IMG/VR virus record: IMGVR_UViG_3300042351_000809
DNA from: a virus
Length of the DNA: 64,000 nucleotides
Direction: 5' to 3' (one strand)
The position numbers were made by a program, and so were the translations under genes. The notes beneath the pieces are model-generated. The model was not told the DNA's origin, ran no database searches, and was given only the letters and a program-made list of their open reading frames with translations. Every line of letters starts with the position of its first letter. Positions within the stretch are counted from its first letter, which is position 1. Positions 1-64,000 of the stretch are shown here, in pieces.

Positions 1-910
1 GCGTTGTCGTGATATTTGATCTTGCCCAAAATGAAATTGTATAGACTACTCCATTTATAAGAGTATTCCAATTAGAGCTAAAAAAATCCATAGCGCCAGC
101 CGCTGCCCTTGTTACTCTTAGAGGTATTGCGCTATAAGATGTACTTCCAGAAGAATAAATCACTGTTGAAGACTGAGTAACATAAGAATTTCCTGTTCCA
201 CTCCAAGATCCAAAAGTCCACCCATTCTGCGTTCCTCCAGAATCTGTTCCAGATATAGCAGAAGCAAAGTTTGCATTGTTCGTTATATTTGTGGTATTCT
301 CTGGTCTTGCACTTAATTCATTTGCCATAGAAGCAAATGCCTTTGCATAAGAACCAGAATTAATCATTATATCTCTTATCCAAAATGGCTCACCGGGGTA
401 TATAGCAGATGATCCACTTGTCGTTCCATTCACTACTCTTACCATTTGGATTTGAACATAATTATAACCAGTACAAGTAAAATTTTCTCTTTTAATTGTT
501 TGCCAAGTACCAGTGCCTGTTACACTTGCCGCAAATTCTTCTCCTTGTGGATAAATTCTAAATCCAAAAGTAAAAATAGAATCTTTTGGCAATAAAACTT
601 TTGCAGAGAAGCTATAAACACCGGGAGGTTGAAATCCACCATTGCCAGCTATAATACCGCAAGACGCCCAAAAACCGGGCGAAAACTGATATCCTCCTGC
701 CAATGGAACTACTTTAAGAGCAGTATATCCAGTACTTGTATCTTTTGTTATTGTTGATACCCAATAAGAAGAAGCACTTTCGCAATTAGCAGTCACTACC
801 CCAGCATAATTTGTAGCAGCTTCTCCTCTAAAGCTTTTCAAAAATTCACGGTTATAATATAACTGTAAATCTTTCTTTACTACTCCTCTGTTGCCGTGCT
901 GAATGGACAT
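1..910 (-). CDS. Partial tail-associated/carbohydrate-binding-like protein (appears to run off window edge)
   Basis: ATG at 910; hand translation MSIQHGNRGVVKKDLQLYYNREFLKSFRGEAATN... is open for the ~370 nt checked; lies downstream of tail-fibre genes; absent from the ORF track, consistent with truncation. Confidence 0.6.
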   Translation of the reverse strand, partial: MSIQHGNRGVVKKDLQLYYNREFLKSFRGEAATNYAGVVTANCESASSYWVSTITKDTSTGYTALKVVPLAGGYQFSPGFWASCGIIAGNGGFQPPGVYSFSAKVLLPKDSIFTFGFRIYPQGEEFAASVTGTGTWQTIKRENFTCTGYNYVQIQMVRVVNGTTSGSSAIYPGEPFWIRDIMINSGSYAKAFASMANELSARPENTTNITNNANFASAISGTDSGGTQNGWTFGSWSGTGNSYVTQSSTVIYSSGSTSYSAIPLRVTRAAAGAMDFFSSNWNTLINGVVYTISFWARSNITTT

Positions 911-927
911 ACTAAGTTATTATACTT

Positions 928-1203
928 TTAATTTGAAGGTAAGAATACTTTTCCTACGATTGAATTATTTGAAGCTTTAAATTTTTGAATTGTATCATTT
1001 ATTTGAGATTTTAATCTGTCAAATGCTAATTGACATATCTCTTCTTCGGATAACCCATTCGTTTCAGAAAACATTAAAACGCTTTCATAATTAACATGTT
1101 TCCCAAAAGATAAATCAGTGATTAAAAATCCTATCACAATAGAATTAGGGTTTGGCACTGGGCATAACTCGTATTTGTATATTTTGTATTCAATTTCTTG
1201 CAT
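928..1203 (-). CDS. Hypothetical protein (possible tail-fibre accessory)
   Basis: 91-aa ORF packed between tail genes on the same strand. Confidence 0.6.
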   Translation of the reverse strand: MQEIEYKIYKYELCPVPNPNSIVIGFLITDLSFGKHVNYESVLMFSETNGLSEEEICQLAFDRLKSQINDTIQKFKASNNSIVGKVFLPSN

Positions 1204-1209
1204 AAAATT

Positions 1210-4200
1210 TTATTTGAATAATGGTATGTAAACTGTATCTGCGGGACTAAGCGCCCCAGTCTGTATTGGCATCCATCCAACGAAAGTTTTACCAGCAGTA
1301 CCTCCTGCGGCTCCTGCAAGCATAGCAGATTCTACTCTCAGGACTGGATTAAGACCATCACCTTTAATATGAAGCCTTGCGGCGACGGGAGAAGCCCCAA
1401 TTCCCACATTTCCATCATAATTAAAATTAACAGTATTTATCCACGCATTTGAAGAGTTGTAAGCCCAAAGAGCTAAATTTGTACCTGCGGCATTTGGTTG
1501 AAAATTGTAAGCTCTACTATTCGCTGCGTTTGCTAAATATAATGTAGAAGAGATTGAATCAGAGCCATTTTTTAGGACTCTCGCTCCAAGGTCTGCACCT
1601 CCTACTGTTAAAGTATTTGTAACTACAAAGCTGCCATCTGTTTTAAGTTGACTTGTTGACGATCTATAAATATTAGCCGCAGAATCTGCTCCAAAAGTTA
1701 TACCACTTGCAGCCGATGTTGAACCGGCACCGCCAACACCTAAGATTGTAGCTGAATTCGACAAGCCTATTCCAACGGTTCCTGCAAAGAATCTATTTCC
1801 GGGTTGATAAACTTTTATAACTTTCCATCCAGAAATACGACAAGCCCTTGTTCCAGTTCCTGCTGTGTAATTAAATAAAGCTAGAGGAGTCCAATATTTA
1901 GTACCTGCTTTAAATTGACCAATTGTATTCGAAAATCCACCAATATATCCAGTTACTTTAATCCAGCTAGTACCGGGATTATAATTACTCATTACCCAAT
2001 AACCATAAGAACCGGGATTGCCTCCTAAGTTGCCAAAATTTTGATCTAAGTCTTGACTTCCCATGTAGTGGCCTTGAGCCGTTCCTACATTTTGTATCCA
2101 GCACTCCATGTAGAAAACATCATTAGTATCTACTGGAATATATGGGAAACCAGAACCATATGGTCCCCCAACATCAACTGAACCATTAATATAAATACAA
2201 TAACCACCGGGAGCATCAGCCACTGCCTCCCAAGTGACATTAGAATTGTTAAAATATCTTTGAAGTTCAACTTGACTCCAAGTAGGATCTATTTCAAAGA
2301 CGGTTTCTCCTGCGGCATAATGTCCAACTGGATAAAGCTCAGTATTGTCAACCCTAGTATTTGTTCTTAAAATTCCCCCTCTAACATCTAATTTTTCAAA
2401 TGGACTTGTAGTGGCTATTCCAACATTTCCATTGCTTGCATCAATACGCATTCTTTCAGTTGAGCCACTAGCATAGAATCTTAAATGAGCCGCAGTAGCG
2501 CCGTTACTATTATAATTAACATACATTCCATCCGTATTAACGGTAGATTCATTTCTAATAACTCTTATATTAGCGTATATATCATTAGCATTAGATGACG
2601 TATTTAATACTGAGACTGCTCCAAACCTTAGAATATTTGCAGAAGCAATACTCATGTCTCCACCAGAAACAACCAATCGATAAGCAGGATTTGTAATTCC
2701 AATACCTACATTGCCTAAGTTATCAATTCTTACTCTTTCTGTATGCTCAAGATCAAATGCAGAAGTATGCAATGCAATACCAACTTTTCTATTATAACCA
2801 GCACCACCAGCAACATCTTCTTCTGAAACAGCATATATAGCAGCAGTTTTTGAATTAGTATTTGGACTATCAATACTACCATTTAATTTAATACCCCATT
2901 TTGCATTATTATTTGAATTAGAAGCTGGAACAGCATTAAATGGAGCAGTTAATATTAAGAAATCATTAACCCTACCAGCATTCATGTATGCATTAGCAGA
3001 TGCAGTATCTAATTGTATTCTAGAACCTGTAGGAGTAGTTTCTACAACATGTAATTTACTTGTAGGAGTAGATATATTTATACCAAAATTTCCACCATTC
3101 TTTAATGTAACTTGTTGAGATCCAGATCCTGCTGCGCCGAGTATTACATCTCCACCATTTGTATGTAGACGAACATCATTTGTTCCAGCCGCTCTTCTTA
3201 TTCCATGAGATTGATTGCCTAAGAAAAATCCTCCTTCTACGGAATTGCTATTTACATCAGACACAACAAAGCCTCTAACATCTAATTTTTGAGAAGGCGT
3301 TGATGCTCCAATTCCTACATCTCCAGCAGTAGTGATATTAAATCTATTTGCAACACCATTAGCATGAAATGCGAAACCTCCATTGCTACTATACAAATTC
3401 ATCGAATCTGCGCCACCCCAACTTGTACTGCTTCTATTTTTAAAGAACTGAGCATTACCATTGCTAGTGGTCCAAACTATATTTGTAAATAATGTATTAT
3501 TAGTACTACCTAAAATTAATCCAAATGCAGTTTGATTATTATAAAACCTAACTGCGTCTTGATTTGTGCCATATACATCTAATTTATATTGAGGATCTGT
3601 ACTACCTATGCCAACATTACCAGCACTAGTTATGCGCATCTTTTCTGTTGGCAAAGTGTTTGTAGCATTAGTTGCAAATACCAAAGATTGACAATTATCA
3701 CCTGCGCCTCCTAAGTCTATTCTTCCTCCAATGTAAGAATAAGCATTTGAATTAGTTGTTGTGTTAGTGAACGCAAGCACAGAAGCAGTATTAAAAACAT
3801 TAGATCCAGCGGTGCTGCGCATCCTTGTAATTATATTAACTGCGGCATTTGTTCCAGCCCCAACAATATCTAATTCGTATTCAGGATTATTTGTTCCTAA
3901 TCCTATCTTATTGTTAGCCAAAACAAAATCATTCGCACCATACTGACCCATTACAATTCTGTCATCTGCGAATACTTCAAGCACAGGCAAACCTGCGCTA
4001 TTATTTACAGACATTAATGAATCAGACAAGTCATCAACAACTGAGAAAAGTATTCCATTTGTACCATCTGCTCTAAGAACAGTTTCGCCAGCTACTGAAG
4101 AAACCACATGAAGCTTGCCGCTCGGAACATTTGTTCCTATTCCAACATAACCTCCTTGATTGAATCTAATTGCTGATAACCAAGCATTTCCTGCGACATT

Positions 4201-7200
4201 TCCTACATTAATATCAATAGGATTAGTAAAAGCATTAGAGTATAGATTACTATTAAATTGAATATAATCTAAAGACCTTATGCGCCCAGCCGCTAAAAAT
4301 CCACCATCTGTTCTAATAGAAGCACTTGAATCTCTATAAAGATTTGCAGAAGCATCTCCACCAAATGTTAGACCACTCGCAGCAGTTGTAGAACCAGCGT
4401 TACCAACAGACAATAAAGTAGTGGGTGTATTAGTTCCTATACCAACTAAACCAGCAGCAGTAATACGAATTCTTTCAGCGCCATTAGTTCCAATAGGCAT
4501 GACGTTTGCTGCATTTAGCACCAAATTACCACCCATTCTTATTTGAGTGTTTGCGCTTGGGCCTTGGATCGTACTCTCGTCTTGAGACAAGAGAATCGCA
4601 GCTACACCAGCAGCGTTACTTTGTACAATTTGTAATCTAGCTGTAGGATTAGTAATTCCTACACCTACATAACCCACAGCATCAATAACCATCCTTGTTA
4701 CTCCGCTTGTGCCAAGTGAAAGAGGCTGACCGAGTATTGTTTGTAATTTAACTTGATAGTTGGTTCCATCTCTTACAGTAGAAAACTCTCCTAAAGCAGT
4801 TCCCAATTCGCTCAATCTAAAACTTACTTTATTAGCAGCAGAAACTCCATTGCTTGCGATATTCGCTAGTATATTTTCGCCGCTATTTAAGTTAACTTGC
4901 AGTTTGTCTCCGGGATTACTTGTACCAATACCTACGTTTCTGGTGCTATTGATTACCATTGCTGGAGAAGCGGTAGGAATTCCAACGTCAATACCCGCTA
5001 CATTATTACTAGTAGCTGTCCAAAACCACAACTCTCCTCCATGCCAGTTAGCGTCAACTACTTGAGAACGTCTTCTACCGGCAATTACAGCAGTAGCTTG
5101 AGAGTAGTTTGATGAATTTGACTTGCTTCCAAATACTAATGCAGGAGAAAATGTATCATTTGTATTTGAATCATTGTGAAGAATGATTCCAAGTTGTTTT
5201 GGCTGAGTAGTAGCGGTATTATCAGAGTAGCTTACAACCAATGCTCTGGTCATAGAGTTACCTTGCAATTCTCCGGGATTAAAATTTAAATATCTAGCAT
5301 TTGGAATTGTTACATCTCCATTAACATGGAGCGCAAATTTAGGAGCAGTATTTGAAATACCAATATTAGCACCTGAACCTACATATAAATCAATACCTCC
5401 TATTGGATTCGTAAAGGAAATATTATTGGTTCCAATTCTCATCGCTGGACCATTATGTGTTCCAACTAGCCAAGTACTTCCTAATGAATTAAATAAAGCA
5501 GAACCTCCTAATACAGAAGCATTATTCCATCCTCCCGCAGTTGTATATGGCACATAGCTTAAACTATTTGCAGCATCACCTGCCATTAGTGATTTATTAT
5601 TATTTGCTGTTGCTCCTCCATATACTTGCAATGTCGCACCGGGATTATTTGTGCCTATGCCAACGTTTCCTATATTATTAATCCTTAATCTTTCAACACC
5701 GCTGGTATAAAATCTTGTATTACCATGTGTAAAACTAGCATTGTTTTTTGTTAATTGTCCTATTTCTAGAGACCCACCAGCTACACCAACAGTACCGGGA
5801 GTATAAGCTATTCCTACTTGACTATCCCAATCCCAATCTTTACTTATTAATATTGTGCTTGTGGCATTATTTCCCATCATCCACAAATTACCATCATTGT
5901 ATCCTAATAAATCAAACCCATTGTATCTTACGCGTTCATTTCCTTGCGTTAATTTAGCAACTACAGCATTAGATGTTCCAGCAGCTATTTCAAGTTTATA
6001 ACTAGGATTTGTTAATCCAATACCAACATTTCCACCGCTTGCAATATAAACAGTATTACCTCCTATATTATCAGTAAACTGAATACCATTTGCTCTACCA
6101 TATAATTGACCAGCAAAAGTATTAGTTCCACCATTAAACAAGGCAAATCCATAACCATTAGCAGGTCCAATTTGCCCAACTCCAGTAACTCTTAAAGCTC
6201 CAGCTACTTCTAATTTTACAACTGGACCTGTAGTGCCAATACCCACATTTCCATTTTCATTTGTATATATTTGTTTTGTATTTGCGGAAGTTGCAATTTG
6301 ATAAGTATAAGGCTGACTCCACGAACTTGATGATAAAACAAACTCATTAGGTGATGGACCGTTTACTGTTACAACAATATTATTAGCGTAACCAGTACCA
6401 TAACCACCATTTATAGCGCCATTAGTTTTTAAAACTAAAGATGGCGTTCCATATTGACTAGTGCTAGAATTAGATAATGCTAAAAGAGTAACGTCATCAT
6501 TACTGCAATTATAAGTGGCGCATTCTAAAAGTTTTACATTAATCCATGTTTCATTTGGTCGATAAGAAAGATGGCAACTAGCCAAAAATGTTCCTGCCCA
6601 AACGAGGTTTCCACCATTTACTGAAACTTGTATCAACTGACTAGAATAAGAAGCATTTCCTAATACTACTGTATATTGACCCCAGTTAGCATTAGTTGAT
6701 TTAGAAAGAGAAGAATAATAAGCAGAATTAGAATTATAAATTAATCCTGCGACGTTAAGAGATCCATCTGTTTTAATGGTATCTTCGGCAGCGCGATAAA
6801 GGTTTGCTTGAGGATCTGCTCCGAAAGTTATTCCACTTGCTGCGGTTGTTGAACCTGCGCCACCAACTCCAATAAGACTATCAGGACTTAACAATCCTAC
6901 TCCTAAGCGACCAGCGGCAGTAAGGATCATTTTAAATGTTTGATTTGGTCTAAAGAACAAATCATTATTACCAATTGTATCAATAAATCCTTGACCATCC
7001 CATCTGATTATTTCTCCACCAGAAATTCTAATACTTCCAGCAACATGGAGTCTATCAGAAGGATTTCTTATTCCTATACCAATGTTCCCACCAAGGGGAT
7101 TTAATAATAATGGCCTTGCAGTGCTGCTAAGAGTTCTTACTTGTTGCCATATACCATAAGGAGAAGTATCATCTGATCCAAATGCTATCTGACCATTTTC

Positions 7201-9030
7201 ACTACGAATAATTGCAGCAGCGGGTTTATTCCAAGTTAAAGAAGGAGGATATAAAACAGTATCTAAGACATGAAGCCTTCCGCTTGGATCATTAGTATTT
7301 ATTCCTAATCTTGCTTGGTCAGTTAAAATCATTAATGTCGCAGAATCAGCAGCATTTTGCCAAAATATTGATCCACTAACATTAGTATTATAGAAAAAAG
7401 TATTGGCTGAAGCGGTTGCAAACCAAGGCTTGAGGACTCCACCGGGAGTTCTAGTATAAGCACCATAAGAGTTATTTATACCAGCAATTATTGCACCATT
7501 TACATCTAATTTTTGAGAAGGAGTCGTTACTCCCATTCCAATATTACCATTGCTAATAATAGACATAGCAACTGTGCTATTATTAACAAGAAAATGCATA
7601 GGATCTGATGTGACCTGTCTAACATAAGCACCAGAACCAGCAAGAGAAGAACCTTCGTAATATCCTAAAAGCAAACCATAACCACCATTTCTATTCGCAG
7701 CAAACCATTTTTCTGTTCCCGGTCCAGTTGAACTTATTTGTATAGGTACATTACCATCAGACAATGATCCATTGCCTACAGAAAGGAGAGCTAATGGATT
7801 CGTTGTCCCTATTCCAATTTTACCATCATATTGAAAGTATGCAATTGTAGCTGCATCAGAAGAATTTTTTATTGATAAAGCAGACAAAGTGGCATCATGC
7901 ATTCCAAAACTCATGTTATATGATGAACCTCTATTGAATCTAATTCTAGATGCAGAGCTATATAAATCCAATAGTGCAGCAGGATTTGTTGTTCCTATTC
8001 CTATATTTCCATCAGAACCAATTACCATTTGCGGTGAAGCTTCAGGAGTTCCACCGCCATCAACTTTAGTATAAAAATATAATTTACCACCAGCAATTGT
8101 GCCATTAGTTCCACCTTGAATAGCCTTAATAGCAGCTATTTGTAAATGTGCATCTGTTTGTCCTCTTGCTCTTGTAAAATAAATGCCACCTACTCCAGAG
8201 CCGTCTCCTGAATTATTTGAGATTAGATTTATATCTGCTTCATTTGTTTCAGAATATAAGTCTAAAAATTTAGCACTAGGATTTGGTCTAAAATAAGTAG
8301 CATTGCTATTTATTAAAGATCCCGGATTACTTATTCCAATGCCAAGATCACCAGCAGCATCAATTCTGACTAACTCTGTATTGAATCGTGTAAATATATG
8401 TGCAGCAGAAGCTGCGGCAGTATTACCTGCATCTACCCTGTAAGTCATTACAGAGTTATTGTTTGATATACTATTAGTATATAATGCGTCATCTATAATT
8501 GTTATCGTAGTCGCGGCAGATCCAGAGACGAGCATGGAACCAGAGACATGCAGTTTAGATGCGGGATTTGTTACTCCTAGACCCACATCACCAGCAGCAG
8601 TTATACGCGCAACTTCAACAGGACTTGTAGCATTAGTTAAAAACCTAATTCCATCGCGTGATTGAGAAGCTATTTCTAAACCCAAATAAGCTGTGGCACT
8701 CGTCCTCGCAAGACGTATGTAAGCGGAAGCATTAGCAGTGCTATTATTTAATTGAAAATTATAACCGCAATAACCCACATTTGAAGTCGCATCTCCAGAT
8801 ACGTTGTATCCAAAAGCATTTGTATTTGTGCTAATCGTCCCTAAATTTAAATCAAATGGATAATTTGGACCAGTAGTCCCTACGCCAAAATAACCCGCAG
8901 GAGTAATGTAAAGTCTATTAGCATTATTTGTCTTCAATGACATTGCTTGGCTATCAGATGTCCTGATAACTAGCGTTCCTGCTGTTGAATTTACATCGTT
9001 TGACGCTGGTGTAATTACGATATCGCCCAT
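1210..9030 (-). CDS. Giant tail fibre / receptor-binding protein (2606 aa)
   Basis: Dozens of GNVGIGTTNP-x-KL(D/H)V beta-repeat units typical of phage tail fibres; G/N/S/T-rich. Confidence 0.85.
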   Translation of the reverse strand: MGDIVITPASNDVNSTAGTLVIRTSDSQAMSLKTNNANRLYITPAGYFGVGTTGPNYPFDLNLGTISTNTNAFGYNVSGDATSNVGYCGYNFQLNNSTANASAYIRLARTSATAYLGLEIASQSRDGIRFLTNATSPVEVARITAAGDVGLGVTNPASKLHVSGSMLVSGSAATTITIIDDALYTNSISNNNSVMTYRVDAGNTAAASAAHIFTRFNTELVRIDAAGDLGIGISNPGSLINSNATYFRPNPSAKFLDLYSETNEADINLISNNSGDGSGVGGIYFTRARGQTDAHLQIAAIKAIQGGTNGTIAGGKLYFYTKVDGGGTPEASPQMVIGSDGNIGIGTTNPAALLDLYSSASRIRFNRGSSYNMSFGMHDATLSALSIKNSSDAATIAYFQYDGKIGIGTTNPLALLSVGNGSLSDGNVPIQISSTGPGTEKWFAANRNGGYGLLLGYYEGSSLAGSGAYVRQVTSDPMHFLVNNSTVAMSIISNGNIGMGVTTPSQKLDVNGAIIAGINNSYGAYTRTPGGVLKPWFATASANTFFYNTNVSGSIFWQNAADSATLMILTDQARLGINTNDPSGRLHVLDTVLYPPSLTWNKPAAAIIRSENGQIAFGSDDTSPYGIWQQVRTLSSTARPLLLNPLGGNIGIGIRNPSDRLHVAGSIRISGGEIIRWDGQGFIDTIGNNDLFFRPNQTFKMILTAAGRLGVGLLSPDSLIGVGGAGSTTAASGITFGADPQANLYRAAEDTIKTDGSLNVAGLIYNSNSAYYSSLSKSTNANWGQYTVVLGNASYSSQLIQVSVNGGNLVWAGTFLASCHLSYRPNETWINVKLLECATYNCSNDDVTLLALSNSSTSQYGTPSLVLKTNGAINGGYGTGYANNIVVTVNGPSPNEFVLSSSSWSQPYTYQIATSANTKQIYTNENGNVGIGTTGPVVKLEVAGALRVTGVGQIGPANGYGFALFNGGTNTFAGQLYGRANGIQFTDNIGGNTVYIASGGNVGIGLTNPSYKLEIAAGTSNAVVAKLTQGNERVRYNGFDLLGYNDGNLWMMGNNATSTILISKDWDWDSQVGIAYTPGTVGVAGGSLEIGQLTKNNASFTHGNTRFYTSGVERLRINNIGNVGIGTNNPGATLQVYGGATANNNKSLMAGDAANSLSYVPYTTAGGWNNASVLGGSALFNSLGSTWLVGTHNGPAMRIGTNNISFTNPIGGIDLYVGSGANIGISNTAPKFALHVNGDVTIPNARYLNFNPGELQGNSMTRALVVSYSDNTATTQPKQLGIILHNDSNTNDTFSPALVFGSKSNSSNYSQATAVIAGRRRSQVVDANWHGGELWFWTATSNNVAGIDVGIPTASPAMVINSTRNVGIGTSNPGDKLQVNLNSGENILANIASNGVSAANKVSFRLSELGTALGEFSTVRDGTNYQVKLQTILGQPLSLGTSGVTRMVIDAVGYVGVGITNPTARLQIVQSNAAGVAAILLSQDESTIQGPSANTQIRMGGNLVLNAANVMPIGTNGAERIRITAAGLVGIGTNTPTTLLSVGNAGSTTAASGLTFGGDASANLYRDSSASIRTDGGFLAAGRIRSLDYIQFNSNLYSNAFTNPIDINVGNVAGNAWLSAIRFNQGGYVGIGTNVPSGKLHVVSSVAGETVLRADGTNGILFSVVDDLSDSLMSVNNSAGLPVLEVFADDRIVMGQYGANDFVLANNKIGLGTNNPEYELDIVGAGTNAAVNIITRMRSTAGSNVFNTASVLAFTNTTTNSNAYSYIGGRIDLGGAGDNCQSLVFATNATNTLPTEKMRITSAGNVGIGSTDPQYKLDVYGTNQDAVRFYNNQTAFGLILGSTNNTLFTNIVWTTSNGNAQFFKNRSSTSWGGADSMNLYSSNGGFAFHANGVANRFNITTAGDVGIGASTPSQKLDVRGFVVSDVNSNSVEGGFFLGNQSHGIRRAAGTNDVRLHTNGGDVILGAAGSGSQQVTLKNGGNFGINISTPTSKLHVVETTPTGSRIQLDTASANAYMNAGRVNDFLILTAPFNAVPASNSNNNAKWGIKLNGSIDSPNTNSKTAAIYAVSEEDVAGGAGYNRKVGIALHTSAFDLEHTERVRIDNLGNVGIGITNPAYRLVVSGGDMSIASANILRFGAVSVLNTSSNANDIYANIRVIRNESTVNTDGMYVNYNSNGATAAHLRFYASGSTERMRIDASNGNVGIATTSPFEKLDVRGGILRTNTRVDNTELYPVGHYAAGETVFEIDPTWSQVELQRYFNNSNVTWEAVADAPGGYCIYINGSVDVGGPYGSGFPYIPVDTNDVFYMECWIQNVGTAQGHYMGSQDLDQNFGNLGGNPGSYGYWVMSNYNPGTSWIKVTGYIGGFSNTIGQFKAGTKYWTPLALFNYTAGTGTRACRISGWKVIKVYQPGNRFFAGTVGIGLSNSATILGVGGAGSTSAASGITFGADSAANIYRSSTSQLKTDGSFVVTNTLTVGGADLGARVLKNGSDSISSTLYLANAANSRAYNFQPNAAGTNLALWAYNSSNAWINTVNFNYDGNVGIGASPVAARLHIKGDGLNPVLRVESAMLAGAAGGTAGKTFVGWMPIQTGALSPADTVYIPLFK

Positions 9031-9034
9031 ATTT

Positions 9035-12000
9035 TTATTCCATATCCCTTTCGATTACAAGTTTAGAAACATCCTTACGTTCTGCAAAAATTGTATAGTA
9101 ATAATTATATATATTATCATCACTATCTGTATAAATGTACACTTTGTTGTGCCCTATTTGATCTACACTATAGTTTCTTATTTTCCCGTCTTTACGCTTT
9201 CCTACTGCTGTTAAATTAACAGTAATAGAATCATCATGAACCAAACCTGACCAATAATGAGGTAGATCTATTTCATTGTTATTGTTTTGACCTCTGTAAT
9301 AAACGCCATTTTCTGGACCTTCTAGAGAGGCATAGGTTAGTCTCTTGCCAGAAACCGTTGGGTGAACTATATCGAAGCTCTTTGTTGTAGCAGCGAAGCT
9401 GCCATTAACTTGTAATTTATAAGAAGTACTTGTAATGCCTATTCCAATTGTTCCATTGGAGGCTATTCTCATTGCTTCTGTGTTTCCGACTCCAACCCCA
9501 AAAGCCATTCCATAAAGCGAGCCGCTTGGGTTAAATTCAATGTAAGCTTGATTTGTTACATCTGTACGCTTTTGAATCTTCGTGCTGGCAGTTGTCCAGT
9601 CTCCTCCTGTTGCAAAACGTGTTTCTACAAAATTAATTTGTGAAACGTTTCCATTATTGACAGCATAAGTAAATCCAGTAATAGTAGATCCAGCAGGAAT
9701 GCCGGGTAATAATCCTGCATTTATATTTAAGGTAGTAACAGTAACAGTATTAGTACTGAAATTACCATTGACTACTAAACTGCCATCTGTCTTTAATGTG
9801 TCTGTTGCGCTTCTATAAAGATTAGCTTCACTATCTCCGCCAAATCTTATTCCTTCTGTATTTGATGTAGCCCCTGCTGAACTTACATCTAACAGTCCAG
9901 AAATATAAGCGGTTCCAATTACTACTAATTTTTTATCAGGATTAGTCGTACCTATACCGACATTTCCATTTGCTGCGATGTAGAGACTTTCATTAGAAGT
10001 GTTTGTTCTAAGATACATGGCAGCGTTTGCTGCTAGTATTAGATTTCCATTACTAGTTGATTTTGTTAATATTGAAAATGAACCACCCGTTCTACCGCCA
10101 ACTATTTGAGCAGATCCAATCGTACCAATTTGGACCTCATCTCCATTAGAGCCAGTAACATGAAGTTTAGCAGAAGGATTAGTTAATCCAATTCCTACAT
10201 TTCCATTTGGGAAAACTGCTCTATTATTTGCTCCGCCTCCATCAGCATAAATTCCAAAAAACTCTGTAGCACTTGCACTATTATTAGCTACTGCAATTGT
10301 AAATGGATGAGTCGCATCATATATAGAAGAAATGTTTGCGAAGTAAGCTCCGGGACCACTTGCAGTTTGGAGCCTTAATTGAGTTCCATTTGAATGGATT
10401 GTTAAAACTCCAGTTGGAGCGATAGTGCCAATACCAACATTACCATCATTAGCTATTCTTACTTTTTCAGATGATGCAATTGAAAATGTAATCGCTGGAG
10501 ATACTGCCCCTGCATAATCTGTATTTAATCCTACAGTATTACTGCTTTCATTAGCATATATAGCTAATGCTGGATTAATTGTAGCTCCAATTCTTCTAAA
10601 ATATCCAATAGTACCATCAGATGTTTTTTGTACATCTAATTTATAACTTGGAGCCGTTGTTCCAATACCAACATTACCACCATTTGGATTTAATAGTAAT
10701 GGATAACCTAAAGATAAATCTACACGACTTGTAGATTGTAACCAATTTCCATTTCCGCCGTTGCCGCCAATATCTAATACTAAATTGGAATCACTATTTC
10801 TTAGTCTTAAGTTGACTCCTGTTGCAGTTGTACCTGCTGCGATTGGGAAGCTTCCAATTGGTCCTACAACGTCTAGTGCAACGACTGGTGAAGTAGTTCC
10901 AATTCCTATACCATTAGAGTTTAATGAAATAGTTCCTTTAGTTACAAATCCATAAGTAAGGTCTAATCTATTACCAGCATAATAAATTAATCTAGCATTA
11001 GAATCTCCTCCAACAGAATTTGTAAAGTCAATATAAGCTCCATTTGCTCCTAGTAATTGTAATTGAGCATAAGCGTCTGCGTAATTAAAGCCCATTGAAC
11101 CTACTTTATTTAATCCATATCTGCTTCCAGAAGAAGAATTATCTGAAACTACAAAAGGCCAGTTAGTATCAGAAGTTGAAGCATTTATTCCTAGTGAACC
11201 ATTTACATCTAGTTTAAATGAAGGATTAGTGTTGCCAATTCCAACTTTATTATTAACAAGAACAAAATCGCCGCTTCCATATTGCCCTGCGACAACTCTA
11301 TCGTCAGCGAATACTTCAAAAACTGGAAGACCAGCAGAATTATTAACCGACATCAAAGAGTCACTTAAATCATCAGTGACTGAGAAAAGAGTACCATTAG
11401 TTCCATCTGCTCTTAAAACGGTTTCTCCAGCGACAGAAGAAACTACATGAAGCTTTCCGGTTGGTTGTGTTGTACCTATTCCTACATAAGAGCCTCTTCC
11501 AATGTACAGAGCGGTTTCCCAAGCATTTTGAGCTACATTCCCAACAAATACACTCAAAGTTCCATAAGGTGCCCCTCCATAAATTTCACCAAGAGCAGTT
11601 TGTAAATACGAAGCAGCATATATATAAGAAGAAGACGACAAAGAAGCAGCAGTAAAAGCGGCATCTGTTTTAAGAAGATCTTCAGAAGCGCGATATAAAT
11701 TTACTTGAGCATCGCCTCCAAAAGTTAACCCACTTGCTGCTGATGTTGAACCGACACCACCAACTGATAAAAGAGTTGTTGGAATATTCGTACCTATTCC
11801 TAATTTACCATCAGATGTAATTCTTACTCTTTCTGTTTGTTGAGTATGAAATGTTGTATGATTCCAACTGCTTAAAATCATTCCGTCAATTACAGAATCA
11901 TATTTTAGATACTGAGAAGAAATATCATTAGCCCAACTAATAGCAGATCCACTTCCAGCAGCCATATAAATACTGCCGCTGACATTTAATTTTAATGGAG

Positions 12001-15000
12001 TAACATTTGTACCAATTCCAACATTTCCGTCAGCCTGAATTCTGACTCTTTCGTTAGCGGTAGAAACAGATTCAGTACCAGCAGTGTTATTTGTATAAAA
12101 TGTTAAAGCTCCTCTTCCGTAGTTATTAGTTCTTACAAAACCAACTGAACCTTTGACTCCATATACAGTAGATTCTCCTGCTGCAAAACCGATGCCTACT
12201 ATGTCGCCTTGATTAGGCGTACCCATATTAGTTAATTGAAGTTGATTAAATATTTGAGAAGTGCCATTTCCAGAATATATATGTAATGCAGATACAGGAT
12301 TCGTAGTTCCTATGCCAACATTACCATTGGAAGAAATGCGGAAGCGTTCTGAACCATTTGTTATTAATCCAAGATAATTTGAACCAGCACTTAAAGTAGT
12401 AACGCTGCCTAATAACGCTAGAACAGATGTCGTGCTGTATGCCAAATACGTTCCATTTGCTTGATTTAATCTTAAATAAGGCGCAGTAGTGTCTCCATAA
12501 ATATATCCACCATCTGTTAGCTTTATGTTTCCACTAACTTCTAATTTTTGTGCGGGATTTGTTGTTCCTATACCAACATTGCCATCGTAATTTATTCTTA
12601 CAGCTTCTTGTAATTCCGGCGTTCTACTTTGTTTGGCAGTGTAAAATCCCAAACCAGCATAGGCTCCATTAGAAAATTCTGATATACTTGCTATTTTACC
12701 AGCTACAATACCGCTAATAGAAAGATCTCTTTGTGCAAATTCCAATGCAGAATTAATTTCTCCAACAGCAAGAACATTTACTTTTCCGCCATTTATACGA
12801 ATAGTACCCGCTGTTTCGGATGCGCCCAAAACTTCAAAATTTACAGCAGGATTTGTAGTGCCTATTCCGACACCTGTGCCGTTGTCATAAATACTACCTG
12901 TAACCAATTGTTTAGTGCCGCTCCAGCGAGGGACGTAGTTGGATACTCCGACTCCAGAAAGGAAAGTGTTACCTGCGTAACCGCTCAGAGAGTTAATCTT
13001 CGTATCAAGGACCGAACCAGTTGCAGCTAGGTTAAGGATCGTCGCAAAGTTCGCGTTGGAATAACCGCTCAGAGAGTTGATCTTAGAATCAAGGGTTGAA
13101 CCTGTGGTAGCGAGATTTCCGCTTAAAGAAGTAATAGTTGGAGAAATAATTCCAACAGAAGCAATTAAATGACCAGTAGAAGAAGTAGAGACAGGAATAA
13201 CAGAGCTATAGTTTTGATTTCCTAAAGATCTAATTTTATTTACTCTTAATGCACCAGCAGAGATAGCTTGATTTGCTACAAAAGAAAATCTAAAATATCT
13301 TGAAATACCACCCGCCTGAATTGAATTAGCAACACTTAAAGCAATTGTTCCCCTTGTATTATTAGTAGGGAAATTTTGTTCTGTTATGCAATTGGTCCAA
13401 TTTACTAAGTCATTACTATTTTCAACATTTAATTTGAATCCCCACCAGTTTTGACTCCAATCAGTATTTAAAAGTATAAAATTTGGTCTTCTGTAATAAT
13501 CTGCTAAATCTACAACGAACCTTTTTCCAGAAATTCCAACAGAATATTCTGAAGAAGTTACTACATCTAAATAAGATGTCGCATTACCATCCAATAAATT
13601 ACGATATGACAAAGGTGCTGGATCTGCATACCAGTTATCACCAGAAAAATACTGACCGCTAAGAGTAGTTTTAAATCTTAATGGATCATTGACACCAATA
13701 GCATTAGATAGTGCATCTATTAATTCTAAATTGGATTGTGGAGCAAAAGCTGTGTTTGCGGTATACCCTAAATAAGCACTACCCGTATTCGAAGGATAAG
13801 CTAAATCTTCACCAACAATTATATAATCAGAAAATCTAGCGTTTCCACCGGAAACATCTAGCTTAACTGCGGGATTTGATAATCCTATTCCAACATTTCC
13901 ATTACTTTTTAATATAAAATTAGAAGTAGTATTTCTATAAAATTCTACAACATCGTTTGAACCATCATCTTGTTGAACATAAAATGCAGTACCAGCAGTA
14001 TTATTTTGAACTCTAGCTCTACCTCTTACGTCTAAAGCAGTAAGTGGGCCAGTTGTGCCTATACCAACATTACCAGCAAAAGTTCCATTTGAAGTGACTA
14101 CTAAAGAACCATCTGTTTTAATTGTGTCTTCAGCGGATCTATATAAATTTGCCTGAGCGTCTCCTCCAAAAGTTAATCCGCTTGCTGCTGAAGTTGATCC
14201 AAGTCCACCAAGAGAAAGAAGTGTTTGTGGATTTATAGTTCCAATTCCAACTTTGCCATCAGCCTTAAATACAGATATACCACTAGCACCAGCAGAAAGA
14301 ACAATAGAATTAGGATTAGCTGAAAGTAAAATCAAATCATCAGAAAGACCTCCGGTGACAGCAGATGCCAACCCGATGCTGGCTTCTGGAGTTTGTGCTT
14401 TATAAAATTCAATTTGAGAACCAGCATTATTTCCTGTACTCCCTACTAATCTGACTGTAGCAATGCTTGATACTGTACCGCTATTTATTATATGTAATTT
14501 TACGGTAGGATTAGTTGTTCCTATTCCAACATTTCCACCATTTGCTACAGTAACAGCATTAGCGTTAGTGGTTCTATTGAAAATAGCAAATCCATTTGTG
14601 CCATCTGCACCAGCGGACCATAAATTACTTGTACTGCTTTGGAAATCCATCCAAGTACCAGCAGTTGATCCAGAAATAAATACCAATTGGTTGTCGCTTG
14701 AAGTGATATGAAGTTTTCTAAGTGGATTAGTTGTGCCGATACCAACATTACCATTTGTATCTATTGTTAAACGTTGCGTATTTGATGTATAAAAATAAAG
14801 ATTATCAGCGGAATAACTTATTATACCGGCACTATTAGTGCTATTTGAAAATTTTATAGCAGCAAAAGCAGCAGAAGATGCAATATGTAATTTTTGTTCT
14901 GGAGCAGTTGTTCCTATACCAATATTACCATTATGGTAAATACGCATTCTTTCAGCATAAGTTTGGTCATTGAGTTGATTTGTATAAAATGCTAAACTTG

Positions 15001-16834
15001 TGCCTCTATTGTAACCCAAAGTATCTTCGCTGACAGCATAAATTGCTGAAGTTTTCCCTAAGCTATTTGAAAGAGAATCGACCGCTCCAATAAATTTAAT
15101 ACCCCATTTTGCTCCAATATTAGAAGTTGTCGCTGAATTAACGCCATAAGGAGCATTTAAAATTAATAAATCATTTGTAGAACCCGAATTCATCAAAGCA
15201 CTTTCAGAAGAAGTACCTAATTGAATTCTTGTTCCTGTTGCAGTAGTTTCTACTACATGTAATTTAGAAGTAGGCGAAGTCGTATTTATGCCTACGTCAC
15301 CACTAGGATCAATATAAACGGCATTAGTTAGACCATTTGTTTGAAAGTATAAATCTGAACCACCTAATATTAAACTTTGATAAGAGCTAGATAAAGTATT
15401 ATCTACGCCCTGTATATAAGTGCCAGCAGAGTTGAGATTAAATCTTACTCCTTTAGTTGCACCTGCCACAGAAAAAGCATATGTACTATCAGGACTTACA
15501 ACATGTAATCTACCATTTGGAGTAACTGTACCTATTCCTACATTTCCTCCAGAAGTTATACTCATTAAAGTACTTCTTCCGCCACCACCAACAGAAGTCT
15601 GAGTACTAAAATATAAACTTTGACCACTTGCCCAATCAAAATAATTTATTCCATTATTTCTAAACAAAGAAAGTCTAGAGTTATTTCCTTCGCTAATTAA
15701 TTCTCCGCTTGCTCTTACTGATCCAATTACATCTAATTTATAACCGGGGTTACCTATTCCAATTCCTGCGTTTCCACTAACTAATAAATTTGAGGTTATA
15801 TTGGTAGTGCCATTTATTTTTGAATCACCAAATACTTCAAAAGTATCAGAAGACTGAGAGTGCGCTCCAAATCTTACTAGATTTATGTATTGATTAGCAG
15901 TGCCTCCCGCTTGTTGTAAGTATAAAGGAATATTTGAGGAGCGATCTACTTTTATGAATCTATGTCTATATTGACCATTTGTATATGTATTATGATCGAA
16001 AACTAAACCAAAAACTCCAGTAGCATTTGGATATGAGTTTGTATCGGGAATTCCTGATTGGGCGGTAAATCCCATATTTCTTAAATGCAATTGACCCGAT
16101 GGAGTAGTTATGCCTATTCCAACATAGCCGCCATTTGGATTTAATAAAAGTGGATAAGTTGCAGATAAACTAGTTTCATCAGTTGATTGTATCCATCCAC
16201 CTAAACCTCCTCCTCTGATACCAAAATCTATTACTGCATTATCCGTGGTATTACTAATTCTAAATATACCGCTTTGAGTTGTGCCTACAGAAGCAGGATT
16301 ACCAACGGTTCCATCAACTTGAAATTTTTGAACTGGGTTAATGCCAATACCTAAACTACCATCTATTTTTAAAGCCCCCGCTGCTGATCTGTATAAATTT
16401 GCAGTAGAATCTCCACCAAAAGTCAAGCCACTTGCCGCAGAAGTAGAACCTGCACCACCAACAGACAAAAGGGTTGTTGGACTAATAGTACCTATTCCAA
16501 CATTTGTACCATTATCATATATACTTCCAGTAATTAATAACTTGCTCCCATTCCAACGAGGAACATAATTAGTAATACCATTTCCTGATAGGAAAGTATC
16601 ATTCGCATATCCACTTAAAGAATTAATTCTATTATTTAATAACGTTCCAGTAGCAGCAATCTGCCCACTTAAAGCAGCAAGATCAGCATTACTTGAATCT
16701 GCTTGCCACATTACGCCAGACGACGTAGCTGTTAGGACTTGGCCATTAGCTCCTATACTATTCGAACGGTCAAATATAAAACCAGATATCTGAACGCCCG
16801 TAGCGAATAATTCATCTATAGCAAATTGCGCCAT
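9035..16834 (-). CDS. Giant tail fibre / receptor-binding protein (2599 aa)
   Basis: Same GNVGIGT repeats; C-terminal KSFDIVHP...LEGPENGVYYRG domain common at ends of aquatic phage fibres. Confidence 0.85.
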   Translation of the reverse strand: MAQFAIDELFATGVQISGFIFDRSNSIGANGQVLTATSSGVMWQADSSNADLAALSGQIAATGTLLNNRINSLSGYANDTFLSGNGITNYVPRWNGSKLLITGSIYDNGTNVGIGTISPTTLLSVGGAGSTSAASGLTFGGDSTANLYRSAAGALKIDGSLGIGINPVQKFQVDGTVGNPASVGTTQSGIFRISNTTDNAVIDFGIRGGGLGGWIQSTDETSLSATYPLLLNPNGGYVGIGITTPSGQLHLRNMGFTAQSGIPDTNSYPNATGVFGLVFDHNTYTNGQYRHRFIKVDRSSNIPLYLQQAGGTANQYINLVRFGAHSQSSDTFEVFGDSKINGTTNITSNLLVSGNAGIGIGNPGYKLDVIGSVRASGELISEGNNSRLSLFRNNGINYFDWASGQSLYFSTQTSVGGGGRSTLMSITSGGNVGIGTVTPNGRLHVVSPDSTYAFSVAGATKGVRFNLNSAGTYIQGVDNTLSSSYQSLILGGSDLYFQTNGLTNAVYIDPSGDVGINTTSPTSKLHVVETTATGTRIQLGTSSESALMNSGSTNDLLILNAPYGVNSATTSNIGAKWGIKFIGAVDSLSNSLGKTSAIYAVSEDTLGYNRGTSLAFYTNQLNDQTYAERMRIYHNGNIGIGTTAPEQKLHIASSAAFAAIKFSNSTNSAGIISYSADNLYFYTSNTQRLTIDTNGNVGIGTTNPLRKLHITSSDNQLVFISGSTAGTWMDFQSSTSNLWSAGADGTNGFAIFNRTTNANAVTVANGGNVGIGTTNPTVKLHIINSGTVSSIATVRLVGSTGNNAGSQIEFYKAQTPEASIGLASAVTGGLSDDLILLSANPNSIVLSAGASGISVFKADGKVGIGTINPQTLLSLGGLGSTSAASGLTFGGDAQANLYRSAEDTIKTDGSLVVTSNGTFAGNVGIGTTGPLTALDVRGRARVQNNTAGTAFYVQQDDGSNDVVEFYRNTTSNFILKSNGNVGIGLSNPAVKLDVSGGNARFSDYIIVGEDLAYPSNTGSAYLGYTANTAFAPQSNLELIDALSNAIGVNDPLRFKTTLSGQYFSGDNWYADPAPLSYRNLLDGNATSYLDVVTSSEYSVGISGKRFVVDLADYYRRPNFILLNTDWSQNWWGFKLNVENSNDLVNWTNCITEQNFPTNNTRGTIALSVANSIQAGGISRYFRFSFVANQAISAGALRVNKIRSLGNQNYSSVIPVSTSSTGHLIASVGIISPTITSLSGNLATTGSTLDSKINSLSGYSNANFATILNLAATGSVLDTKINSLSGYAGNTFLSGVGVSNYVPRWSGTKQLVTGSIYDNGTGVGIGTTNPAVNFEVLGASETAGTIRINGGKVNVLAVGEINSALEFAQRDLSISGIVAGKIASISEFSNGAYAGLGFYTAKQSRTPELQEAVRINYDGNVGIGTTNPAQKLEVSGNIKLTDGGYIYGDTTAPYLRLNQANGTYLAYSTTSVLALLGSVTTLSAGSNYLGLITNGSERFRISSNGNVGIGTTNPVSALHIYSGNGTSQIFNQLQLTNMGTPNQGDIVGIGFAAGESTVYGVKGSVGFVRTNNYGRGALTFYTNNTAGTESVSTANERVRIQADGNVGIGTNVTPLKLNVSGSIYMAAGSGSAISWANDISSQYLKYDSVIDGMILSSWNHTTFHTQQTERVRITSDGKLGIGTNIPTTLLSVGGVGSTSAASGLTFGGDAQVNLYRASEDLLKTDAAFTAASLSSSSYIYAASYLQTALGEIYGGAPYGTLSVFVGNVAQNAWETALYIGRGSYVGIGTTQPTGKLHVVSSVAGETVLRADGTNGTLFSVTDDLSDSLMSVNNSAGLPVFEVFADDRVVAGQYGSGDFVLVNNKVGIGNTNPSFKLDVNGSLGINASTSDTNWPFVVSDNSSSGSRYGLNKVGSMGFNYADAYAQLQLLGANGAYIDFTNSVGGDSNARLIYYAGNRLDLTYGFVTKGTISLNSNGIGIGTTSPVVALDVVGPIGSFPIAAGTTATGVNLRLRNSDSNLVLDIGGNGGNGNWLQSTSRVDLSLGYPLLLNPNGGNVGIGTTAPSYKLDVQKTSDGTIGYFRRIGATINPALAIYANESSNTVGLNTDYAGAVSPAITFSIASSEKVRIANDGNVGIGTIAPTGVLTIHSNGTQLRLQTASGPGAYFANISSIYDATHPFTIAVANNSASATEFFGIYADGGGANNRAVFPNGNVGIGLTNPSAKLHVTGSNGDEVQIGTIGSAQIVGGRTGGSFSILTKSTSNGNLILAANAAMYLRTNTSNESLYIAANGNVGIGTTNPDKKLVVIGTAYISGLLDVSSAGATSNTEGIRFGGDSEANLYRSATDTLKTDGSLVVNGNFSTNTVTVTTLNINAGLLPGIPAGSTITGFTYAVNNGNVSQINFVETRFATGGDWTTASTKIQKRTDVTNQAYIEFNPSGSLYGMAFGVGVGNTEAMRIASNGTIGIGITSTSYKLQVNGSFAATTKSFDIVHPTVSGKRLTYASLEGPENGVYYRGQNNNNEIDLPHYWSGLVHDDSITVNLTAVGKRKDGKIRNYSVDQIGHNKVYIYTDSDDNIYNYYYTIFAERKDVSKLVIERDME

Positions 16835-16870
16835 TTTAAAACCTTATACCTTATTATTATTTACACAAAA

Positions 16871-16907
16871 AAATCTTTAGCCCCCTAAAAATCGAGAGCT
16901 AAAGATT
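16871..16907 (-). terminator. Probable intrinsic terminator
   Basis: AATCTTTAGC...GCTAAAGATT inverted repeat next to A-tract, downstream of ORF 16935-17159. Confidence 0.55.
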
Positions 16908-16934
16908 GCGTTTCTAATATTTTGATCTAATATT

Positions 16935-17159
16935 TTAGACCTGCATCTTTGGGAATGGAGGGATTTCTGGACCCTTTGCCCCATTAATTGCGGCTTGAAG
17001 AGCAGCGGTACACTTATCAAGATATACATGCTCATCATAACTCAATCTGCTTTGACGAGCTAGACCTACAAAAGTGTTTAGCGCAACTTGTGCAGTAGGA
17101 TCTGGCAAGTCTTTGACGGATGGAGGTTGCTGTGGTTGCTGTTGATTAGTCTGTTCCAT
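16935..17159 (-). CDS. Hypothetical protein
   Basis: 74-aa ORF in structural operon. Confidence 0.6.
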   Translation of the reverse strand: MEQTNQQQPQQPPSVKDLPDPTAQVALNTFVGLARQSRLSYDEHVYLDKCTAALQAAINGAKGPEIPPFPKMQV

Positions 17160-17168
17160 ATATTTGTA

Positions 17169-17525
17169 TTATCTTCCTTCGGCTAAAATTCGCTTTGCAA
17201 TATCAGAAACACTAGTATCAGTAACTCTTTTATTTGTAGATACTTTTAAATAAGAGTTATTGTGTCTGCGAAATTCATTCAATAATCGTTCTCTCAACAT
17301 CTTCATGTTATCAATGGGAATGAGATTCATTTTGAGAGCATGATTTTGAAGATCGCTTTTAGTCATTGCGTTTAGCTGACTCCAATATTCGTCTTCATTA
17401 AAAGTACCATACTTATCTGATCCAGAGTCGCCAAGAATCTGATCAAGAGTTTGATACTCCTTTTCTTCGATCTTGGCATGAGTCTGACTTAGCTCTTCTA
17501 AATTTTGCTTCTTCTTTTTAGCCAT
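17169..17525 (-). CDS. Hypothetical protein
   Basis: 118-aa ORF downstream of capsid gene. Confidence 0.7.
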   Translation of the reverse strand: MAKKKKQNLEELSQTHAKIEEKEYQTLDQILGDSGSDKYGTFNEDEYWSQLNAMTKSDLQNHALKMNLIPIDNMKMLRERLLNEFRRHNNSYLKVSTNKRVTDTSVSDIAKRILAEGR

Positions 17526-17561
17526 ACCATATACTAATGTATATAAACAAAAATATAAAAT

Positions 17562-17592
17562 AAAAAACCCCGGAGGGTTGCCTCCGGGGTTA
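17562..17592 (-). terminator. Intrinsic terminator after major capsid gene
   Basis: AAAAAACCCCGGAGG-GTTG-CCTCCGGGGTT hairpin with U-tract on minus strand. Confidence 0.85.
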
Positions 17593-17610
17593 AAACTAAA
17601 GAAGTTTTAA

Positions 17611-18756
17611 TTAGTTGGTGATAACGCCACCGATTGCGCGAGCGTCAACACAAATGCGACCTTCCTCTAGGAAGCCATAGAAACCAGTCTTCTCTGCGCG
17701 AGAGATAAATTGGTCATCAGGGAGAACAGTGAGTTGACCACCGCTCTCAGCGTTAGTAGCGACAGGGCGAATGAAGGCATCGCGGCTCAAGTCAAGACCG
17801 ATTGAGAGGTCATGAGAAGCAGTGGCGAAGGTAATAGCATTTGCTCCATTGATGTCAGGATAAGTGGTTACGTCAAATGAATCAAATAGAGTGTTATACT
17901 TTTGGTTCTTACCGAGTTCGACTAGTTCGATAATGTTAATACCGAACAAGCTCTCCATTCCGCCACCTCTATAAATCTCAGTGCGGACATCTTCAGACAA
18001 TTGAGTTTGAGTAGTAGAAGAAGTTCCGAAAAGAGGATTAAATGAGAAAGCGCGGATCTTAGCCTTGATTTCAGGGCTAATGAAGAGATCAGTCAATCCG
18101 CGAGCAGAAGCATCAGAAGGAGTGCCGCCAGCGAATGAAACATTAATTCTCTTAAAGCGGAGAATCAAGTCGTTCAAGCAGCCCATATCAAAAGCTCTTG
18201 CACCACCAGTTGGAGCGATAAGATGCTTCAAAGCTCCAGAGGTTGAATAAGGAATTGAGCGACCATTCAAGGTAGCAGCAGCACCGAGAGCCTTTAGAAT
18301 AACAGCCCACGCATTGCGCTCTTGCTTAACAAGAACCTCTTGAGCCATACGATCCAAAGCTCCGCTAACTACGTCAAGACGAGCTTTGCGAGCATACTTC
18401 TTGTTGAAAGAAACGGCAGAGTCAAGACGATAAGTAGCGATCTTCAACTCTTGAACTGGTTGATCCATGTAGTTAGTGGGTAGACCACCAGCGACATTTT
18501 GTGACCAAACGGAAACTAGACCAGCAGCCTCATTGTAATAAAGGTCAAGAGGATAAGAAGGACTATCATCCTCATTAAACTCCATATCTCTATAGATCAT
18601 ACCGGCAGTACCAGCTTGAGCGAGTACCTTTTGGATAACTGGTCCAACGAAAGCGGCCAAAGCTTCCATAGCTTCAGCGGACTCAACAACATTGCGAGAA
18701 CCAACCTTTTTGATTAGCTCTACTTGTTCTGGCGTATTTTTTAATTTAAGTCTCAT
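17611..18756 (-). CDS. Major capsid protein (probable HK97 fold)
   Basis: 381 aa; follows portal, protease/scaffold and decoration genes; strong terminator after it. Confidence 0.8.
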   Translation of the reverse strand: MRLKLKNTPEQVELIKKVGSRNVVESAEAMEALAAFVGPVIQKVLAQAGTAGMIYRDMEFNEDDSPSYPLDLYYNEAAGLVSVWSQNVAGGLPTNYMDQPVQELKIATYRLDSAVSFNKKYARKARLDVVSGALDRMAQEVLVKQERNAWAVILKALGAAATLNGRSIPYSTSGALKHLIAPTGGARAFDMGCLNDLILRFKRINVSFAGGTPSDASARGLTDLFISPEIKAKIRAFSFNPLFGTSSTTQTQLSEDVRTEIYRGGGMESLFGINIIELVELGKNQKYNTLFDSFDVTTYPDINGANAITFATASHDLSIGLDLSRDAFIRPVATNAESGGQLTVLPDDQFISRAEKTGFYGFLEEGRICVDARAIGGVITN

Positions 18757-18793
18757 ATTATTTAGTTAATTAGTTAGTTGTTATTATTGCTTA

Positions 18794-19363
18794 TTATAGG
18801 TCGAGGTTCAATAATGCATAACCATCATCATCAGCAGAACCTAAATAAGTTCCAACTTTAGCACCACCGCTACCACCATAAATAGTAGCATTGGTTTCCA
18901 ATTCACCATTAGCGTTAATGAAAGCAGAGTTACCAGCAGTAGCTCCAGTTGCATAAGCCAAGATGACGCCACGCTTGAGAACTGGTACGGTTTGTCCAGA
19001 GACAACGGCACTCAATTCAGCAGCTTTGCGAGGGTTATAGATTAGTTTCTCGCCGTTTTCGTCTGTTTCACGAACGTCATTGAGAAGAAGTCCGACAACC
19101 TTACCCAAGTCGCCAGTACCAGCAGTGGTAACGCGAGCAGTGGTAGAATAACGATCAGAAACTACGTTGCTGTAAGAAGCTCCAACAGCAGTAGCTGATG
19201 TAATATTTAGAGCATCATCGGTATTTTTCCAACCGGCTCCAAGAACTTTAACGAAAGTTCCTTTGTTTACAGTTTCGAGATCGAAAGCGAACATGTTGAT
19301 AACTTCATGCTCACCATAACCACGAAATGGTTTAATTAATCTTTTAGTAGATGAATATGGCAT
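18794..19363 (-). CDS. Capsid decoration/cement protein (putative)
   Basis: 189 aa, G/A/T-rich, between scaffold and capsid genes. Confidence 0.6.
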   Translation of the reverse strand: MPYSSTKRLIKPFRGYGEHEVINMFAFDLETVNKGTFVKVLGAGWKNTDDALNITSATAVGASYSNVVSDRYSTTARVTTAGTGDLGKVVGLLLNDVRETDENGEKLIYNPRKAAELSAVVSGQTVPVLKRGVILAYATGATAGNSAFINANGELETNATIYGGSGGAKVGTYLGSADDDGYALLNLDL

Positions 19364-19394
19364 AGTGTTTTCCTATTATATATTTATTGTTTGT

Positions 19395-20864
19395 TTATTT
19401 TGTAATAACGAAGCCTTCGTCATTAAAAGCTGATTGATATTTTTGCTTAATTGTCTTTGATGGAGCAACAACGCCAGCAGTGATCTTGTCAGCTTGCTGA
19501 GTTCCATTGCTGATAGCATCATCAACGACAGTAGCATTTTCGGTAGAAGCAACAACTTGGTTATCCTCTGTAGCCATTGTCTCTTTTTTCTCTTGTTTTG
19601 GCATCTTAGAAGCTTTATAAGCCTTGTTCTTCTCCTTCATTAGAACGCCCATTTTCTTTTTGTAGGCGGCGAAAGAATCCTCATCCAAATCTCTGATATC
19701 GTTAGCAATTACTTCTCTATCTTCTGAATCAAGATCGAACTCCTCATCAAGTCCAGCCATTCTGGAAGAAAATAGTTCTTGCTTCTCCTTAGAAGCTTTT
19801 TCTTGTTGTAGGGTTTCTAAAGATTGCTTGAGAGCCTCAAGCTCCTTCTTTAGGTTTTCAGAATCGGCAGAGAGACTAGTATACTTCTCTTCAGCGTCCT
19901 TGATTGCGTCTTCTTTAGCTTTCTTTTCAGCAGCAAATTTCTCAGAGGCTTCCTTGAGTTGCTCTCCGATAAAATCTCTGATGGAAGAAGCGGTTGCTTC
20001 TTTAAGCAAGTCATCAGTAATTTGCGATACTTCAGATATTTTCATATTCTTTCTTTCGATAATTACATTAGATTCTAAGGTTTGTGAAATTTCTTCTGCT
20101 TTTTGCTGCACTATTTCTTCTGATTCTGGTTTTTTGACACTAACGCCGACAACATCAGCAGCAGGATTTGCAGTTAAACCAATTCCGAGGGGAAGTACTC
20201 TTCCTTTAATTTTACGGTAAACAGATTGATTTTCGCTTAGTCTTCCACTACCACCGTATCCAGTTAATTTACCTTTAATCTTCTCAATCTCTTCTTTGTT
20301 GGAAATGATAGAAGCATTTTCAATATTCTTCTCGCCTCCTTCTAAAACAGCTATTTCAAAGTCATTAAATCCCAACTCCCAAGAAGCACTAACCTTCATG
20401 TAATTATTGGACGTAGGATCGTTTGACTCTTCTATTGTATTTGCGAGATCTTTATTTACTATTTTCCAAATGACACCGCCAAGAGTAACATTATATGGTT
20501 CTTTTTTATCTTTTACTTGCTCTTCTGTAAGAGGCAAATCAGTTCCAAACTCAGAAAATCCTGCTGATAAAATAACGCCAACTATATTTGAGCGATTATG
20601 TTCAATGTTAATTGGCTTATTTATAAAATTTTTATATACTTCAGTAGCGATAGAAGAATCAATTACGTCTCCATTTTTATTAACACGATTTACAACGCAA
20701 GCATTAAAAGCAATAGGCAAAAGGTCCATATTAGACTCAGCATTAACTTCAGGAATGAAATTCCCTACATCAACTAAGCTGGCTAATGATAGATATTTAT
20801 CTTTTTCCTCAGATACTAAAGGTCTTATTGAGGAACTAAATGTTGTTAAAAAATCAAAATTCAT
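19395..20864 (-). CDS. Prohead protease / scaffold fusion (putative)
   Basis: N-terminal NKNGD...INIEH...SASWE...GLTANPA pattern of phage maturation proteases; C-terminal acidic coiled coil. Confidence 0.7.
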   Translation of the reverse strand: MNFDFLTTFSSSIRPLVSEEKDKYLSLASLVDVGNFIPEVNAESNMDLLPIAFNACVVNRVNKNGDVIDSSIATEVYKNFINKPINIEHNRSNIVGVILSAGFSEFGTDLPLTEEQVKDKKEPYNVTLGGVIWKIVNKDLANTIEESNDPTSNNYMKVSASWELGFNDFEIAVLEGGEKNIENASIISNKEEIEKIKGKLTGYGGSGRLSENQSVYRKIKGRVLPLGIGLTANPAADVVGVSVKKPESEEIVQQKAEEISQTLESNVIIERKNMKISEVSQITDDLLKEATASSIRDFIGEQLKEASEKFAAEKKAKEDAIKDAEEKYTSLSADSENLKKELEALKQSLETLQQEKASKEKQELFSSRMAGLDEEFDLDSEDREVIANDIRDLDEDSFAAYKKKMGVLMKEKNKAYKASKMPKQEKKETMATEDNQVVASTENATVVDDAISNGTQQADKITAGVVAPSKTIKQKYQSAFNDEGFVITK

Positions 20865-20866
20865 AT

Positions 20867-21169
20867 TTATTCTAGGAAATAATTAATACTGCCGATTGAA
20901 TTTGCAGGAGAAATAGCGACACCTGAAAAATCAGGAACATCTATTGGAACTGAAAGATTGCAATTACCTTGAGCAATATAAGCCAAAACGCTTCCGGTCG
21001 CAGTTGCGCTTGCGTTCATTAATGTAATAGCATTATTAGTAGCTGTAATATCAGTAATAAAAATTCTTGAATTTCCACTATTAGGAGGTTGAATTACTAC
21101 ACCAGAAGTAGTAAAATTAACGGTAATACCATTTACCGCAGCTACTCCATTTTGAATAAAAGATTTCAT
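20867..21169 (-). CDS. Hypothetical virion-associated protein
   Basis: 100-aa beta-rich ORF in head operon. Confidence 0.6.
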   Translation of the reverse strand: MKSFIQNGVAAVNGITVNFTTSGVVIQPPNSGNSRIFITDITATNNAITLMNASATATGSVLAYIAQGNCNLSVPIDVPDFSGVAISPANSIGSINYFLE

Positions 21170-21535
21170 TTATTTTAAAGTTATAAGATATTTAGTTTTA
21201 TTAACACTTCCTAAAATTTCATCTCTAATATTTAAAAGGTCAGTGTCCTTGGCGGGATCTAACTGAGAAGGCAAATCAGAACTAAGAAAAGAAATGAAAT
21301 TATTCATAGACTCTAATGGGCTAATAGATTTATAATTTTGAAGAGTTAGTACAAATGAATCTTTAGCTACAATACGACCATATTTACCCATAAAAACCTC
21401 AACAAATTCATCAATGTGACCAGAAAGACTATCGTACAACTCTCCAAAACTCTCATGCTCTGAATAGCCATAAGTTTGCCAATGAAAAATTTTGACTTGA
21501 TTTTGAAATTCTAGCATTGCGGATAAGATATTCAT
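21170..21535 (-). CDS. Ferritin/Dps-like four-helix protein (DUF5856-like)
   Basis: HWQT..Y.EH...GELYD.L...ID.FVE motif. Confidence 0.65.
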   Translation of the reverse strand: MNILSAMLEFQNQVKIFHWQTYGYSEHESFGELYDSLSGHIDEFVEVFMGKYGRIVAKDSFVLTLQNYKSISPLESMNNFISFLSSDLPSQLDPAKDTDLLNIRDEILGSVNKTKYLITLK

Positions 21536-21558
21536 ATTCTTTAATATTTGTACACTTT

Positions 21559-22524
21559 TTAACCTATTTGAATTAACTGGTCTTGTGTTTTAGTAAGGAG
21601 ATCGCCTTTTTTATATGTTGGCCCTTCATTTGTGACTTCATAAGAAATCACTTTGCCCATGCGATCAGGTAGTTCTTTTATTTCTTTAATAATTCCTTCG
21701 CTGCCAAAATGATAACAGGCTCTATTAATGTTTCTTACCATTTTGCCAACCATAAACATTGGAGTCATATAGTTAGCTTCTGTTAGTTCTGGGCCTTCTC
21801 CAGCGTCTTCAGACTCATCTTCGGATTCATCTTCGGATTCGTTTTCAGATTCAGCGCCATCTTGTTTTAAAAAACCCCCTTTTGGATAAACTAAGTAAGT
21901 GTGGATAGCGTTTATATTATGTTCAGTTATAGCGATTTTATTTATGATCCAAGGCTCTGAAATTTCTAAAGCAATCTCTGGATCTGTTTGAATCTTTACA
22001 ATTAAATCTTGTAGTTTATCTACGCAAAGAGAGAATTGACCGACAGCCATTTCCGCAGCATCTTGGCTATGATACATCATCTCTTCGACATCATCTTCAA
22101 TGGGAATATCGTCAGCCTTAGAAAGATCTGGATAAATATTTAATAAATCTTCTTGATTCCAAAGAGTCTTTCCATCCCAATTATCTTGATAAACTTCAAT
22201 TGAAGCATTGGTATAGTCTGTTACTGACTTCTTGGCTTCCCACATCTTACAAGACCAATAATTAGCTTTCCATTTTGGACCGGGATTTTTATCGCAACCA
22301 TGTCTAGCTCTATAGCTCTTTCTGCGAGCAGGTTGGTCTCGCTTAATAGTCATATTTGGATCACCAAAATTAACTTTAACGACATTTCCTTTTTCGTTTT
22401 TTACATAAACAGAGAACTTCTTTGGGCCTTTAGGAGTTCTAAAAGGTTTGTTGAGAGTCTTCTTCTCTTTGTCTGCGGCGACAATCTTAAATGAGATATC
22501 TATTTCTAGTTCTTTGTTTTTCAT
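21559..22524 (-). CDS. Multidomain hypothetical protein with basic N-terminal conserved phage domain
   Basis: KKFSVYVKN...VNFGDPNM...RRKSYRARHGC...ANYWSC motif; acidic ESED repeats. Confidence 0.65.
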   Translation of the reverse strand: MKNKELEIDISFKIVAADKEKKTLNKPFRTPKGPKKFSVYVKNEKGNVVKVNFGDPNMTIKRDQPARRKSYRARHGCDKNPGPKWKANYWSCKMWEAKKSVTDYTNASIEVYQDNWDGKTLWNQEDLLNIYPDLSKADDIPIEDDVEEMMYHSQDAAEMAVGQFSLCVDKLQDLIVKIQTDPEIALEISEPWIINKIAITEHNINAIHTYLVYPKGGFLKQDGAESENESEDESEDESEDAGEGPELTEANYMTPMFMVGKMVRNINRACYHFGSEGIIKEIKELPDRMGKVISYEVTNEGPTYKKGDLLTKTQDQLIQIG

Positions 22525-22525
22525 A

Positions 22526-23095
22526 TTAAATATATTCCAACCAGTTTGCTTTTTCTTGTTCTGTGTCTAAGTATAAATCATTCTCATCTTCAAAATCATA
22601 ATCAAGATTATAATCTTGAATATCAGTATCTGCTTGAGAAAAATCACTATCATTTGGCTCCCAAGAATCAGAGATATCAATCTCTGAAGCTCTAGCTACA
22701 TCGCTATCAGCTTTGCGATAAGAATCTTTAACTGGTTTACCAGCCATCATTCTTAGGAATGTATTCACACGGGCCATTGCCCATTGTCCTCTAGTTTTTC
22801 CGGGTCTATGGCTTGAACTAAAAGCACCGGCACCTCTACGATAAACTTTTTTTAATTGAGAAAGGGAGACTTTTTTAGAGTACTTGCTGTTATGCTCTTT
22901 AACTTTAGCTTTTAAAGCTTCTACTACTTTAGCAGAAAACTCTATTGCCTTATCGCTTTTTGTCCCTGCGCTACCGGCAGGATTTTTGCTAGAACCTTTG
23001 CGCCTTTCAGAGGGTTTCGAAGGGGTCTGAGCAGAGCTTTTAGGCCCAGACCTCTTTGATTCTAAAATTTCAATTTCTAAACCCTGTAGATTCAT
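22526..23095 (-). CDS. Conserved viral basic protein (DUF5824-like)
   Basis: LKKVYRRGAGAF..SHRPG....QWAMARVNTFL motif. Confidence 0.55.
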   Translation of the reverse strand: MNLQGLEIEILESKRSGPKSSAQTPSKPSERRKGSSKNPAGSAGTKSDKAIEFSAKVVEALKAKVKEHNSKYSKKVSLSQLKKVYRRGAGAFSSSHRPGKTRGQWAMARVNTFLRMMAGKPVKDSYRKADSDVARASEIDISDSWEPNDSDFSQADTDIQDYNLDYDFEDENDLYLDTEQEKANWLEYI

Positions 23096-23142
23096 ATTTT
23101 GTAGCTTATTATTTATACACTAAAATTTAACGATTAAGGAAA

Positions 23143-24417
23143 TTATAATGGACCATTGGTATTAAAATTCGTGTAGCTTAATCCTTTCAATAGTCCGCTC
23201 ATAAACAAACCATTAGAATGAGGGTAAGAATTTAAATCCATATCACAATAAAAACTAAAATCTAAAACAGCATTTGCGCCGATTGAAGAGTCATAAGATA
23301 AGTCTTTGAATTTTGCGCCTCTGATATCATATCTAATAATCGTATCAGAACTCTTATTCATCTTAATAACAATATCGTATTTAGAATTGGATCTTATATC
23401 TGATAATAAATCTCCTGAATAGTTTAAATTCCTATAAATAGTAGAAAAAGATCCTTCAACAGTAATTGGAGTGTTTATTTGTCTATCTACGGGATAGACA
23501 TAGCCTAATGTTTTTAAAGGTTCTCTTTCTAGCGGAACACTAAAGTTGAAACTTTGTATTGCGGCGTCTTGAACTATTCTATTAGACTTAGTTTTAGAAA
23601 CAGAATTTATGTCATATATATCAATAACAATCTCACCGGGAAGCAAAACAGAAATAGCATTTCCAGTTTCTTCTACTAATGAATTGTAGTTTGGAATGTT
23701 GAAACGAACTCCAGTATTTAGTGAGCCGCTCTTTGGATTTAAATAAGGAGATACTGCGTTTATTCCAGAAGAATAATACATTACATTATCAGCCGTATAA
23801 TTAACGGTAGCTTTAGGAAAATCATTTACTTGAGCCTGAACTCCATAAGAAGTTATGTAGCAATTACCAAAAGCCAAGACTGGAAACCCAGAAATATTGT
23901 TTCCTATTGCGTCTGTATTATTTGGAGTGATAGTTAAGAATAAATTGCGCTGGTCTCTGTATTTAAATGGATACTTGAATGTATTGTTAGTGGCTTGAGT
24001 CAAGTCTGTATTAAAAGCGTAACTTTGATCTCCAAAAGAAAATCCAGAAAGGATATTGCCACTAGGATAAACTTGACCGCCATCAAATTGATCTAAGTTT
24101 GGAGGCCCAAGATCAACATAGAAACCCATGCGAGCTTCATTTCTTAAATCTTTTATGTTATAATTAAAACTAATACTGACATCAGGAGGAGTTAAGATAT
24201 AATCATAAATTGCAGAAGCATTTCCAATCTCTGAGAATCTTAATGGCTGAGTATTGATTTGATAGCTGAATTGATTTATTCTTTTAAGAGGCTGAATTAA
24301 ATTATAAACTCCAGTATTGAATAAGTTACCATTTGGATCAGAAAAAAAGTAGCCACTCGCTGGAGCAGGTCCAACGAATAGCAATTCGTTATTATATATT
24401 ACTCTATTTGTAGCCAT
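23143..24417 (-). CDS. Tail tube-like structural protein (putative)
   Basis: 424 aa, beta-rich, QSFNFSVPLEREPL..LG pattern; next to portal. Confidence 0.5.
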   Translation of the reverse strand: MATNRVIYNNELLFVGPAPASGYFFSDPNGNLFNTGVYNLIQPLKRINQFSYQINTQPLRFSEIGNASAIYDYILTPPDVSISFNYNIKDLRNEARMGFYVDLGPPNLDQFDGGQVYPSGNILSGFSFGDQSYAFNTDLTQATNNTFKYPFKYRDQRNLFLTITPNNTDAIGNNISGFPVLAFGNCYITSYGVQAQVNDFPKATVNYTADNVMYYSSGINAVSPYLNPKSGSLNTGVRFNIPNYNSLVEETGNAISVLLPGEIVIDIYDINSVSKTKSNRIVQDAAIQSFNFSVPLEREPLKTLGYVYPVDRQINTPITVEGSFSTIYRNLNYSGDLLSDIRSNSKYDIVIKMNKSSDTIIRYDIRGAKFKDLSYDSSIGANAVLDFSFYCDMDLNSYPHSNGLFMSGLLKGLSYTNFNTNGPL

Positions 24418-26303
24418 TATATTTTGCTATGGTAAAGCAAACTAGCCATGTAAGAATCGACTTGATGCTCACAAGCTATTTCGTGAATTTCTTCAATTCT
24501 TTGTGGATTTTTGTCAACAGGAGTTTCGATATACTCACTTATTTTAGAAGCCCAATTAGACTTGTCTTCATTAGCGACAATAATCTTAGTAATATCAAGA
24601 GCGACTTCTTTTTGTTTATCGTTTAGTTTTTTAAGCTTGTGTTTTTTCTTTAGAGAATTTTCTACTTCTTCTCCTAGTTTGTTTGTAGCTTCTACAATGT
24701 TTTTTAATTTCATAACACTGTAATTAGCCTTGGAAGAGGTGCCAATTGGTTTAACGTTTTTGGTAGTTTGTTTAATTCCAGTGGTTCCTCCGGGTCTACC
24801 TGCTTCTACTTTAGGACCACCAATTAGAGGCTGATAAAATCCTTTGTCTTTTAAATCAACAAATGATGTTTGAGATTGCACAGACTCATCTGGCGTTGGC
24901 AGAACGCCTGTTTCAATTGCTTTGAGACCTTCTTCTGGAGTAAGAACGCCAAGCTCAATAAGACGAGTATAAATTCTATTAAGATTTTGATCTGTCTTAA
25001 GATCCATATCTTCAAAGAAAGGAGTGGGAAATACTTTAAATCCGATCTCTTTAGAAATTCTCTTAACTTCAGGAAGTAGAAAGTCAGTTACGAAAGCTTG
25101 TCTAGCCTGTAGTAATTTTTGACTCAATAAGGAAATCTTTGCACTAGTATTTGCAAACTTTTCATTTCCTGTTAGAATATTATTTAATCCGATATTGATA
25201 TCCTTATCAATTACTTCATACTTTTTAGGGTCAAGAATGTCAGCAATTTGAGGAATAACAAACTCCGCTTTTGTTGTATAATCTGCAATTAAAACTCTGC
25301 CAATCGATTGATTAGCGAAGAGATTCTGCATCGTTTTTAAGTTTTCTTGGTTAACGCCACCCTTATCAGGTTCAGCACCCATCGTTACAAGCAAGATGAC
25401 TTGCTGGATCGTCCTTGTAAGAGCCATATCCATACGGCGCATTTCAATTTTCGCACTAATGTCTTCAAGAACTGGGAAACCCATTGGTACAGCAAAAGGT
25501 TCATAGTCTTGCTTCTTGTAAAATACAGCATAAAACTTCTTAGTATCTAAATGTAAGAGAACCGCTGTAGCTTTTCCTTTTAAAACTTGCTCTTTTACTA
25601 ATGGATCAAGAGAGTCTAATATTTCTTTGTCTTCTTCTGTTCTTGGATTTCTAATTTGCTCAAGTTCGTAATCAGTCAATACTTTATAGTACTGTCCTCT
25701 ATTGAAAGAAAGGTTGCCATTTACTTGAACATCTGCTGGATTAATAATTATATATCTAGCAGGTAAAGAAACTTTTGCCGCCAAAGCTTCAGATCCAAAA
25801 ACTTGGCTAATTTTAGAGATATCTTCTTCTCTTATGTTAGTGTCGTATCTGTAAATAAAAACATTTCCAGAACGATAATACTCTCTAAAGAATTTATCTT
25901 GCAGAGCCGTAATATTTATCTTGTTAAATAAAGCTTGAAAGAAATCTCTTGCGCTTTTATTGCCGCCTTTAAGATGTATATTGCCACAAGACAATTCTGA
26001 CATTAGATCAATTGTGTTTCTAAAAAGGCCAAAATTATAATAAGCTTTTTGGCATAAGATTACAGTATCTCTTACGTCAATATTGGACTTATTATAATTA
26101 TACCCAGTGGCATAATTAAATGGCACCATTCCATCATCAATATTGCGAAAACGATCCGTTCTCTCAATCGTTGATGCGGCATTTCTACGGCTTCTTGTCT
26201 CGGTAACTCTGCTTGCTACGCCGCCATGAGCAGGAGTAGAGCCTTCTACCATCATTGGAGCGAAAGAAGATTCCTCAAATTTTTCTTTTTTAACCTTTGC
26301 CAT
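24417..26303 (-). CDS. Portal protein
   Basis: 628 aa immediately downstream of large terminase; size and helical pattern fit a portal. Confidence 0.75.
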   Translation of the reverse strand: MAKVKKEKFEESSFAPMMVEGSTPAHGGVASRVTETRSRRNAASTIERTDRFRNIDDGMVPFNYATGYNYNKSNIDVRDTVILCQKAYYNFGLFRNTIDLMSELSCGNIHLKGGNKSARDFFQALFNKINITALQDKFFREYYRSGNVFIYRYDTNIREEDISKISQVFGSEALAAKVSLPARYIIINPADVQVNGNLSFNRGQYYKVLTDYELEQIRNPRTEEDKEILDSLDPLVKEQVLKGKATAVLLHLDTKKFYAVFYKKQDYEPFAVPMGFPVLEDISAKIEMRRMDMALTRTIQQVILLVTMGAEPDKGGVNQENLKTMQNLFANQSIGRVLIADYTTKAEFVIPQIADILDPKKYEVIDKDINIGLNNILTGNEKFANTSAKISLLSQKLLQARQAFVTDFLLPEVKRISKEIGFKVFPTPFFEDMDLKTDQNLNRIYTRLIELGVLTPEEGLKAIETGVLPTPDESVQSQTSFVDLKDKGFYQPLIGGPKVEAGRPGGTTGIKQTTKNVKPIGTSSKANYSVMKLKNIVEATNKLGEEVENSLKKKHKLKKLNDKQKEVALDITKIIVANEDKSNWASKISEYIETPVDKNPQRIEEIHEIACEHQVDSYMASLLYHSKI

Positions 26304-26327
26304 AAGCCTAATAATTAATTACACATT

Positions 26328-28169
26328 TTAAATTAAAATTGGTGTAAATCCCGCAGCTACTATTTTATTTTCAGTAGTCATGATATCATTATAGCATTTA
26401 GAACCCCATTTCGCTAACATTAAAGCCGTGTAATTATCTTTTCTTGCTCTATTAGGGGAATTGGAGCGTTTTAAGTGTTGAGGCAAATCGAAATTAACAG
26501 ATCCACGACTACTAGTAGTAAATTCTACAAGTGAGCATTGCTTTTTAGTGTTGTAAACTAATAAATCTTGATGCTCTATAAGGTCTAGCTTATTCCAATC
26601 TTTAATGTCTTCTATAAATATAAGGTCTTCAGGTATTCTCTTGTTTATTTCTTCATTAAAGAAAGATTCATTGGCTACAGTTTTGGATGCGAACCAAATT
26701 TTCTTATAGTCAATAGCTGCTTGCAGATTTTCGTTACCTCTTCGAATAAATGTAGTTGTAAATACCTGAGTTACTGCTATTTGTTTATTTTCTAAGTTGT
26801 ATTGACTCTTGGCTTTCTGAACCATCTTTGTATATTCAATTCCCTCAAGATCAGAATCGAAGTTAATAAACTTTATCTTCTCAGATTCCGAGTTTACATA
26901 TTGAGATTCATTATAAGTGTCAAAGAAAATATCGGCACCGGCATTATCGCAAATGATATAAACAATATTAAAGCTAGTCATTAAGTAATGAAAGTATTTA
27001 ATATGACTATTTAAGCTTCCAAGACCCGCGTATGCATGAACAAGAACATCATTCTTATTTTCTCGGTCTATTTCTAAAATTGCCATTGCAAAATAGTCAG
27101 CATTTGGACTGTCGCTCATGTTAGGGTCCATTGCTAAGATATATTGCTTGCCAGAATCTCCTCTGATTTGAGAATGCGGCCTTTCTTCAAACTTAAGAGT
27201 ACATTCTTCCATCTTCTTCATGCTGAAATAAGAATCGCTACCGTCAGTAAACTGAGCGCAGTATTCTCTCAAGAAAGAAGCATGAGAAGAGCCACCGTTT
27301 TGAGCTTCTTCTGTAATAGAAGAGTCAATCATCTCTGGTGGCAAAGATTCATAGCTTAATTGTGATACAAAGTAAGTCGCACTTGTTGGTTCTTTAGAAT
27401 AAATGTTGTCACACCATTCTTTATAAGTTTTATAAAGGTTTTCAAAAGTATAAGAAGCAGAGGAAAGGGCAATCATCTTGGAAGTATTTTTAAATTCCAT
27501 GCGGTCAGCTTCTGTCATTGCGCCTTGGCGAATTAATTCATCTTCTTGTTCACGAATGCTAATACGTTCTTTAATGTCTTGAGGGACAATCAAGAATGGC
27601 ATTAATACATTTTTAATTATGTCTTCTGGCAACAATAAAAACTCGTCTAGTACAAGAACATTAGCACGGAAACCACGAATCTTTTCGCCACTTAGAGGAA
27701 TAGCTTTAATAGAGCCTTCGTTTATTGACCAATCATATTCGTCATTGCGTTTTGATTTTGCACCAAATGCTTGCATCAATAAGTCTGCACCTTTAGACTC
27801 AGTAATTTTTTCTATTGAATTAAAAATGCTTCTTGCTGTTCTGAATGTAGGACCAGCAATTAGAATTTTACTCTTAGGCTCAAAGATACATTGTAAAAAA
27901 CAAAATACCGCAGCAGAGAAAGATTTGGATGCACCACGACCCCATACGTTCATGCAGAAATTGCGGTTCAACATTCCTTTGATTACGATCTCTTGATAAG
28001 GCCATAATTTTATACCAGAAATTAGCTCTGTAGTTATGCCTATATTTGAACGCAAAAATTTAGCCAAAGTTATTTTGGCTTCTTTGTCTTCAAGAGTGTC
28101 TTTTAATTTAGAATATTCATCATTTAAGTTAGGAATTATTCTATTATACTTTTCTGGGGTATACCACAT
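26328..28169 (-). CDS. terL: Terminase large subunit
   Basis: LWPYQ Q-motif, Walker A GRGASKS, IRGFRANVLVLDE Walker B, FLREYCAQF, RNase H-like AMDP and KDNYTAL. Confidence 0.9.
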   Translation of the reverse strand: MWYTPEKYNRIIPNLNDEYSKLKDTLEDKEAKITLAKFLRSNIGITTELISGIKLWPYQEIVIKGMLNRNFCMNVWGRGASKSFSAAVFCFLQCIFEPKSKILIAGPTFRTARSIFNSIEKITESKGADLLMQAFGAKSKRNDEYDWSINEGSIKAIPLSGEKIRGFRANVLVLDEFLLLPEDIIKNVLMPFLIVPQDIKERISIREQEDELIRQGAMTEADRMEFKNTSKMIALSSASYTFENLYKTYKEWCDNIYSKEPTSATYFVSQLSYESLPPEMIDSSITEEAQNGGSSHASFLREYCAQFTDGSDSYFSMKKMEECTLKFEERPHSQIRGDSGKQYILAMDPNMSDSPNADYFAMAILEIDRENKNDVLVHAYAGLGSLNSHIKYFHYLMTSFNIVYIICDNAGADIFFDTYNESQYVNSESEKIKFINFDSDLEGIEYTKMVQKAKSQYNLENKQIAVTQVFTTTFIRRGNENLQAAIDYKKIWFASKTVANESFFNEEINKRIPEDLIFIEDIKDWNKLDLIEHQDLLVYNTKKQCSLVEFTTSSRGSVNFDLPQHLKRSNSPNRARKDNYTALMLAKWGSKCYNDIMTTENKIVAAGFTPILI

Positions 28170-28170
28170 A

Positions 28171-29109
28171 TTATAACATCTTTAGATCGTAGCAAAGTTG
28201 TAGATCGTATTTAAAAAAGTTCTCATCAGTTGAGAACATCTTCTCAATAATTCTGACAGATTCCTTGCGTCCCTTTGCAAATAGGAATTGAACGTGTGGA
28301 TATTTTTGTATTAGCTCTCTAACGTTGTGAAAAATGAACTCAGGATTTACCTTCGTTGCTTTCTTATACACATGAGGTAAATAGTTAAATGAGAGTGTAT
28401 TGTTTAAGCTTTCCTCAACGATAATAACCATGTTAGCTTTTGCTTCGCTGGCTTTTTCAATCTCTCGACAGAATCTTTCATACCCAGCACTCAAAGTTCC
28501 TATAAAATCAGAGATAGACTTTCTCTCAAAGTAAAGTTTGCCATCATAACTTGGATGGCTAAATCCATAATCACCAAATTTAAGAGTGCGAACTTCAGAA
28601 GCCATATTAAATATAAATGGTTTCTGTTCGCGGGTATCGATATAAATTATTGAGTCTTTGGTTTGTAGCTTGGGAAGATTCTCCAAGCTCTTTGGATATA
28701 CATATTTATTTTTAAATCCAATTTCTTCAGCGAGTTTATAGTAGTCACCAAAAATTTCTTGCAAATAAATAACACTTGGACTTAAAACGCTCCTTAACTC
28801 AACTTGAGAAGGAGTATATTCTAGATTTTTCTTTTCTTTGCGTTTAACTAAAAAGTTTCTACAGTACTCTTGCTGTTTCTCTAGAGACTGAGCTTTGAGC
28901 CAGTTTTTAAGATTGTTTTTATTGTTAAAGTCAGTAGAGAAATACTGTTCTTTATTTTTATAATTGATAATAGAATTATCGAAGAGATCATAGCGAGGCA
29001 ATTGCTGTTGATAATATTCAATTACTCTTATTTTATGAGCTTTGAGATGGCGATTAAAATCTACATCAGCTTCATAAACTTTTTGACATATTTTGCAGGT
29101 CTCAGCCAT
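28171..29109 (-). CDS. ERCC4/XPF-family nuclease with N-terminal C2H2 zinc finger
   Basis: IDTREQ, GDY and ERKS..DF motifs; CxxC...H...H at N-terminus. Confidence 0.8.
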   Translation of the reverse strand: MAETCKICQKVYEADVDFNRHLKAHKIRVIEYYQQQLPRYDLFDNSIINYKNKEQYFSTDFNNKNNLKNWLKAQSLEKQQEYCRNFLVKRKEKKNLEYTPSQVELRSVLSPSVIYLQEIFGDYYKLAEEIGFKNKYVYPKSLENLPKLQTKDSIIYIDTREQKPFIFNMASEVRTLKFGDYGFSHPSYDGKLYFERKSISDFIGTLSAGYERFCREIEKASEAKANMVIIVEESLNNTLSFNYLPHVYKKATKVNPEFIFHNVRELIQKYPHVQFLFAKGRKESVRIIEKMFSTDENFFKYDLQLCYDLKML

Positions 29110-30220
29110 TTAGCACCTCGTCTTCTGAAATTCCCAAGATACGACATTTGATTTCGTCCATTGTAGAAAGCCTGTCGATCTCGTTTTTAACCATCGCTTT
29201 TCTTCTTTCGGCAAGCTTTAGTAGTTGAGCGCGGGACTCTTCTTCTTTCCACATCTGAACAAGATTAAGAATGCTGGCGTTTTCTTTTATTTGCTTGCTA
29301 AGGCGATCACTGCGCTTTACTTTGAGGTCATTTAGAAGCTTTTGTTGGCGAATAGTAGATTGATTATACTCATCTCTTGCTCCGCTAATTGCTTCAATAA
29401 GACCCATTGGAATTTTGCCGCCACCATCTACTTCTACATCAATCTGATCTTGTAAAGTTTGAATTGTTTCTTGAATATTAGCCGAGATTACTACTTCAGT
29501 AGCCAATACAATATATTGGTCTACTTCTTCTTGAGTGAGATCTGGCTTATCAAACGTATAACGGACAAATGAGCTTTCAAATAATTCACGATCAATGTTA
29601 GAAGTATAACTATTTATCTGATGCAAGAAACGATAAGTGTGCATGTAGCCAATAATAGCATTAATAGCAGCTTTCTGGCGTGAAGTTACTTTATCTTTAT
29701 CAATACCTTCGTGAACATATTTATTTATGCGAAACAACATCCGCTCAAATGTCTTTGGCGGCATATATTCAGAGTCAGAAAGGCTCTCTACTTCTCTCTG
29801 AGAAACTGGACCTGCTTGAATTACTTTCTGGTCAAGTGTTTTAATGAAATCAATAACAGTACGAGTCTCTTGACTGAGACTAGTAAGATTTTGATTATTA
29901 AAAATACTCTTAGTGATCTCAAGTGCGCCCATTGAACCAGCATTATTAGCAATAAATTCTCTTTGGTCTGGAGATAGTTCAATTTTATCTTTTGCTAAGT
30001 ATTCGTATGAAGCTCTTGCTTTAATTTGTCTTGTTGACAAGAACTCTTTGACTTTTTTACCGTGCCAACTTCTACCGTCTGCGCCATCAACGTTAGGAAA
30101 AGCAAGCCTGACAAGTTCAAGCAAAGAAGGAGGATTAGTAGGGCGATTGTTCCACTCATTTAAAATCGCCAATCTCTGTTGATCATTAAGTTCTTGAGGC
30201 TGGTTTCCATTTTCAGACAT
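29102..30220 (-). CDS. Hypothetical helical protein (possible small terminase/packaging factor)
   Basis: 372 aa with coiled-coil C-terminus, upstream of terL; function inferred from position only. Confidence 0.5.
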   Translation of the reverse strand: MSENGNQPQELNDQQRLAILNEWNNRPTNPPSLLELVRLAFPNVDGADGRSWHGKKVKEFLSTRQIKARASYEYLAKDKIELSPDQREFIANNAGSMGALEITKSIFNNQNLTSLSQETRTVIDFIKTLDQKVIQAGPVSQREVESLSDSEYMPPKTFERMLFRINKYVHEGIDKDKVTSRQKAAINAIIGYMHTYRFLHQINSYTSNIDRELFESSFVRYTFDKPDLTQEEVDQYIVLATEVVISANIQETIQTLQDQIDVEVDGGGKIPMGLIEAISGARDEYNQSTIRQQKLLNDLKVKRSDRLSKQIKENASILNLVQMWKEEESRAQLLKLAERRKAMVKNEIDRLSTMDEIKCRILGISEDEVLNG

Positions 30221-30905
30221 AAATTTCTACTTCTCCATTTACAATGCACTTCTTAGCTTTGACTATAATGGAACGTTTAAGATTCTTTATTTGCTTGTAA
30301 CCGGGGGAACGATTTTTTTCAGTAGTCTTAAAACCCAATACTTTTGCCACTTCTTCTTCTCTTTTATTTCTTAGACAAAGCATCTCGTAAACAACCCACT
30401 CTGCTGGCTTTAATACTTTCTTTAGTGCTGACGATAAACTCTGAGTGCTTCTCAAAAGGTCAAAGCCTTCGTTTGTCATGTCATGAACTTCTTTAATATG
30501 ATTTTCGAGAGGAAGAGTTACCTTTGTATTGAAAGCGTCTTTTTTATTATTCTCCCAATGAGCATATAAGGGGCATTTCTTGCACTGTTCACCATATATT
30601 GAACAAGAGTCATCCCATTCTGCCGCCGCACACTTCAAACAAGGTCTAGCATAATTGCCATAGTTGTTTCTTATGATGTTCTTTATTTGATTAGAAATGA
30701 TAATGTTTAGCCAAGGAGCAAGAGGCTTCTTTGGATCATATAAAGTCCATTTTTTGTAAATATGAATCCTTAGTATCTGCTCAACGTCCTCGAAATCAAT
30801 CCAAGACAATGCAGCAAGGTTCCACTTGTTCTTGCGTTTGCGAATTTCTTCGTCTATTATAGCAATGTTCTTTTCAAATGATTCTTTTTGGACTTTATGA
30901 GCCAT
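30213..30905 (-). CDS. Phage sigma70-family-like transcription factor with Cys-rich insertion
   Basis: Region-2-like DFEDVEQ...YDPKKPLAPWL..II.NQIKN and region-4-like HTH EEEVAKVLG. Confidence 0.65.
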   Translation of the reverse strand: MAHKVQKESFEKNIAIIDEEIRKRKNKWNLAALSWIDFEDVEQILRIHIYKKWTLYDPKKPLAPWLNIIISNQIKNIIRNNYGNYARPCLKCAAAEWDDSCSIYGEQCKKCPLYAHWENNKKDAFNTKVTLPLENHIKEVHDMTNEGFDLLRSTQSLSSALKKVLKPAEWVVYEMLCLRNKREEEVAKVLGFKTTEKNRSPGYKQIKNLKRSIIVKAKKCIVNGEVEIYV

Positions 30906-30906
30906 T

Positions 30907-31308
30907 TTATTTTTGCCTTAATGTACCGGCTTCTTGTTTAAATATTTTCATCATCTCTTTGCTAGAGATGCTTTGCCCTGTTCTCTCTACGCCTTGAAGA
31001 AATTGATCTGGAACAGTTCCAGCAATCTTAGAAAGAGATTCTTTTCTTGGCGCATCAAATTCAATATCAACATCTAGTCCTCCTGTTAACTCAGGAATAG
31101 GAGTTGACTCTTGCTCCTCTTCGCCTTCATCATCGTCTTGCTCATCGTACTCTTCCTGAGCGCGGACTTTATTTTCTTTTACCTTTTTATCTTGTGGTTT
31201 TTCTACGACAACGCCATAGAATGGATTAGCGCAAGCGGAACAAAATTTTGGTTTTGCTTGCGTGTATAAATTAGGACTTCCACATTTGGAGCAGTAAATT
31301 TTTTGCAT
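30907..31308 (-). CDS. Zinc-ribbon protein
   Basis: CSKCG...PKFCSACA; acidic middle. Confidence 0.65.
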   Translation of the reverse strand: MQKIYCSKCGSPNLYTQAKPKFCSACANPFYGVVVEKPQDKKVKENKVRAQEEYDEQDDDEGEEEQESTPIPELTGGLDVDIEFDAPRKESLSKIAGTVPDQFLQGVERTGQSISSKEMMKIFKQEAGTLRQK

Positions 31309-31366
31309 AATTCATTAATTTATTATAGTTTAGTAACAGTAAAAAAGCAAGTGTAATTGTAATAGA

Positions 31367-31642
31367 ATGAAGTATTCGTTTAAAAATTACGAAAAAGTTG
31401 AGTATTTCATCAATTGGGTTAAACCTCCTAGAGGGTGCTATGGCATATGCGACTCTCCAGAGATGGAAAACCCAAAGATTAAAATTGACCCAACTCTAAC
31501 CAAGCAAAAAACGATCAATATTCTAATACATGAAGTATTACACGCATTCTTCTGGCATGAGTCCGAAACAAAAGTGACTAAATGCGCTAATACTTTATCA
31601 AGACTTATTCATCAAAGGATGAAGCAAAAGTTTAATGAATAA
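31367..31642 (+). CDS. Small zincin-like metalloprotein (HExxH)
   Basis: ILIHEVLHAFF motif. Confidence 0.6.
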   Translation: MKYSFKNYEKVEYFINWVKPPRGCYGICDSPEMENPKIKIDPTLTKQKTINILIHEVLHAFFWHESETKVTKCANTLSRLIHQRMKQKFNE

Positions 31643-32354
31643 TTGATTTATATTTAGTAATCTTATCAACGATAAAGCGAGTAATTCCACTTCTCATAAT
31701 ATCTTCTGGTCCAAGTTTAAAATATTGAATACCATGATCTTTGCTATCTTGATCTTGGAAGATATCACAAAATTCTTTAAAGCCAGACTTCTTGCCTAAG
31801 TCATTTTGCATGATGGTATCACCGCAAATAAACAGTTTGCTAAACTTGCCCATACGGGTAGCAGCAGTTACAAGAGAATCGAACATCATGTTCTGACCTT
31901 CATCCAAAATAACGGAATTAACATTGAAGGTATAGCCGCGAAGTAGAGAAACAGGATATGTTTTAATCCTTTCTTGCTTATTTAGTAATTCGATGCTGGA
32001 CTTATTTAGTAATTCTTCCAGCTTATCAAATAGAGGTACATTATAGAAGAAGGTTTTTTCGTCTAGATCGCCAGTTAAGAAGCCAGTTTGACCATCTGTG
32101 CTTTGAATTAGAGATCGGATATATACAATATCGGATATCTTTTTAGCTTTTAGTAGCTCTAATGAGCAATAAACGCTCAATAGCGTTTTAGCTGTGCCGG
32201 GAAGCCCATCAAGAATAATAATATTAGTGCTTTTGTCTAAAGCAGCAGCAATAATTTCCTCTTGTTTTGGGGTCCATTTTAATTTACGAATTTCGAAATC
32301 GTCTTTTACCTTGTCTTTTTGCGCGACATGTGGGGAATTATCTTTTTTTGACAT
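31632..32354 (-). CDS. phoH: PhoH-family ATPase
   Basis: GLPGTAKT Walker A, GFLTGDL, LLRGYTF, ILDEGQN, TRMG, GD..QND. Confidence 0.9.
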   Translation of the reverse strand: MSKKDNSPHVAQKDKVKDDFEIRKLKWTPKQEEIIAAALDKSTNIIILDGLPGTAKTLLSVYCSLELLKAKKISDIVYIRSLIQSTDGQTGFLTGDLDEKTFFYNVPLFDKLEELLNKSSIELLNKQERIKTYPVSLLRGYTFNVNSVILDEGQNMMFDSLVTAATRMGKFSKLFICGDTIMQNDLGKKSGFKEFCDIFQDQDSKDHGIQYFKLGPEDIMRSGITRFIVDKITKYKSIIH

Positions 32355-32395
32355 TTTAATTAGCCTTATTATTTTAATTACATGTATTATATAGA

Positions 32396-32737
32396 ATGAA
32401 GAATAAATTAAATGTTACAGTTGTAAACCCTAAGACTTGCAGAAAGAAGATTTGCTGTGAGGGTTGCGAACTGTCATATAGTAAACAAGATTATTTATTA
32501 TTCTTCACTGTGCGTAAACTTGTTTATTTTAATATGCTTGCAGAAGACGGTAAACAAATAAAGATTTGCGATTCGTGTTTAGTATCTCTCGCGTCCATGA
32601 CTTGTGCGAAATATGATTTACCATATATTAGTATTATAATTAAAGGAGAGGAAAATACAAAACAAATAAATATAGAATATAGTAAAGACCCCGAATTTGA
32701 GCAAGAATTAATTAAAATTTTTAAGAAGATTAAGTAA
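32396..32737 (+). CDS. Cys-rich hypothetical protein
   Basis: CCEGC and ICDSC pairs. Confidence 0.55.
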   Translation: MKNKLNVTVVNPKTCRKKICCEGCELSYSKQDYLLFFTVRKLVYFNMLAEDGKQIKICDSCLVSLASMTCAKYDLPYISIIIKGEENTKQINIEYSKDPEFEQELIKIFKKIK

Positions 32738-33223
32738 TTTATCTTGTTTTTCGGGGGTCATATCTTCTGGCGGCGAATTTTGTATTATATATTCCAGCAT
32801 CTTAACGGCGGAATGGTAATTATTTCTATTCTTTAGGGAGTTGCCCTCATAGGATACTATTTTAACGTTACCTTTTATGTATCCTTTATTTGGATCTACT
32901 CTATCCAATGATGCTGATCTCCTGTGGTCGATGCCTGATTTGTATAGGATTTCGTGGCCTAAAATGGGGCAGGTATTATTTTTAATGTTTATTAAATCCC
33001 CCAGCGTAAGGTTGAATTCCAGATTTTTCTTTTTTGAACGCTTTTTTGCTTTACTTAAGATGACTTTTTTGAGATAAACTATCTCGCCTCCATCAACGTT
33101 TCCCATCTTTTCTTTAATTTTATTGTATTCTTGGGAGTAGCAACAAGTATTGCACTTGCCTTTTATTCTATTGAACTCTGTATCTTCTTTGTCAACCCCA
33201 CAGACAGAACATTTGATTAACAT
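32708..33223 (-). CDS. HNH-like (His-Me finger) endonuclease
   Basis: CPILG...ASLDRVDPNKGYIKGNVKIVS..GN..K motif. Confidence 0.75.
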   Translation of the reverse strand: MLIKCSVCGVDKEDTEFNRIKGKCNTCCYSQEYNKIKEKMGNVDGGEIVYLKKVILSKAKKRSKKKNLEFNLTLGDLINIKNNTCPILGHEILYKSGIDHRRSASLDRVDPNKGYIKGNVKIVSYEGNSLKNRNNYHSAVKMLEYIIQNSPPEDMTPEKQDKLLNLLKNFN

Positions 33224-33570
33224 TAGATATATCTACACAAGCTATATCTAAAAAAGGTATTTTTCAGGGGAGGCTCCGGGGATTTTTTGACCTTGCAAAG
33301 TTTTTGGGTCTGGCTTTTGGTCTTATTTTTTGAGAAATAGGGGGGTCTTATATGGAGATATATATATTATTACATAGAGATAGTAAGTATTTATTAAATT
33401 AAGGGCAGAATAGATAGACTTCTTTAATTGGTATATTAATAAAAGAAGGTTTTATAGATTAAGGGCAGAATGATTTTCATCCCCCCTCCCCCCACTTTCA
33501 GAAAAGAGGTCGAGGATCTTTTCAAAATTAGGGGGGTCTGTCAAGGGCAATCTTTGGCAATCTTGACAAG

Positions 33571-33596
33571 AAAAAGCCCCCTCTTTCGAGGGGGTT
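33571..33596 (-). terminator. Intrinsic terminator closing first early unit
   Basis: AAAAAGCCCCCTC-TTTC-GAGGGGGTT. Confidence 0.8.
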
Positions 33597-33616
33597 GTGC
33601 TTGACTTTCGTTTGAA

Positions 33617-34057
33617 TCAGTCGGCCAGATTGGCGACGTTTTCCAACGCGAAGCAAAGGAACTGCGGTTCCCCCTTGTCGGGGCTATAGTCGCGAATGGT
33701 GGCGAGTTCCTCGGGGGTCGCTTCGCGGCCATCCACAAGGTAACGGGTGACCCGCTTGGCGGACGTAGGAACGGCGGCCAGATACAAGGCCCCGCTTTCC
33801 TTGTGCATGACCAACCCATCCTTGACCCAAGTGAACCACGGGGCCTTGCCAGCGGGGGCCTCGCCTGTGCGGGCCTCTAAAACGTTGGAGTATGTCTCAG
33901 GCCCCGCCACGGTGACCGTGATGCGGTGGTCGCGGGTCACGCGACCCAAGAGCGGGTTCAGGGGAACGCCAGCGCGGCCCCCCTTGTTCATTTTGTGTTC
34001 GCCAGTCAAGAGGATGGTGGCGAGGCGACCGGCGCGGATGGTGGTGGTGTCAATCAT
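33617..34057 (-). CDS. Hypothetical early protein, paralog A (GC-rich)
   Basis: 146 aa; colinear similarity to 35323-35760. Confidence 0.8.
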   Translation of the reverse strand: MIDTTTIRAGRLATILLTGEHKMNKGGRAGVPLNPLLGRVTRDHRITVTVAGPETYSNVLEARTGEAPAGKAPWFTWVKDGLVMHKESGALYLAAVPTSAKRVTRYLVDGREATPEELATIRDYSPDKGEPQFLCFALENVANLAD

Positions 34058-34280
34058 GATGCGTTGCTTTCTTAAAACGTCGCCGTGATTGGCGACAAGG
34101 AAAGACTCTCACGGGTCGCTTCCGTTGTCACCTAGAAAGTGAAAGAAAAGTGAAAAACCTTTCAGGGTCATGCATAGGGTCCGAAGCGCGTCAAGCCAAA
34201 AAGTGGAAAAAGATTGTCAAGGAAAAAGAGTTGCAAGAATCGGGGACTCCGTTTTCTGCAACTCTCCTTTGGAAAGAGAC

Positions 34281-34319
34281 TTGGCACGGTCCCTGCTGTC
34301 CTAGCAAGAGCCGTGCCAG
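34281..34319. promoter_or_regulatory. Convergent pair of sigma54-consensus (-24/-12) sites
   Basis: TTGGCACGGTCCCTGCT (+) and CTGGCACGGCTCTTGCT (-), GG-N10-GC spacing. Confidence 0.7.
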
Positions 34320-34331
34320 TCTAGCCTTGGG

Positions 34332-34589
34332 TCACTCTGCGAAAAGATCGGCCTTGGCGCGAGAGTGAGCCATGATGGCATGAGTCTTGCTCACATCCGT
34401 GGGGATGAAGGAAAGGCGGTAGGTCATGAGGTTCAGAGCGTCCTTGATTTCCTGCAACTGCCGCTTTCGACTAGCGACCAAGGAAGTCCTGTCTTCAAGG
34501 AACACGATGTCGGTTTCCAAGGCGACCATTCCGCCAATCAAGGCGGCGCGGACTTTGGTGGCTTGCTCTGCGGTGATGATGTTTTCCAT
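34332..34589 (-). CDS. Hypothetical early protein (MENIITAEQ...)
   Basis: Internal ATG downstream of the unit's promoter and leader hairpin. Confidence 0.65.
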   Translation of the reverse strand: MENIITAEQATKVRAALIGGMVALETDIVFLEDRTSLVASRKRQLQEIKDALNLMTYRLSFIPTDVSKTHAIMAHSRAKADLFAE

Positions 34590-34699
34590 GTTGTGTTTTA
34601 TAGTGTCGCCGTCATTGACGACGGGAAGACTTTCGCACGGATGCATTTTGATTGTCACCAACTTTCTCAAAGAATCTTTGAGTACCCAATCGAAAGCCC

Positions 34700-34884
34700 A
34701 GCACGTTTCATGCCAAGTCTAGGTTGGCATGCTCTTTGCTCCCCAGCATAGACTATGCCAAGTCCGCACTCCAGAGAGTTGCGAGAGTTGGGGTCTCCTT
34801 TTCTTGCAACTCTCGGTTTTCCGGTTGGCATGGCACTTGCTCCCCAGCACGAATCGTGCCAAGTCGGTTGGCATGGAACTTGCT
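34700..34884. promoter_or_regulatory. Six sigma54-consensus sites arranged symmetrically around 39-bp element copy 2
   Basis: TTGGCAYR-N4-(T/G/A)TGCT at 34700(-), 34724(+), 34745(-), 34825(+), 34846(-), 34868(+). Confidence 0.75.
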
Positions 34885-35056
34885 TCCCCTTATACTACTA
34901 TAAGCCATTTCTCACTAATGTTAGTGATAAATCCTTATATATATACAAAAAATCCCCTGTACTAGTACAGAGGATCTGAGGGTATTTGATATTTATCTAT
35001 TTAATGTTTAATGTTAGAGAAACAACCAAATAGGAATATCGCAATCAATAGTATAA

Positions 35057-35254
35057 TCATAGCTCGTCCCTATTGTATTTGTATTGCAATTTGGATAGGG
35101 CTTCTGTTATGTGTTGCTTCTTTTCGCTCCAAATAGAATGATCTGTTTTAATACTCTGACATGATTGTATTAGTTTATCGCATTCTTGTATAGCTTGCTC
35201 TAGTGCTATCTGCAAATGAACCATTTCAATATGAGTAAGAGAAGTGTCAGACAT
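35057..35254 (-). CDS. Hypothetical protein
   Basis: 65-aa ORF followed by hairpin at ~34947-34977. Confidence 0.55.
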   Translation of the reverse strand: MSDTSLTHIEMVHLQIALEQAIQECDKLIQSCQSIKTDHSIWSEKKQHITEALSKLQYKYNRDEL

Positions 35255-35322
35255 AGTGTTTATATATAAGGGTTTTAGTATTAAATGCGCGTTTATAGTA
35301 TTCGCGCCCCACTGTTTATCAA

Positions 35323-35760
35323 TTAGCCTTCTACGTTTACGACATTTTCAATTGCAATAGTGAGAAACTCGGCTGGCTCACTAGCTGGCTTGTACTTATA
35401 CAAGGTTTCTAGTTCTTCTTCTGTCATAGGGCGACCGTCTAATAAATATTCAATCTTACCAACATTGCTAGTAGGAATACCAGCGATATACAATTGGTTG
35501 GTCTGTTTATGAACAACCAGACCGTCTTTAATAAAACGAAACCAAGGCTCTTTACCAGCTATCTCATTACCCTTACGAGTTTGGATATTAGTATAAGTTT
35601 CCTCACCGGCAATTGTAATAGTAAAACGGTGATTCCTAGTAACACGCCCAAGGAAGGGATTAATAGCAATACCCTTGCGCCCACCTTTATTCATAGACAG
35701 CTCGCCCTGTAGTAGTATAGTGGCGATCTGACCGGCTTTGATAGTAGCAGTGTTAATCAT
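35323..35760 (-). CDS. Hypothetical early protein, paralog B (AT-rich)
   Basis: 145 aa; colinear similarity to 33617-34057. Confidence 0.8.
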   Translation of the reverse strand: MINTATIKAGQIATILLQGELSMNKGGRKGIAINPFLGRVTRNHRFTITIAGEETYTNIQTRKGNEIAGKEPWFRFIKDGLVVHKQTNQLYIAGIPTSNVGKIEYLLDGRPMTEEELETLYKYKPASEPAEFLTIAIENVVNVEG

Positions 35761-36062
35761 GTTGTTTATAAATAAGTGTTGCTGTTTATATAATTACCGA
35801 ACCGACGTTGATACCTTAGCACAGCCACGAATCCAGTAAACACTTTTCTTTAAGTATTTTTCATACCTAAACCGAGAGTTGCACGTTTTGGGGTCTCCGA
35901 AATCCGCAACTCTTTTTTGTTGACAACTTGTACATATATAAGAGAAGTCACTATTTGTTATTTGATCATTTATTATTTAATATTTGCTGATTTAATATTT
36001 AATGTTTGGATAAAAAAATCCCCGCTGTATTGCTACAACGGGGTTTTGTATTTATTACTATT

Positions 36063-36266
36063 TCACCAATCCGAATCTTGTCCAGTGGGGTCTTCGTCCC
36101 ACTCGCGTTGCCACTCAGAATGACAGGGCTGGCAAACCGCGCTCCGTGCCTTCGGGGGCATCAGAACGCTGCAACGGGCGCAATGGAAGCGCTCTGCGCC
36201 GTTTTCATCGATGACAGGGCAACCGCCAGCTTCGTGCCCACAACAAGGGAAGTCTTCGCAAGCCAT
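36063..36266 (-). CDS. Small Cys-rich protein (CEDFPCCGH; CxxC...CxxC)
   Basis: 67 aa; terminator hairpin at ~36012-36046. Confidence 0.65.
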   Translation of the reverse strand: MACEDFPCCGHEAGGCPVIDENGAERFHCARCSVLMPPKARSAVCQPCHSEWQREWDEDPTGQDSDW

Positions 36267-36282
36267 AGTGTGATATAGTGAT

Positions 36283-36486
36283 TTAGTTTTTTAGTCCGAG
36301 AGAGTGACAAACAGAAGCTAGTCTGCAATTGATTCTATCAAGCTCCAAAGCAATATCACTAGCAGAATGATAATTAGCATTTGTGATGTTATTGGCGCAA
36401 TTGTTAATTTGTTCAATGAGAGACTGCACCTCATGCGCGAGCGCGAGGGTGGCGGTGGCAGGGGCGGGGCAGGAAGAGGAACTCAT
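36283..36486 (-). CDS. Hypothetical protein (MSSSSCPA...)
   Basis: ATG 9 nt downstream of TTGTAT-16-TACCCT promoter. Confidence 0.55.
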   Translation of the reverse strand: MSSSSCPAPATATLALAHEVQSLIEQINNCANNITNANYHSASDIALELDRINCRLASVCHSLGLKN

Positions 36487-36657
36487 GGTGCCCAAAGGGT
36501 AGCACGGACTCATTATGATACAATTTTTTTGTGAGATTTTTTTAGGTAATCATTTCCGAGAGTTGCAAGAGTCGGGCACCCCGAAACCCGCAACTCTTTT
36601 TGTATATAAAAAAACCCCACTGTTTATCACAGCGGGGCTATTGTATTTGTTTAGCGT

Positions 36658-37074
36658 TTATTCATAATGTGGGCGAGGCTCCGCGCTATTGTCACACTCG
36701 CCCCGCACCTGCTCAATCGTGACCCATAGCTCGCCCCCGTCGCTCCACCCCGTGGGGATGTACCCCTCATCGTGGTACGCCGTGTCGCATTCCTCGCCCG
36801 GAAGCGCGGCCATCGCACGATACCGCGCAGGGGCTTCCTCGCGGTTTTCACGCTCTACCTCCACCTTGGCGTTTTCAAGCCAAGCCTCGGCGGCTTCCAT
36901 CGCGGGAAAGTAGATGGACCCTTCCAAGGTGTTGCGGGTGTACCACCAGCCACCCTCCTCCGGTCCACCGTAGTTCTGGCTGCGGCGGTACACGCTGACC
37001 CACGCGCCTTGCGGCACGTTGAATTCGGCGTGGGCTTCGATTTTTTCGATCAGGGACTGCATTGTTGATTTCAT
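36658..37074 (-). CDS. Phage protein with YGGPEEGGWWY motif (GC-rich)
   Basis: ATG at 37074, 7 nt after -10 box; terminator at ~36608-36639. Confidence 0.75.
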   Translation of the reverse strand: MKSTMQSLIEKIEAHAEFNVPQGAWVSVYRRSQNYGGPEEGGWWYTRNTLEGSIYFPAMEAAEAWLENAKVEVERENREEAPARYRAMAALPGEECDTAYHDEGYIPTGWSDGGELWVTIEQVRGECDNSAEPRPHYE

Positions 37075-37233
37075 CGTCCCTACCATAACAGGCGCACAAG
37101 TGAAATCAAGAGAAAATCGCACAAAGAGAGTTGCGAGATTTAGGCTCCCCGAATTCTGCAACTGTTTTTGTATAAAAAAACCCCCGCTATAGTAGTATAA
37201 CGGGGGCTTATCTGTTATTTATTTAAATAGTAT

Positions 37234-37452
37234 TTAAAAGATTTCGTTGCAAACTGAATTGTTTTGTTCTGTTCTAATATTAGCAATAGTGTGAAAGATA
37301 TCCAAAGCTTCTTCCCAAGTATTTAAATCAGAAACAAAATGAATCCAATCTTCTTTACTATAACATTCAACATAGACTTGATAACCATATCCTTTATTAT
37401 AATTATCTTCCGCCAGTTGCTTCAGTTGCTCAATCCATTTTGATTTATCCAT
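37234..37452 (-). CDS. Hypothetical protein (MDKSKW...)
   Basis: ATG 8 nt after TTGACT-16-TATCTT; terminator at ~37174-37207. Confidence 0.65.
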   Translation of the reverse strand: MDKSKWIEQLKQLAEDNYNKGYGYQVYVECYSKEDWIHFVSDLNTWEEALDIFHTIANIRTEQNNSVCNEIF

Positions 37453-37691
37453 AGGGCACCAAGATAGCAAAAAGAATGAAAAAGTCAATAGATTTGAGAG
37501 TTGCAAGAGTTAGGCTCCCCGAATTCTGCAACTCTTTTGGGCTTGACTTTTTTTTCTTCATTTGGTGAGCGATTTGTGTTGACTCTGAGGGCGAAGCCGC
37601 CCTTTGGTCTATTTGGGGGAGGTCTGGCAATATTTGCGATTATTTGAAATAATTTTTTGACAACCTCGACCAATCTGATACCGTAGGCACG

Positions 37692-37988
37692 ATGAAACCA
37701 GAAATTAGCGCAAGCATCCAACGCAAGTTCACCTTTGAGATCCAACTTGAAGATCGGTACGACGTTTCCGAGATCGAAGTCCTTGTGGGCTTTGAGTGGG
37801 ATTACGAGTGCAACCCTGACGAGATCCGAGGCACAGACTTCCTCGTCATCTCCGAAGTCATTTGGGATTGCGAAGGCTTCACTTGGGCAGAGGAGAAGGA
37901 GATCCAAGCCGCGATCTTCTCCCGCTACGAAGAGTGGACCCGTGAGACCGAAGAAGCCGAAAGAGAGGGTCGCTTGAACGTGGATTGA
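37692..37988 (+). CDS. Highly acidic small protein
   Basis: 98 aa, very D/E-rich; TTGACA-16-TACCGT-7-ATG. Confidence 0.7.
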   Translation: MKPEISASIQRKFTFEIQLEDRYDVSEIEVLVGFEWDYECNPDEIRGTDFLVISEVIWDCEGFTWAEEKEIQAAIFSRYEEWTRETEEAEREGRLNVD

Positions 37989-38006
37989 AAAGTCAAGAAG
38001 AAAATC

Positions 38007-38032
38007 ACCCCGCTACGGCGGGGCTTTTTTTT
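38007..38032 (+). terminator. Intrinsic terminator
   Basis: CCCCG-CTACGG-CGGGG followed by T-tract. Confidence 0.8.
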
Positions 38033-38127
38033 GAGAGTTGCAACTTTTGGGCACCCCGAATCCAGCAACTCTTTTTTGAGAAAAATTGTTTACAAGAGTC
38101 ACGGCCCGTGCGAGACTCTTCTCCGTA

Positions 38128-38403
38128 ATGAAAACACAACACGACAGCATCGATACCGCCAGCGACCTCCGCGACCTCATCGCGCAGACCCCCGAAGAGT
38201 TTGAGCCTTCTCGTCAAGACTCTGAGCCTTTGGTTGTGGTTGACGCGAAATCCTTCCGCGAAATGCGCGTGGCTCTGAAAATGTACTTGTTCGAAATAAA
38301 GTACTTGACACACTACCGCCCAGAGTACCGGGAGCAAGTCGCCAAAGAGGCTCAAGACCTCTTGGACAGAACGGAATACGATAAAGTCAAGAGAATTTAC
38401 TGA
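38128..38403 (+). CDS. Hypothetical protein (MKTQHD...)
   Basis: Between elements 7 and 8 with own promoter and terminator. Confidence 0.7.
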   Translation: MKTQHDSIDTASDLRDLIAQTPEEFEPSRQDSEPLVVVDAKSFREMRVALKMYLFEIKYLTHYRPEYREQVAKEAQDLLDRTEYDKVKRIY

Positions 38404-38522
38404 AAAATTCACCCCGCTACGGCGGGGCTTTACAGTTGCGCGTTTCGGGCACCCCGAAGCTCGCAACTCTTTTTTTTCTTTTTTCTTTTGACGAGTGGGC
38501 TGGTCTGGGCTAAGGTTTGGGC

Positions 38523-38723
38523 ATGCAAAAAACGATTGAGTTTTACAACCGCGAAGTCTACGGCAATGTGCGCGAGTACATCGCAAATGAAAATGACGCA
38601 AACATTGTTTACCGCTTGACGGGAAAGAAAACGATCACTAGTGTGGAGCGCGAGTTGATTCGTGACCTCTCCGGTGGTCTGATTCACTTCAAACAAATTT
38701 TGCCCCCTTCGAAGTCGAAGTGA
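38523..38723 (+). CDS. Hypothetical protein (MQKTIEF...)
   Basis: TTGACG-17-TAAGGT-6-ATG. Confidence 0.7.
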   Translation: MQKTIEFYNREVYGNVREYIANENDANIVYRLTGKKTITSVERELIRDLSGGLIHFKQILPPSKSK

Positions 38724-38744
38724 GGGCGGGTTAAGGCAAGCGGC

Positions 38745-38848
38745 ATGGTACGCAGGGAGATCCTGCGGCGGGTTAGTTGAACCTTTAGAAACACTGCTTT
38801 TTCGGTTAGATTCGTGTCAAATGGTACGCAGGGAGATCCTGCGGCGGG
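38745..38848 (+). repeat. 28-bp direct repeat containing a hairpin
   Basis: ATGGTACGCAGGGAGATCCTGCGGCGGG at 38745-38772 and 38821-38848. Confidence 0.9.
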
Positions 38849-39002
38849 GTTTTTTGCAAAGAGTTTGTTGTGATTCTCTTTGAAGGTTTTAGCCCCCATG
38901 AAACAGACACGAATCTTTCCGAGACTTGCAGCAATCCGCCACCCCAAATCCTGCAACTCTTTTCCTTTGACGGTTTTCCTAAATCTGATAATGTTTCCCC
39001 GT

Positions 39003-39395
39003 ATGAAAAACAAATCACTTGTGTTTGCCCTTATTTGCTCATTCTCTTTGACAACCTACGGGAAAGTCACTGAAGAACTATTTTTCAAAGCCCTTGGCAA
39101 AGTCGAGGCTTCTGGTAATCCAAACGCCGTCAACAAAAGAGAACAAGCTTTGGGTATTTATCAAATTCGATTTGCTTATTTCAAAGATTCTGGCGTAAAA
39201 GCCAACCATAAAGACGTATTTGACCCCAACGTGGCAAAAATGGTTTGCAAGGCTTATTTCGCCCGATACGAGAAAAAGGCTCTTGACAATGGAGACTGGG
39301 AAGTGTTAGCTAGATTGCACAACGCCGGTCCCAACTGGCGCAAGAATAAATCATCTACTGATAAATACTGGAATAACATTAAAAAGAACCTGTAA
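39003..39395 (+). CDS. Lysozyme-like / lytic transglycosylase with signal peptide
   Basis: Hydrophobic N-terminus; VEASGNPNA (catalytic Glu motif), GIYQI, ARLHNAGP. Confidence 0.7.
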   Translation: MKNKSLVFALICSFSLTTYGKVTEELFFKALGKVEASGNPNAVNKREQALGIYQIRFAYFKDSGVKANHKDVFDPNVAKMVCKAYFARYEKKALDNGDWEVLARLHNAGPNWRKNKSSTDKYWNNIKKNL

Positions 39396-39505
39396 TAATA
39401 TGAGCAACAAGACTTTTGATAGAATTATAAATGCTGTAATTGTATCACTCACTATTGCTACTGTTGTTAGTGTTACTGTGGTTTACAACATCATCTTTTA
39501 ATAAA

Positions 39506-39787
39506 ATGGAACTCACTTTTCTTTCTGACCCCGGCCACGGTTGGCTTCGTGTTCCTCATAAATTACTTGAAGACTGGAATATTGATATCTTAATATCAGA
39601 GTATAGTTATAGAACAAGAGACTTTGCTTACTTAGAGGAAGACTGTGATGCTTCTATCTTCATTGACGAAGCCAAGAAAAGGAATTACAAATACTCTGTT
39701 CATTACAAATTGATTAAAGACTTCGATTACTATCTCAAAAACGTTGGTAATTACTATAGATTTAACAATAACCTAAGAACAGCATGA
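39506..39787 (+). CDS. Phage protein with DPGHGWL...YLEEDCD motif
   Basis: Recognisable motif; start placed at MELTF. Confidence 0.7.
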   Translation: MELTFLSDPGHGWLRVPHKLLEDWNIDILISEYSYRTRDFAYLEEDCDASIFIDEAKKRNYKYSVHYKLIKDFDYYLKNVGNYYRFNNNLRTA

Positions 39788-39972
39788 GTGGCGAACTAAA
39801 GATAACAATACAAGAAGTTGTAGACCTTCGTGTGGCATTAAATAATGCAGAACGCCGTATCAAAGAGTTAATGGCATTAAAGCATGAAGACTGGCATAAA
39901 TTGTATCATTTAGATATTGATTCAATAGAAAAAGGAAAAGACGCTCTTAAATCTATTATACAAAGAGATTAA
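39784..39972 (+). CDS. Hypothetical protein
   Basis: ATGA overlap with upstream gene; terminator at ~39978-39997. Confidence 0.6.
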   Translation: MSGELKITIQEVVDLRVALNNAERRIKELMALKHEDWHKLYHLDIDSIEKGKDALKSIIQRD

Positions 39973-40083
39973 ATCACACCCGCTTCGGCGGGTTTTTCTT
40001 TGAGACTTGCAGACTCTGGGCACCCCGAATGCTGCAACTCTTTTTGTTTGAAACTCGCGCCGCTTGTGATTACCTTGTCCCCG

Positions 40084-40389
40084 ATGAAACTGCTGACGAA
40101 ACAACTCGCCGAAAAACTCAACAAGGCCGGTTCTGACGGCATGGTCCCTATTTGCAAGCTTTTCACTCCGTGGAGTGACGCTACTTGGTTGATCACTGGG
40201 ATCGAAGGTGGCATCCTTTACGGGTTCGCTGACTTGGGCATGGGTTGCGTTGAATGGGGCAGTATCGCTTCCGTGGAAGAATTGGAAGCAATCAAGGGAC
40301 CGCTTGGAATGACCATTGAGCGCGATTTGTACTGGCAACCCAAGGAAGGCGTGAACTACTTTGAGCTTGAAACCCTCGCGGCTATTTAA
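40084..40389 (+). CDS. DUF2958-family protein
   Basis: KLFTP...ATWLIT...GFADLGMG..EWG...EL...GPLGM.IERDLYW. Confidence 0.8.
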   Translation: MKLLTKQLAEKLNKAGSDGMVPICKLFTPWSDATWLITGIEGGILYGFADLGMGCVEWGSIASVEELEAIKGPLGMTIERDLYWQPKEGVNYFELETLAAI

Positions 40390-40391
40390 TT

Positions 40392-40574
40392 ATGAGAGAA
40401 TCTGTTTATGCTGCCGAATGTTGGGCTACTGATAAATCAAAAGAAGAAATCCAATCAGAAATCAATTACTTACAAAACCTTTGGAAGATTAAACACCCAA
40501 ACCCTTTTCCTAAAAACGCACACTATAGTTATATCAGGATTGTAACGCTAAAAGAAATCCTTAAGAATAAATAA
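40392..40574 (+). CDS. Hypothetical protein
   Basis: 60-aa ORF in operon. Confidence 0.55.
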   Translation: MRESVYAAECWATDKSKEEIQSEINYLQNLWKIKHPNPFPKNAHYSYIRIVTLKEILKNK

Positions 40575-40575
40575 T

Positions 40576-40845
40576 ATGACTCTCAAAAACTTAATTGATC
40601 ATGGTTTGTTAAATAATACAAGCATGATTTGTATTGCTGATTGTGAAATAGTTCCGAGTTTTCAAATTGAAGATGATTTTCTAAAATTGCACAGAAAGAA
40701 TGAGCGAGTTTTGCTTTTTCCATTAAATAATGAAGTAATCTTTGATGGACTGTTTCTCACTGTGGAAGATGAATTGGAAACAGAATACGATTTGTCTTTC
40801 CTCACTTGTACTACTATAGATCCTGAATCGTTTAAGAATAAATAA
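40576..40845 (+). CDS. Hypothetical protein
   Basis: 89-aa ORF in operon. Confidence 0.6.
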   Translation: MTLKNLIDHGLLNNTSMICIADCEIVPSFQIEDDFLKLHRKNERVLLFPLNNEVIFDGLFLTVEDELETEYDLSFLTCTTIDPESFKNK

Positions 40846-40847
40846 AT

Positions 40848-41021
40848 ATGAAATACAAAGTCGCGCTATACCAAGAGATTTATACTTATTTAGAAATTGA
40901 AGCTAAATCAGAAGATGAAGCAAGAGATTTAGTCTTAAGCGGAGAATTTGATGATGCTAACACTATTGATAACGAAGTAAAAGAGTCTGAAATCATTGGT
41001 TGTGAAGAAATTAAAGAATAA
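40848..41021 (+). CDS. Small acidic protein (MKYKVALYQE...EAKSEDEA)
   Basis: 57-aa ORF found by hand; fills the gap in the operon. Confidence 0.6.
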   Translation: MKYKVALYQEIYTYLEIEAKSEDEARDLVLSGEFDDANTIDNEVKESEIIGCEEIKE

Positions 41022-41022
41022 T

Positions 41023-41217
41023 ATGAAATCCCTCACACTTCAACAGATACAAGCTAACTTAAAAGAATGGATGGGTGATAGTATAAAGCCCGATACCAGA
41101 AGCGGAAAACTTGCAGAGCGTACTTACATAAAGGCTCTTTTAGATACAGGCGCAAAAGTTCCACCGATTTGCATTATACTACTACAGAGTGGGCGTAGTA
41201 TTGTAAACTTTAAATAA
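41023..41217 (+). CDS. Hypothetical protein
   Basis: Start MKSLT; terminator GCCCCAC-TTCG-GTGGGGT follows. Confidence 0.6.
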   Translation: MKSLTLQQIQANLKEWMGDSIKPDTRSGKLAERTYIKALLDTGAKVPPICIILLQSGRSIVNFK

Positions 41218-41328
41218 ATAACACGCCCCACTTCGGTGGGGTCTTAGAGTTGCAGACTTTGGGCACCCCGAATGACGCAACTCTTTTTTTTTGACTCTTT
41301 TTCCCACTCAGTGCTACTGTGTCCGCGT

Positions 41329-42201
41329 ATGAATAACACAGTTAAAAACGCTATCCGCCACCTCGTTTGCAAAGCCTACGACGCTTTTGCACAAAACAAA
41401 ACAGACATTGCCGTCACTTCTCTCCCCGGCTCTTCGTGGGAGTTTGAGAAATATGTGATAAATCACAAAGCTTATGGTGATACATTCGGGAATGTATATT
41501 CTCTTCAAATGTCACTCTTTGAATGTAACTCACAAGAATATCAAAGCAATCTTCGCCCCATTGCTACTATCTTTCCCCATAATAAGACAAGTGCCTACAT
41601 ACTTAACCACTCTGGCGTTACATACAAAAACGAATACATAAACGCCAATAGCGTTAAATCTCTCAAATCAAAGAACATTTTCGCATGGTTTGACTTCTGT
41701 GGTAACCCTACAGAACATAACCTTGATTTGATTAAAACAGCCAAAGACAAAACTGTTACTTTCATTTTTACTTTCAATACTCACTGGCGGTGTGATAGTA
41801 ACATTAGCCCGATTGTTATCAATACGGCTAACGAATATAACAAAGGATACGCTATTCAATGTTATCTGTTGACTCTGGCAATAGAGCTTGGTTTGTCACT
41901 AGTCTGGTCGTTTGAATATGTGTCAAATCAAAATCCCATGATGACTATCTGTGTCAGTAATGACATGAATGTTATCACAAATCGCTCTTTGCAGGTTAAA
42001 GACTTCATCACTCACGAAAAGAAAGACAATAAGGCTGGTGTTAATAAGACTAAATTGGTTCTCAATAAACGCGAATTGAGCGCCGTCTATGCGGATTTGA
42101 AAGAGCGCGTTAGTGATAAAGAGATCTGTGAGAAGCATAGTATTAGTACAGGCACACTTGCCGCTTGTAAAGCTTGGATGACTATGTGGAAAGCTTGGTA
42201 A
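41329..42201 (+). CDS. Hypothetical protein (AWFDFCG motif; possible methyltransferase-like fold with C-terminal HTH-like end)
   Basis: 290 aa; TTGACT-18-TACTGT-8-ATG; function tentative. Confidence 0.6.
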   Translation: MNNTVKNAIRHLVCKAYDAFAQNKTDIAVTSLPGSSWEFEKYVINHKAYGDTFGNVYSLQMSLFECNSQEYQSNLRPIATIFPHNKTSAYILNHSGVTYKNEYINANSVKSLKSKNIFAWFDFCGNPTEHNLDLIKTAKDKTVTFIFTFNTHWRCDSNISPIVINTANEYNKGYAIQCYLLTLAIELGLSLVWSFEYVSNQNPMMTICVSNDMNVITNRSLQVKDFITHEKKDNKAGVNKTKLVLNKRELSAVYADLKERVSDKEICEKHSISTGTLAACKAWMTMWKAW

Positions 42202-42214
42202 TACAATAACGACT

Positions 42215-42235
42215 GGGGGGCTTCGGCCCCCCTTT
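42215..42235 (+). terminator. Intrinsic terminator
   Basis: GGGGGG-CTTCGG-CCCCCC-TTT. Confidence 0.8.
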
Positions 42236-42346
42236 AGAGTTGCGAGAGTTGGGCACCCGGAATCCTGCAACTCTCTGGTTGTTTATAAACAAAAACCCCC
42301 TAGTGTTAAACACTAGAGGGTGCTTTATTTGATATTTGATCTGTTA

Positions 42347-42541
42347 TTATTTAATGTTTTCGGTTTTATTATTAGTAAACCTATAGACTTTAAAACGAAT
42401 ATTATTAAGGTCTTTTCTAATCTTCGTCAATTCAGCACGAATCTTTTCGCGTCTGTTTAGCAATAACCTTACAGACTTTTTCATCTCCTTTAGGTTATTG
42501 AGTTTAGTTTGCAACTTAGCTATTTGCTTATCTTGTGTCAT
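42347..42541 (-). CDS. Basic coiled-coil hypothetical protein
   Basis: 64 aa; terminator at ~42291-42321. Confidence 0.55.
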   Translation of the reverse strand: MTQDKQIAKLQTKLNNLKEMKKSVRLLLNRREKIRAELTKIRKDLNNIRFKVYRFTNNKTENIK

Positions 42542-42600
42542 TTTTGTTTCCTTCTATTATTATTGTTAATAGCAATACTACCAATAGTAGTATAAGCATT

Positions 42601-43233
42601 TTAATGTAATTTATAACTAACGTTTGTCACTGATTTATCCCAACAGGCGCGGCAATTGAGACATTTATTATCTTGATTGGAGGCAGGACAATTGAATGTT
42701 TTATCTTTTGACACACCAGAAGTCGTTAATCCTAATATCTTAGCAATGCCACTAGGCGCATTGCCATTTATCATTAGGGAAGAAAGACGAATAGTGAGAT
42801 TGGAAGGAATATCACCAAATTGTTTCTTGTATTGAGTAACAAATGAATATTCCCTAGTCGGCAACCAGAATTTAATATGGGGAAGATTGATAGCGATCTG
42901 ACAAATCTTTGTCAAATGTTCTACAGATTGAATATCACCACTATCATGCCAACGAAAGAATCCACTCTTTTCTTTTGTAGCAATAGCAATAGTCATTGCT
43001 TCAACCCATTCGGGTTTATTAATAGAGTCAAATCGCTTTTGTAAAGCGTTTCTGACATTGGGCATATTATAGAAACCCTTTAATGCATAACACTTAGAGC
43101 AAACGCTATTCTTAATAGACACTAGCTTTCCGCCCGTTTTGCAGTACTTTGCCGGGATCGAATAGGAAAGACACGGCATTTTTGAGGGCGCAGAGAGTCC
43201 ACCAACGAGGTCAAGGGCAAGGTCAAGATTCAT
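42601..43233 (-). CDS. GP88-like Cys-rich protein
   Basis: C..G......SVC..CYA.KG, RWHDSGD, WLPTRE, C..CRACW motifs; start MNLDL after promoter. Confidence 0.7.
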   Translation of the reverse strand: MNLDLALDLVGGLSAPSKMPCLSYSIPAKYCKTGGKLVSIKNSVCSKCYALKGFYNMPNVRNALQKRFDSINKPEWVEAMTIAIATKEKSGFFRWHDSGDIQSVEHLTKICQIAINLPHIKFWLPTREYSFVTQYKKQFGDIPSNLTIRLSSLMINGNAPSGIAKILGLTTSGVSKDKTFNCPASNQDNKCLNCRACWDKSVTNVSYKLH

Positions 43234-43431
43234 CGTGGAAAGGTTAGCGCAAAGGGCAAACGGTGTCAACAGATTCGGTGCGATTTTCTTTGAGAGTTGC
43301 GCGATTCGGGGTCTCCATTTTCTGCAACTCTCTATGAGTATGTAGTTATATAACAATAAACCCCGATCTATCAAATCGGGGCTTATTTCGCTTATTTGTC
43401 TTTAATCTTGTTATTATTTAGAAACAAGCAC

Positions 43432-43629
43432 TTAAAGTATTTTATAATTAAAACTATTAACACACCAACCAGTTCTATCACTAATCATGTCAGCTAATTC
43501 ATCATCCAAAGCCCCTTCCATTATTATTAAAGAATTATCAATTTCAAACTCAAAAGAAGTTGGCAAGTTCTCTACCTTACCATCTTCTTCATCAATGTCA
43601 TAAGATATATCAAATACAGAGACTATCAT
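43432..43629 (-). CDS. Small acidic protein
   Basis: 65 aa, ISDRTGWCV..F motif. Confidence 0.6.
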   Translation of the reverse strand: MIVSVFDISYDIDEEDGKVENLPTSFEFEIDNSLIIMEGALDDELADMISDRTGWCVNSFNYKIL

Positions 43630-43738
43630 ATTAATATATTCTTATTTACTTAATTCTGATAAATAGATAGCCAAAGTAATTAAAACAACAGCAGGAATCA
43701 GATAAGTCAAAAACCTTTTGTACATATTTAATTGCATA

Positions 43739-44002
43739 TTAGTGAAAGAAGATTCGTGATTCGTCTTTGAAAGTTTTCTCTTTGCCAGCTTCGTCCCATT
43801 CGATACCGTATGTCAAACCTTCTTCGACATGATGTTTATGTAAATAATTGAAACCTTTGTATTGCTTTGCTTCCATCAGCAGGTCCGTCACGAAGAACTG
43901 GAGAGTTCTGCGCTGGATGATCGCTTCGTTTTTGCTGGTGCAAAAGAAGTGATTGGCTTTCAGTTTGACTGATTCAAGGCTAACCGTTTTACGTTTTGTC
44001 AT
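43739..44002 (-). CDS. Hypothetical protein
   Basis: TTGATT-16-TACTAT-7-ATG. Confidence 0.7.
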   Translation of the reverse strand: MTKRKTVSLESVKLKANHFFCTSKNEAIIQRRTLQFFVTDLLMEAKQYKGFNYLHKHHVEEGLTYGIEWDEAGKEKTFKDESRIFFH

Positions 44003-44147
44003 CGGGGAAATAGTAATTCATGCCCAGAGGAAATCAAAGGAAAAAGAGTTGCGAGAAGTGGGCACCCCGGATGGCGCAAGTCTTTGGAGACGCAAAAAGG
44101 GGCACCCCGTAGGATGCCCCGCGCTGGCCGTATTTGGCGATCTGGCG

Positions 44148-45008
44148 TTAGTTGCTGGCGAGCTTCTTGAACTCAGCCTCAATCAGGCTGGCCTTGTTCA
44201 GGGTGACCAAGGTGCCCCGGTTGATGCGTTGCGCCAGTTCGTAGGAGGTAGGCTCGACCTGATGGGAGGTGAACTGCGTCACGGCGTTGTACAGGCTCCA
44301 GAGGCTGCGGTTCTTGTCCTCGCGGTGCGTCGGATCATTCCAGATGATCTTGATTTTATCCACGTTGCGGTCAGCGATCACCTTGGCCTTGGTGAGCTTG
44401 TCGAGGATAATGTGGCCCTGCTCCTGCTTTATAGAGCGTTCAGCCAAGCGGCTGAAAACGGTGGTGCTTTCCTTGAAGCCCTCGACCGCGCCAGCCACAA
44501 CGTCCACAAGGCGGGAAACGTCGAGCTTGTCGGAGTGCTTCTGGGTGAGGCTGAACTCATCCTGAAGCGTCTTCAGGCCGTTGGTGCAAACGAGGCGAAG
44601 GATGCCCATCTCGAAAGAGACGCGACAGGTGCGGTCGAAGGAGTTGTTCAGGATCAGGCGCAAACCAAGGTCATCCCCAACCTTGGGGAGCTTCACCAGT
44701 TGGTTCTTGAAGTCATACTGGACGTACACCCGCGCACCGTCGCGCATGGAGTACTCCTTGCGGGTGAACTCGCCCAACTTGTTGTCCGCGAAAGCGGTTT
44801 CGACAGTATCCATCAGGGAGCGGTTCTGAACGAGAGTGTAGCGTTCAGTGCAAACCCCAAGCACCTGCTTGCTGTCGGTGCGGCGATTGGCGAGCCAACC
44901 AGAGGCTTCGCCATCAGGGGTGAGGAGCGGGACAGTCTCGACCGTGTAGTCGAGCAAGCTATCGGCGCGAGTGGTGGCAGTGGCGGGGGTGACGTTGATT
45001 TCGGTCAT
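44148..45008 (-). CDS. DUF932/DUF945-family protein (GC-rich)
   Basis: RTD...LG.....Y..VQN, NSFD, RLVCTNGL, H, SLWSLYNAVT motifs. Confidence 0.8.
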   Translation of the reverse strand: MTEINVTPATATTRADSLLDYTVETVPLLTPDGEASGWLANRRTDSKQVLGVCTERYTLVQNRSLMDTVETAFADNKLGEFTRKEYSMRDGARVYVQYDFKNQLVKLPKVGDDLGLRLILNNSFDRTCRVSFEMGILRLVCTNGLKTLQDEFSLTQKHSDKLDVSRLVDVVAGAVEGFKESTTVFSRLAERSIKQEQGHIILDKLTKAKVIADRNVDKIKIIWNDPTHREDKNRSLWSLYNAVTQFTSHQVEPTSYELAQRINRGTLVTLNKASLIEAEFKKLASN

Positions 45009-45330
45009 AAGTGCAGTGTTGATGTTAAGTGTTAACTGACGGACCAGAGGTTAGACGGCAATCAAATCAGGCGCAACTCCTTTTTCGCTTTTTCTTCAGA
45101 TTTTTTTCGACTGAGAGTTGCTGGCGGCGGGGTGCCCTTTTTCTGCAACTCTTAATAATAAATAATTCTTGACAAATCTATTCTCTTTCTATCTATCTCT
45201 CCCCCTATTAAAACACACCAATCTCTTATTTCGCTTATTTGCTGGTATTATTTCTAATATTTAAGAATAAAATTAACAATATTAGGTAATAAAAAAGCCC
45301 CCTTTATTTAGGAGGCTGGTGTTTATTATT

Positions 45331-45404
45331 TGGTTGGGGATGATGGAATCGAACCACCACAAAGAGCTTCAAAGACTCCTGCACTACCATTATGCAAATC
45401 CCCA
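45331..45404 (-). tRNA. tRNA-Gln(UUG)
   Basis: Cloverleaf, loop CT-TTG-AA, GGTTCGATTCC, CCA end. Confidence 0.9.
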
Positions 45405-45460
45405 GTAAAAGAAAAACCCACTAGTTATATTTAACTAATGGGCTGTTATTATTTGGCTTA

Positions 45461-45676
45461 TTACGCCTTAACGTACTTAATCTTGCCAGACTTAACAGAT
45501 AGGATCTTACTGACAGGTACACGACGATCAGCATCAGCATTCACATCATAAAAAGAAACAGTCTTATTAGATGCAGATAGGATCTGAGCGCAGAACGTGG
45601 TGTTCTCCTTCTTAGAACCAACAACTAGGGTAGTGAAACGACCGGCAGTATTATTTAGTGTATCAGTTAATGACAT
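45461..45676 (-). CDS. Hypothetical protein
   Basis: 71 aa; TTGTAC-18-TAGTAT-7-ATG. Confidence 0.65.
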   Translation of the reverse strand: MSLTDTLNNTAGRFTTLVVGSKKENTTFCAQILSASNKTVSFYDVNADADRRVPVSKILSVKSGKIKYVKA

Positions 45677-46290
45677 ACACTACATACTAGTCACCGGAGA
45701 GCTTTTTGTACAAAAAAAATAAAGAAATAACCAACAAAGCAAATCCTGCGGGAATCTTAATCATCACCAATCCAAACAAGAATAAAAAGAAGATAAAGAA
45801 GTAAGATTGATTTGTTTCGATTTCCATATAAGAGAAAGAAAAAATAAGTAGAAGGCCCCGATTTTATGAGTTACGGCGCAGGTTTCAATGAGGTACGAAT
45901 AACACAGCACAACATGACCAATTCTAGCAGACAATCTAGAATATACTCTTTACCTTTAATTTACTTCTACTTATTTAAAAGGGGTTAATTGCCACCGAAT
46001 AGTTGAGCTATCTCCCAACTCTCCAAACCATACTTGACGAATTGCTCTATGTCAAGCTCCTCATACCGGAAATACGATAGGGAATATTCTTCCCCCTCTT
46101 TCTTAATGAGAATCATGCTGTGCGGCGGGTAGAGTTGCATTTGATTTCTTTTCGATTTCAATTATTTCGCCGATTAGATCATAAAGTTTGTCACTAATAT
46201 TCCACAAGTTTTTAGTGGCATGGCGATTAATGAACTCCTGCACAATGAATAACTGCTCTTTTTGCATATTTACTAAGTGTTTGTTAAAGT

Positions 46291-46367
46291 TGGCGTCCTC
46301 GGCAGGATTTGAACCTGCGACCATCCGCTTAGAAGGCGGATGCTCTATCCAACTGAGCTACGAGGAC
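46291..46367 (-). tRNA. tRNA-Arg(UCU)
   Basis: Stem TCCGC/GCGGA, loop CT-TCT-AA, CCA end. Confidence 0.95.
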
Positions 46368-46573
46368 GTTAAATCTCACTAGAATCTTCTAGCAAGGAAA
46401 ATATTCGATGTTGGTTTACGGGAAAATCTTCAGTATTTTTATAATCTACAACACGATATCTTGCGTAGATCAACCCACTCACTCTCCACGACATTGATAC
46501 TTGCAATTATCAACTCTTTCTTCAGCATCATGAGCTTGCTGACATCGAATAAAATTATAAAAGAACTAAAATC

Positions 46574-46810
46574 GACCCATTGTTGTCGCAGTGTAAGGGG
46601 ACTTGAAACATTATCCCTTGGGCGCACTGTTTGTTCGCAGATCAGGTCACTCAGACGCTTGATATACCGGAAACTTCCAGCACCCCAAGCTACGTCTCGC
46701 TTGAACGACTGTCCTCATTGCTGCAAAAGTATTTGTGCAGTTTATACAGGATTTTCTGCACTAGCCTCTCTATCAGACTTTGTTAGCTGTCCAAAGCATC
46801 AAGCTGAGTC
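46574..46810 (-). ncRNA. Candidate structured ncRNA (~240 nt)
   Basis: Several helices and a crossing long-range pairing, between tRNAs; family not identified. Confidence 0.5.
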
Positions 46811-46822
46811 CTGTTGGCAAAT

Positions 46823-46910
46823 TGGTGCCACGGGCCGGACTTGAACCGGCACGACCTGTTAGGATCTAGAGATTTTAAGTCTCTTGTGTCTGCCATTTCA
46901 CCACCGTGGC
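46823..46910 (-). tRNA. tRNA-Leu(UAA)
   Basis: Loop CT-TAA-AA, long variable arm, CCA end. Confidence 0.95.
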
Positions 46911-46915
46911 GTATC

Positions 46916-46991
46916 TGGTAGTCTCGGTAGGATTTGAACCCACAGCCTAGCGGTTATATGCCGCTTGCTCTAACCGTTGAGCTACGAGACC
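46916..46991 (-). tRNA. tRNA-Ile(UAU), non-canonical A33
   Basis: Stem AGCGG/CCGCT, loop CA-TAT-AA, CCA end. Confidence 0.85.
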
Positions 46992-47014
46992 ATCAAATTT
47001 AAAAGAACAAAAGC

Positions 47015-47091
47015 TGGTGGGCCAAACCGGACTTGAACCGATAACCAAGGAATTATGAGTTCCCTGCTCTAACCAATTGAGCTACTGGCCC
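47015..47091 (-). tRNA. tRNA(CAU), probably Ile2 (lysidine) rather than Met
   Basis: Loop CT-CAT-AA; acceptor GGGCC with C4-G69/C5-G68, the TilS determinants. Confidence 0.8.
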
Positions 47092-47339
47092 GAATAAGTA
47101 AGATGCAATTCCAATTGCTTTCAAAATCAAGATGTGATCCATAATGATTTCTACTATCTTACTTAAAAATAGAGTAAAGTGTAATTCCAATTACTTCGAA
47201 TTTTATCTTATATCGCTCTAAGATAAAGTCTACTTCTTTACTCAAATTAATTGAGCGGGAAGGAAACTATTTCCTTAATTAAATCTAACACACATTAGAT
47301 CTAACTGACTCCGCCGCTCAAAATGATAAAGAACGAAAA

Positions 47340-47415
47340 TGGTGCATCCAGTGAGACTTGAACTCACAACCCTCGGCTTAAAAGGCCGATGCTACTACCG
47401 TTGAGCTATGGATGC
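47340..47415 (-). tRNA. tRNA-Lys(UUU)
   Basis: Stem TCGGC/GCCGA, loop CT-TTT-AA, CCA end. Confidence 0.95.
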
Positions 47416-47432
47416 ATCTAAAGAACATTTAA

Positions 47433-47461
47433 ACCTTAACCCGTCTGAGCCTCACTGTCAA
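47433..47461 (-). promoter_or_regulatory. sigma70-type promoter for tRNA operon, inside 3' end of HNH gene
   Basis: TTGACA-17-TAAGGT-6-GTTCTTT. Confidence 0.7.
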
Positions 47462-47840
47462 CCGCTTTTTTCTTTTTTCTGAAGGCTTTCATGTACTCAG
47501 ATTTTGCCTTCTTGCATGTCTTACATTTACAATATCTGTAACTTGATAATGTACCGTGCGTAATCTTAGCCGAAACTCGACCCATGTCAAGCAAAGTTTT
47601 TTCTTCGTGACATTTTTTGCACAGTAATTGACATTTGCTAATTTCTAAATCAAAAACTTCTTTTTTGCTATTCCACAAATGGGCAATAGTAAAATTTTTT
47701 GTTTCTGGATTTATATGGTCAAGTTGTAAATCTTCAATAGAATTACATTTAATACATTTTCCTCCTAATTTATTTCTAGCTTCGCTCATTCTTTTGTGAT
47801 AACGAAGCCGCATGTAATCTTTCATGTATGAATTAGTCAT
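47436..47840 (-). CDS. HNH endonuclease within tRNA cluster
   Basis: C..C.S...LQLDHINP...KCQLLC..CH..K. Confidence 0.85.
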   Translation of the reverse strand: MTNSYMKDYMRLRYHKRMSEARNKLGGKCIKCNSIEDLQLDHINPETKNFTIAHLWNSKKEVFDLEISKCQLLCKKCHEEKTLLDMGRVSAKITHGTLSSYRYCKCKTCKKAKSEYMKAFRKKKKAVDSEAQTG

Positions 47841-47942
47841 ACATAATATTACACTAAAAATAAGCTGCTCTACATTATTTTAAAGAACAGGGACAATTTA
47901 CACCGTCCTACACTTTCGTCAACCCTTTTTCGAAAGTTTTTT

Positions 47943-48017
47943 TGGCTCTAGGGGAGGGACTCGAACCCCCAACCAACGCATTAACAGTGCGCCGCGCTAC
48001 CATTGCGCCACCCTAGA
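47943..48017 (-). tRNA. tRNA-Asn(GUU)
   Basis: Loop CT-GTT-AA, GGTTCGAGTCC, CCA end; promoter TTGACG-17-TAGGGT at 48026-48054. Confidence 0.95.
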
Positions 48018-48050
48018 ACACAAGCACCCTACACCATACATCATACCCCG

Positions 48051-48257
48051 TCAACCACGAAAAGAGAAAATTTTTCCGCCAAGTATTTTGCTTTTCTTGA
48101 AGGCTTTGTAATCATTATCATCCTCCAAATCAAACCCATAGATGTACTCGTTATCTTCTTTGATGGCATTAATTGTTCGCCACTTAGTAATATTTTTATT
48201 CGAATAAACAAACTCAAGTGTATTATTTACTCTGTCATTGGTATTATTTGGCTTCAT
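48051..48257 (-). CDS. Hypothetical protein (WYL/Sm-like pattern)
   Basis: F.Y......WRT.....YIYGFD....YKAFK.SKI pattern. Confidence 0.5.
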   Translation of the reverse strand: MKPNNTNDRVNNTLEFVYSNKNITKWRTINAIKEDNEYIYGFDLEDDNDYKAFKKSKILGGKIFSFRG

Positions 48258-48266
48258 TTGATTTAA

Positions 48267-48560
48267 TTATTTAGTCTAAGATCTGGTAAAATTGTCTATG
48301 ATTAAGTTATTTAGTCTCAAATCGGGCAAAATTGTTTATTATTTCCTAGGGGTTTATATAACCTTATGAGTTATTATTTACTTTTCCCTAGGGTAAAATA
48401 CAATTTAATTCACCAAAACCTACCCCAAATAATAATCATTATTTCGAAAAGTGCCATTTTGCTGGGGTTTTTGCATATTTTTGAATTTGATAGGGAGTTT
48501 TGTTTACTTTTCCCTAGGGGTTTATATAAAAATGAACTTTTGCCTAGGGGTAAATATAAA
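48267..48560. repeat. AT-rich repeat region, candidate replication origin
   Basis: Two ~40-bp tandem units plus four CCTAGGG motifs. Confidence 0.55.
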
Positions 48561-49012
48561 TTTATTGTTATTTAGCAGGGATTAGAATGAAATTTAATGA
48601 TTATTGCGCGAAGAATCTGACAAAATTGCCATTTAAGTGCGTTTTTTTGTGATTTTTGGGGTACTTTGCATTGCAAGGTAGTGAATTAGTAATTATATTT
48701 TGGGCAAACCCATCATTATCCCCCCCATATCATACAATCCTATCTATTCTTATATACTATTCTACTATATATTACCTATCTTATCTTTATCTATCCTTAG
48801 TATTCTTATAAAGTCAATAAAAAAGACAAAAACCCCAGTAAAACCAGAGTTTTTGCCTTGTTTTCAGAGAGTAAATCTGCCTAGTTTTGCTACTGTTTTC
48901 TCATAGAAAATACAGTAAATACCATGACCATTTTTTTCTATCCTATTAGATACTTTTTGTCTCTTATTTCTATCTATACTATACTATTTCACCCTTATCT
49001 TAACAAAGGCGT

Positions 49013-49216
49013 TTAATCCTTTAAAACTATATTAAATAAATCTCCCCCGCGAGCTTTATTATATACCACTTGAAGAGCTTCAGAAGGGGTACAAGTGTCA
49101 CAAACTACCTGAGACTTATTAAATTTATCATTAACAAAGTCCCAACCTTTCATCCACGCTTCTTTAGTGTCTTTGAATGTTTCTTTCTTATTGCAACCGC
49201 AGCACTCAATAATCAT
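49013..49216 (-). CDS. Small Cys-containing hypothetical protein
   Basis: 67-aa ORF, last of operon. Confidence 0.55.
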   Translation of the reverse strand: MIIECCGCNKKETFKDTKEAWMKGWDFVNDKFNKSQVVCDTCTPSEALQVVYNKARGGDLFNIVLKD

Positions 49217-49218
49217 AG

Positions 49219-49431
49219 TTAATGTGTTTTAAGTTCTTTATTTATTTTAGGAGATTTTGTTGGTGTCCAGTCTATTCTAGCTTTACCATCTGATTTAAAA
49301 TTGCCGCATCTTGGGCAAGTGGTATATTTACTATTAACTATTTCGTTACAAGATTGGCAATTATAATTAGTATTTAAATTAGCATCTTTGATTCTAACTT
49401 GAAGATTAGCATTTTTAGTTTTGTTAGGCAT
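49219..49431 (-). CDS. Zinc-ribbon protein
   Basis: CQSC...CPRCG; start uncertain (overlap). Confidence 0.5.
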   Translation of the reverse strand: MPNKTKNANLQVRIKDANLNTNYNCQSCNEIVNSKYTTCPRCGNFKSDGKARIDWTPTKSPKINKELKTH

Positions 49432-49961
49432 TTAGTAGAACCTCTTACTACTGCTTTTATTATAGTATTATAGGGTTTATAAATGTATTTGTAACGCCAA
49501 GTTTGAATAAATTCATGTCTTAGTTTTAGCTTCATCTTGAAAGCTTCATCTTTTTCTTTGCGTTCGCTATTTGGTCTAGCTTCGAAAGTAGTTAGCTTAA
49601 CGTCTGTTATTTTACCTTCAATAAATACAGCGTTATATACAATCCAATAATCATAATCAGTCTTATTGGAACTAAGATAATCATAAAATTGAATAGTACA
49701 GGTTCTATTTACAGTTTCAAGCCAAGTCTTTTTAGTTTTAAGATAGCCTGATTTCTCCAAAAAGCTTTTGCCGTTTGGATCTCCTCCTACCCATTCTGTT
49801 TCTCGACGCTCAATGGATAGTTGACCATCTTTATCGATAATGTAAATATCTAAACTGTTCTCAAAGTCTTTGGTTTGAAAGCCGTATGAGCCAGTGTATC
49901 CTTTGGGGTCTTCTGGCATTGGCAGTGGATATTCGCATTCTATGCTATCATACATACCCAT
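49374..49961 (-). CDS. Phage hypothetical protein (MGMYD...FQTKD)
   Basis: 195-aa ORF. Confidence 0.7.
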   Translation of the reverse strand: MGMYDSIECEYPLPMPEDPKGYTGSYGFQTKDFENSLDIYIIDKDGQLSIERRETEWVGGDPNGKSFLEKSGYLKTKKTWLETVNRTCTIQFYDYLSSNKTDYDYWIVYNAVFIEGKITDVKLTTFEARPNSERKEKDEAFKMKLKLRHEFIQTWRYKYIYKPYNTIIKAVVRGSTKCLTKLKMLIFKLESKMLI

Positions 49962-49962
49962 G

Positions 49963-50190
49963 TTAGTTCCCTCCTTTATCAGCTTTATAATTCATAATAT
50001 CCTTAAAGAATCTGCGAAACGCAAGATAATCTTGATAATCTGCATCATTCATATCTTTAGCATCTACGCGATCCAAATAATCATGAATAATATCTGAATA
50101 ATAAGATGGAATAATGATATTCTTGCCATCAAACTTCAAATCATCCGATACAACAGGATATTTATCTTTAAGATATAATTCTTTTTCCAT
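49963..50190 (-). CDS. Hypothetical protein
   Basis: Operon packing. Confidence 0.6.
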   Translation of the reverse strand: MEKELYLKDKYPVVSDDLKFDGKNIIIPSYYSDIIHDYLDRVDAKDMNDADYQDYLAFRRFFKDIMNYKADKGGN

Positions 50191-50387
50191 TATAGTTTCT
50201 CTTTGAGAGTGGACTCAGCAGACATTTTTAAATCATTACCATCAAGATTAGAAAACTTATGACGAGTCCCCTTTGCAGGAAGCTCGTCAGTAGTTCCAAA
50301 TCTATTAACAAATAGCTCCGCCACTTTGTGCAGCGGGTTTCTATCTTTAATCAGTTGCTTAACATACATTGCCTGTTGGTAAGTCAT
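50190..50387 (-). CDS. Hypothetical protein
   Basis: TTTACA-17-TATAAT-5-ATG promoter at 50393-50421. Confidence 0.65.
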   Translation of the reverse strand: MTYQQAMYVKQLIKDRNPLHKVAELFVNRFGTTDELPAKGTRHKFSNLDGNDLKMSAESTLKEKL

Positions 50388-50422
50388 AAAAAATTATAAC
50401 CTCCAACGGGCGGAATGTAAAT

Positions 50423-50608
50423 TTATTCTCCCTTTTTAAAGCTGTCTTTGACGCTCAGGAGAAGGTTATGAATAGTATTTAGAGACTCTACTCTATCCTT
50501 GTAAAGTTTTTCAGTTTTATATTTCTCGTCTTCAATTCTTTTAATGAGATCATTTATTTTGTGCATTGTTAGCACTGGCTTGCCTCTTTCAAACTCTGAG
50601 ATGTTCAT
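50423..50608 (-). CDS. Hypothetical protein
   Basis: Operon packing. Confidence 0.55.
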   Translation of the reverse strand: MNISEFERGKPVLTMHKINDLIKRIEDEKYKTEKLYKDRVESLNTIHNLLLSVKDSFKKGE

Positions 50609-50611
50609 ATA

Positions 50612-50941
50612 CTATTGTAATTTTAAGACATACAAACCTCCAGAAAAAGATGCTCTCCAAAAAACACTCCAGAAAGGAGTCTTTTCCATAGCATTAATCA
50701 CTTGTTCATTGCCGCTCCAGCCGCCAGTAGCAATTTCTAACGCTTTGAATTCTTTGTCTTTGAAAGCCGAGAGTTTATTATAATCATTAATAATCTCCCA
50801 TCTTCCATAATGTTTATTAAAAGCAGTCTCAGCAAAGGCCAAGAATGATTCAGGCTCCCAGTTATTATTTCTATACCAATAACTGATTAAAGCCAGCGTT
50901 TCATCTGTTGGATAACCGTCTGAATCGAATGTCGCTTTCAT
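50612..50941 (-). CDS. Phage hypothetical protein (DGYPT...TGGWSGNE)
   Basis: 109-aa ORF. Confidence 0.7.
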   Translation of the reverse strand: MKATFDSDGYPTDETLALISYWYRNNNWEPESFLAFAETAFNKHYGRWEIINDYNKLSAFKDKEFKALEIATGGWSGNEQVINAMEKTPFWSVFWRASFSGGLYVLKLQ

Positions 50942-51129
50942 TTTTTATCAGGACTCCTAAACCACACACAAAATTGCACCAATGTGCGTATCCCCCAAGC
51001 TTGGAGGAGACCAATTTTTTTAGCCATTATTAATTCTGGCATTAGCCAATTCCATAAATAGTAAATACATATTATAGAAATAACATTAACTAATATTTCT
51101 ATCAGTATAGCCCTTAATATTATTTTCAT
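50938..51129 (-). CDS. Small membrane protein
   Basis: Hydrophobic; LWNWLMP motif. Confidence 0.6.
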   Translation of the reverse strand: MKIILRAILIEILVNVISIICIYYLWNWLMPELIMAKKIGLLQAWGIRTLVQFCVWFRSPDKK

Positions 51130-51701
51130 AGGCTATCGTATAAATCTTTTATCCACTTGTTGCGCTGCTTGATATTATTAAGATCTTTGGCTTCATATTC
51201 TTTATGATATTCAATAGATCTATTGTGTTCCGCAAGCTTCTTTTTTACATAATCTTTGTAAGTCATGGCATAAAGAGAAGCCAATTCGCTTTCATAAAAA
51301 CTAACTCCACAATCAAAACTGCTTGAATCAGTCAACTGTTCAATCATAAAAGCTTTTAGTCTCTCATGTTCTTTAGTGGGCGGTTGCCAATTCTTGGCTT
51401 TTTCAAGAATATCGGAGTAACGCTTTTTTAGTTCGTTTTTTTCTTTGATGCTTTTTTCGTAATCAGCTATCGTTTCCTTAATGTAAGAATCAAATTGAGC
51501 TTTAGTAGGCTTTTCAAATTTCTTTAGCTCCTTTAGCTTCTCTGTATGATAAGACTCTTCTGGCATGATCTTTGGCTTTACGTCAGCAGGATCATCGCGT
51601 TGCATTACACAAGCACCGAACGCTCTAGCACAACCTAGAGCGAAGTCCTTGAATGTTACTTCTTTACCATAATATATATTTTCTGTGTATCCAGAGGGCA
51701 T
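51126..51701 (-). CDS. Phage hypothetical protein (MPSGYT...CARAFGA)
   Basis: 191-aa ORF. Confidence 0.7.
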   Translation of the reverse strand: MPSGYTENIYYGKEVTFKDFALGCARAFGACVMQRDDPADVKPKIMPEESYHTEKLKELKKFEKPTKAQFDSYIKETIADYEKSIKEKNELKKRYSDILEKAKNWQPPTKEHERLKAFMIEQLTDSSSFDCGVSFYESELASLYAMTYKDYVKKKLAEHNRSIEYHKEYEAKDLNNIKQRNKWIKDLYDSL

Positions 51702-51703
51702 AA

Positions 51704-52174
51704 TTATTCTTTATTTAGGTTTAGTTCGCGGAGTTCTTTATCGTCTACAAAAACAAAATCGTCCTTAATCTTTAAAGATTCGTGATGGGTTTTTTGCCAG
51801 CCTTTAACATTATAGCCAACATTTTCAGTCTTACCAGTAGTTTCACAAATATATCCGCTAAGATATTCAACAAATGATATCACTGCGGCAATATGTTCAT
51901 CACCGCCGCTATAATAAAATCTAAGAGTTCTAAATTTTTCTTTTACTTGAAAAGCTTTAACTTGAGGTATCTCTTTATATTCTTCAGGATATTTATTAAC
52001 CCAAGAATTATTGCTATTGATATAATTTTGAATATATTGACTAAGGCGCACTAGTATATTAAACCAGCCATCGTCGCATTCAAAACCAAATAAAGTATAC
52101 GGATGATTTTCCCCGCAATTTGTGTAGATTTCAGGAAAAGTTTTCTGCAAATACTCTTCTCTTTCTTTTGTCAT
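51704..52174 (-). CDS. Phage hypothetical protein (GFEC.DGW...QVKEKF..LRFY)
   Basis: 156-aa ORF. Confidence 0.7.
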   Translation of the reverse strand: MTKEREEYLQKTFPEIYTNCGENHPYTLFGFECDDGWFNILVRLSQYIQNYINSNNSWVNKYPEEYKEIPQVKAFQVKEKFRTLRFYYSGGDEHIAAVISFVEYLSGYICETTGKTENVGYNVKGWQKTHHESLKIKDDFVFVDDKELRELNLNKE

Positions 52175-52176
52175 AA

Positions 52177-52584
52177 TTAGAATTTAATTTTCTTAGACTT
52201 TCTGCTGCAATTCCATGAGTCAGGGGCAAAATAAACTACTGCTTGATATTTCAGATTATGAAAACAAACATAATCCATTTTCTTATTAAAATCATCGTAA
52301 TCCAACTTAACTGAAATACGAGGATTCATTTGGCAATCGTCAATTTTATATGGGTAATCTCTGAATTCTAGCTGTACGCCCACAATTTTATCGTTGCTGT
52401 AAGTAACGCAGCCTTGCGAAGCGTATTTGAGTTTATAACTATCTGTTTTACTATTCCAATCAACGACAACAGCAACAAAGCCATTCTCCATTTCGTAAGC
52501 GTCAATAATCTTTGCGCCGAAACCAATTTTGTCGAGATGATCCAACTCCTGATCAATAAAGCTGAACTCAAGATATGCTCTCAT
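52177..52584 (-). CDS. Hypothetical protein
   Basis: TTGACT-16-CATACT-6-ATG promoter at 52591-52618. Confidence 0.65.
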   Translation of the reverse strand: MRAYLEFSFIDQELDHLDKIGFGAKIIDAYEMENGFVAVVVDWNSKTDSYKLKYASQGCVTYSNDKIVGVQLEFRDYPYKIDDCQMNPRISVKLDYDDFNKKMDYVCFHNLKYQAVVYFAPDSWNCSRKSKKIKF

Positions 52585-52614
52585 GTGGGCAGTATGAACT
52601 ATGTGCGGCAGAAG

Positions 52615-52986
52615 TCAAGACTTTTTTTGCACGGCGAAGTCTTCAATGTCAACTTCAACGTATTGTATAATACCAAGCTTTTCAAGTTCGTCTCTTAATT
52701 CTTTTATAATTCTAGAATCTACATAAGCATGGTGGTGAGTATGAGTCAGTGCGTTTTTTTTGAGAATATATTGATTGATAGCTGCCCCAATAGGCCGCTC
52801 ATGAAGATGATTCAAAAGAGCAGCTTTAGCAAATCCTTTATTGCGCCAAACTGTTTTTTTGCTGGCTGTAGTAATAAATTCGCCATTAAATTTAATTCGA
52901 CATGGACGAGTTCTTACGGTTTTAGGGAACTTTGCTTTTTCAAAAGTAGCATCAATTGCAGCAATGACTTCAGGAGGTATATTCAT
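52615..52986 (-). CDS. Hypothetical protein
   Basis: 123-aa ORF. Confidence 0.65.
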   Translation of the reverse strand: MNIPPEVIAAIDATFEKAKFPKTVRTRPCRIKFNGEFITTASKKTVWRNKGFAKAALLNHLHERPIGAAINQYILKKNALTHTHHHAYVDSRIIKELRDELEKLGIIQYVEVDIEDFAVQKKS

Positions 52987-52987
52987 A

Positions 52988-53419
52988 TTACTTCTTGGTT
53001 ACATATTCAAGAATATAAACTCGGGGAGCGAGTTTGATTTGAATGATTGTTTCAATATTGGGTTTTATATGCAAAAAAGTAACAAGACAAAACATGACCA
53101 CAGAAAACATAAAACCAAGAGCCACTGGAACAATTTCTTCAGGATAATCAATCTCTGTATTTTTAATTTTTTTTAAGAGAAAGCGAGCAACACAAAAAAG
53201 AACAATCGCTGCAATAGTATACAATATAACATTAAATATTGCCTCGCCCATCTTCCAAGATAGAAACTCTTGGACAACAATTGGGGCTTGCTCCATAGCA
53301 AAGTCAACAGCTTTTGCCAAGCCAACTTTACTTGTTGCGTACATTTCAGATCCAGCATCCTTGACTCCTTTAAGGACATCAATAAGAATACTATTTACGG
53401 TTTCTTGTGTGTTTGTCAT
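52988..53419 (-). CDS. Membrane protein (2 TM)
   Basis: Two hydrophobic segments. Confidence 0.65.
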   Translation of the reverse strand: MTNTQETVNSILIDVLKGVKDAGSEMYATSKVGLAKAVDFAMEQAPIVVQEFLSWKMGEAIFNVILYTIAAIVLFCVARFLLKKIKNTEIDYPEEIVPVALGFMFSVVMFCLVTFLHIKPNIETIIQIKLAPRVYILEYVTKK

Positions 53420-53548
53420 TTTTAAGCTTTTTCTTTGCGATTTCGGATAATGGAAGAGTCTTTTCTAACTGTCGGAGAGCAGTATGATCGTCTTTCAGGG
53501 CGTTGTCAAGGCGATCTTGCAAGGTGGCGAGCTTATTTTTTTCGCTAT

Positions 53549-53770
53549 TCATGTAATCAAACCGGGATAAGCGTTGGGATGGGTATCTGAATGAATATGA
53601 ATAATACCGTCCCAATCGCCAGAATTAATCCCCGGCAGTAGAAAATGTGAATTCATGTCAGCCACTTCATCAAATATTTCACACATATATTCTTTTTCTG
53701 AATAATAAGAACCATCGGTATAATATTTGCCGCTTCTTTTGAAGTAAGTTAATTTAATTTCGTGTTTCAT
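53549..53770 (-). CDS. Hypothetical protein (YFK.SGKYY)
   Basis: 73-aa ORF. Confidence 0.6.
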   Translation of the reverse strand: MKHEIKLTYFKRSGKYYTDGSYYSEKEYMCEIFDEVADMNSHFLLPGINSGDWDGIIHIHSDTHPNAYPGLIT

Positions 53771-53792
53771 TTTGAATTAATCTTTTGCCATA

Positions 53793-54050
53793 TTATTTAT
53801 CTGATTCGCAAACTTCATCAATTAAAGAACTTTCAATTAGCCACTTCTCATGTTCAGAAAGATTTTGCCAACATTCTTTGTGAGATCTAAAGAAATAAGA
53901 TTTACCATTTCTTTCATCTGGCATCAAGCTAATAGTTTTAACAGGCTTGTCAAGCTGCTTTGCACAAACAGGGCAGAATCCTTCCATACCGGGATCATAA
54001 CTGGGAGATTCTTCTTGCCCTTCAAACCATCCGAATACTTTTTTATTCAT
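53793..54050 (-). CDS. Hypothetical protein
   Basis: Start moved to MNKKVFG to avoid overlap. Confidence 0.55.
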   Translation of the reverse strand: MNKKVFGWFEGQEESPSYDPGMEGFCPVCAKQLDKPVKTISLMPDERNGKSYFFRSHKECWQNLSEHEKWLIESSLIDEVCESDK

Positions 54051-54054
54051 GTTA

Positions 54055-54255
54055 TTATGAAACTTTTTGTAATTTATAATCAGGTATTTGTCCAGCCATC
54101 CAAAAAAAGTCTTCCTCAAAAGAATAATAAAAAGTCTGCTCAGTGACAGGATTGTATGCTTCAATTACAATTCTATCATTAATTTCGCGCTGCTTGCCAC
54201 GAAACTCATATTGAGGATATTTCTTTTTTATTTCTTCAGGAACGTGGATGTTCAT
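54055..54255 (-). CDS. Hypothetical protein
   Basis: Operon packing. Confidence 0.55.
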   Translation of the reverse strand: MNIHVPEEIKKKYPQYEFRGKQREINDRIVIEAYNPVTEQTFYYSFEEDFFWMAGQIPDYKLQKVS

Positions 54256-54601
54256 TTGTCTTTTTGTAATTATATACTATTCTGGCGTTTACAAAATCGC
54301 TTTTCTTTAATAGCATTGACTCGCCGACGCAAATGAAATCGCTAGATTTGTCATCTAGTTTTTCATGAAGATCTTTTATAATTGCAGAAAATGTTTTGAC
54401 TTGTTTTTCTTTACCTTCATTGAACATTTGTTCATTTTCACAAGTTACTACATAATTACTAGTATAAATATACAATTGTTTACCTAATAGATATTCTACT
54501 TCTAGTGATATTTTTACATAGTGCTGCTCAGGAAGCAGTGTTTCAATCTTTGGTGTTTCGGGTTCTGAAGATTTTTTCTTGAATATGTTTAGTATGTTCA
54601 T
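54236..54601 (-). CDS. Hypothetical protein
   Basis: Start moved to MNILNIF. Confidence 0.55.
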   Translation of the reverse strand: MNILNIFKKKSSEPETPKIETLLPEQHYVKISLEVEYLLGKQLYIYTSNYVVTCENEQMFNEGKEKQVKTFSAIIKDLHEKLDDKSSDFICVGESMLLKKSDFVNARIVYNYKKTNEHPRS

Positions 54602-54614
54602 TAGCTTAAAGAAA

Positions 54615-55061
54615 TTAATAGACATAATCTGTATGATTGCACTTGTTACACTGCACACCTCGTTTAGGAGGATATGTCGCCAACATAGCATTAGGATTAG
54701 AATAAAACATTTCTTCTCCACACTTTGGACAAGCAAAGCCAGAGTTGAGATTATTGACTGCGGCAAAATTAATATATGCTTGTTTATTATGTTCCTCCAA
54801 AGATTTTAAATTCTTTTTTGGAATTTCTGTTTGCTTTTTGACATATTCTTCAACTTTAAGTAATCTACTATTTAAGACTGAGATTCTGTTATGAGCGCAA
54901 TGTAGGGTTTCAATAAAACGATAACCTTCTCGTTCTTGTGTGATTGTGCGCGAACCTCCTTTATTATCAGAATAGTAAGATCCGCATCCAAAAAGAGAAT
55001 GATATTCACCTTTTACTTCATGTGCGCCACAATTTGGGCAGGTTTTGATATTTTTATTCAT
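54615..55061 (-). CDS. Double zinc-ribbon protein
   Basis: CPNCG, CPKCG, CNKC. Confidence 0.65.
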   Translation of the reverse strand: MNKNIKTCPNCGAHEVKGEYHSLFGCGSYYSDNKGGSRTITQEREGYRFIETLHCAHNRISVLNSRLLKVEEYVKKQTEIPKKNLKSLEEHNKQAYINFAAVNNLNSGFACPKCGEEMFYSNPNAMLATYPPKRGVQCNKCNHTDYVY

Positions 55062-55299
55062 ATTAGTTCAGTAATTCTGGACTCTCAAAGATGTTAATTT
55101 AAATATAATAGCTCCTTAATACAAGTCCAATTATTTTGTGATTGCCAATCTTCAGGCTTAGATTTGCGCTTTCTTTTACATGTAAAAATTAATTTATTAA
55201 ATATATAACAACGAATCGTTATGTAATAATTGTTACTTAAATCGTGATAACTAGATGAAAGTAGTTTGAACATATTAGTTTTATACTTTACCACACACT

Positions 55300-55674
55300 T
55301 TATAACAAGTCAAGTTTTTTCTGAAATGCGCTACCTTTATCTTTCCAGTAAATGTTTGGAATGCCCCGTTTATCTGCTACAAATTGAGACGCGCCATCCC
55401 ACTGTTTTTCTTTATACAATTCATACAATTTTGGCAATTCATTATAAGAAATAGATTCAGCGTCTGAACCGGGGACAAAGTAATCATTTATTAAAACACA
55501 CAGCCCCAAACACTCTTTTTGAGTGCATCTATCAATTGCTGATGTTGTAAACAATACTCCTTCATCCAATAGGTAAGCAGCCATACTTTCATAGTCTGGT
55601 TCCATCTTACCATAGATGTCATAATAATATGTACGATTATCAGTCATATTTGCTGTATTTGTTTGTAGTGGCAC
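55300..55674 (-). CDS. Hypothetical protein
   Basis: ORF track; true start may be MTDNR. Confidence 0.6.
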   Translation of the reverse strand: MPLQTNTANMTDNRTYYYDIYGKMEPDYESMAAYLLDEGVLFTTSAIDRCTQKECLGLCVLINDYFVPGSDAESISYNELPKLYELYKEKQWDGASQFVADKRGIPNIYWKDKGSAFQKKLDLL

Positions 55675-55826
55675 TTGAACAATAATTAATTTCGCCGCAC
55701 AATTTGCATATATTTATAGCACCTGTATGAACGCAAGTAGATCTCCACTCAGAAGATTCGATGCCAGTCTTTCTAATTCTTACTTGCACACGGATTTTAT
55801 GTTTACAAGTCTTTTTCATTTGCATA

Positions 55827-56201
55827 TTAACCCTGAATATGCCTTATACCATCTTCGAACTTTTTTTGTCTGGCTTCTGCCTCAGTAGTAGTAGTTGGTG
55901 GATCTAATGGTTTAGGCCAAGGAATATCTTTTTCATCATCCACAATAGTCATATCAAATTCATTAATACCGCACAATTCACCATCTATTCTTTCTTCACC
56001 AAGTTTATATCCAGATCCAATGAGCAATTCAGTGGGGAATTGACAAATACGAGTGCCTCTTACTAGAATACTTCTTGATTTAAGCCATTCATTATAAGCT
56101 TCAAGCGTAATTCGTTTGCCATATTCATCATAATCAAACGCTTCTGTTCCCGCCTTAAACCAAGTATCAGGCTTGGCAATCAATTTAACATATTTAGTCA
56201 T
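55827..56201 (-). CDS. Hypothetical protein
   Basis: 124-aa ORF. Confidence 0.65.
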   Translation of the reverse strand: MTKYVKLIAKPDTWFKAGTEAFDYDEYGKRITLEAYNEWLKSRSILVRGTRICQFPTELLIGSGYKLGEERIDGELCGINEFDMTIVDDEKDIPWPKPLDPPTTTTEAEARQKKFEDGIRHIQG

Positions 56202-56365
56202 ATTATTTTATAAATCAAAACTTCTGGAATAAGCATCCGCACCCTCATTATGTCCAATAATCCACCATTCTTCTTCATTTGAATCTTTTGGATATGGGCA
56301 GTCATGTTCATTATGAAAACCGGATAGGTATCCAGACTCATACGCTTCTTTTTGTTCTGGAGTCA

Positions 56366-56581
56366 TCATTGGGGTAACATTTTAATACGATTGTATTTTA
56401 TATCTACATTGATACTAAACACTAATAGCCCTAATGTCAAGCGTAAACAAGCGTAAGTATGTTTATCTATTGCTTCAATATCATAGATAATCTTTGGAAA
56501 TTGAAGTTTGATTCCTAAAAATAATCCGCCGCCATTTCTACAATGCCATTGCGGATATATACTTAAATATTTTGTATTCAT
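56366..56581 (-). CDS. Hypothetical protein
   Basis: Operon packing. Confidence 0.5.
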   Translation of the reverse strand: MNTKYLSIYPQWHCRNGGGLFLGIKLQFPKIIYDIEAIDKHTYACLRLTLGLLVFSINVDIKYNRIKMLPQ

Positions 56582-56603
56582 ATTCCTAATGTTAATGTAA
56601 TAG

Positions 56604-56888
56604 TCATTTTAATACTTTTCCCTCATTTATTTGATTAATAAAATCAATAGAAACAAATACAAGATGAACATAATTTAGTTTTTCGTCCAACAATACTCCT
56701 AGATGCATACCTTTATATGATCCTTCGTTATTATTAGGATGTAGATTCCACATATATTCTGCGTTTTTGAAATGCCTAATCTGTTGTTCTGTTAACTCAG
56801 ATACATCTTTGAATCTGCCAGCAATAATTTTAGGCTTATCACTCTTCAATAAAGCGTTTACTCTATCTATAATATTTGAGTCCGTCAT
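56604..56888 (-). CDS. Hypothetical protein
   Basis: 94-aa ORF. Confidence 0.6.
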   Translation of the reverse strand: MTDSNIIDRVNALLKSDKPKIIAGRFKDVSELTEQQIRHFKNAEYMWNLHPNNNEGSYKGMHLGVLLDEKLNYVHLVFVSIDFINQINEGKVLK

Positions 56889-57018
56889 ATATTAATTATT
56901 TTAATATTGAGCAGTGTCACTTACTTTTTTAATAAGCCTCATTCTTAGACATTTTGGCAAAATCAAATGTTTAAGTAACCACGCATAGAAGATATGTTTT
57001 TTTGTTTGTCGAATCACG

Positions 57019-57354
57019 CTATTCTTTCCATTTACCGATTGTTTTAAGAAACGCTTCAGCGCATTGGCGAGCGGTGGCAAAGAACGCATTTGTCATTGGA
57101 AAATCCTTGTGTTGGATCATAAGGTTTCGCACATAATCTGTCTGTTGATGAAAGTTCAGAGCCTCTTTAGCTTCGTGCATCGCGTTGAAGTCATTACAAT
57201 AATCAGGAACATATTGATCTACCGTATAAGATACAATCTCTCCATTAAAAAAACGAGGACGATCTCCAAGGATATGCTTGCCATCCAAATGGAAATCTAG
57301 CTCTTTCCAGCCAAGATGTTCGGCGATAGCTTTATTAATTTTTCGGTTAGTCAT
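57019..57354 (-). CDS. Phage ABA-sandwich-like protein
   Basis: IN.AIAE..GW...PDYCND.NA.HEA...ATARQ.AEAFL. Confidence 0.55.
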   Translation of the reverse strand: MTNRKINKAIAEHLGWKELDFHLDGKHILGDRPRFFNGEIVSYTVDQYVPDYCNDFNAMHEAKEALNFHQQTDYVRNLMIQHKDFPMTNAFFATARQCAEAFLKTIGKWKE

Positions 57355-57492
57355 TTTTATCAGCTAAAATTAAAATAATAACCATGCCCAAACCAAAAAC
57401 AACTGCTCCTTGAACAGTTTTTATACTATACCCCATGACTGAAGACATAATGCCCCAACATAGAGATAAAATGATGTTTCTTATATTGAATT

Positions 57493-58176
57493 TCATATTG
57501 AATCACTAGGCTTTCTTGGCTTGTGGATTCTCATAATTACGCCGCTGAAACTAGGTATTATCTCCCGCTTTTCACCCTTGGGTAATTTTGCAGTAATAGA
57601 ATCTGCATATTGCCACATCTTTTCAAAGTCTTTTAAATGATAATAGTCATTTATGATATCTGATTGTTTGTCGGTGAATTTATGGTCTATGTAATTGACA
57701 AAATTGACAACCTCTGGCAGCGGTTCATCACTCGCCTTCAGCGGACCATGAAAATCAACAGTGTTGCCATAATAGCCGCCGTTTCTCTTCACTGCAAGAA
57801 CTTCTTCAAAAGTTTTTCTGATCTCAAAAGCAATTTTGCCATCTCCAATTTGCGGCGAATTAAAACCATAACTGCAACCATTTTTTGCAAGCTCTGGCAA
57901 AGCCATGACTTTTACAATACTTTCAATAGCATGACTCTGATCATAGGTTAATTTATATTCATAAGCAATATCAAGTGCCATGCTAATCTGACCAGACTTT
58001 AACCTATAGTAAGCCTCAAGCGCAGTATTAATAACAGAAAGGTGAGTATCTGTTAGCTTGACAAGATTGACATCTTTTTCCAATTGAGGATTGGCGGCAA
58101 GAATTGATTCTTTGATTTCTTTTTCGGTCATTTTGTTGACCTTATCTATTACTTTTTTGTATATTTTTTTGCTCAT
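57493..58176 (-). CDS. Hypothetical protein
   Basis: 227-aa ORF. Confidence 0.7.
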   Translation of the reverse strand: MSKKIYKKVIDKVNKMTEKEIKESILAANPQLEKDVNLVKLTDTHLSVINTALEAYYRLKSGQISMALDIAYEYKLTYDQSHAIESIVKVMALPELAKNGCSYGFNSPQIGDGKIAFEIRKTFEEVLAVKRNGGYYGNTVDFHGPLKASDEPLPEVVNFVNYIDHKFTDKQSDIINDYYHLKDFEKMWQYADSITAKLPKGEKREIIPSFSGVIMRIHKPRKPSDSI

Positions 58177-58315
58177 AAATTAATCTTCATAAAACCAAAA
58201 GACAAAAACATAAACCCAATGCTTCCAATAATGTAAGCTGTAACATGAAGCTTCGTCAAGTCCCAAAGAAGCCCTGCCGAAAGCATTAATAAAAATCCAA
58301 TAATAATTCTTGATT

Positions 58316-58627
58316 TCATGGTTTGTTCTCCTTAATTGGTGATTCTACTCGACTTCTACCAAGAGCTTCTCTTGCGTCATCACGCAAACATTTATTAATA
58401 GTATATCCTAAATCTTCAGGATCTAAAAATCTATTAACAAAAGCTTCTAATTGTTCAATGCGGGGCTTTAATATGTCAACATTTTTTTCAAGTAATTGCA
58501 AATACGCAAGGCGTATTTCAGCGAGTTGTCTCCAATAACATACATCGCATAATTCTTTTTCTGTTCCATCTCGCCCATGAGAATGATGGTTGATTGCGTA
58601 TGAAAAGCAGCGTTTACAAGAAATCAT
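58316..58627 (-). CDS. Cys-rich hypothetical protein
   Basis: CKRC...CDVC plus coiled coil. Confidence 0.6.
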   Translation of the reverse strand: MISCKRCFSYAINHHSHGRDGTEKELCDVCYWRQLAEIRLAYLQLLEKNVDILKPRIEQLEAFVNRFLDPEDLGYTINKCLRDDAREALGRSRVESPIKENKP

Positions 58628-58790
58628 TGTTTGTCCTCCATAGATTGTATAATTTTATCCAACTCTTCTTTGATGCGCCATGTATTCATTGCCTCAACAA
58701 GTCCTCCATCAGATGAATTTTTTGCATCGTATGATTTCTCAGCAATTCTAGCGTCGATGTATTCTAAGAGTTTGTTAATAAGTTTTTTGT

Positions 58791-59132
58791 TCATGGTTTG
58801 TTTTTCTTAGCTCTTGTCCATTCACTAGCTATTTCCATATCACAACCAATACGATTTTTAGACATCAACCAATTGTGCATTTTATCGCCAGCTTTTTCTA
58901 GTCGTTTGATGTGTTTATTTGCAGCATCACGCTGCTTCGTCAGTAGTTCAATCTCAAGCCTACGGCAGCCGTCAGATTGATTAACTCTTTTCCAGTGATT
59001 AGTCAACCTGACATCTTGGATTGTCTTGCATTCGTAGGTAGCAAACTCTCCGCCTTCTGATCTCAGCGGGTTTCCGCCATGAATCATGATTGACGACTCG
59101 CAAAACGGGCATTTATCTGGAACTCGTTTCAC
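58791..59132 (-). CDS. Cys-rich hypothetical protein
   Basis: CPFC; coiled coil. Confidence 0.6.
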   Translation of the reverse strand: MKRVPDKCPFCESSIMIHGGNPLRSEGGEFATYECKTIQDVRLTNHWKRVNQSDGCRRLEIELLTKQRDAANKHIKRLEKAGDKMHNWLMSKNRIGCDMEIASEWTRAKKNKP

Positions 59133-59464
59133 GACTTAGTTTCCCTTCTAAATTCTTCCAAAATTGTATGCATTGCAATAGAAACCTTTCTGTGAGACGA
59201 GTCTGAAAAGAACGCTAAAGATGCTCTGTTGATAATGTCCTCAAGCCGCTTGATGCGATTATTTGCTTTTTCTAATTCTTTTTCAAGAATATATGCTTTA
59301 TTTTCTGCAATTGCTTCATTGGCTATAACTGCATTAAGCTCATACTCAAGCTTGCATGAGTGATTCAGCATGAATCTAAGCGGTTCTGCCGAATCTACTG
59401 CATCTTTCATAGCTTCTTCCCAAGCTGCGTGTGTTCTTGGGGCTTTTATCGCGTCAATATCCAT
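59129..59464 (-). CDS. Coiled-coil hypothetical protein
   Basis: 111-aa ORF. Confidence 0.6.
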   Translation of the reverse strand: MDIDAIKAPRTHAAWEEAMKDAVDSAEPLRFMLNHSCKLEYELNAVIANEAIAENKAYILEKELEKANNRIKRLEDIINRASLAFFSDSSHRKVSIAMHTILEEFRRETKS

Positions 59465-59690
59465 GTTGGTTCACTAGTCTGAATCCAAAACCCAGAAAAG
59501 TCAAGGTAAAATGCCAATAACCTTCTTTGTCATTTAAATAATAAATTACTGTCGGAAAACTCATTTTAAATCCAGAAAAAGATTGATCAGTCCATTCATT
59601 GAATCTATTGACTCTGCCTATGCTTGGGAGGTCCAGTTCAATAAATAAAAATCTGAAATTCTTTTCGTCTTTTATGATATTTATTTTCAT
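59454..59690 (-). CDS. Hypothetical protein
   Basis: Operon packing. Confidence 0.55.
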   Translation of the reverse strand: MKINIIKDEKNFRFLFIELDLPSIGRVNRFNEWTDQSFSGFKMSFPTVIYYLNDKEGYWHFTLTFLGFGFRLVNQHGY

Positions 59691-60112
59691 TTTAATGTTA
59701 ATTTACGAGAAGGGCAAAATTTAATAAATGGACAATCTGTGGCCCATGCATCACAAGTCAGACATTCTCCGTTATTGTCAAAATTTCCCGGCTTTCTGCA
59801 CGGCCACTCATTCAAGTTCCCAAGAACTTCAATAGTTATCAATCTCCAATAATCCCATTGATAACCTTTTTCATTGTGCCAAGTTACAGGCAATATTTCT
59901 TCTTTGAAACCTGCGGGGCCAAAATCAAATAATCCACGAATAACGTCGCCTTCGTAAATGGGTTTGCCGTATTTATCTTTCATTCCAGTGTATTGCTGGA
60001 TTGGATATTTGTCATTAGTTAAATATCTATCAGAATAATCAAAATCATTAAGCCCAAAATATACAAATTTACTAAACTCTGGTATATATACTCTGTATTT
60101 TAATTCTCTCAT
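59687..60112 (-). CDS. YopX-family protein
   Basis: MRELKYRV...QQYTGMKDKYG..IYEGD...EVLGN. Confidence 0.85.
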   Translation of the reverse strand: MRELKYRVYIPEFSKFVYFGLNDFDYSDRYLTNDKYPIQQYTGMKDKYGKPIYEGDVIRGLFDFGPAGFKEEILPVTWHNEKGYQWDYWRLITIEVLGNLNEWPCRKPGNFDNNGECLTCDAWATDCPFIKFCPSRKLTLK

Positions 60113-60492
60113 ATTGTTTTTAATAGCTCTGGATTCTCAAATACATTGCCGACAACTTTCATAATATTAAAACTGGCGCAATCATTGTCGATTACTTTGA
60201 GGAACCAATTTGGTTTTATTTCACTTAGTTTGTATTTTCGATCCCAGTATATTTCATATAAACCATAATGATTTTCTTTGATGTTTTTAGCGTGATCGTT
60301 TGCTGCTGTATGTAGCTCAACTAAATCGCCCTCAAAAATAGGATTATTATCTTTATCGTTTAAGCCGGTATATTGTTGAGCTATCCAATCACATGAAGAT
60401 GGATGTCCAAATTGTTCTCCTGCTTGATAAATTTGAGTATCAAATCGTTTAATGGTAAAATCCCACACTCTAAACTTTAATCGGTTATTCAT
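60109..60492 (-). CDS. YopX-family protein
   Basis: LKFRVWD...QQYTGLND...IFEGD...VVGNVFENPELL. Confidence 0.85.
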   Translation of the reverse strand: MNNRLKFRVWDFTIKRFDTQIYQAGEQFGHPSSCDWIAQQYTGLNDKDNNPIFEGDLVELHTAANDHAKNIKENHYGLYEIYWDRKYKLSEIKPNWFLKVIDNDCASFNIMKVVGNVFENPELLKTI

Positions 60493-60847
60493 TTTTATCT
60501 AAATGAGGAGTTTCAAATACATTACCTACCACTTCTAAATCGTAAACCTTAAAAGAATACCAAGAATCTTCGCATTCATCATTGATGTATCTTGGATAAT
60601 ATGCGCCGTCTTTGAATTGGACTTGAGTTTGATTTTCTTCTATAATTCCATCGTGTCTGCCTTCCCAAGTTTTGTAATTTACAATGTCACCTTCATAAAT
60701 GGGATTACCATTTGAATCATTCAATCCTGTATATTCTTGCGGCTCACTTACACCACCAGCGACACCTTGAGGCACTCCTTCATACACATCAAAATAAATA
60801 AAATACTTAGAAACAAAAGAATAGATTCTGAATTTATATTCTCTCAT
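60485..60847 (-). CDS. YopX-family protein
   Basis: MREYKFR...EYTGLNDSNG..IYEGDIV...VVGNVFE. Confidence 0.85.
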   Translation of the reverse strand: MREYKFRIYSFVSKYFIYFDVYEGVPQGVAGGVSEPQEYTGLNDSNGNPIYEGDIVNYKTWEGRHDGIIEENQTQVQFKDGAYYPRYINDECEDSWYSFKVYDLEVVGNVFETPHLDKNE

Positions 60848-60848
60848 G

Positions 60849-61268
60849 TTATTTTAATAGTTCTGGATTTTCAAAGATATTGCCAATTACTTCGCAATCA
60901 GATTGAATTGCATTACCTCTAAACTTTATATTTTGATTTTTAGCGGGTATTGTTTTATATCCAGCATATAAAATATCATCAGAATACTCTTTATATACAA
61001 CTATTCCAATATACTCATATCCAATTTTATCGCCCCAATCTTCAAAGTGATGTTCTTTAATGATATCGCCCTCAAATATAAGATAGTTATTCTCATCTCT
61101 CATTCCAGTATATTGCTGAACAACATATCTTTTTTTATCTCTTAAACATTCGCACAATGGTATAGGACATTGCCAGCCACGATCAGGTTCATAAAAATGA
61201 AATTCATCATCTTGATTTAGATAAAATTTCTTTTCAAGACCCCAGACTCTAAATTTAAACTCTCTCAT
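60849..61268 (-). CDS. YopX-family protein
   Basis: MREFKFRVW...QQYTGMRD...IFEGDII...VIGNIFENPELL. Confidence 0.85.
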   Translation of the reverse strand: MREFKFRVWGLEKKFYLNQDDEFHFYEPDRGWQCPIPLCECLRDKKRYVVQQYTGMRDENNYLIFEGDIIKEHHFEDWGDKIGYEYIGIVVYKEYSDDILYAGYKTIPAKNQNIKFRGNAIQSDCEVIGNIFENPELLK

Positions 61269-61403
61269 ACTTTATAGAGTAATTTGCCGCACTTTTTGCA
61301 CCACCATCCCTTGCTCCTGCCTACATCATAGAGCGCAGAATGGCATTCGTCAAACGAAGAATGCTCGCATTTGCGAGTTTCCCAGAACCACCATTTGAGC
61401 CAT

Positions 61404-61772
61404 TTAAGGAATGAGGGCATCGTCGTGAGTAGTAGCGACTATTTTTGGATAATATTGCTGAACGATGTGACTTAAATTCCAGAGTTCTTTGAAATCACTA
61501 TCATCGGTAACAACGCACCCAAAAGATCCGCCATAATAAATTACAGGGACATTACCTTTTTGTTTGTATCTGGCAGTAAAGTAAAGGATGTCATTCTCAA
61601 ATATTCTATTTCCATTTATATCATCAAGACCAGTATATTCTTCAATGATATGTTCGGCGCGATTAAAGCATCCAGTTAAATGAGCAACTCCCTCTACGCC
61701 ATAGAGAGAGCCAGTCATAATGTGCTTTTTTTCCTTTATGCTCCAGATTCTATAGATGAATTCGCGGCTCAT
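61404..61772 (-). CDS. YopX-family protein
   Basis: REFIYRIW...EYTGLDDING..IFENDIL. Confidence 0.8.
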   Translation of the reverse strand: MSREFIYRIWSIKEKKHIMTGSLYGVEGVAHLTGCFNRAEHIIEEYTGLDDINGNRIFENDILYFTARYKQKGNVPVIYYGGSFGCVVTDDSDFKELWNLSHIVQQYYPKIVATTHDDALIP

Positions 61773-61978
61773 TTTTTGTAATGTATAGCATTAGTACAGT
61801 TGCCTTTATGGGTCAGATTCCATCCATGACCATTGTACTGCTGAATATATTGGCAGTTATCTATTACTTTTATGGTATTATTCTTAGTTCCAATAAAGAT
61901 CCAAGAATAAACAACTAAACCAATAATTACAATAAATACTGCACCCCAAAATACGTCTTGTGTATCTCTGTATCTCAT
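61769..61978 (-). CDS. Small membrane-anchored protein
   Basis: N-terminal TM; IDNCQY...THKGNC.N. Confidence 0.6.
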   Translation of the reverse strand: MRYRDTQDVFWGAVFIVIIGLVVYSWIFIGTKNNTIKVIDNCQYIQQYNGHGWNLTHKGNCTNAIHYKK

Positions 61979-62081
61979 AATTAATCTAAATTAGGTGACT
62001 GCTCTAGTGTCCTTTATGATTTTTCTCATAAATAAACAGATTAATGCAGACAGGAGTCTCTATTTCTAGTATGTAGGACAT

Positions 62082-62396
62082 TTATTTTTGGCTTATATCT
62101 TTTATAGCAATTTGATTGTTTGAAACGTGTCTAATATAAGTATCAATACAAACAAATATGGGATACATATTAATTGGATCTTCTTGTTTATATTCTATTG
62201 ATCTATTACTATAATTCCAGAAGGAAAGAAAATCTCCTACTTTTGCAGTTCCTTTAGGGTCAACAAACAAAAGAAAAGGAATCTTATTCTCTAAACAAAA
62301 TAACCTAAACTCTTCTACTTTTTCAATTGCCATTGCTTCCATGTCTGGCAATTTGTCTGTGTCTACTTCTTCTCCTGAGATGTGTTTAATTTTCAT
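62082..62396 (-). CDS. Hypothetical protein
   Basis: 104-aa ORF. Confidence 0.6.
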   Translation of the reverse strand: MKIKHISGEEVDTDKLPDMEAMAIEKVEEFRLFCLENKIPFLLFVDPKGTAKVGDFLSFWNYSNRSIEYKQEDPINMYPIFVCIDTYIRHVSNNQIAIKDISQK

Positions 62397-62398
62397 AA

Positions 62399-62632
62399 TT
62401 ATCTTTCCAATTTTACTCCATCAACAACAGTAGAAGACAAACTATATCTGTCTTCAATATCCTCTAAAGCGCAATGATCTCCAAAAAACGCCCAACCTTT
62501 ATGAGCATCTAATTCAATCTTATATTGAGTAAGACTCTTAACTTCATCTACTCCTCCCTCATATCCCGCAACCACAACAAGGGTCTCGGGGTCGAGCTTT
62601 TGCAATTCTTGAATTAAGTCTTTTACTTTCAT
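62399..62632 (-). CDS. Hypothetical protein (MKVKDLI..L...GYEGG)
   Basis: 77-aa ORF. Confidence 0.65.
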   Translation of the reverse strand: MKVKDLIQELQKLDPETLVVVAGYEGGVDEVKSLTQYKIELDAHKGWAFFGDHCALEDIEDRYSLSSTVVDGVKLER

Positions 62633-62634
62633 AG

Positions 62635-62817
62635 TTAATCTAAATTAGGAGGCCGCTCTAGTTCCATCTGTGTGACATACCATTTGCAATCAAAAAAACT
62701 TTTTACTTTTGAATTGCGATATTCCTTTGCTTCTTTTTCGCAAGCAAAAGCCTTTTTAACATAAGGCTCTTCGCAACAATCATCTCTGTCCAAGCCATAA
62801 ACAAGATAAATTGTCAT
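62635..62817 (-). CDS. Hypothetical protein
   Basis: Operon packing. Confidence 0.55.
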   Translation of the reverse strand: MTIYLVYGLDRDDCCEEPYVKKAFACEKEAKEYRNSKVKSFFDCKWYVTQMELERPPNLD

Positions 62818-62963
62818 ATTATTCCATTTCTTGCATCAACTCTCTTGCATAATCATAACCTTCCCAATTATCAACTCCTGCATTTTCAAGAGCAGTAAGT
62901 TTTTTGCTATCTTCTAGCAATGACTCGTATTCTTTTTTACTAATTGTAACGGTTTCTTCCATA

Positions 62964-63200
62964 TTATTCACCATGAAGTTCTAGCCATTTACTATAAGGC
63001 TTTTTATCACCAGAGAAGTATTTATCATTAATAATACTTTTAGCAACAACAATCACATCTTCTATTGTATAAGCGCAATCCTTATCCCAATCAAGACTAT
63101 TAAAGATATTATTTATTAGTTCGGCGATATCAGACGGCGGCATATAGTATCGCACAGTCTTATCTAACACGCTTCTAGCAATATCATAACGCGCACTCAT
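62964..63200 (-). CDS. Hypothetical protein
   Basis: 78-aa ORF. Confidence 0.55.
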   Translation of the reverse strand: MSARYDIARSVLDKTVRYYMPPSDIAELINNIFNSLDWDKDCAYTIEDVIVVAKSIINDKYFSGDKKPYSKWLELHGE

Positions 63201-63347
63201 ATTATTTATTCATTAACCTCTTCGATCTTTTTGACAATCTGTTTTGCAAGTTGTTCGATAGTTTGACTACCATATCGGGGCCAGACAATATCAGAACTGC
63301 TTAAAATGTTTTCGATCTTTTTCTGCAATTCTTCGTTGTTCATGTTA

Positions 63348-63557
63348 TTAAATGCCAAAATCTACAGTTTTTGTCACTTCGTTGTAGTCAATGCCATTCA
63401 TGGCAGTAAAAGATTCGCCGTATTGTTCTACTTCAACATATCTAGTGCTAGTTTCCCAATTCCTAGAATATTCTTCTTTGACACGGATTTTTGTATCTGG
63501 CGGAATAGTCTTAAAAAACTCAATGACATCCGCCACAGTAATGATTTTAGTCTTCAT
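63348..63557 (-). CDS. Hypothetical protein
   Basis: 69-aa ORF. Confidence 0.55.
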   Translation of the reverse strand: MKTKIITVADVIEFFKTIPPDTKIRVKEEYSRNWETSTRYVEVEQYGESFTAMNGIDYNEVTKTVDFGI

Positions 63558-63558
63558 G

Positions 63559-63804
63559 TTATTTAACTTCCATTTCTACAACATGAGGTCGCGCATTATC
63601 ATCTAACCAAGCAGGAATCATTTTAGAATAAAAAGGGCCAGAATACATTTCTTTAATTACATAGTCAAGGGCTTTTCGTTCAGTATCAAAAACAGCACCA
63701 ACAACTTCTTCATCGTGACCCTCAAATGCACAACCAACATAAGCAAGATAAACTTTCATATTGTTTAAATCTTTTTGATGTCTTTGGGATGAATTGCTGT
63801 CCAC
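63559..63804 (-). CDS. Hypothetical protein
   Basis: ORF track; true start probably MKVYL. Confidence 0.5.
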   Translation of the reverse strand: MDSNSSQRHQKDLNNMKVYLAYVGCAFEGHDEEVVGAVFDTERKALDYVIKEMYSGPFYSKMIPAWLDDNARPHVVEMEVK

Positions 63805-64000
63805 TTGTCGAAGTGGTCAGCATTATACTCTTTGATAGGAATGTCAAGAGCAGAAATCCAGAGAGACTCTTTTCTGCCTACATAAACTACTCGGCATTGC
63901 TCATTACCTTGGTAAAGGTATTTTTGTTTTTTACAGTATTTGAATTTTTCTGTCTTGTCTCCATAGTGGTCAAATACGAGATAACCTTTCTTGAGAAGGC

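Follow-up and report, generated by a model that had tools for sequence, protein, structure and literature searches.

A 39-bp palindromic element separates the early gene cassettes of an uncultivated freshwater phage lineage

Introduction

The window analyzed here, a 64-kb stretch of phage DNA taken at its full length, carries a block of small genes interrupted by 15 copies of a near-palindromic 39-bp element, which raises the question of what such an element does. The preliminary description of this DNA offered two answers: that the copies are recombination sites of an integron- or shufflon-like system, or that they are binding sites for a dimeric or tetrameric protein. We compared the element and the genes that it separates within the window and among related genomes.

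Results

The 39-bp element

Searching the window for AGAGTTGC-N23-GCAACTCT with at most two arm mismatches, we found 15 copies, where dinucleotide shuffles give a chance expectation of 0.01. The copies start at 34227, 34775, 35875, 36559, 37127, 37497, 38034, 38432, 38922, 40003, 41246, 42236, 43293, 44045 and 45114, with 370-1243 bp between neighbors, exactly as first described. A weight matrix made from 59 unique element copies exceeds 12 bits at the same 15 sites alone; thus, within the 64 kb, both pattern and matrix bear out the earlier claim that no copy lies outside the 11-kb block. A lone half-site is found at 46131.

Each copy has the geometry 8-7-9-7-8 and is a near-true palindrome containing two 19-bp half-sites of the form AGAGTTGC-RRGAWTY-GGGG. 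The N7 had been called variable and unlike loxP or dif sites, which is only partly correct, since it is semi-conserved and reads RRGAWTY inward from either end. The core follows the pattern GGGG-W-CCCC and differs among copies (GGGCACCCC, GGGGTCTCC, AGGCTCCCC). Because the element is near-palindromic, a common orientation of all copies is only weakly defined, and copies 1, 2, 13 and 15 fit better when inverted. The copies and their neighboring signals are as follows.

34227-34265, E1, A-type, better inverted; left, TTGACA -35-like box at 5 nt, facing p146; right, sigma54-like palindrome, then the w1 3' end
34775-34813, E2; TGGCAY-N5-YTGCT inverted pairs on either side
35875-35913, E3; left, w2 promoter (minus strand); right, T-run and orphan plus-strand TTGACA
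36559-36597, E4; left, w3 promoter at 35 nt; right, w4 terminator 36613-36639
37127-37165, E5, right arm GCAACTGT; left, w4 promoter at 17 nt; right, w5 terminator 37178-37209
37497-37535, E6, divergent point; minus-strand promoter 8 nt left; plus-strand TTGACT 7 nt right
38034-38072, E7; left, w6 terminator 38008-38023; right, w7 promoter TTTACA at 16 nt
38432-38470, E8, left arm ACAGTTGC; left, w7 terminator abutting; right, w8 promoter at 17 nt
38922-38960, E9, left arm AGACTTGC, core CGCCACCCC; w9 promoter 6 nt right
40003-40041, E10; left, w9 terminator 39978-39993; right, w10 promoter at 6 nt
41246-41284, E11; left, w10 terminator 41226-41241; right, w11 promoter at 6 nt
42236-42274, E12, convergent point; terminators 42215-42232 and 42295-42321 on either side, no promoter
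43293-43331, E13, better inverted; left, w12 promoter at 23 nt; right, w13 terminator 43361-43381
44045-44083, E14, right arm GCAAGTCT; left, w13 promoter at 7 nt; right, w14 terminator 44099-44120
45114-45152, E15, last copy, core inverted; left, w14 promoter at about 37 nt; right, orphan TTGACA, then tRNA cluster

Gene units between the elements

The elements always separate one unit's terminator from the promoter (or terminator) of its neighbor, and nearly every copy has a terminator on one side and a promoter on the other. A unit consists of a sigma70-type promoter, a first gene, up to four more small genes and an intrinsic terminator, in agreement with the preliminary description; the promoters at the elements have the form TTGAC-N16-18-TAnnnT. 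The first gene is leaderless in most units, its ATG lying 6-9 nt past the -10 box in most promoters. The distance from the -35 box to the arm is 6-8, 16-17 or 23 nt in A-type arrays and mostly 7-10, 16-18, 27 or 39-41 nt in B-type arrays (a few at 21-23 and 62-72 nt), these counts being phylogenetically non-independent. Between copies 6 and 12 the genes are on the plus strand; to either side, left of copy 6 and right of copy 12, they are on the minus strand. This confirms the reported flips in orientation; the placement of copy 12 between two terminators was confirmed as well.

33617-34057, minus, p146, left of E1; 63% GC, paralogue of p145
34266-34774, minus, w1; 85-aa helical protein, 34332-34589
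34814-35874, minus, w2; p145 35323-35760, p65 35057-35254, terminator 34950-34977
35914-36558, minus, w3; p76 36283-36513, Cys-rich 67-aa protein 36063-36266, terminator 36020-36043
36598-37126, minus, w4; 138-aa GC-rich protein, 36658-37074
37166-37496, minus, w5; 72-aa AT-rich gene, 37234-37452
37536-38431, plus, w6 and w7; genes 37692-37988 (w6) and 38128-38403 (w7)
38471-38921, plus, w8; leaderless 66-aa gene 38523-38723, then a duplicated hairpin
38961-40002, plus, w9; secreted SLT-type transglycosylase 39003-39395, genes 39506-39787 and 39784-39972
40042-41245, plus, w10; DUF2958 gene 40084-40389 and four small AT-rich genes
41285-42235, plus, w11; 290-aa protein (p290), 41329-42201
42275-45113, minus, w12, w13 and w14; GP88 42601-43233 and a second gene 42347-42541 (w12), genes 43739-44002 and 43432-43629 (w13), DUF932 gene 44148-45008 (w14)

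For p146, no family or fold match was found. The C-terminus of the w11 protein looks helix-turn-helix-like by eye.

The array in related genomes

The array also occurs in roughly 20 contigs from freshwater metagenomes or IMG/VR, as 12-15 contiguous copies conserved in number and position. This is not a T4-like phage: its best TerL match among cultured phages is 24% identical. Related contigs of 25-49 kb are 16-30% complete according to CheckV, which implies a full genome of about 150 kb, of which about 40% is visible here.

In close relatives, whose TerL is 95-99% identical, the 8-7-9-7-8 element and its core recur with other arms, which read ATAGTTTY..AAAACTAT (B-type). A census of 286 elements gave 177 A-type, 109 B-type and no hybrids, with 59 and 63 unique versions, respectively. 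The arm family is usually uniform inside one array; L060, L044, L039, L040 and L061 are mixed. Arm positions 1, 3, 5, 6 and 8 are invariant and position 7 is constant in all but one of 118 half-sites, and the arms stay conserved while the flanks of the elements diverge by 10-30% across relatives. The element is the sole sequence that otherwise unrelated units have in common. Judged from this sequence evidence, it is a real and strongly selected cis-acting DNA site.

Exchange of cassettes among relatives

Comparison of about 35 related contigs shows that whole units are gained or lost, replaced by other alleles, relocated and inverted, mostly from element to element. The w5 cassette is present or absent as a whole, and loss of w5 or of x6 leaves exactly one element behind. 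Unit w1 occurs in every A-type array that reaches its slot and is missing from B-type arrays. Replaced alleles are 35-45% identical overall: those of w6 and w7 (39-45% identical) occur in all four combinations, and w11 has a 35%-identical counterpart (x4). The contents of w3 form two separate cassettes in G2, and L003 has an unrelated AT-rich 79-aa gene in place of w4. The w4 unit (p138) occupies another slot in G2 and G4, making two slots in total. Likewise, the DUF2958 unit (w10) precedes the SLT unit in G1-G3 and follows p290, inverted, in G4; overall it is found in three different slots or orientations. In B-type arrays, w2 is flipped as a whole, from one bounding element to the other. According to the preliminary description, identical cassette order and orientation in relatives would refute the recombination model; we observed that both differ. 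Among all A-type arrays, cassette order is collinear.

Some elements are themselves chimeric. L032 E8 joins the left part of L026 E8 to the right part of L026 E9, L013 E5 and L061 E1 are further cases, and the parental halves match the two flanking cassettes. Alignment breakpoints lie within 30 nt of elements in 29% of cases against 15% expected, an approximately two-fold enrichment, and several indels between the window and L003 break at gene boundaries inside cassettes. Four-gamete violations are few and fall at the left-flank/left-half and core/right-half boundaries, and the apparent crossovers are not confined to one fixed point.

Half-sites and folding

Most copies fold at -7 to -12 kcal/mol (z about -4); the E9 hairpin reaches merely -2.9 kcal/mol, yet E9 is conserved. 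The arms are perfectly complementary in both arm families, which equally suits a hairpin or cruciform bound by a protein. We looked for covariation between mirror positions across the element copies and found none overall: mirror-column pairing is 77.8%, compared with 78.9% in shuffles, and 481 of 500 shuffles pair at least as well. Weak positive covariation (z about 2.6) is seen for the core pairs 16-24 and 18-22 of B-type copies, B-type positions 8 and 32 pair only at the chance rate, and the switch from A to B alters mirror positions 2/38 and 7/33 together. Uncompensated G-to-C changes at position 2 or 4 occur in 22 of 118 A-type half-sites, and orthologous copies inherit them. Of the 15 window copies, 10 have a T-run after the right arm; B-type copies lack this run, as do copies with no plus-strand promoter. 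The element matches no Rfam family. Because mirror covariation is absent overall, the dyad comprises two independently conserved 19-bp half-sites, which favors duplex recognition by a symmetric protein over a hairpin.

Searches for a reader protein, a recombinase and host copies

Among the window ORFs scanned by domain we found no integrase, resolvase/invertase or transposase, as the preliminary description had stated; the only recombinase hint among them was a sub-threshold zinc-ribbon match. No Pfam DNA-binding domain was detected in any array gene scanned, and no gene tracks arm type cleanly in the 34 kb common to A-type and B-type genomes. Neither a RAYT nor a transposase was found. The element lacks both attC-like core boxes and stem covariation. 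A scan of one genome for each of 185,579 prokaryotic species gave just 14 matches, all singletons, with no bacterial genome holding multiple copies; thus, the element is probably not a host regulon site.

Discussion

We consider the element to be primarily a protein-read operator or insulator site with a second role as crossover linker for cassette shuffling, and give this reading a probability of about 0.5. The existence of two distinct arm types that share geometry and core counts in favor of a sequence-specific reader, and of the two functions first proposed, the dimeric or tetrameric binding site is the better supported primary one. Several observations weigh against this reading. Mixed A/B arrays need two readers or one tolerant reader, homologous exchange over about 39 bp at 70-85% identity is inefficient, breakpoint enrichment near elements is merely about two-fold with some indels intra-cassette, and the array genes scanned yielded no binding protein.

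The crossover role resembles that of the promoter-early stem-loops (PeSLs) of the T4-type phages RB49/phi1, PST and nt-1, for which homologous recombination between modules with mini-circle intermediates has been proposed (PMC2839356; PMC4122927). PeSLs are likewise short conserved intergenic modules, each made up of a strong sigma70-like early promoter and a terminator stem-loop, and they flank small accessory genes of unknown function that are inserted, deleted and replaced between related phages in a plastic region. In contrast, the present phage is not T4-like, and its separate 39-bp palindrome lies between a terminator and a promoter that themselves vary, in one contiguous array of 12-15 copies with two never-hybridizing arm families and with units that also invert. 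The operator role recalls the stoperators of cluster A mycobacteriophages (L5 gp71 and relatives), which number more than 20 in L5, silence both initiation and elongation, and diverge in site and repressor specificity between related phages; these are 13-bp, asymmetric, monomer-bound sites found genome-wide, with an orientation that follows transcription (PMC9283540, PMC6550527). Both systems place many copies of one site in short intergenic gaps, protein binding being inferred here, whereas our element is a 39-bp dyad restricted to one block, with a polarity unlinked to gene direction. Arrays of integron attC sites are similar in that small, mobile gene cassettes are bounded by imperfect palindromes with conserved outer repeats and variable interiors, and in that a repeat family may be particular to one array. 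attC sites measure 57-141 bp, carry RYYYAAC/GTTRRRY boxes and are read as a folded single strand with stem covariation; integron cassettes usually lack promoters and face one way, the IntI gene adjoins the array, and chromosomal integrons have homogeneous attC families. Neither the size, boxes and covariation of attC, nor promoterless co-oriented cassettes, nor an adjoining IntI were seen here.

The most direct rival is a dedicated site-specific recombination site of a phage integron- or shufflon-like system, whose recombinase gene would lie in the portion of the genome not seen here; this enzyme would attach to the inverted arms and, by strand exchange within or next to GGGG-W-CCCC, excise, insert and invert cassettes. 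Cassettes do move and invert as element-bounded units, the chimeras L013/L026 E5, L061 E1 and L032 E8 fit exchange inside the core or at its margin, arm-specific recombinases would give the observed lack of A/B hybrids despite mixed arrays, the uniform arm families recall those of chromosomal integrons, and the idea keeps some probability, as no more than about 40% of the genome can be seen. We nevertheless regard it as improbable, given the lack of a recombinase domain among the ORFs scanned, the odd site length, core variation that would block tyrosine-recombinase exchange between most pairs, strict A-type collinearity, four-gamete violations at two different boundaries, and cassettes that own their promoters. 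Thus, the recombination proposal of the preliminary description holds for element-bounded gain and loss, replacement, relocation, inversion and chimeras, while its integron/shufflon form is disfavored by these points together with the missing attC boxes and stem covariation, the use of both orientations and the scattered crossovers. Somewhat less probable still is a purely regulatory or insulating operator with no role in exchange, whose boundaries coincide with those of cassettes because joints survive in intergenic DNA. The intra-cassette indel breaks, the limited breakpoint enrichment and the few four-gamete violations agree with it, but chimeric elements whose halves match both flanking cassettes, whole-unit relocation and inversion from element to element, and the single element left after loss of w5 or x6 do not.

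That the element works as an ssDNA or RNA hairpin or a cruciform, with arms conserved to keep the stem, is quite unlikely; as such it might serve as an additional terminator, as a signal for processing or priming, or as a nuclease target. Fold energies, complementary arms that switch together at 2/38 and 7/33, the weak B-type core covariation and the T-runs are what it would explain. It is opposed by the overall absence of covariation, arm variants that are uncompensated yet stably inherited, a stem that would hold a 7x7 unpaired interior, the barely folding E9, the restricted occurrence of the T-run and the lack of an Rfam match, and the element lies outside the predicted transcripts, past the terminator and ahead of the promoter. 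A selfish miniature repeat (REP-, MITE- or homing-site-like) spread within the array would likewise be a short palindrome with inverted termini in intergenic DNA only, but it is very unlikely indeed: every copy lies in one 11-kb block with none elsewhere in 64 kb, copy number and positions are conserved across relatives, and we found no RAYT, transposase or multi-copy host genome.

Under the operator-and-linker reading that we prefer, a symmetric dimer or tetramer, probably phage-encoded, would read the duplex element via its two 19-bp half-sites and affect neighboring transcription signals, for instance by switching the whole early block co-ordinately or by insulating it. Units would be exchanged by general homologous recombination between elements, and an excised circle could re-enter at any other element, in either orientation because the site is palindromic. 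The units resemble the morons of lambdoid and other phages, which are also autonomous promoter-gene-terminator units with a base composition unlike the surrounding genome; morons, in contrast, are scattered singly and have no common delimiting repeat. The array described here brings together about 14 early, autonomous "moron" units; the phage lineage that carries it is uncultivated and comes from fresh water.

Occurrence and specificity of the element

The array at 34227-45152 had been described as 15 copies of a 39-bp dyad with an 8-7-9-7-8 geometry, and a pattern search with AGAGTTGC-N23-GCAACTCT, allowing no more than two arm mismatches, returned exactly the same 15 starts. The chance expectation for this arm pattern is 0.01 on average, as determined from dinucleotide shuffles of the window. 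The statement in the preliminary description that no copy lies outside these 11 kb also held, since a weight matrix derived from the 59 unique element copies located no further site above a cut-off of 12 bits in the 64 kb. The observation was correct as made, and its extent is considerably greater than was visible from the sequence alone. Exact-arm scans recovered it in 2 IMG/VR contigs and approximately 16 metagenome contigs, for a total of 121 element occurrences (59 unique sequences), and the names of the array-bearing metagenome contigs point to lakes and other freshwater. We refer to the arms of the window elements (AGAGTTGC/GCAACTCT) as A-type, and to a second arm family found in close relatives (ATAGTTTY/AAAACTAT) as B-type.

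A scan of prokaryotes (one genome per species, 185,579 species) produced just 14 unrelated single-copy matches, which is chance level, indicating that the element is not the operator of a sampled host regulon. A search of Rfam with E values of up to 1 yielded tRNAs and noise, with no family on the element. The element length is fixed at 39 bp and the copies are spaced 370-1243 bp apart with genes in between. This gene-filled spacing, as opposed to 25-40 bp, and the lack of an Rfam CRISPR-DR match on the element led us to reject a CRISPR repeat or solitary repeat unit. A REP/RAYT system was rejected because the copies cluster in a single block, the search for a transposase was negative, and singleton matches are all that bacterial genomes contain. 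We likewise rejected a sigma54 promoter inside the element, where GGCAC and TGCA are 13 nt apart and not 10 (GG-N10-GC; TGGCAC-N5-TTGC); motifs with true sigma54 spacing adjoin the element, and none lies within it. One of these, TGGCAY-N5-YTGCT, has the exact sigma54 spacing and occurs 16 times in the window against 3.9 expected. Nine of the 16 fall within the 600 bp at 34282-34884, where inverted pairs form palindromes of 37-39 bp around the first two elements. In relatives (L003, L013, L026, L251 and others), a single such motif is found 6-7 nt upstream of many elements, oriented into the element, with the adjacent gene lying behind it.

Phage context of the array

The window contains the following landmark genes:
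26328-28169, large terminase (TerL)
31632-32354, PhoH

Together with a cement protein, an ERCC4 nuclease, a sigma70-region-2-like ORF, seven tRNAs that adjoin the array on its right and two giant ORFs, these genes identify the window as phage DNA. A near-identity search of cultured phages gave no match to the window, and no cultured phage has a TerL more than 24% identical, the best matches being Bacillus siphoviruses. The giant ORFs, of 2606 and 2599 aa, are adjacent at 1210-16834 and probably encode giant tail fibres, judging from local matches to cell-wall-anchor fibre proteins and to bd2133 of Bdellovibrio (E = 1.5e-13). Their resemblance to Bdellovibrio adhesive fibre proteins led us to reject them as a virion RNA polymerase of the kind that uses hairpin promoters in N4-like and crAss-like phages. 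The product of a 230-aa ORF at 30213-30905, which is 94-100% identical between phages of the two arm types, has a sub-threshold match to Sigma70 region 2 (E = 4.8e-5), making it a candidate phage sigma factor. Five YopX-domain paralogues lie in tandem at 59687-61772 on the minus strand.

The G+C content of the array region is 39-48%, against 32-42% in the rest of the window, and that of single array genes spans 29% to 63%. Across 34000-45200, G+C shifts sharply between and within cassettes (the gene at 36283-36513 goes from 68% to 36%, 5' to 3'), and promoter-proximal cassette genes tend to be GC-rich and distal ones AT-rich.

Anatomy of the cassettes

Reading of the flanks revealed a recurring order of intrinsic terminator, element and promoter at nearly every copy. 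Every unit is equipped with a promoter and a terminator of its own, in agreement with the promoter-gene-terminator units first proposed, and the orientation switches that had been placed at copies 6 and 12 are present:
Copies 7-11, plus-strand units: upstream GC-rich hairpin and T-run, ending 0-60 nt before the left arm
Copies 7-11, plus-strand units: -35 box (TTGAC) 6 or 16-17 nt after the right arm, spacer of 16-18 nt, -10 box TAnnnT
Copies 3-5, 13 and 14, minus-strand units: identical order on the opposite strand
Copy 6: promoters on both sides, divergent
Copy 12: terminators on both sides, convergent

In the window, 6-10 nt separate the -10 box from the downstream ATG of the first gene; in most promoters of relatives the distance is 6-9 nt. 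This indicates that the first genes of the units are leaderless. No Shine-Dalgarno sequence is seen at first genes, for example those at 38523, 39003, 40084, 41329, 43233 (minus strand) and 44002 (minus strand), and first genes are leaderless in relatives too. With a terminator before it, a promoter after it and leaderless first genes, the element lies outside the predicted transcripts. The element itself was rejected as an intrinsic terminator, given that separate canonical terminators precede it; a T-run occurs at the element only where a plus-strand promoter follows, and none occurs at B-type copies.

Counting only promoters with a leaderless ATG behind them, the distance from the arm to the start of the -35 box is 6-8, 16-17 or 23 nt for A-type elements, and mostly 7-10, 16-18, 27 or 39-41 nt for B-type elements, with a few at 21-23 and 62-72 nt. 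These distance classes are approximately one helical turn apart, with the qualification that the counts include orthologues and Rayleigh statistics therefore overstate the significance.

The cassette genes are small and mostly without assigned function. When array genes were compared with Pfam and PHROGs, the only exceptions were a secreted SLT-type transglycosylase, DUF2958, GP88 and DUF932. At 35917-36050, a conserved plus-strand TTGACA right after the third element is followed by about 100 nt of AT-rich sequence and a bidirectional terminator, an arrangement lacking an ORF that might represent an orphan promoter or a small RNA. At 38735-38860, 3' of the gene in the eighth cassette, a hairpin motif (core GGTACGCAGGGAGATCCTGCGGCGGG) occurs twice, about 80 nt apart, with a T-run after the second only.

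The dyad as two probable half-sites

Both halves of the element read one consensus, AGAGTTGC-RRGAWTY-GGGG, and the question is whether this symmetry is read in duplex DNA or as a folded stem. A hairpin or stem-forming site keeps some weight, since the discrete, internally matched arm types would also follow from a stem requirement. However, mirror columns pair in 77.8% of cells among the 59 unique A-type copies, compared with 78.9% in shuffles, and every measure of covariation is at or below that of shuffles. Arm variation takes the form of a G-to-C substitution at position 2 or 4 in 22 of 118 half-sites; it is never compensated, and orthologous copies across different phages inherit it. Copy 9 is conserved despite folding at only -2.9 kcal/mol, and in B-type copies neither positions 8/32 nor the interior show a preference for pairing. 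Taken together with the shared half consensus, these results favour half-sites conserved independently of each other over a stem, and suggest a putative binding site at which two like half-sites would be recognized in duplex DNA. The arm sequence AGAGTTG (positions 1-7) recurs at positions 10-16, in the left interior, of many A-type copies. This repetition, not evident in B-type copies, hints that the A-type element might comprise four sub-sites, two direct and two inverted.

A second arm family and the search for a reader protein

B-type arrays were found by fetching TerL relatives with 10-kb flanks. Their carriers are close relatives, with the TerL 95-99% identical and the backbone 83-98% identical in nucleotides. 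The arrays hold 12-14 elements that keep the 8-7-9-7-8 geometry and the core GGGSWCCCC. Over all loci there are 177 A-type elements, 109 B-type elements and no A/B hybrid elements. Mixed arrays do occur (L060, with the order A,B,B,A,B,B, as well as L044, L039, L040 and L061), and an intermediate arm, AGAGTTTC, is seen rarely. A scan of viral contigs with the B-type arms alone (14 AT-rich bases) gave only chance singletons among the matches listed, and the flanks fetched for more distant relatives (TerL 66-67% and 85% identical) contain no comparable repeat. That the arms fall into separate types, each matched within the element, speaks for readers that recognize symmetric sites by their sequence. 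A palindrome, AGTGATAAATCACT, lies about 5 nt past the right arm of many B-type elements (L196, L251, L233, L234, L252), and a related stretch is present in the window near 34925.

A presence/absence and identity screen of the 34 kb shared by A- and B-type genomes flagged only the first cassette, w1, which is confined to A-type arrays, and the SLT allele; apart from these, no gene in the 34 kb tracks arm type. Helix-turn-helix and repressor families gave no match in the window, which covers less than the whole genome. Two paralogues, of 146 aa (33617-34057) and 145 aa (35323-35760), are about 54% identical, differ in G+C (63% vs 41%) and occur as a pair in all related arrays. The AF2 model of the 145-aa protein is confident (pLDDT 87) and has no Foldseek match; VIA scores are weak and SH3/Tudor-like (Z 5.5), and the model suggests that this protein may have a new small beta-rich fold. 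The AF2 model of w1 is a helical hairpin of low confidence, and neither structure model revealed a DNA-binding fold.

Exchange of cassettes among relatives

Slot order is collinear among A-type arrays, and slot content differs.

Differences in slot content among A-type arrays
Cassettes w5 and x6: present or absent as entire units, with exactly one element left behind
Slot 4: window gene swapped for an unrelated gene in a relative
Slots 6, 7 and 11: alleles only 35-45% identical, all combinations found

Promoter-distal genes are also gained or lost inside cassettes. The elements themselves can be chimeric: element 8 of contig L032 consists of the left part of element 8 and the right part of element 9 of L026, and L013 element 5 and L061 element 1 are chimeras of like kind. 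L061 also carries a complete B-type element, imported along with x4, a cassette holding a 35%-identical allele of w11. In comparisons of A- with B-type arrays and of B-type arrays with one another, the unit encoding the 145-aa protein and p65 is inverted over its whole length between the elements that bound it, with a promoter region 81-93% identical right up to the element, and the p138 unit can precede or follow the Cys67/p76 unit. The unit with DUF2958 follows the SLT unit in the window, L003 and L064, precedes it in G1-G3, and lies inverted after p290 in G4, keeping its own promoter and terminator at each position. Thus, cassette order, content and orientation differ among relatives with joints largely at the elements, and the whole-unit gain and loss, allele swaps, relocation, inversion and chimeras constitute the behaviour of element-bounded mobile units.

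Mode of exchange

We favour homologous exchange between elements as the mode by which units are exchanged. Exchange between two elements would excise a cassette as a circle, the circle could re-enter at another element, and the palindromic nature of the element would let the unit re-enter in either orientation. Excision and re-entry by homologous recombination, by way of mini-circles in infected cells, have been proposed for the PeSLs in RB49/phi1 (PMC2839356; PMC4122927). Alignment breakpoints within 30 nt of an element are enriched only about two-fold, and several indels sit at gene boundaries. Four-gamete violations are divided between the element's left edge and the border of core and right half, the events being too few to locate a crossover.

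It is possible instead that arm-specific recombinases, one for A-type and one for B-type sites, excise the promoter-gene-terminator units and reinsert them either way round. The mobility of element-bounded units and the chimeras are consistent with the recombination sites that had been suggested; attC traits are absent, and no integrase or recombinase domain was detected in the window ORFs scanned, which represent less than half of the genome. Since related contigs of 25-49 kb are rated only 16-30% complete, most of the genome is unseen. We consider it unlikely, at roughly one chance in six, that the array is a recombinase-driven cassette system on a 39-bp palindromic site, an integron-like platform for early anti-host genes. 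The other suggestion, a protein-binding site, agrees with the two like half-sites and the matched arm types, and the window search contributed no helix-turn-helix or repressor match to it. Each of the two original interpretations is therefore partly right.

Comparison with known systems

In what the system does, PeSLs of T4-type phages are closest. As in PeSLs, a terminator and a sigma70-like early promoter flank the accessory ORFs, here at nearly every copy, and relatives differ by indels and replacements with joints in the modules (slot comparison, chimeras, inversion, relocation). Unlike in PeSLs, the conserved unit stands apart as a palindrome that is repeated in an array and comes in two arm families, and the carrier is not a T4-type myovirus with hyperplastic regions, as its divergent TerL indicates. 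As a multi-copy intergenic protein site, the closest parallel is the stoperator, which is 13 bp long, asymmetric, monomer-bound and genome-wide (PMC9283540, PMC6550527). The present element is instead a 39-bp dyad with a weak polarity that is independent of gene direction.

Integron attC sites are 57-141 bp long, have R''/L''-L'/R' boxes (RYYYAAC...GTTRRRY) and are recognized as a folded strand; the cassettes are promoterless, co-oriented and read from a common Pc, with the IntI tyrosine recombinase encoded beside the array. In contrast, the element is invariably 39 bp long, neither arm type fits an RYYYAAC...GTTRRRY box, and stem changes are not compensatory. The units have their own promoter and terminator and lie in two orientations, and no adjacent integrase was found in the window ORFs scanned.

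Significance

The finding is one of modular shuffling of phage regulatory cassettes, known in kind and new in form; the chance that the array forms a new site-specific cassette platform is modest. In phages, anti-defence and host-takeover genes turn over fastest in the accessory or 'moron' regions, and to our knowledge PeSLs of T4-type phages are the main source of what is understood about the mechanics of this turnover. The array provides a second, independent and cleaner case, in which one 39-bp palindrome, apart from promoter and terminator, marks each boundary in an array of 12-15 units, and dozens of natural variants record the insertion, loss, allele swap, relocation and inversion of entire units. 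The two non-hybridizing arm families offer a genetic handle for finding the reader protein, and the combination of terminator, insulating site, promoter and leaderless gene is a natural template for expression units that are modular and portable. Should a dedicated recombinase take part, the array would represent a new class of viral cassette platform, and such a recombinase-driven system, if true, would be unlike integrons in site, polarity and cassette design.

Follow-up and report, generated by a model that had tools for sequence, protein, structure and literature searches.

The sigma54 form of RNA polymerase is regarded as a chromosomal, enhancer-locked system that serves stress, nitrogen, and appendage genes, and we know of no phage that builds on it. 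A 64-kb stretch of freshwater phage DNA (IMG/VR record IMGVR_UViG_3300042351_000809, 64,000 nt, hereafter the window) nevertheless carries a dense cluster of sigma54-type sites, arranged face to face and back to back, which raises the question of what such sites do in a phage genome. A preliminary description of this DNA had read eight of them as a possible decoy for RpoN and its polymerase.

The window derives from an uncultured tailed phage and encodes the large terminase (26328–28169, minus strand), PhoH, a GP88-family protein, and seven tRNAs. The CheckV values of relatives, together with a 171-kb contig that carries an identical gene (P0004), suggest a genome size of approximately 160–170 kb. 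Searches of isolated phages returned no DNA or protein match to the window, and Rfam recognized tRNAs alone. The cyanobacterial HIP1 element, considered as a clue to the host, does not occur in the window. The tRNA set prefers A/T-ending codons. The gene starts of the window are almost devoid of Shine-Dalgarno sequences, and TATAAA-like boxes lie 6–7 nt before the ATG of several small genes, suggesting by their position that the mRNAs may be leaderless. Two adjoining giant genes (2606 and 2599 aa) occupy the minus strand at 1210–16834.

Nine sigma54-type sites within 600 bp

The pattern TGGCAY-N6-TGCT was matched exactly nine times in the 64-kb window, with 0.18 matches expected, and all nine matches lie inside 34282–34884. 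Shuffled versions of the window contained at most two matches, and none of the 100 shuffles reached nine. Both strands were also scanned with a matrix built from the 18 E. coli sigma54 promoters marked as experimentally confirmed in Table 1 of PMC4591121. With this matrix, which represents E. coli only, the nine sites took nine of the top ten ranks among 128,000 window positions. Their scores range from 14.6 to 21.2 bits, and the 18 confirmed promoters, each left out in turn, score 9.2–21.7 bits with a median of 15.7. All nine sites show GG-N10-GC within the pattern TGGCAC-N5-TTGC(W). The shuffles and the matrix scan rule out chance or base composition as the source of the sites, so that the comparison of an RpoN matrix with a shuffled background, proposed in the preliminary description, had a positive outcome. 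The eight 17-mers reported there were all recovered with their coordinates and strands; the total of eight has to be raised to nine, one plus-strand site at 34375–34391 having been overlooked.

The predicted starts given here follow the convention of 19 bp downstream from the motif centre (PMC4591121). At the left of the region, the site TTGGCACGGTCCCTGCT (34281–34297, plus strand) scores 19.2 bits, and its predicted start at about 34308 is antisense to gene A (34332–34589, minus strand), which lies in GC-rich DNA and encodes an 85-aa helical protein. It converges with CTGGCACGGCTCTTGCT (34303–34319, minus strand), which has the top score of the window (21.2 bits) and a predicted start at about 34292, directed into the first copy of a 39-nt dyad. 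The ninth site, ATGGCATGAGTCTTGCT (34375–34391, plus strand; 14.6 bits), whose exact match TGGCATGAGTCTTGCT spans 34376–34391, lies within gene A in antisense orientation; it is kept in one relative (L024) and occurs with a different spacer in another (L035). The other six sites form the main array. The first, TTGGCATGAAACGTGCT (34700–34716, minus strand), has a predicted start at about 34689, which is 100 nt upstream of the gene A ATG, and shows the highest conservation of any array site. The next, TTGGCATGCTCTTTGCT (34724–34740, plus strand), stands back to back with it and converges with TTGGCATAGTCTATGCT (34745–34761, minus strand; predicted start about 34734). Beyond the second dyad copy follow TTGGCATGGCACTTGCT (34825–34841, plus strand; predicted start about 34852) and TTGGCACGATTCGTGCT (34846–34862, minus strand), whose predicted start at about 34835 would lead through that dyad toward gene A. 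The rightmost site, TTGGCATGGAACTTGCT (34868–34884, plus strand), was found with the E. coli matrix as well as by the exact pattern. Its TTGGCA, together with TATACT 17 nt downstream (34891–34896), also reads as a sigma70-type promoter with 10 of 12 matching positions (34868–34896), which points rightward into an AT-rich stretch without genes.

The sites had been described as mostly facing no gene. This holds for the five plus-strand sites, which have no sense gene before them, but not for the four minus-strand sites, which face gene A (34589..34332) and, via the first dyad, gene B (34057..33617).

Sequence preferences and spread of the motif

Analysis of 93 distinct sites from the clade of the window yielded the logo TTGGCAYR-N3-Y-N-TGCT. 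A relaxed search that fixed only TGGCA-N7-TGC was applied to 97 loci (among the matches listed) without DNA similarity to the window, and it recovered 543 distinct sites, whereas about 25 would be expected in the 828 kb searched. At the free positions, these 543 sites follow E. coli closely: a pyrimidine succeeds TGGCA in 94% (95% in E. coli) and a purine comes next in 91% (88%), T precedes TGC in 71% (56%), and A or T follows GC in 89% (95%). The base after GC is a near-invariant T in the phage sites, whereas E. coli prefers A. The two half-elements are 6 nt apart, which is the spacing of sigma54 and far too short for the −35 and −10 elements of sigma70-family factors.

The convergent pair occurs in at least 118 stretches of IMG/VR, against about one expected by our own estimate. 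Among the matches listed, 97 lack DNA similarity to the window; the GC content of these ranges from 32 to 66%. Single-linkage clustering by shared proteins placed 97 of the 119 sources (among the matches listed, the window included) in one group, which spans 32–62% GC without drift of the motif; 33 of the sources listed share a protein directly with the window. Several array-bearing stretches encode GP88, DUF932, or sugar-modifying proteins, families that are also present in the window or its genome. In a sample of Pseudomonadota, by comparison, the convergent pair was found in 1 of 401 genomes. Given this spread in viral contigs and its near absence from the bacterial genomes, the array design characterizes a broad group of phages and is not a customary feature of sigma54 regulation in bacteria. 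The single positive genome (G262, contigs 52 and 203; loci L211 and L212) contains two near-identical copies, each at about 60–130 nt from a contig end, and these may belong to a repeated or mobile element.

An hsp20 unit, found by its DNA pattern in the phage family of the window (L082:955–1400, and also L081 and L083–L087), contains a single site in a different setting. The unit consists of a CTGTCAC-N-GTGACAG dyad, two GTCTCA repeats, one sigma54-type site, the ATG, and a terminator. The site ends exactly 14 nt before the ATG and has three spacer variants in seven contigs, and the perfect dyad lies about 90 bp upstream of the predicted hsp20 start. No sigma70 −10 element was seen before hsp20 in the unit. 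This is the layout to be expected if a nearly leaderless mRNA were made from a functional sigma54 promoter, and the phage appears to use sigma54 productively at hsp20. The gene is absent from the fragments of five long relatives, and a genome scan for the combination of dyad and site returned five unrelated chance matches and no lead to a host.

Neither the window nor about 1.9 Mb of related loci yielded a sigma54 (rpoN) gene or an ORF with a GAFTGA motif or an RpoN box, and the activator domain PF00158 had no match in five related records. As no activator of the phage was found, activation would rely on the host.

The main alternative to sigma54 itself is a DNA-binding protein of this phage lineage, such as a repressor, partition protein, or initiator, that binds sites whose likeness to sigma54 elements is coincidental. 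The one group that holds most array-bearing sources could keep a single specificity, and each 17-mer has partial internal symmetry (GCA-N7-TGC, with R7/Y11). The sites form larger palindromes and phased arrays, as operators or iterons do, an AT-rich stretch lies by the array, as at replication origins, and the near-invariant T after GC is not the base that E. coli prefers. However, the 6-nt distance between the half-elements is exactly that of sigma54 and does not suit sigma70-type factors, the preferences of sigma54 are seen at all free positions, and the site is clearly asymmetric (TTGGCA versus TGCT). The lone site at promoter distance from hsp20 and the constancy of the motif from 32 to 62% GC likewise speak against a coincidence, which we regard as unlikely. 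Since the spacing, the logo, the free-position preferences, and the hsp20 site agree, the assignment of the nine 17-mers to sigma54 (RpoN) −24/−12 elements is well supported at the sequence level, and the sigma54 consensus recognized in the preliminary description gains support from the E. coli matrix, from the free positions, from conservation confined to the cores, and from the promoter-like hsp20 site. It is likely that sigma54 binds the sites of the array.

Array geometry, cassette borders, and possible functions

The six sites of the main array alternate in the order −, +, − and +, −, + around the second copy of the 39-nt dyad (AGAGTTGC...GCAACTCT, 34775–34813), with site centres at −86, −62, and −41 and at +39, +60, and +82 relative to the dyad centre. 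This bears out the dyad symmetry noted earlier, and the gap of 4–5 bp between convergent TGCT and AGCA boxes was likewise confirmed in the window. The back-to-back TGCCA and TGGCA boxes are 7–9 bp apart in the window. Across relatives, convergent boxes are separated by 3–5 bp, occasionally 8, and back-to-back boxes by 7 or 9 bp. The predicted starts of convergent partners lie within each other, for example at 34751 (plus strand) and 34734 (minus strand). From the short gaps and the known extent of closed complexes, we infer that neighbouring sites cannot all be filled simultaneously, and an overlapping pair probably holds one holoenzyme. Comparison of the spacers of convergent partners revealed 2.33 of 7 positions alike, versus 3.03 of 7 for random site pairs, and 99.7% of the resamples equalled or exceeded the observed value. 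Partner spacers that are less alike than those of random pairs rule out an RNA hairpin or cruciform formed by the two partners; the pairs are not selected for such structures and, if anything, perfect palindromes are avoided.

The array is located in an island of about 50% GC (33.3–34.9 kb) within a genome of about 36% GC. Read along the minus strand, the right part of the region comprises the intrinsic terminator of the upstream minus-strand cassette (34977–34950), which marks the right end, three sites, the dyad (34813–34775), three further sites, a leader, and gene A. The left part continues with gene A (34589–34332), the convergent pair (34319–34281), dyad copy 1 (34227–34265), gene B (P0002, 33617–34057, minus strand, 146 aa), and a terminator. 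On the minus strand, a T run and TTGACA come after copy 1. The interval between gene A and the array contains a TTGTCACC box and a perfect dyad, CTCAAAG-AAT-CTTTGAG (34652–34682), as candidate regulator sites, and the array borders on an AT-rich stretch. The AT-rich gene P0004 (35323–35760), just upstream, has a GC-rich paralogue in gene B, which gives the island the appearance of a module acquired from a relative of higher GC content. The two paralogues (50% and 36% GC) encode 145–146 aa and lie 1.3 kb apart; the P0004 family is restricted to this phage lineage and adjoins arrays in 33 loci. Genes A and B and their AT-rich counterparts have no Pfam or PHROGs family match, and the AlphaFold model of P0002 (pLDDT 72.7) has no PDB match.

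Between 34227 and 45152, the window holds 15 copies of the 39-nt dyad (AGAGTTGC-N23-GCAACTCT, with the centre GGGCACCCC or GGGGTCTCC) at cassette borders, most of them followed by a T run and TTGAC. No covariation was detected among the 15 copies, the outer stem being invariant. Sigma54-type sites accompany only two of these dyad-marked borders (copies 1 and 2), and the others have sigma70-like signals. The sites are therefore not required for a border as such.

A search with the terminase identified 368 related IMG/VR stretches, of which a subset of loci was fetched. Clusters of 3 to 11 sites were present in 17 fetched loci with a terminase identity of 95–99%, and two relatives with 66% terminase identity contained none in 75 kb each. 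Alignment of 11 arrays showed no variation in TGGCA, TGCT, or the short linkers but free variation in the spacers; the check for conservation suggested in the preliminary description thus found the sites in at least 17 relatives, with constant cores and variable spacers. Each arm holds two to four sites among relatives, with local duplications. The central hairpin keeps its place, and its stem differs in some relatives (ATAGTTTTC/GAAAACTAT instead of AGAGTTGC/GCAACTCT) yet remains self-complementary. The types of left and right flank occur in different combinations around the conserved array among phages with 95–99% identical terminase, which places the array at a mosaic junction. A module with a single site also recurs in close relatives (L003:2100–2300, L005:1180–1380, L008:1750–2500, and, on the reverse strand, L024:1300–2300). 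It consists of a TTGTCAC-N6-GTAACAA or TGTCA-N8-TGACA dyad, 7–9 nt, a sigma54-type site, 4–7 nt, and the 39-nt dyad hairpin, and it is oriented toward the 3' end of an opposing cassette. Dyads of the TGTCAC type thus stand beside sites in relatives as well as upstream of the hsp20 site.

In related phages, alternating arrays recur at successive cassette borders (L189, L144, L163, L113, and L184). In more distant phages, a longer hairpin, with the core GTAAGTCC...GGACTTAC within GGGGCCCC arms, replaces the 39-nt dyad between sigma54-type sites in L189:1620–3860, L144:1960–3540, L152, L155, and L108. In L113:6288–6371, in L119, and in flanks of L098, L135, and L188, some convergent or neighbouring sites abut or are separated by long C runs followed by G runs of about 25 each, which may be homopolymer hairpins or assembly artefacts. 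The idea that arrays near contig ends mark genome termini was dropped, as the ends of loci are not always ends of contigs and the array of the window is internal. A convergent partner lies within 10 nt of 58% of the 714 distinct sites. Sites without such a partner have a strong hairpin downstream in 27% of cases, compared with 17% for the upstream side and 7% for shuffled sequence, and the downstream hairpin mostly begins 0–3 nt past the site. A co-oriented ORF start within 100 nt downstream was found for 17% of about 640 sites, versus 19% in the reverse direction, with crude ORF calling. Lacking an orientation bias toward co-oriented ORF starts, most sites do not look like ordinary mRNA promoters, although some may be, such as the hsp20 site and the leftward sites that precede gene A. 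The view that most sites are unlikely to be productive promoters is accordingly supported, by this lack of bias as well as by the interleaved starts of convergent partners.

What has been observed is the motif itself, together with its agreement with sigma54 preferences, the conservation and geometry of the sites, and their spread. We think that these features are best explained by a boundary module acting in cis, in which sigma54 and a hairpin form a poised bidirectional promoter and insulator, and we give this reading a probability of about 40%. Alternating sigma54-type sites around a hairpin dyad would constitute a conserved border module between cassettes of small genes. The host sigma54 holoenzyme would occupy the module in the form of silent closed complexes, roughly one for each overlapping pair, and the unactivated complex beside the hairpin terminator could block or occlude transcription that crosses the border. 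Once an enhancer-binding ATPase is active, the same sites may fire both ways, leftward into genes A and B and rightward into antisense or non-coding RNA. A cis role is favoured by the recurrence of the arrays at cassette borders, by their fixed place beside the hairpin, and by their indifference to orientation; the missing orientation bias fits an insulator and not a promoter role.

The decoy envisaged in the preliminary description would instead act in trans: as the phage DNA multiplies, the arrays would soak up host sigma54 or its holoenzyme, so that the host programmes for Psp, RNA repair, pili, and flagella are shut or core polymerase is freed for other sigma factors. Several observations agree with such a sink. 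The near-consensus sites reach the scores of the strongest E. coli binders, their orientation is unbiased toward genes, no activator was found encoded nearby, and convergent pairs are strongly enriched in viral contigs, with a single occurrence among the Pseudomonadota genomes. Closed complexes of sigma54 are silent without the ATPase, which would suit a sink. In E. coli, moreover, most sigma54 sites are bound in an inactive state (PMC4591121). On the other hand, the packing at 3–5 bp (convergent) and 7–9 bp (back to back) probably cuts the capacity of the arrays, and a sink has no need for sites 0–3 nt or 13–14 nt from a hairpin or for the recurrence at every border seen in L189 and L144. The phage family also seemingly needs active sigma54 for hsp20. 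We rank the decoy below the cis role because of the border recurrence by hairpins, the presumably smaller number of holoenzymes than of sites, and the use of sigma54 at hsp20, and we consider it improbable, though it would be the more remarkable result if true.

A further reading, which we hold with comparably low confidence, takes the sigma54 closed complex as a device of the phage DNA, in which the −12/−11 melting nucleus is shared between sites or pre-formed. Near-consensus sites would for this purpose face each other or stand directly against an extrudable hairpin. The device would then either trap sigma54 and its polymerase, so that sigma54-dependent responses of the host are silenced while the phage DNA multiplies, or allow sigma54 promoters to fire without an enhancer-binding ATPase.

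Least probable of all, and in our judgement very unlikely, is that the arrays are linker DNA for homologous recombination, with PeSL-like shuffling of cassettes, or part of an origin, sigma54 binding being secondary: flank types do switch at array edges among phages with 95–99% identical terminase, the arms do vary from two to four sites through local duplications, and the array does lie in a GC-rich island that holds a xenologous copy of a neighbouring gene, but recombination needs long identical stretches, no more than 9 of 17 positions are fixed here, the spacers of partners are kept different, and nothing indicates an initiator gene beside the arrays. Fixed cores with unlike spacers point to selection for protein contacts and not for homology.

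Comparison with known systems

Use of sigma54 by phages through arrays of sites appears to be previously undescribed. In a literature search, neither arrays of sigma54 sites in phages nor sigma54 decoys were encountered, which is not proof of novelty, and neither were convergent sigma54 partners 3–5 bp apart or arrays of three to four alternating sites; we know of no example of either arrangement. Should sigma54 bind the sites, an entire group of environmental phages would be using or subverting that form of the polymerase by means of dense symmetric arrays, and the motif would mark the hosts as rpoN-bearing. It could then be asked whether closed complexes serve as programmable insulators, whether DNA alone can titrate a sigma factor, and whether a site next to a hairpin can bypass the ATPase. 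The arrays are short and self-contained and hence easily testable.

The datA locus is a cluster of high-affinity sites that titrates DnaA. Both datA and the phage array would be site clusters for a limiting host factor, whereas datA is chromosomal and acts in replication control. To our knowledge, no phage-borne sink for a sigma factor is known.

The E. coli promoters glnAp2, pspA, hypA/hycA, and zraP/zraS share with the phage sites the −24/−12 GG-N10-GC, the flank preferences, and comparable scores (PMC4591121). The hycA/hypA and zraP/zraS promoters are also oppositely oriented pairs around shared enhancer DNA, like the phage pairs, but these divergent pairs are about 130–150 bp apart (motif centres, Table 1 of PMC4591121), whereas the phage back-to-back sites are 7–9 bp apart. 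Unlike these promoters, the phage arrays have no activator gene and no canonical enhancer identified. Inactive, often intragenic sigma54 sites of E. coli are bound without an obvious gene (PMC4591121), and the phage site at 34375–34391 is likewise intragenic and antisense. The E. coli sites are scattered singles at about one per 20–30 kb (PMC4591121), in contrast to nine sites in 600 bp, symmetric and conserved, in the phage.

By analogy, the closest known design is that of the PeSL of T4-type phages, units of promoter and stem-loop at the borders of small-gene cassettes in variable regions (PMC2839356, PMC4122927). The phage arrays resemble them in combining promoter-like sites with a stem-loop at small-gene cassette borders and in coinciding with mosaic junctions between close relatives. 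A PeSL, however, carries a sigma70 early promoter in a single orientation (PMC2839356, PMC4122927), and in the window only 34868–34896 also reads as sigma70-like. The arrays described here are of sigma54 type, multiplied, and alternating in orientation, and they belong to an unrelated phage lineage.
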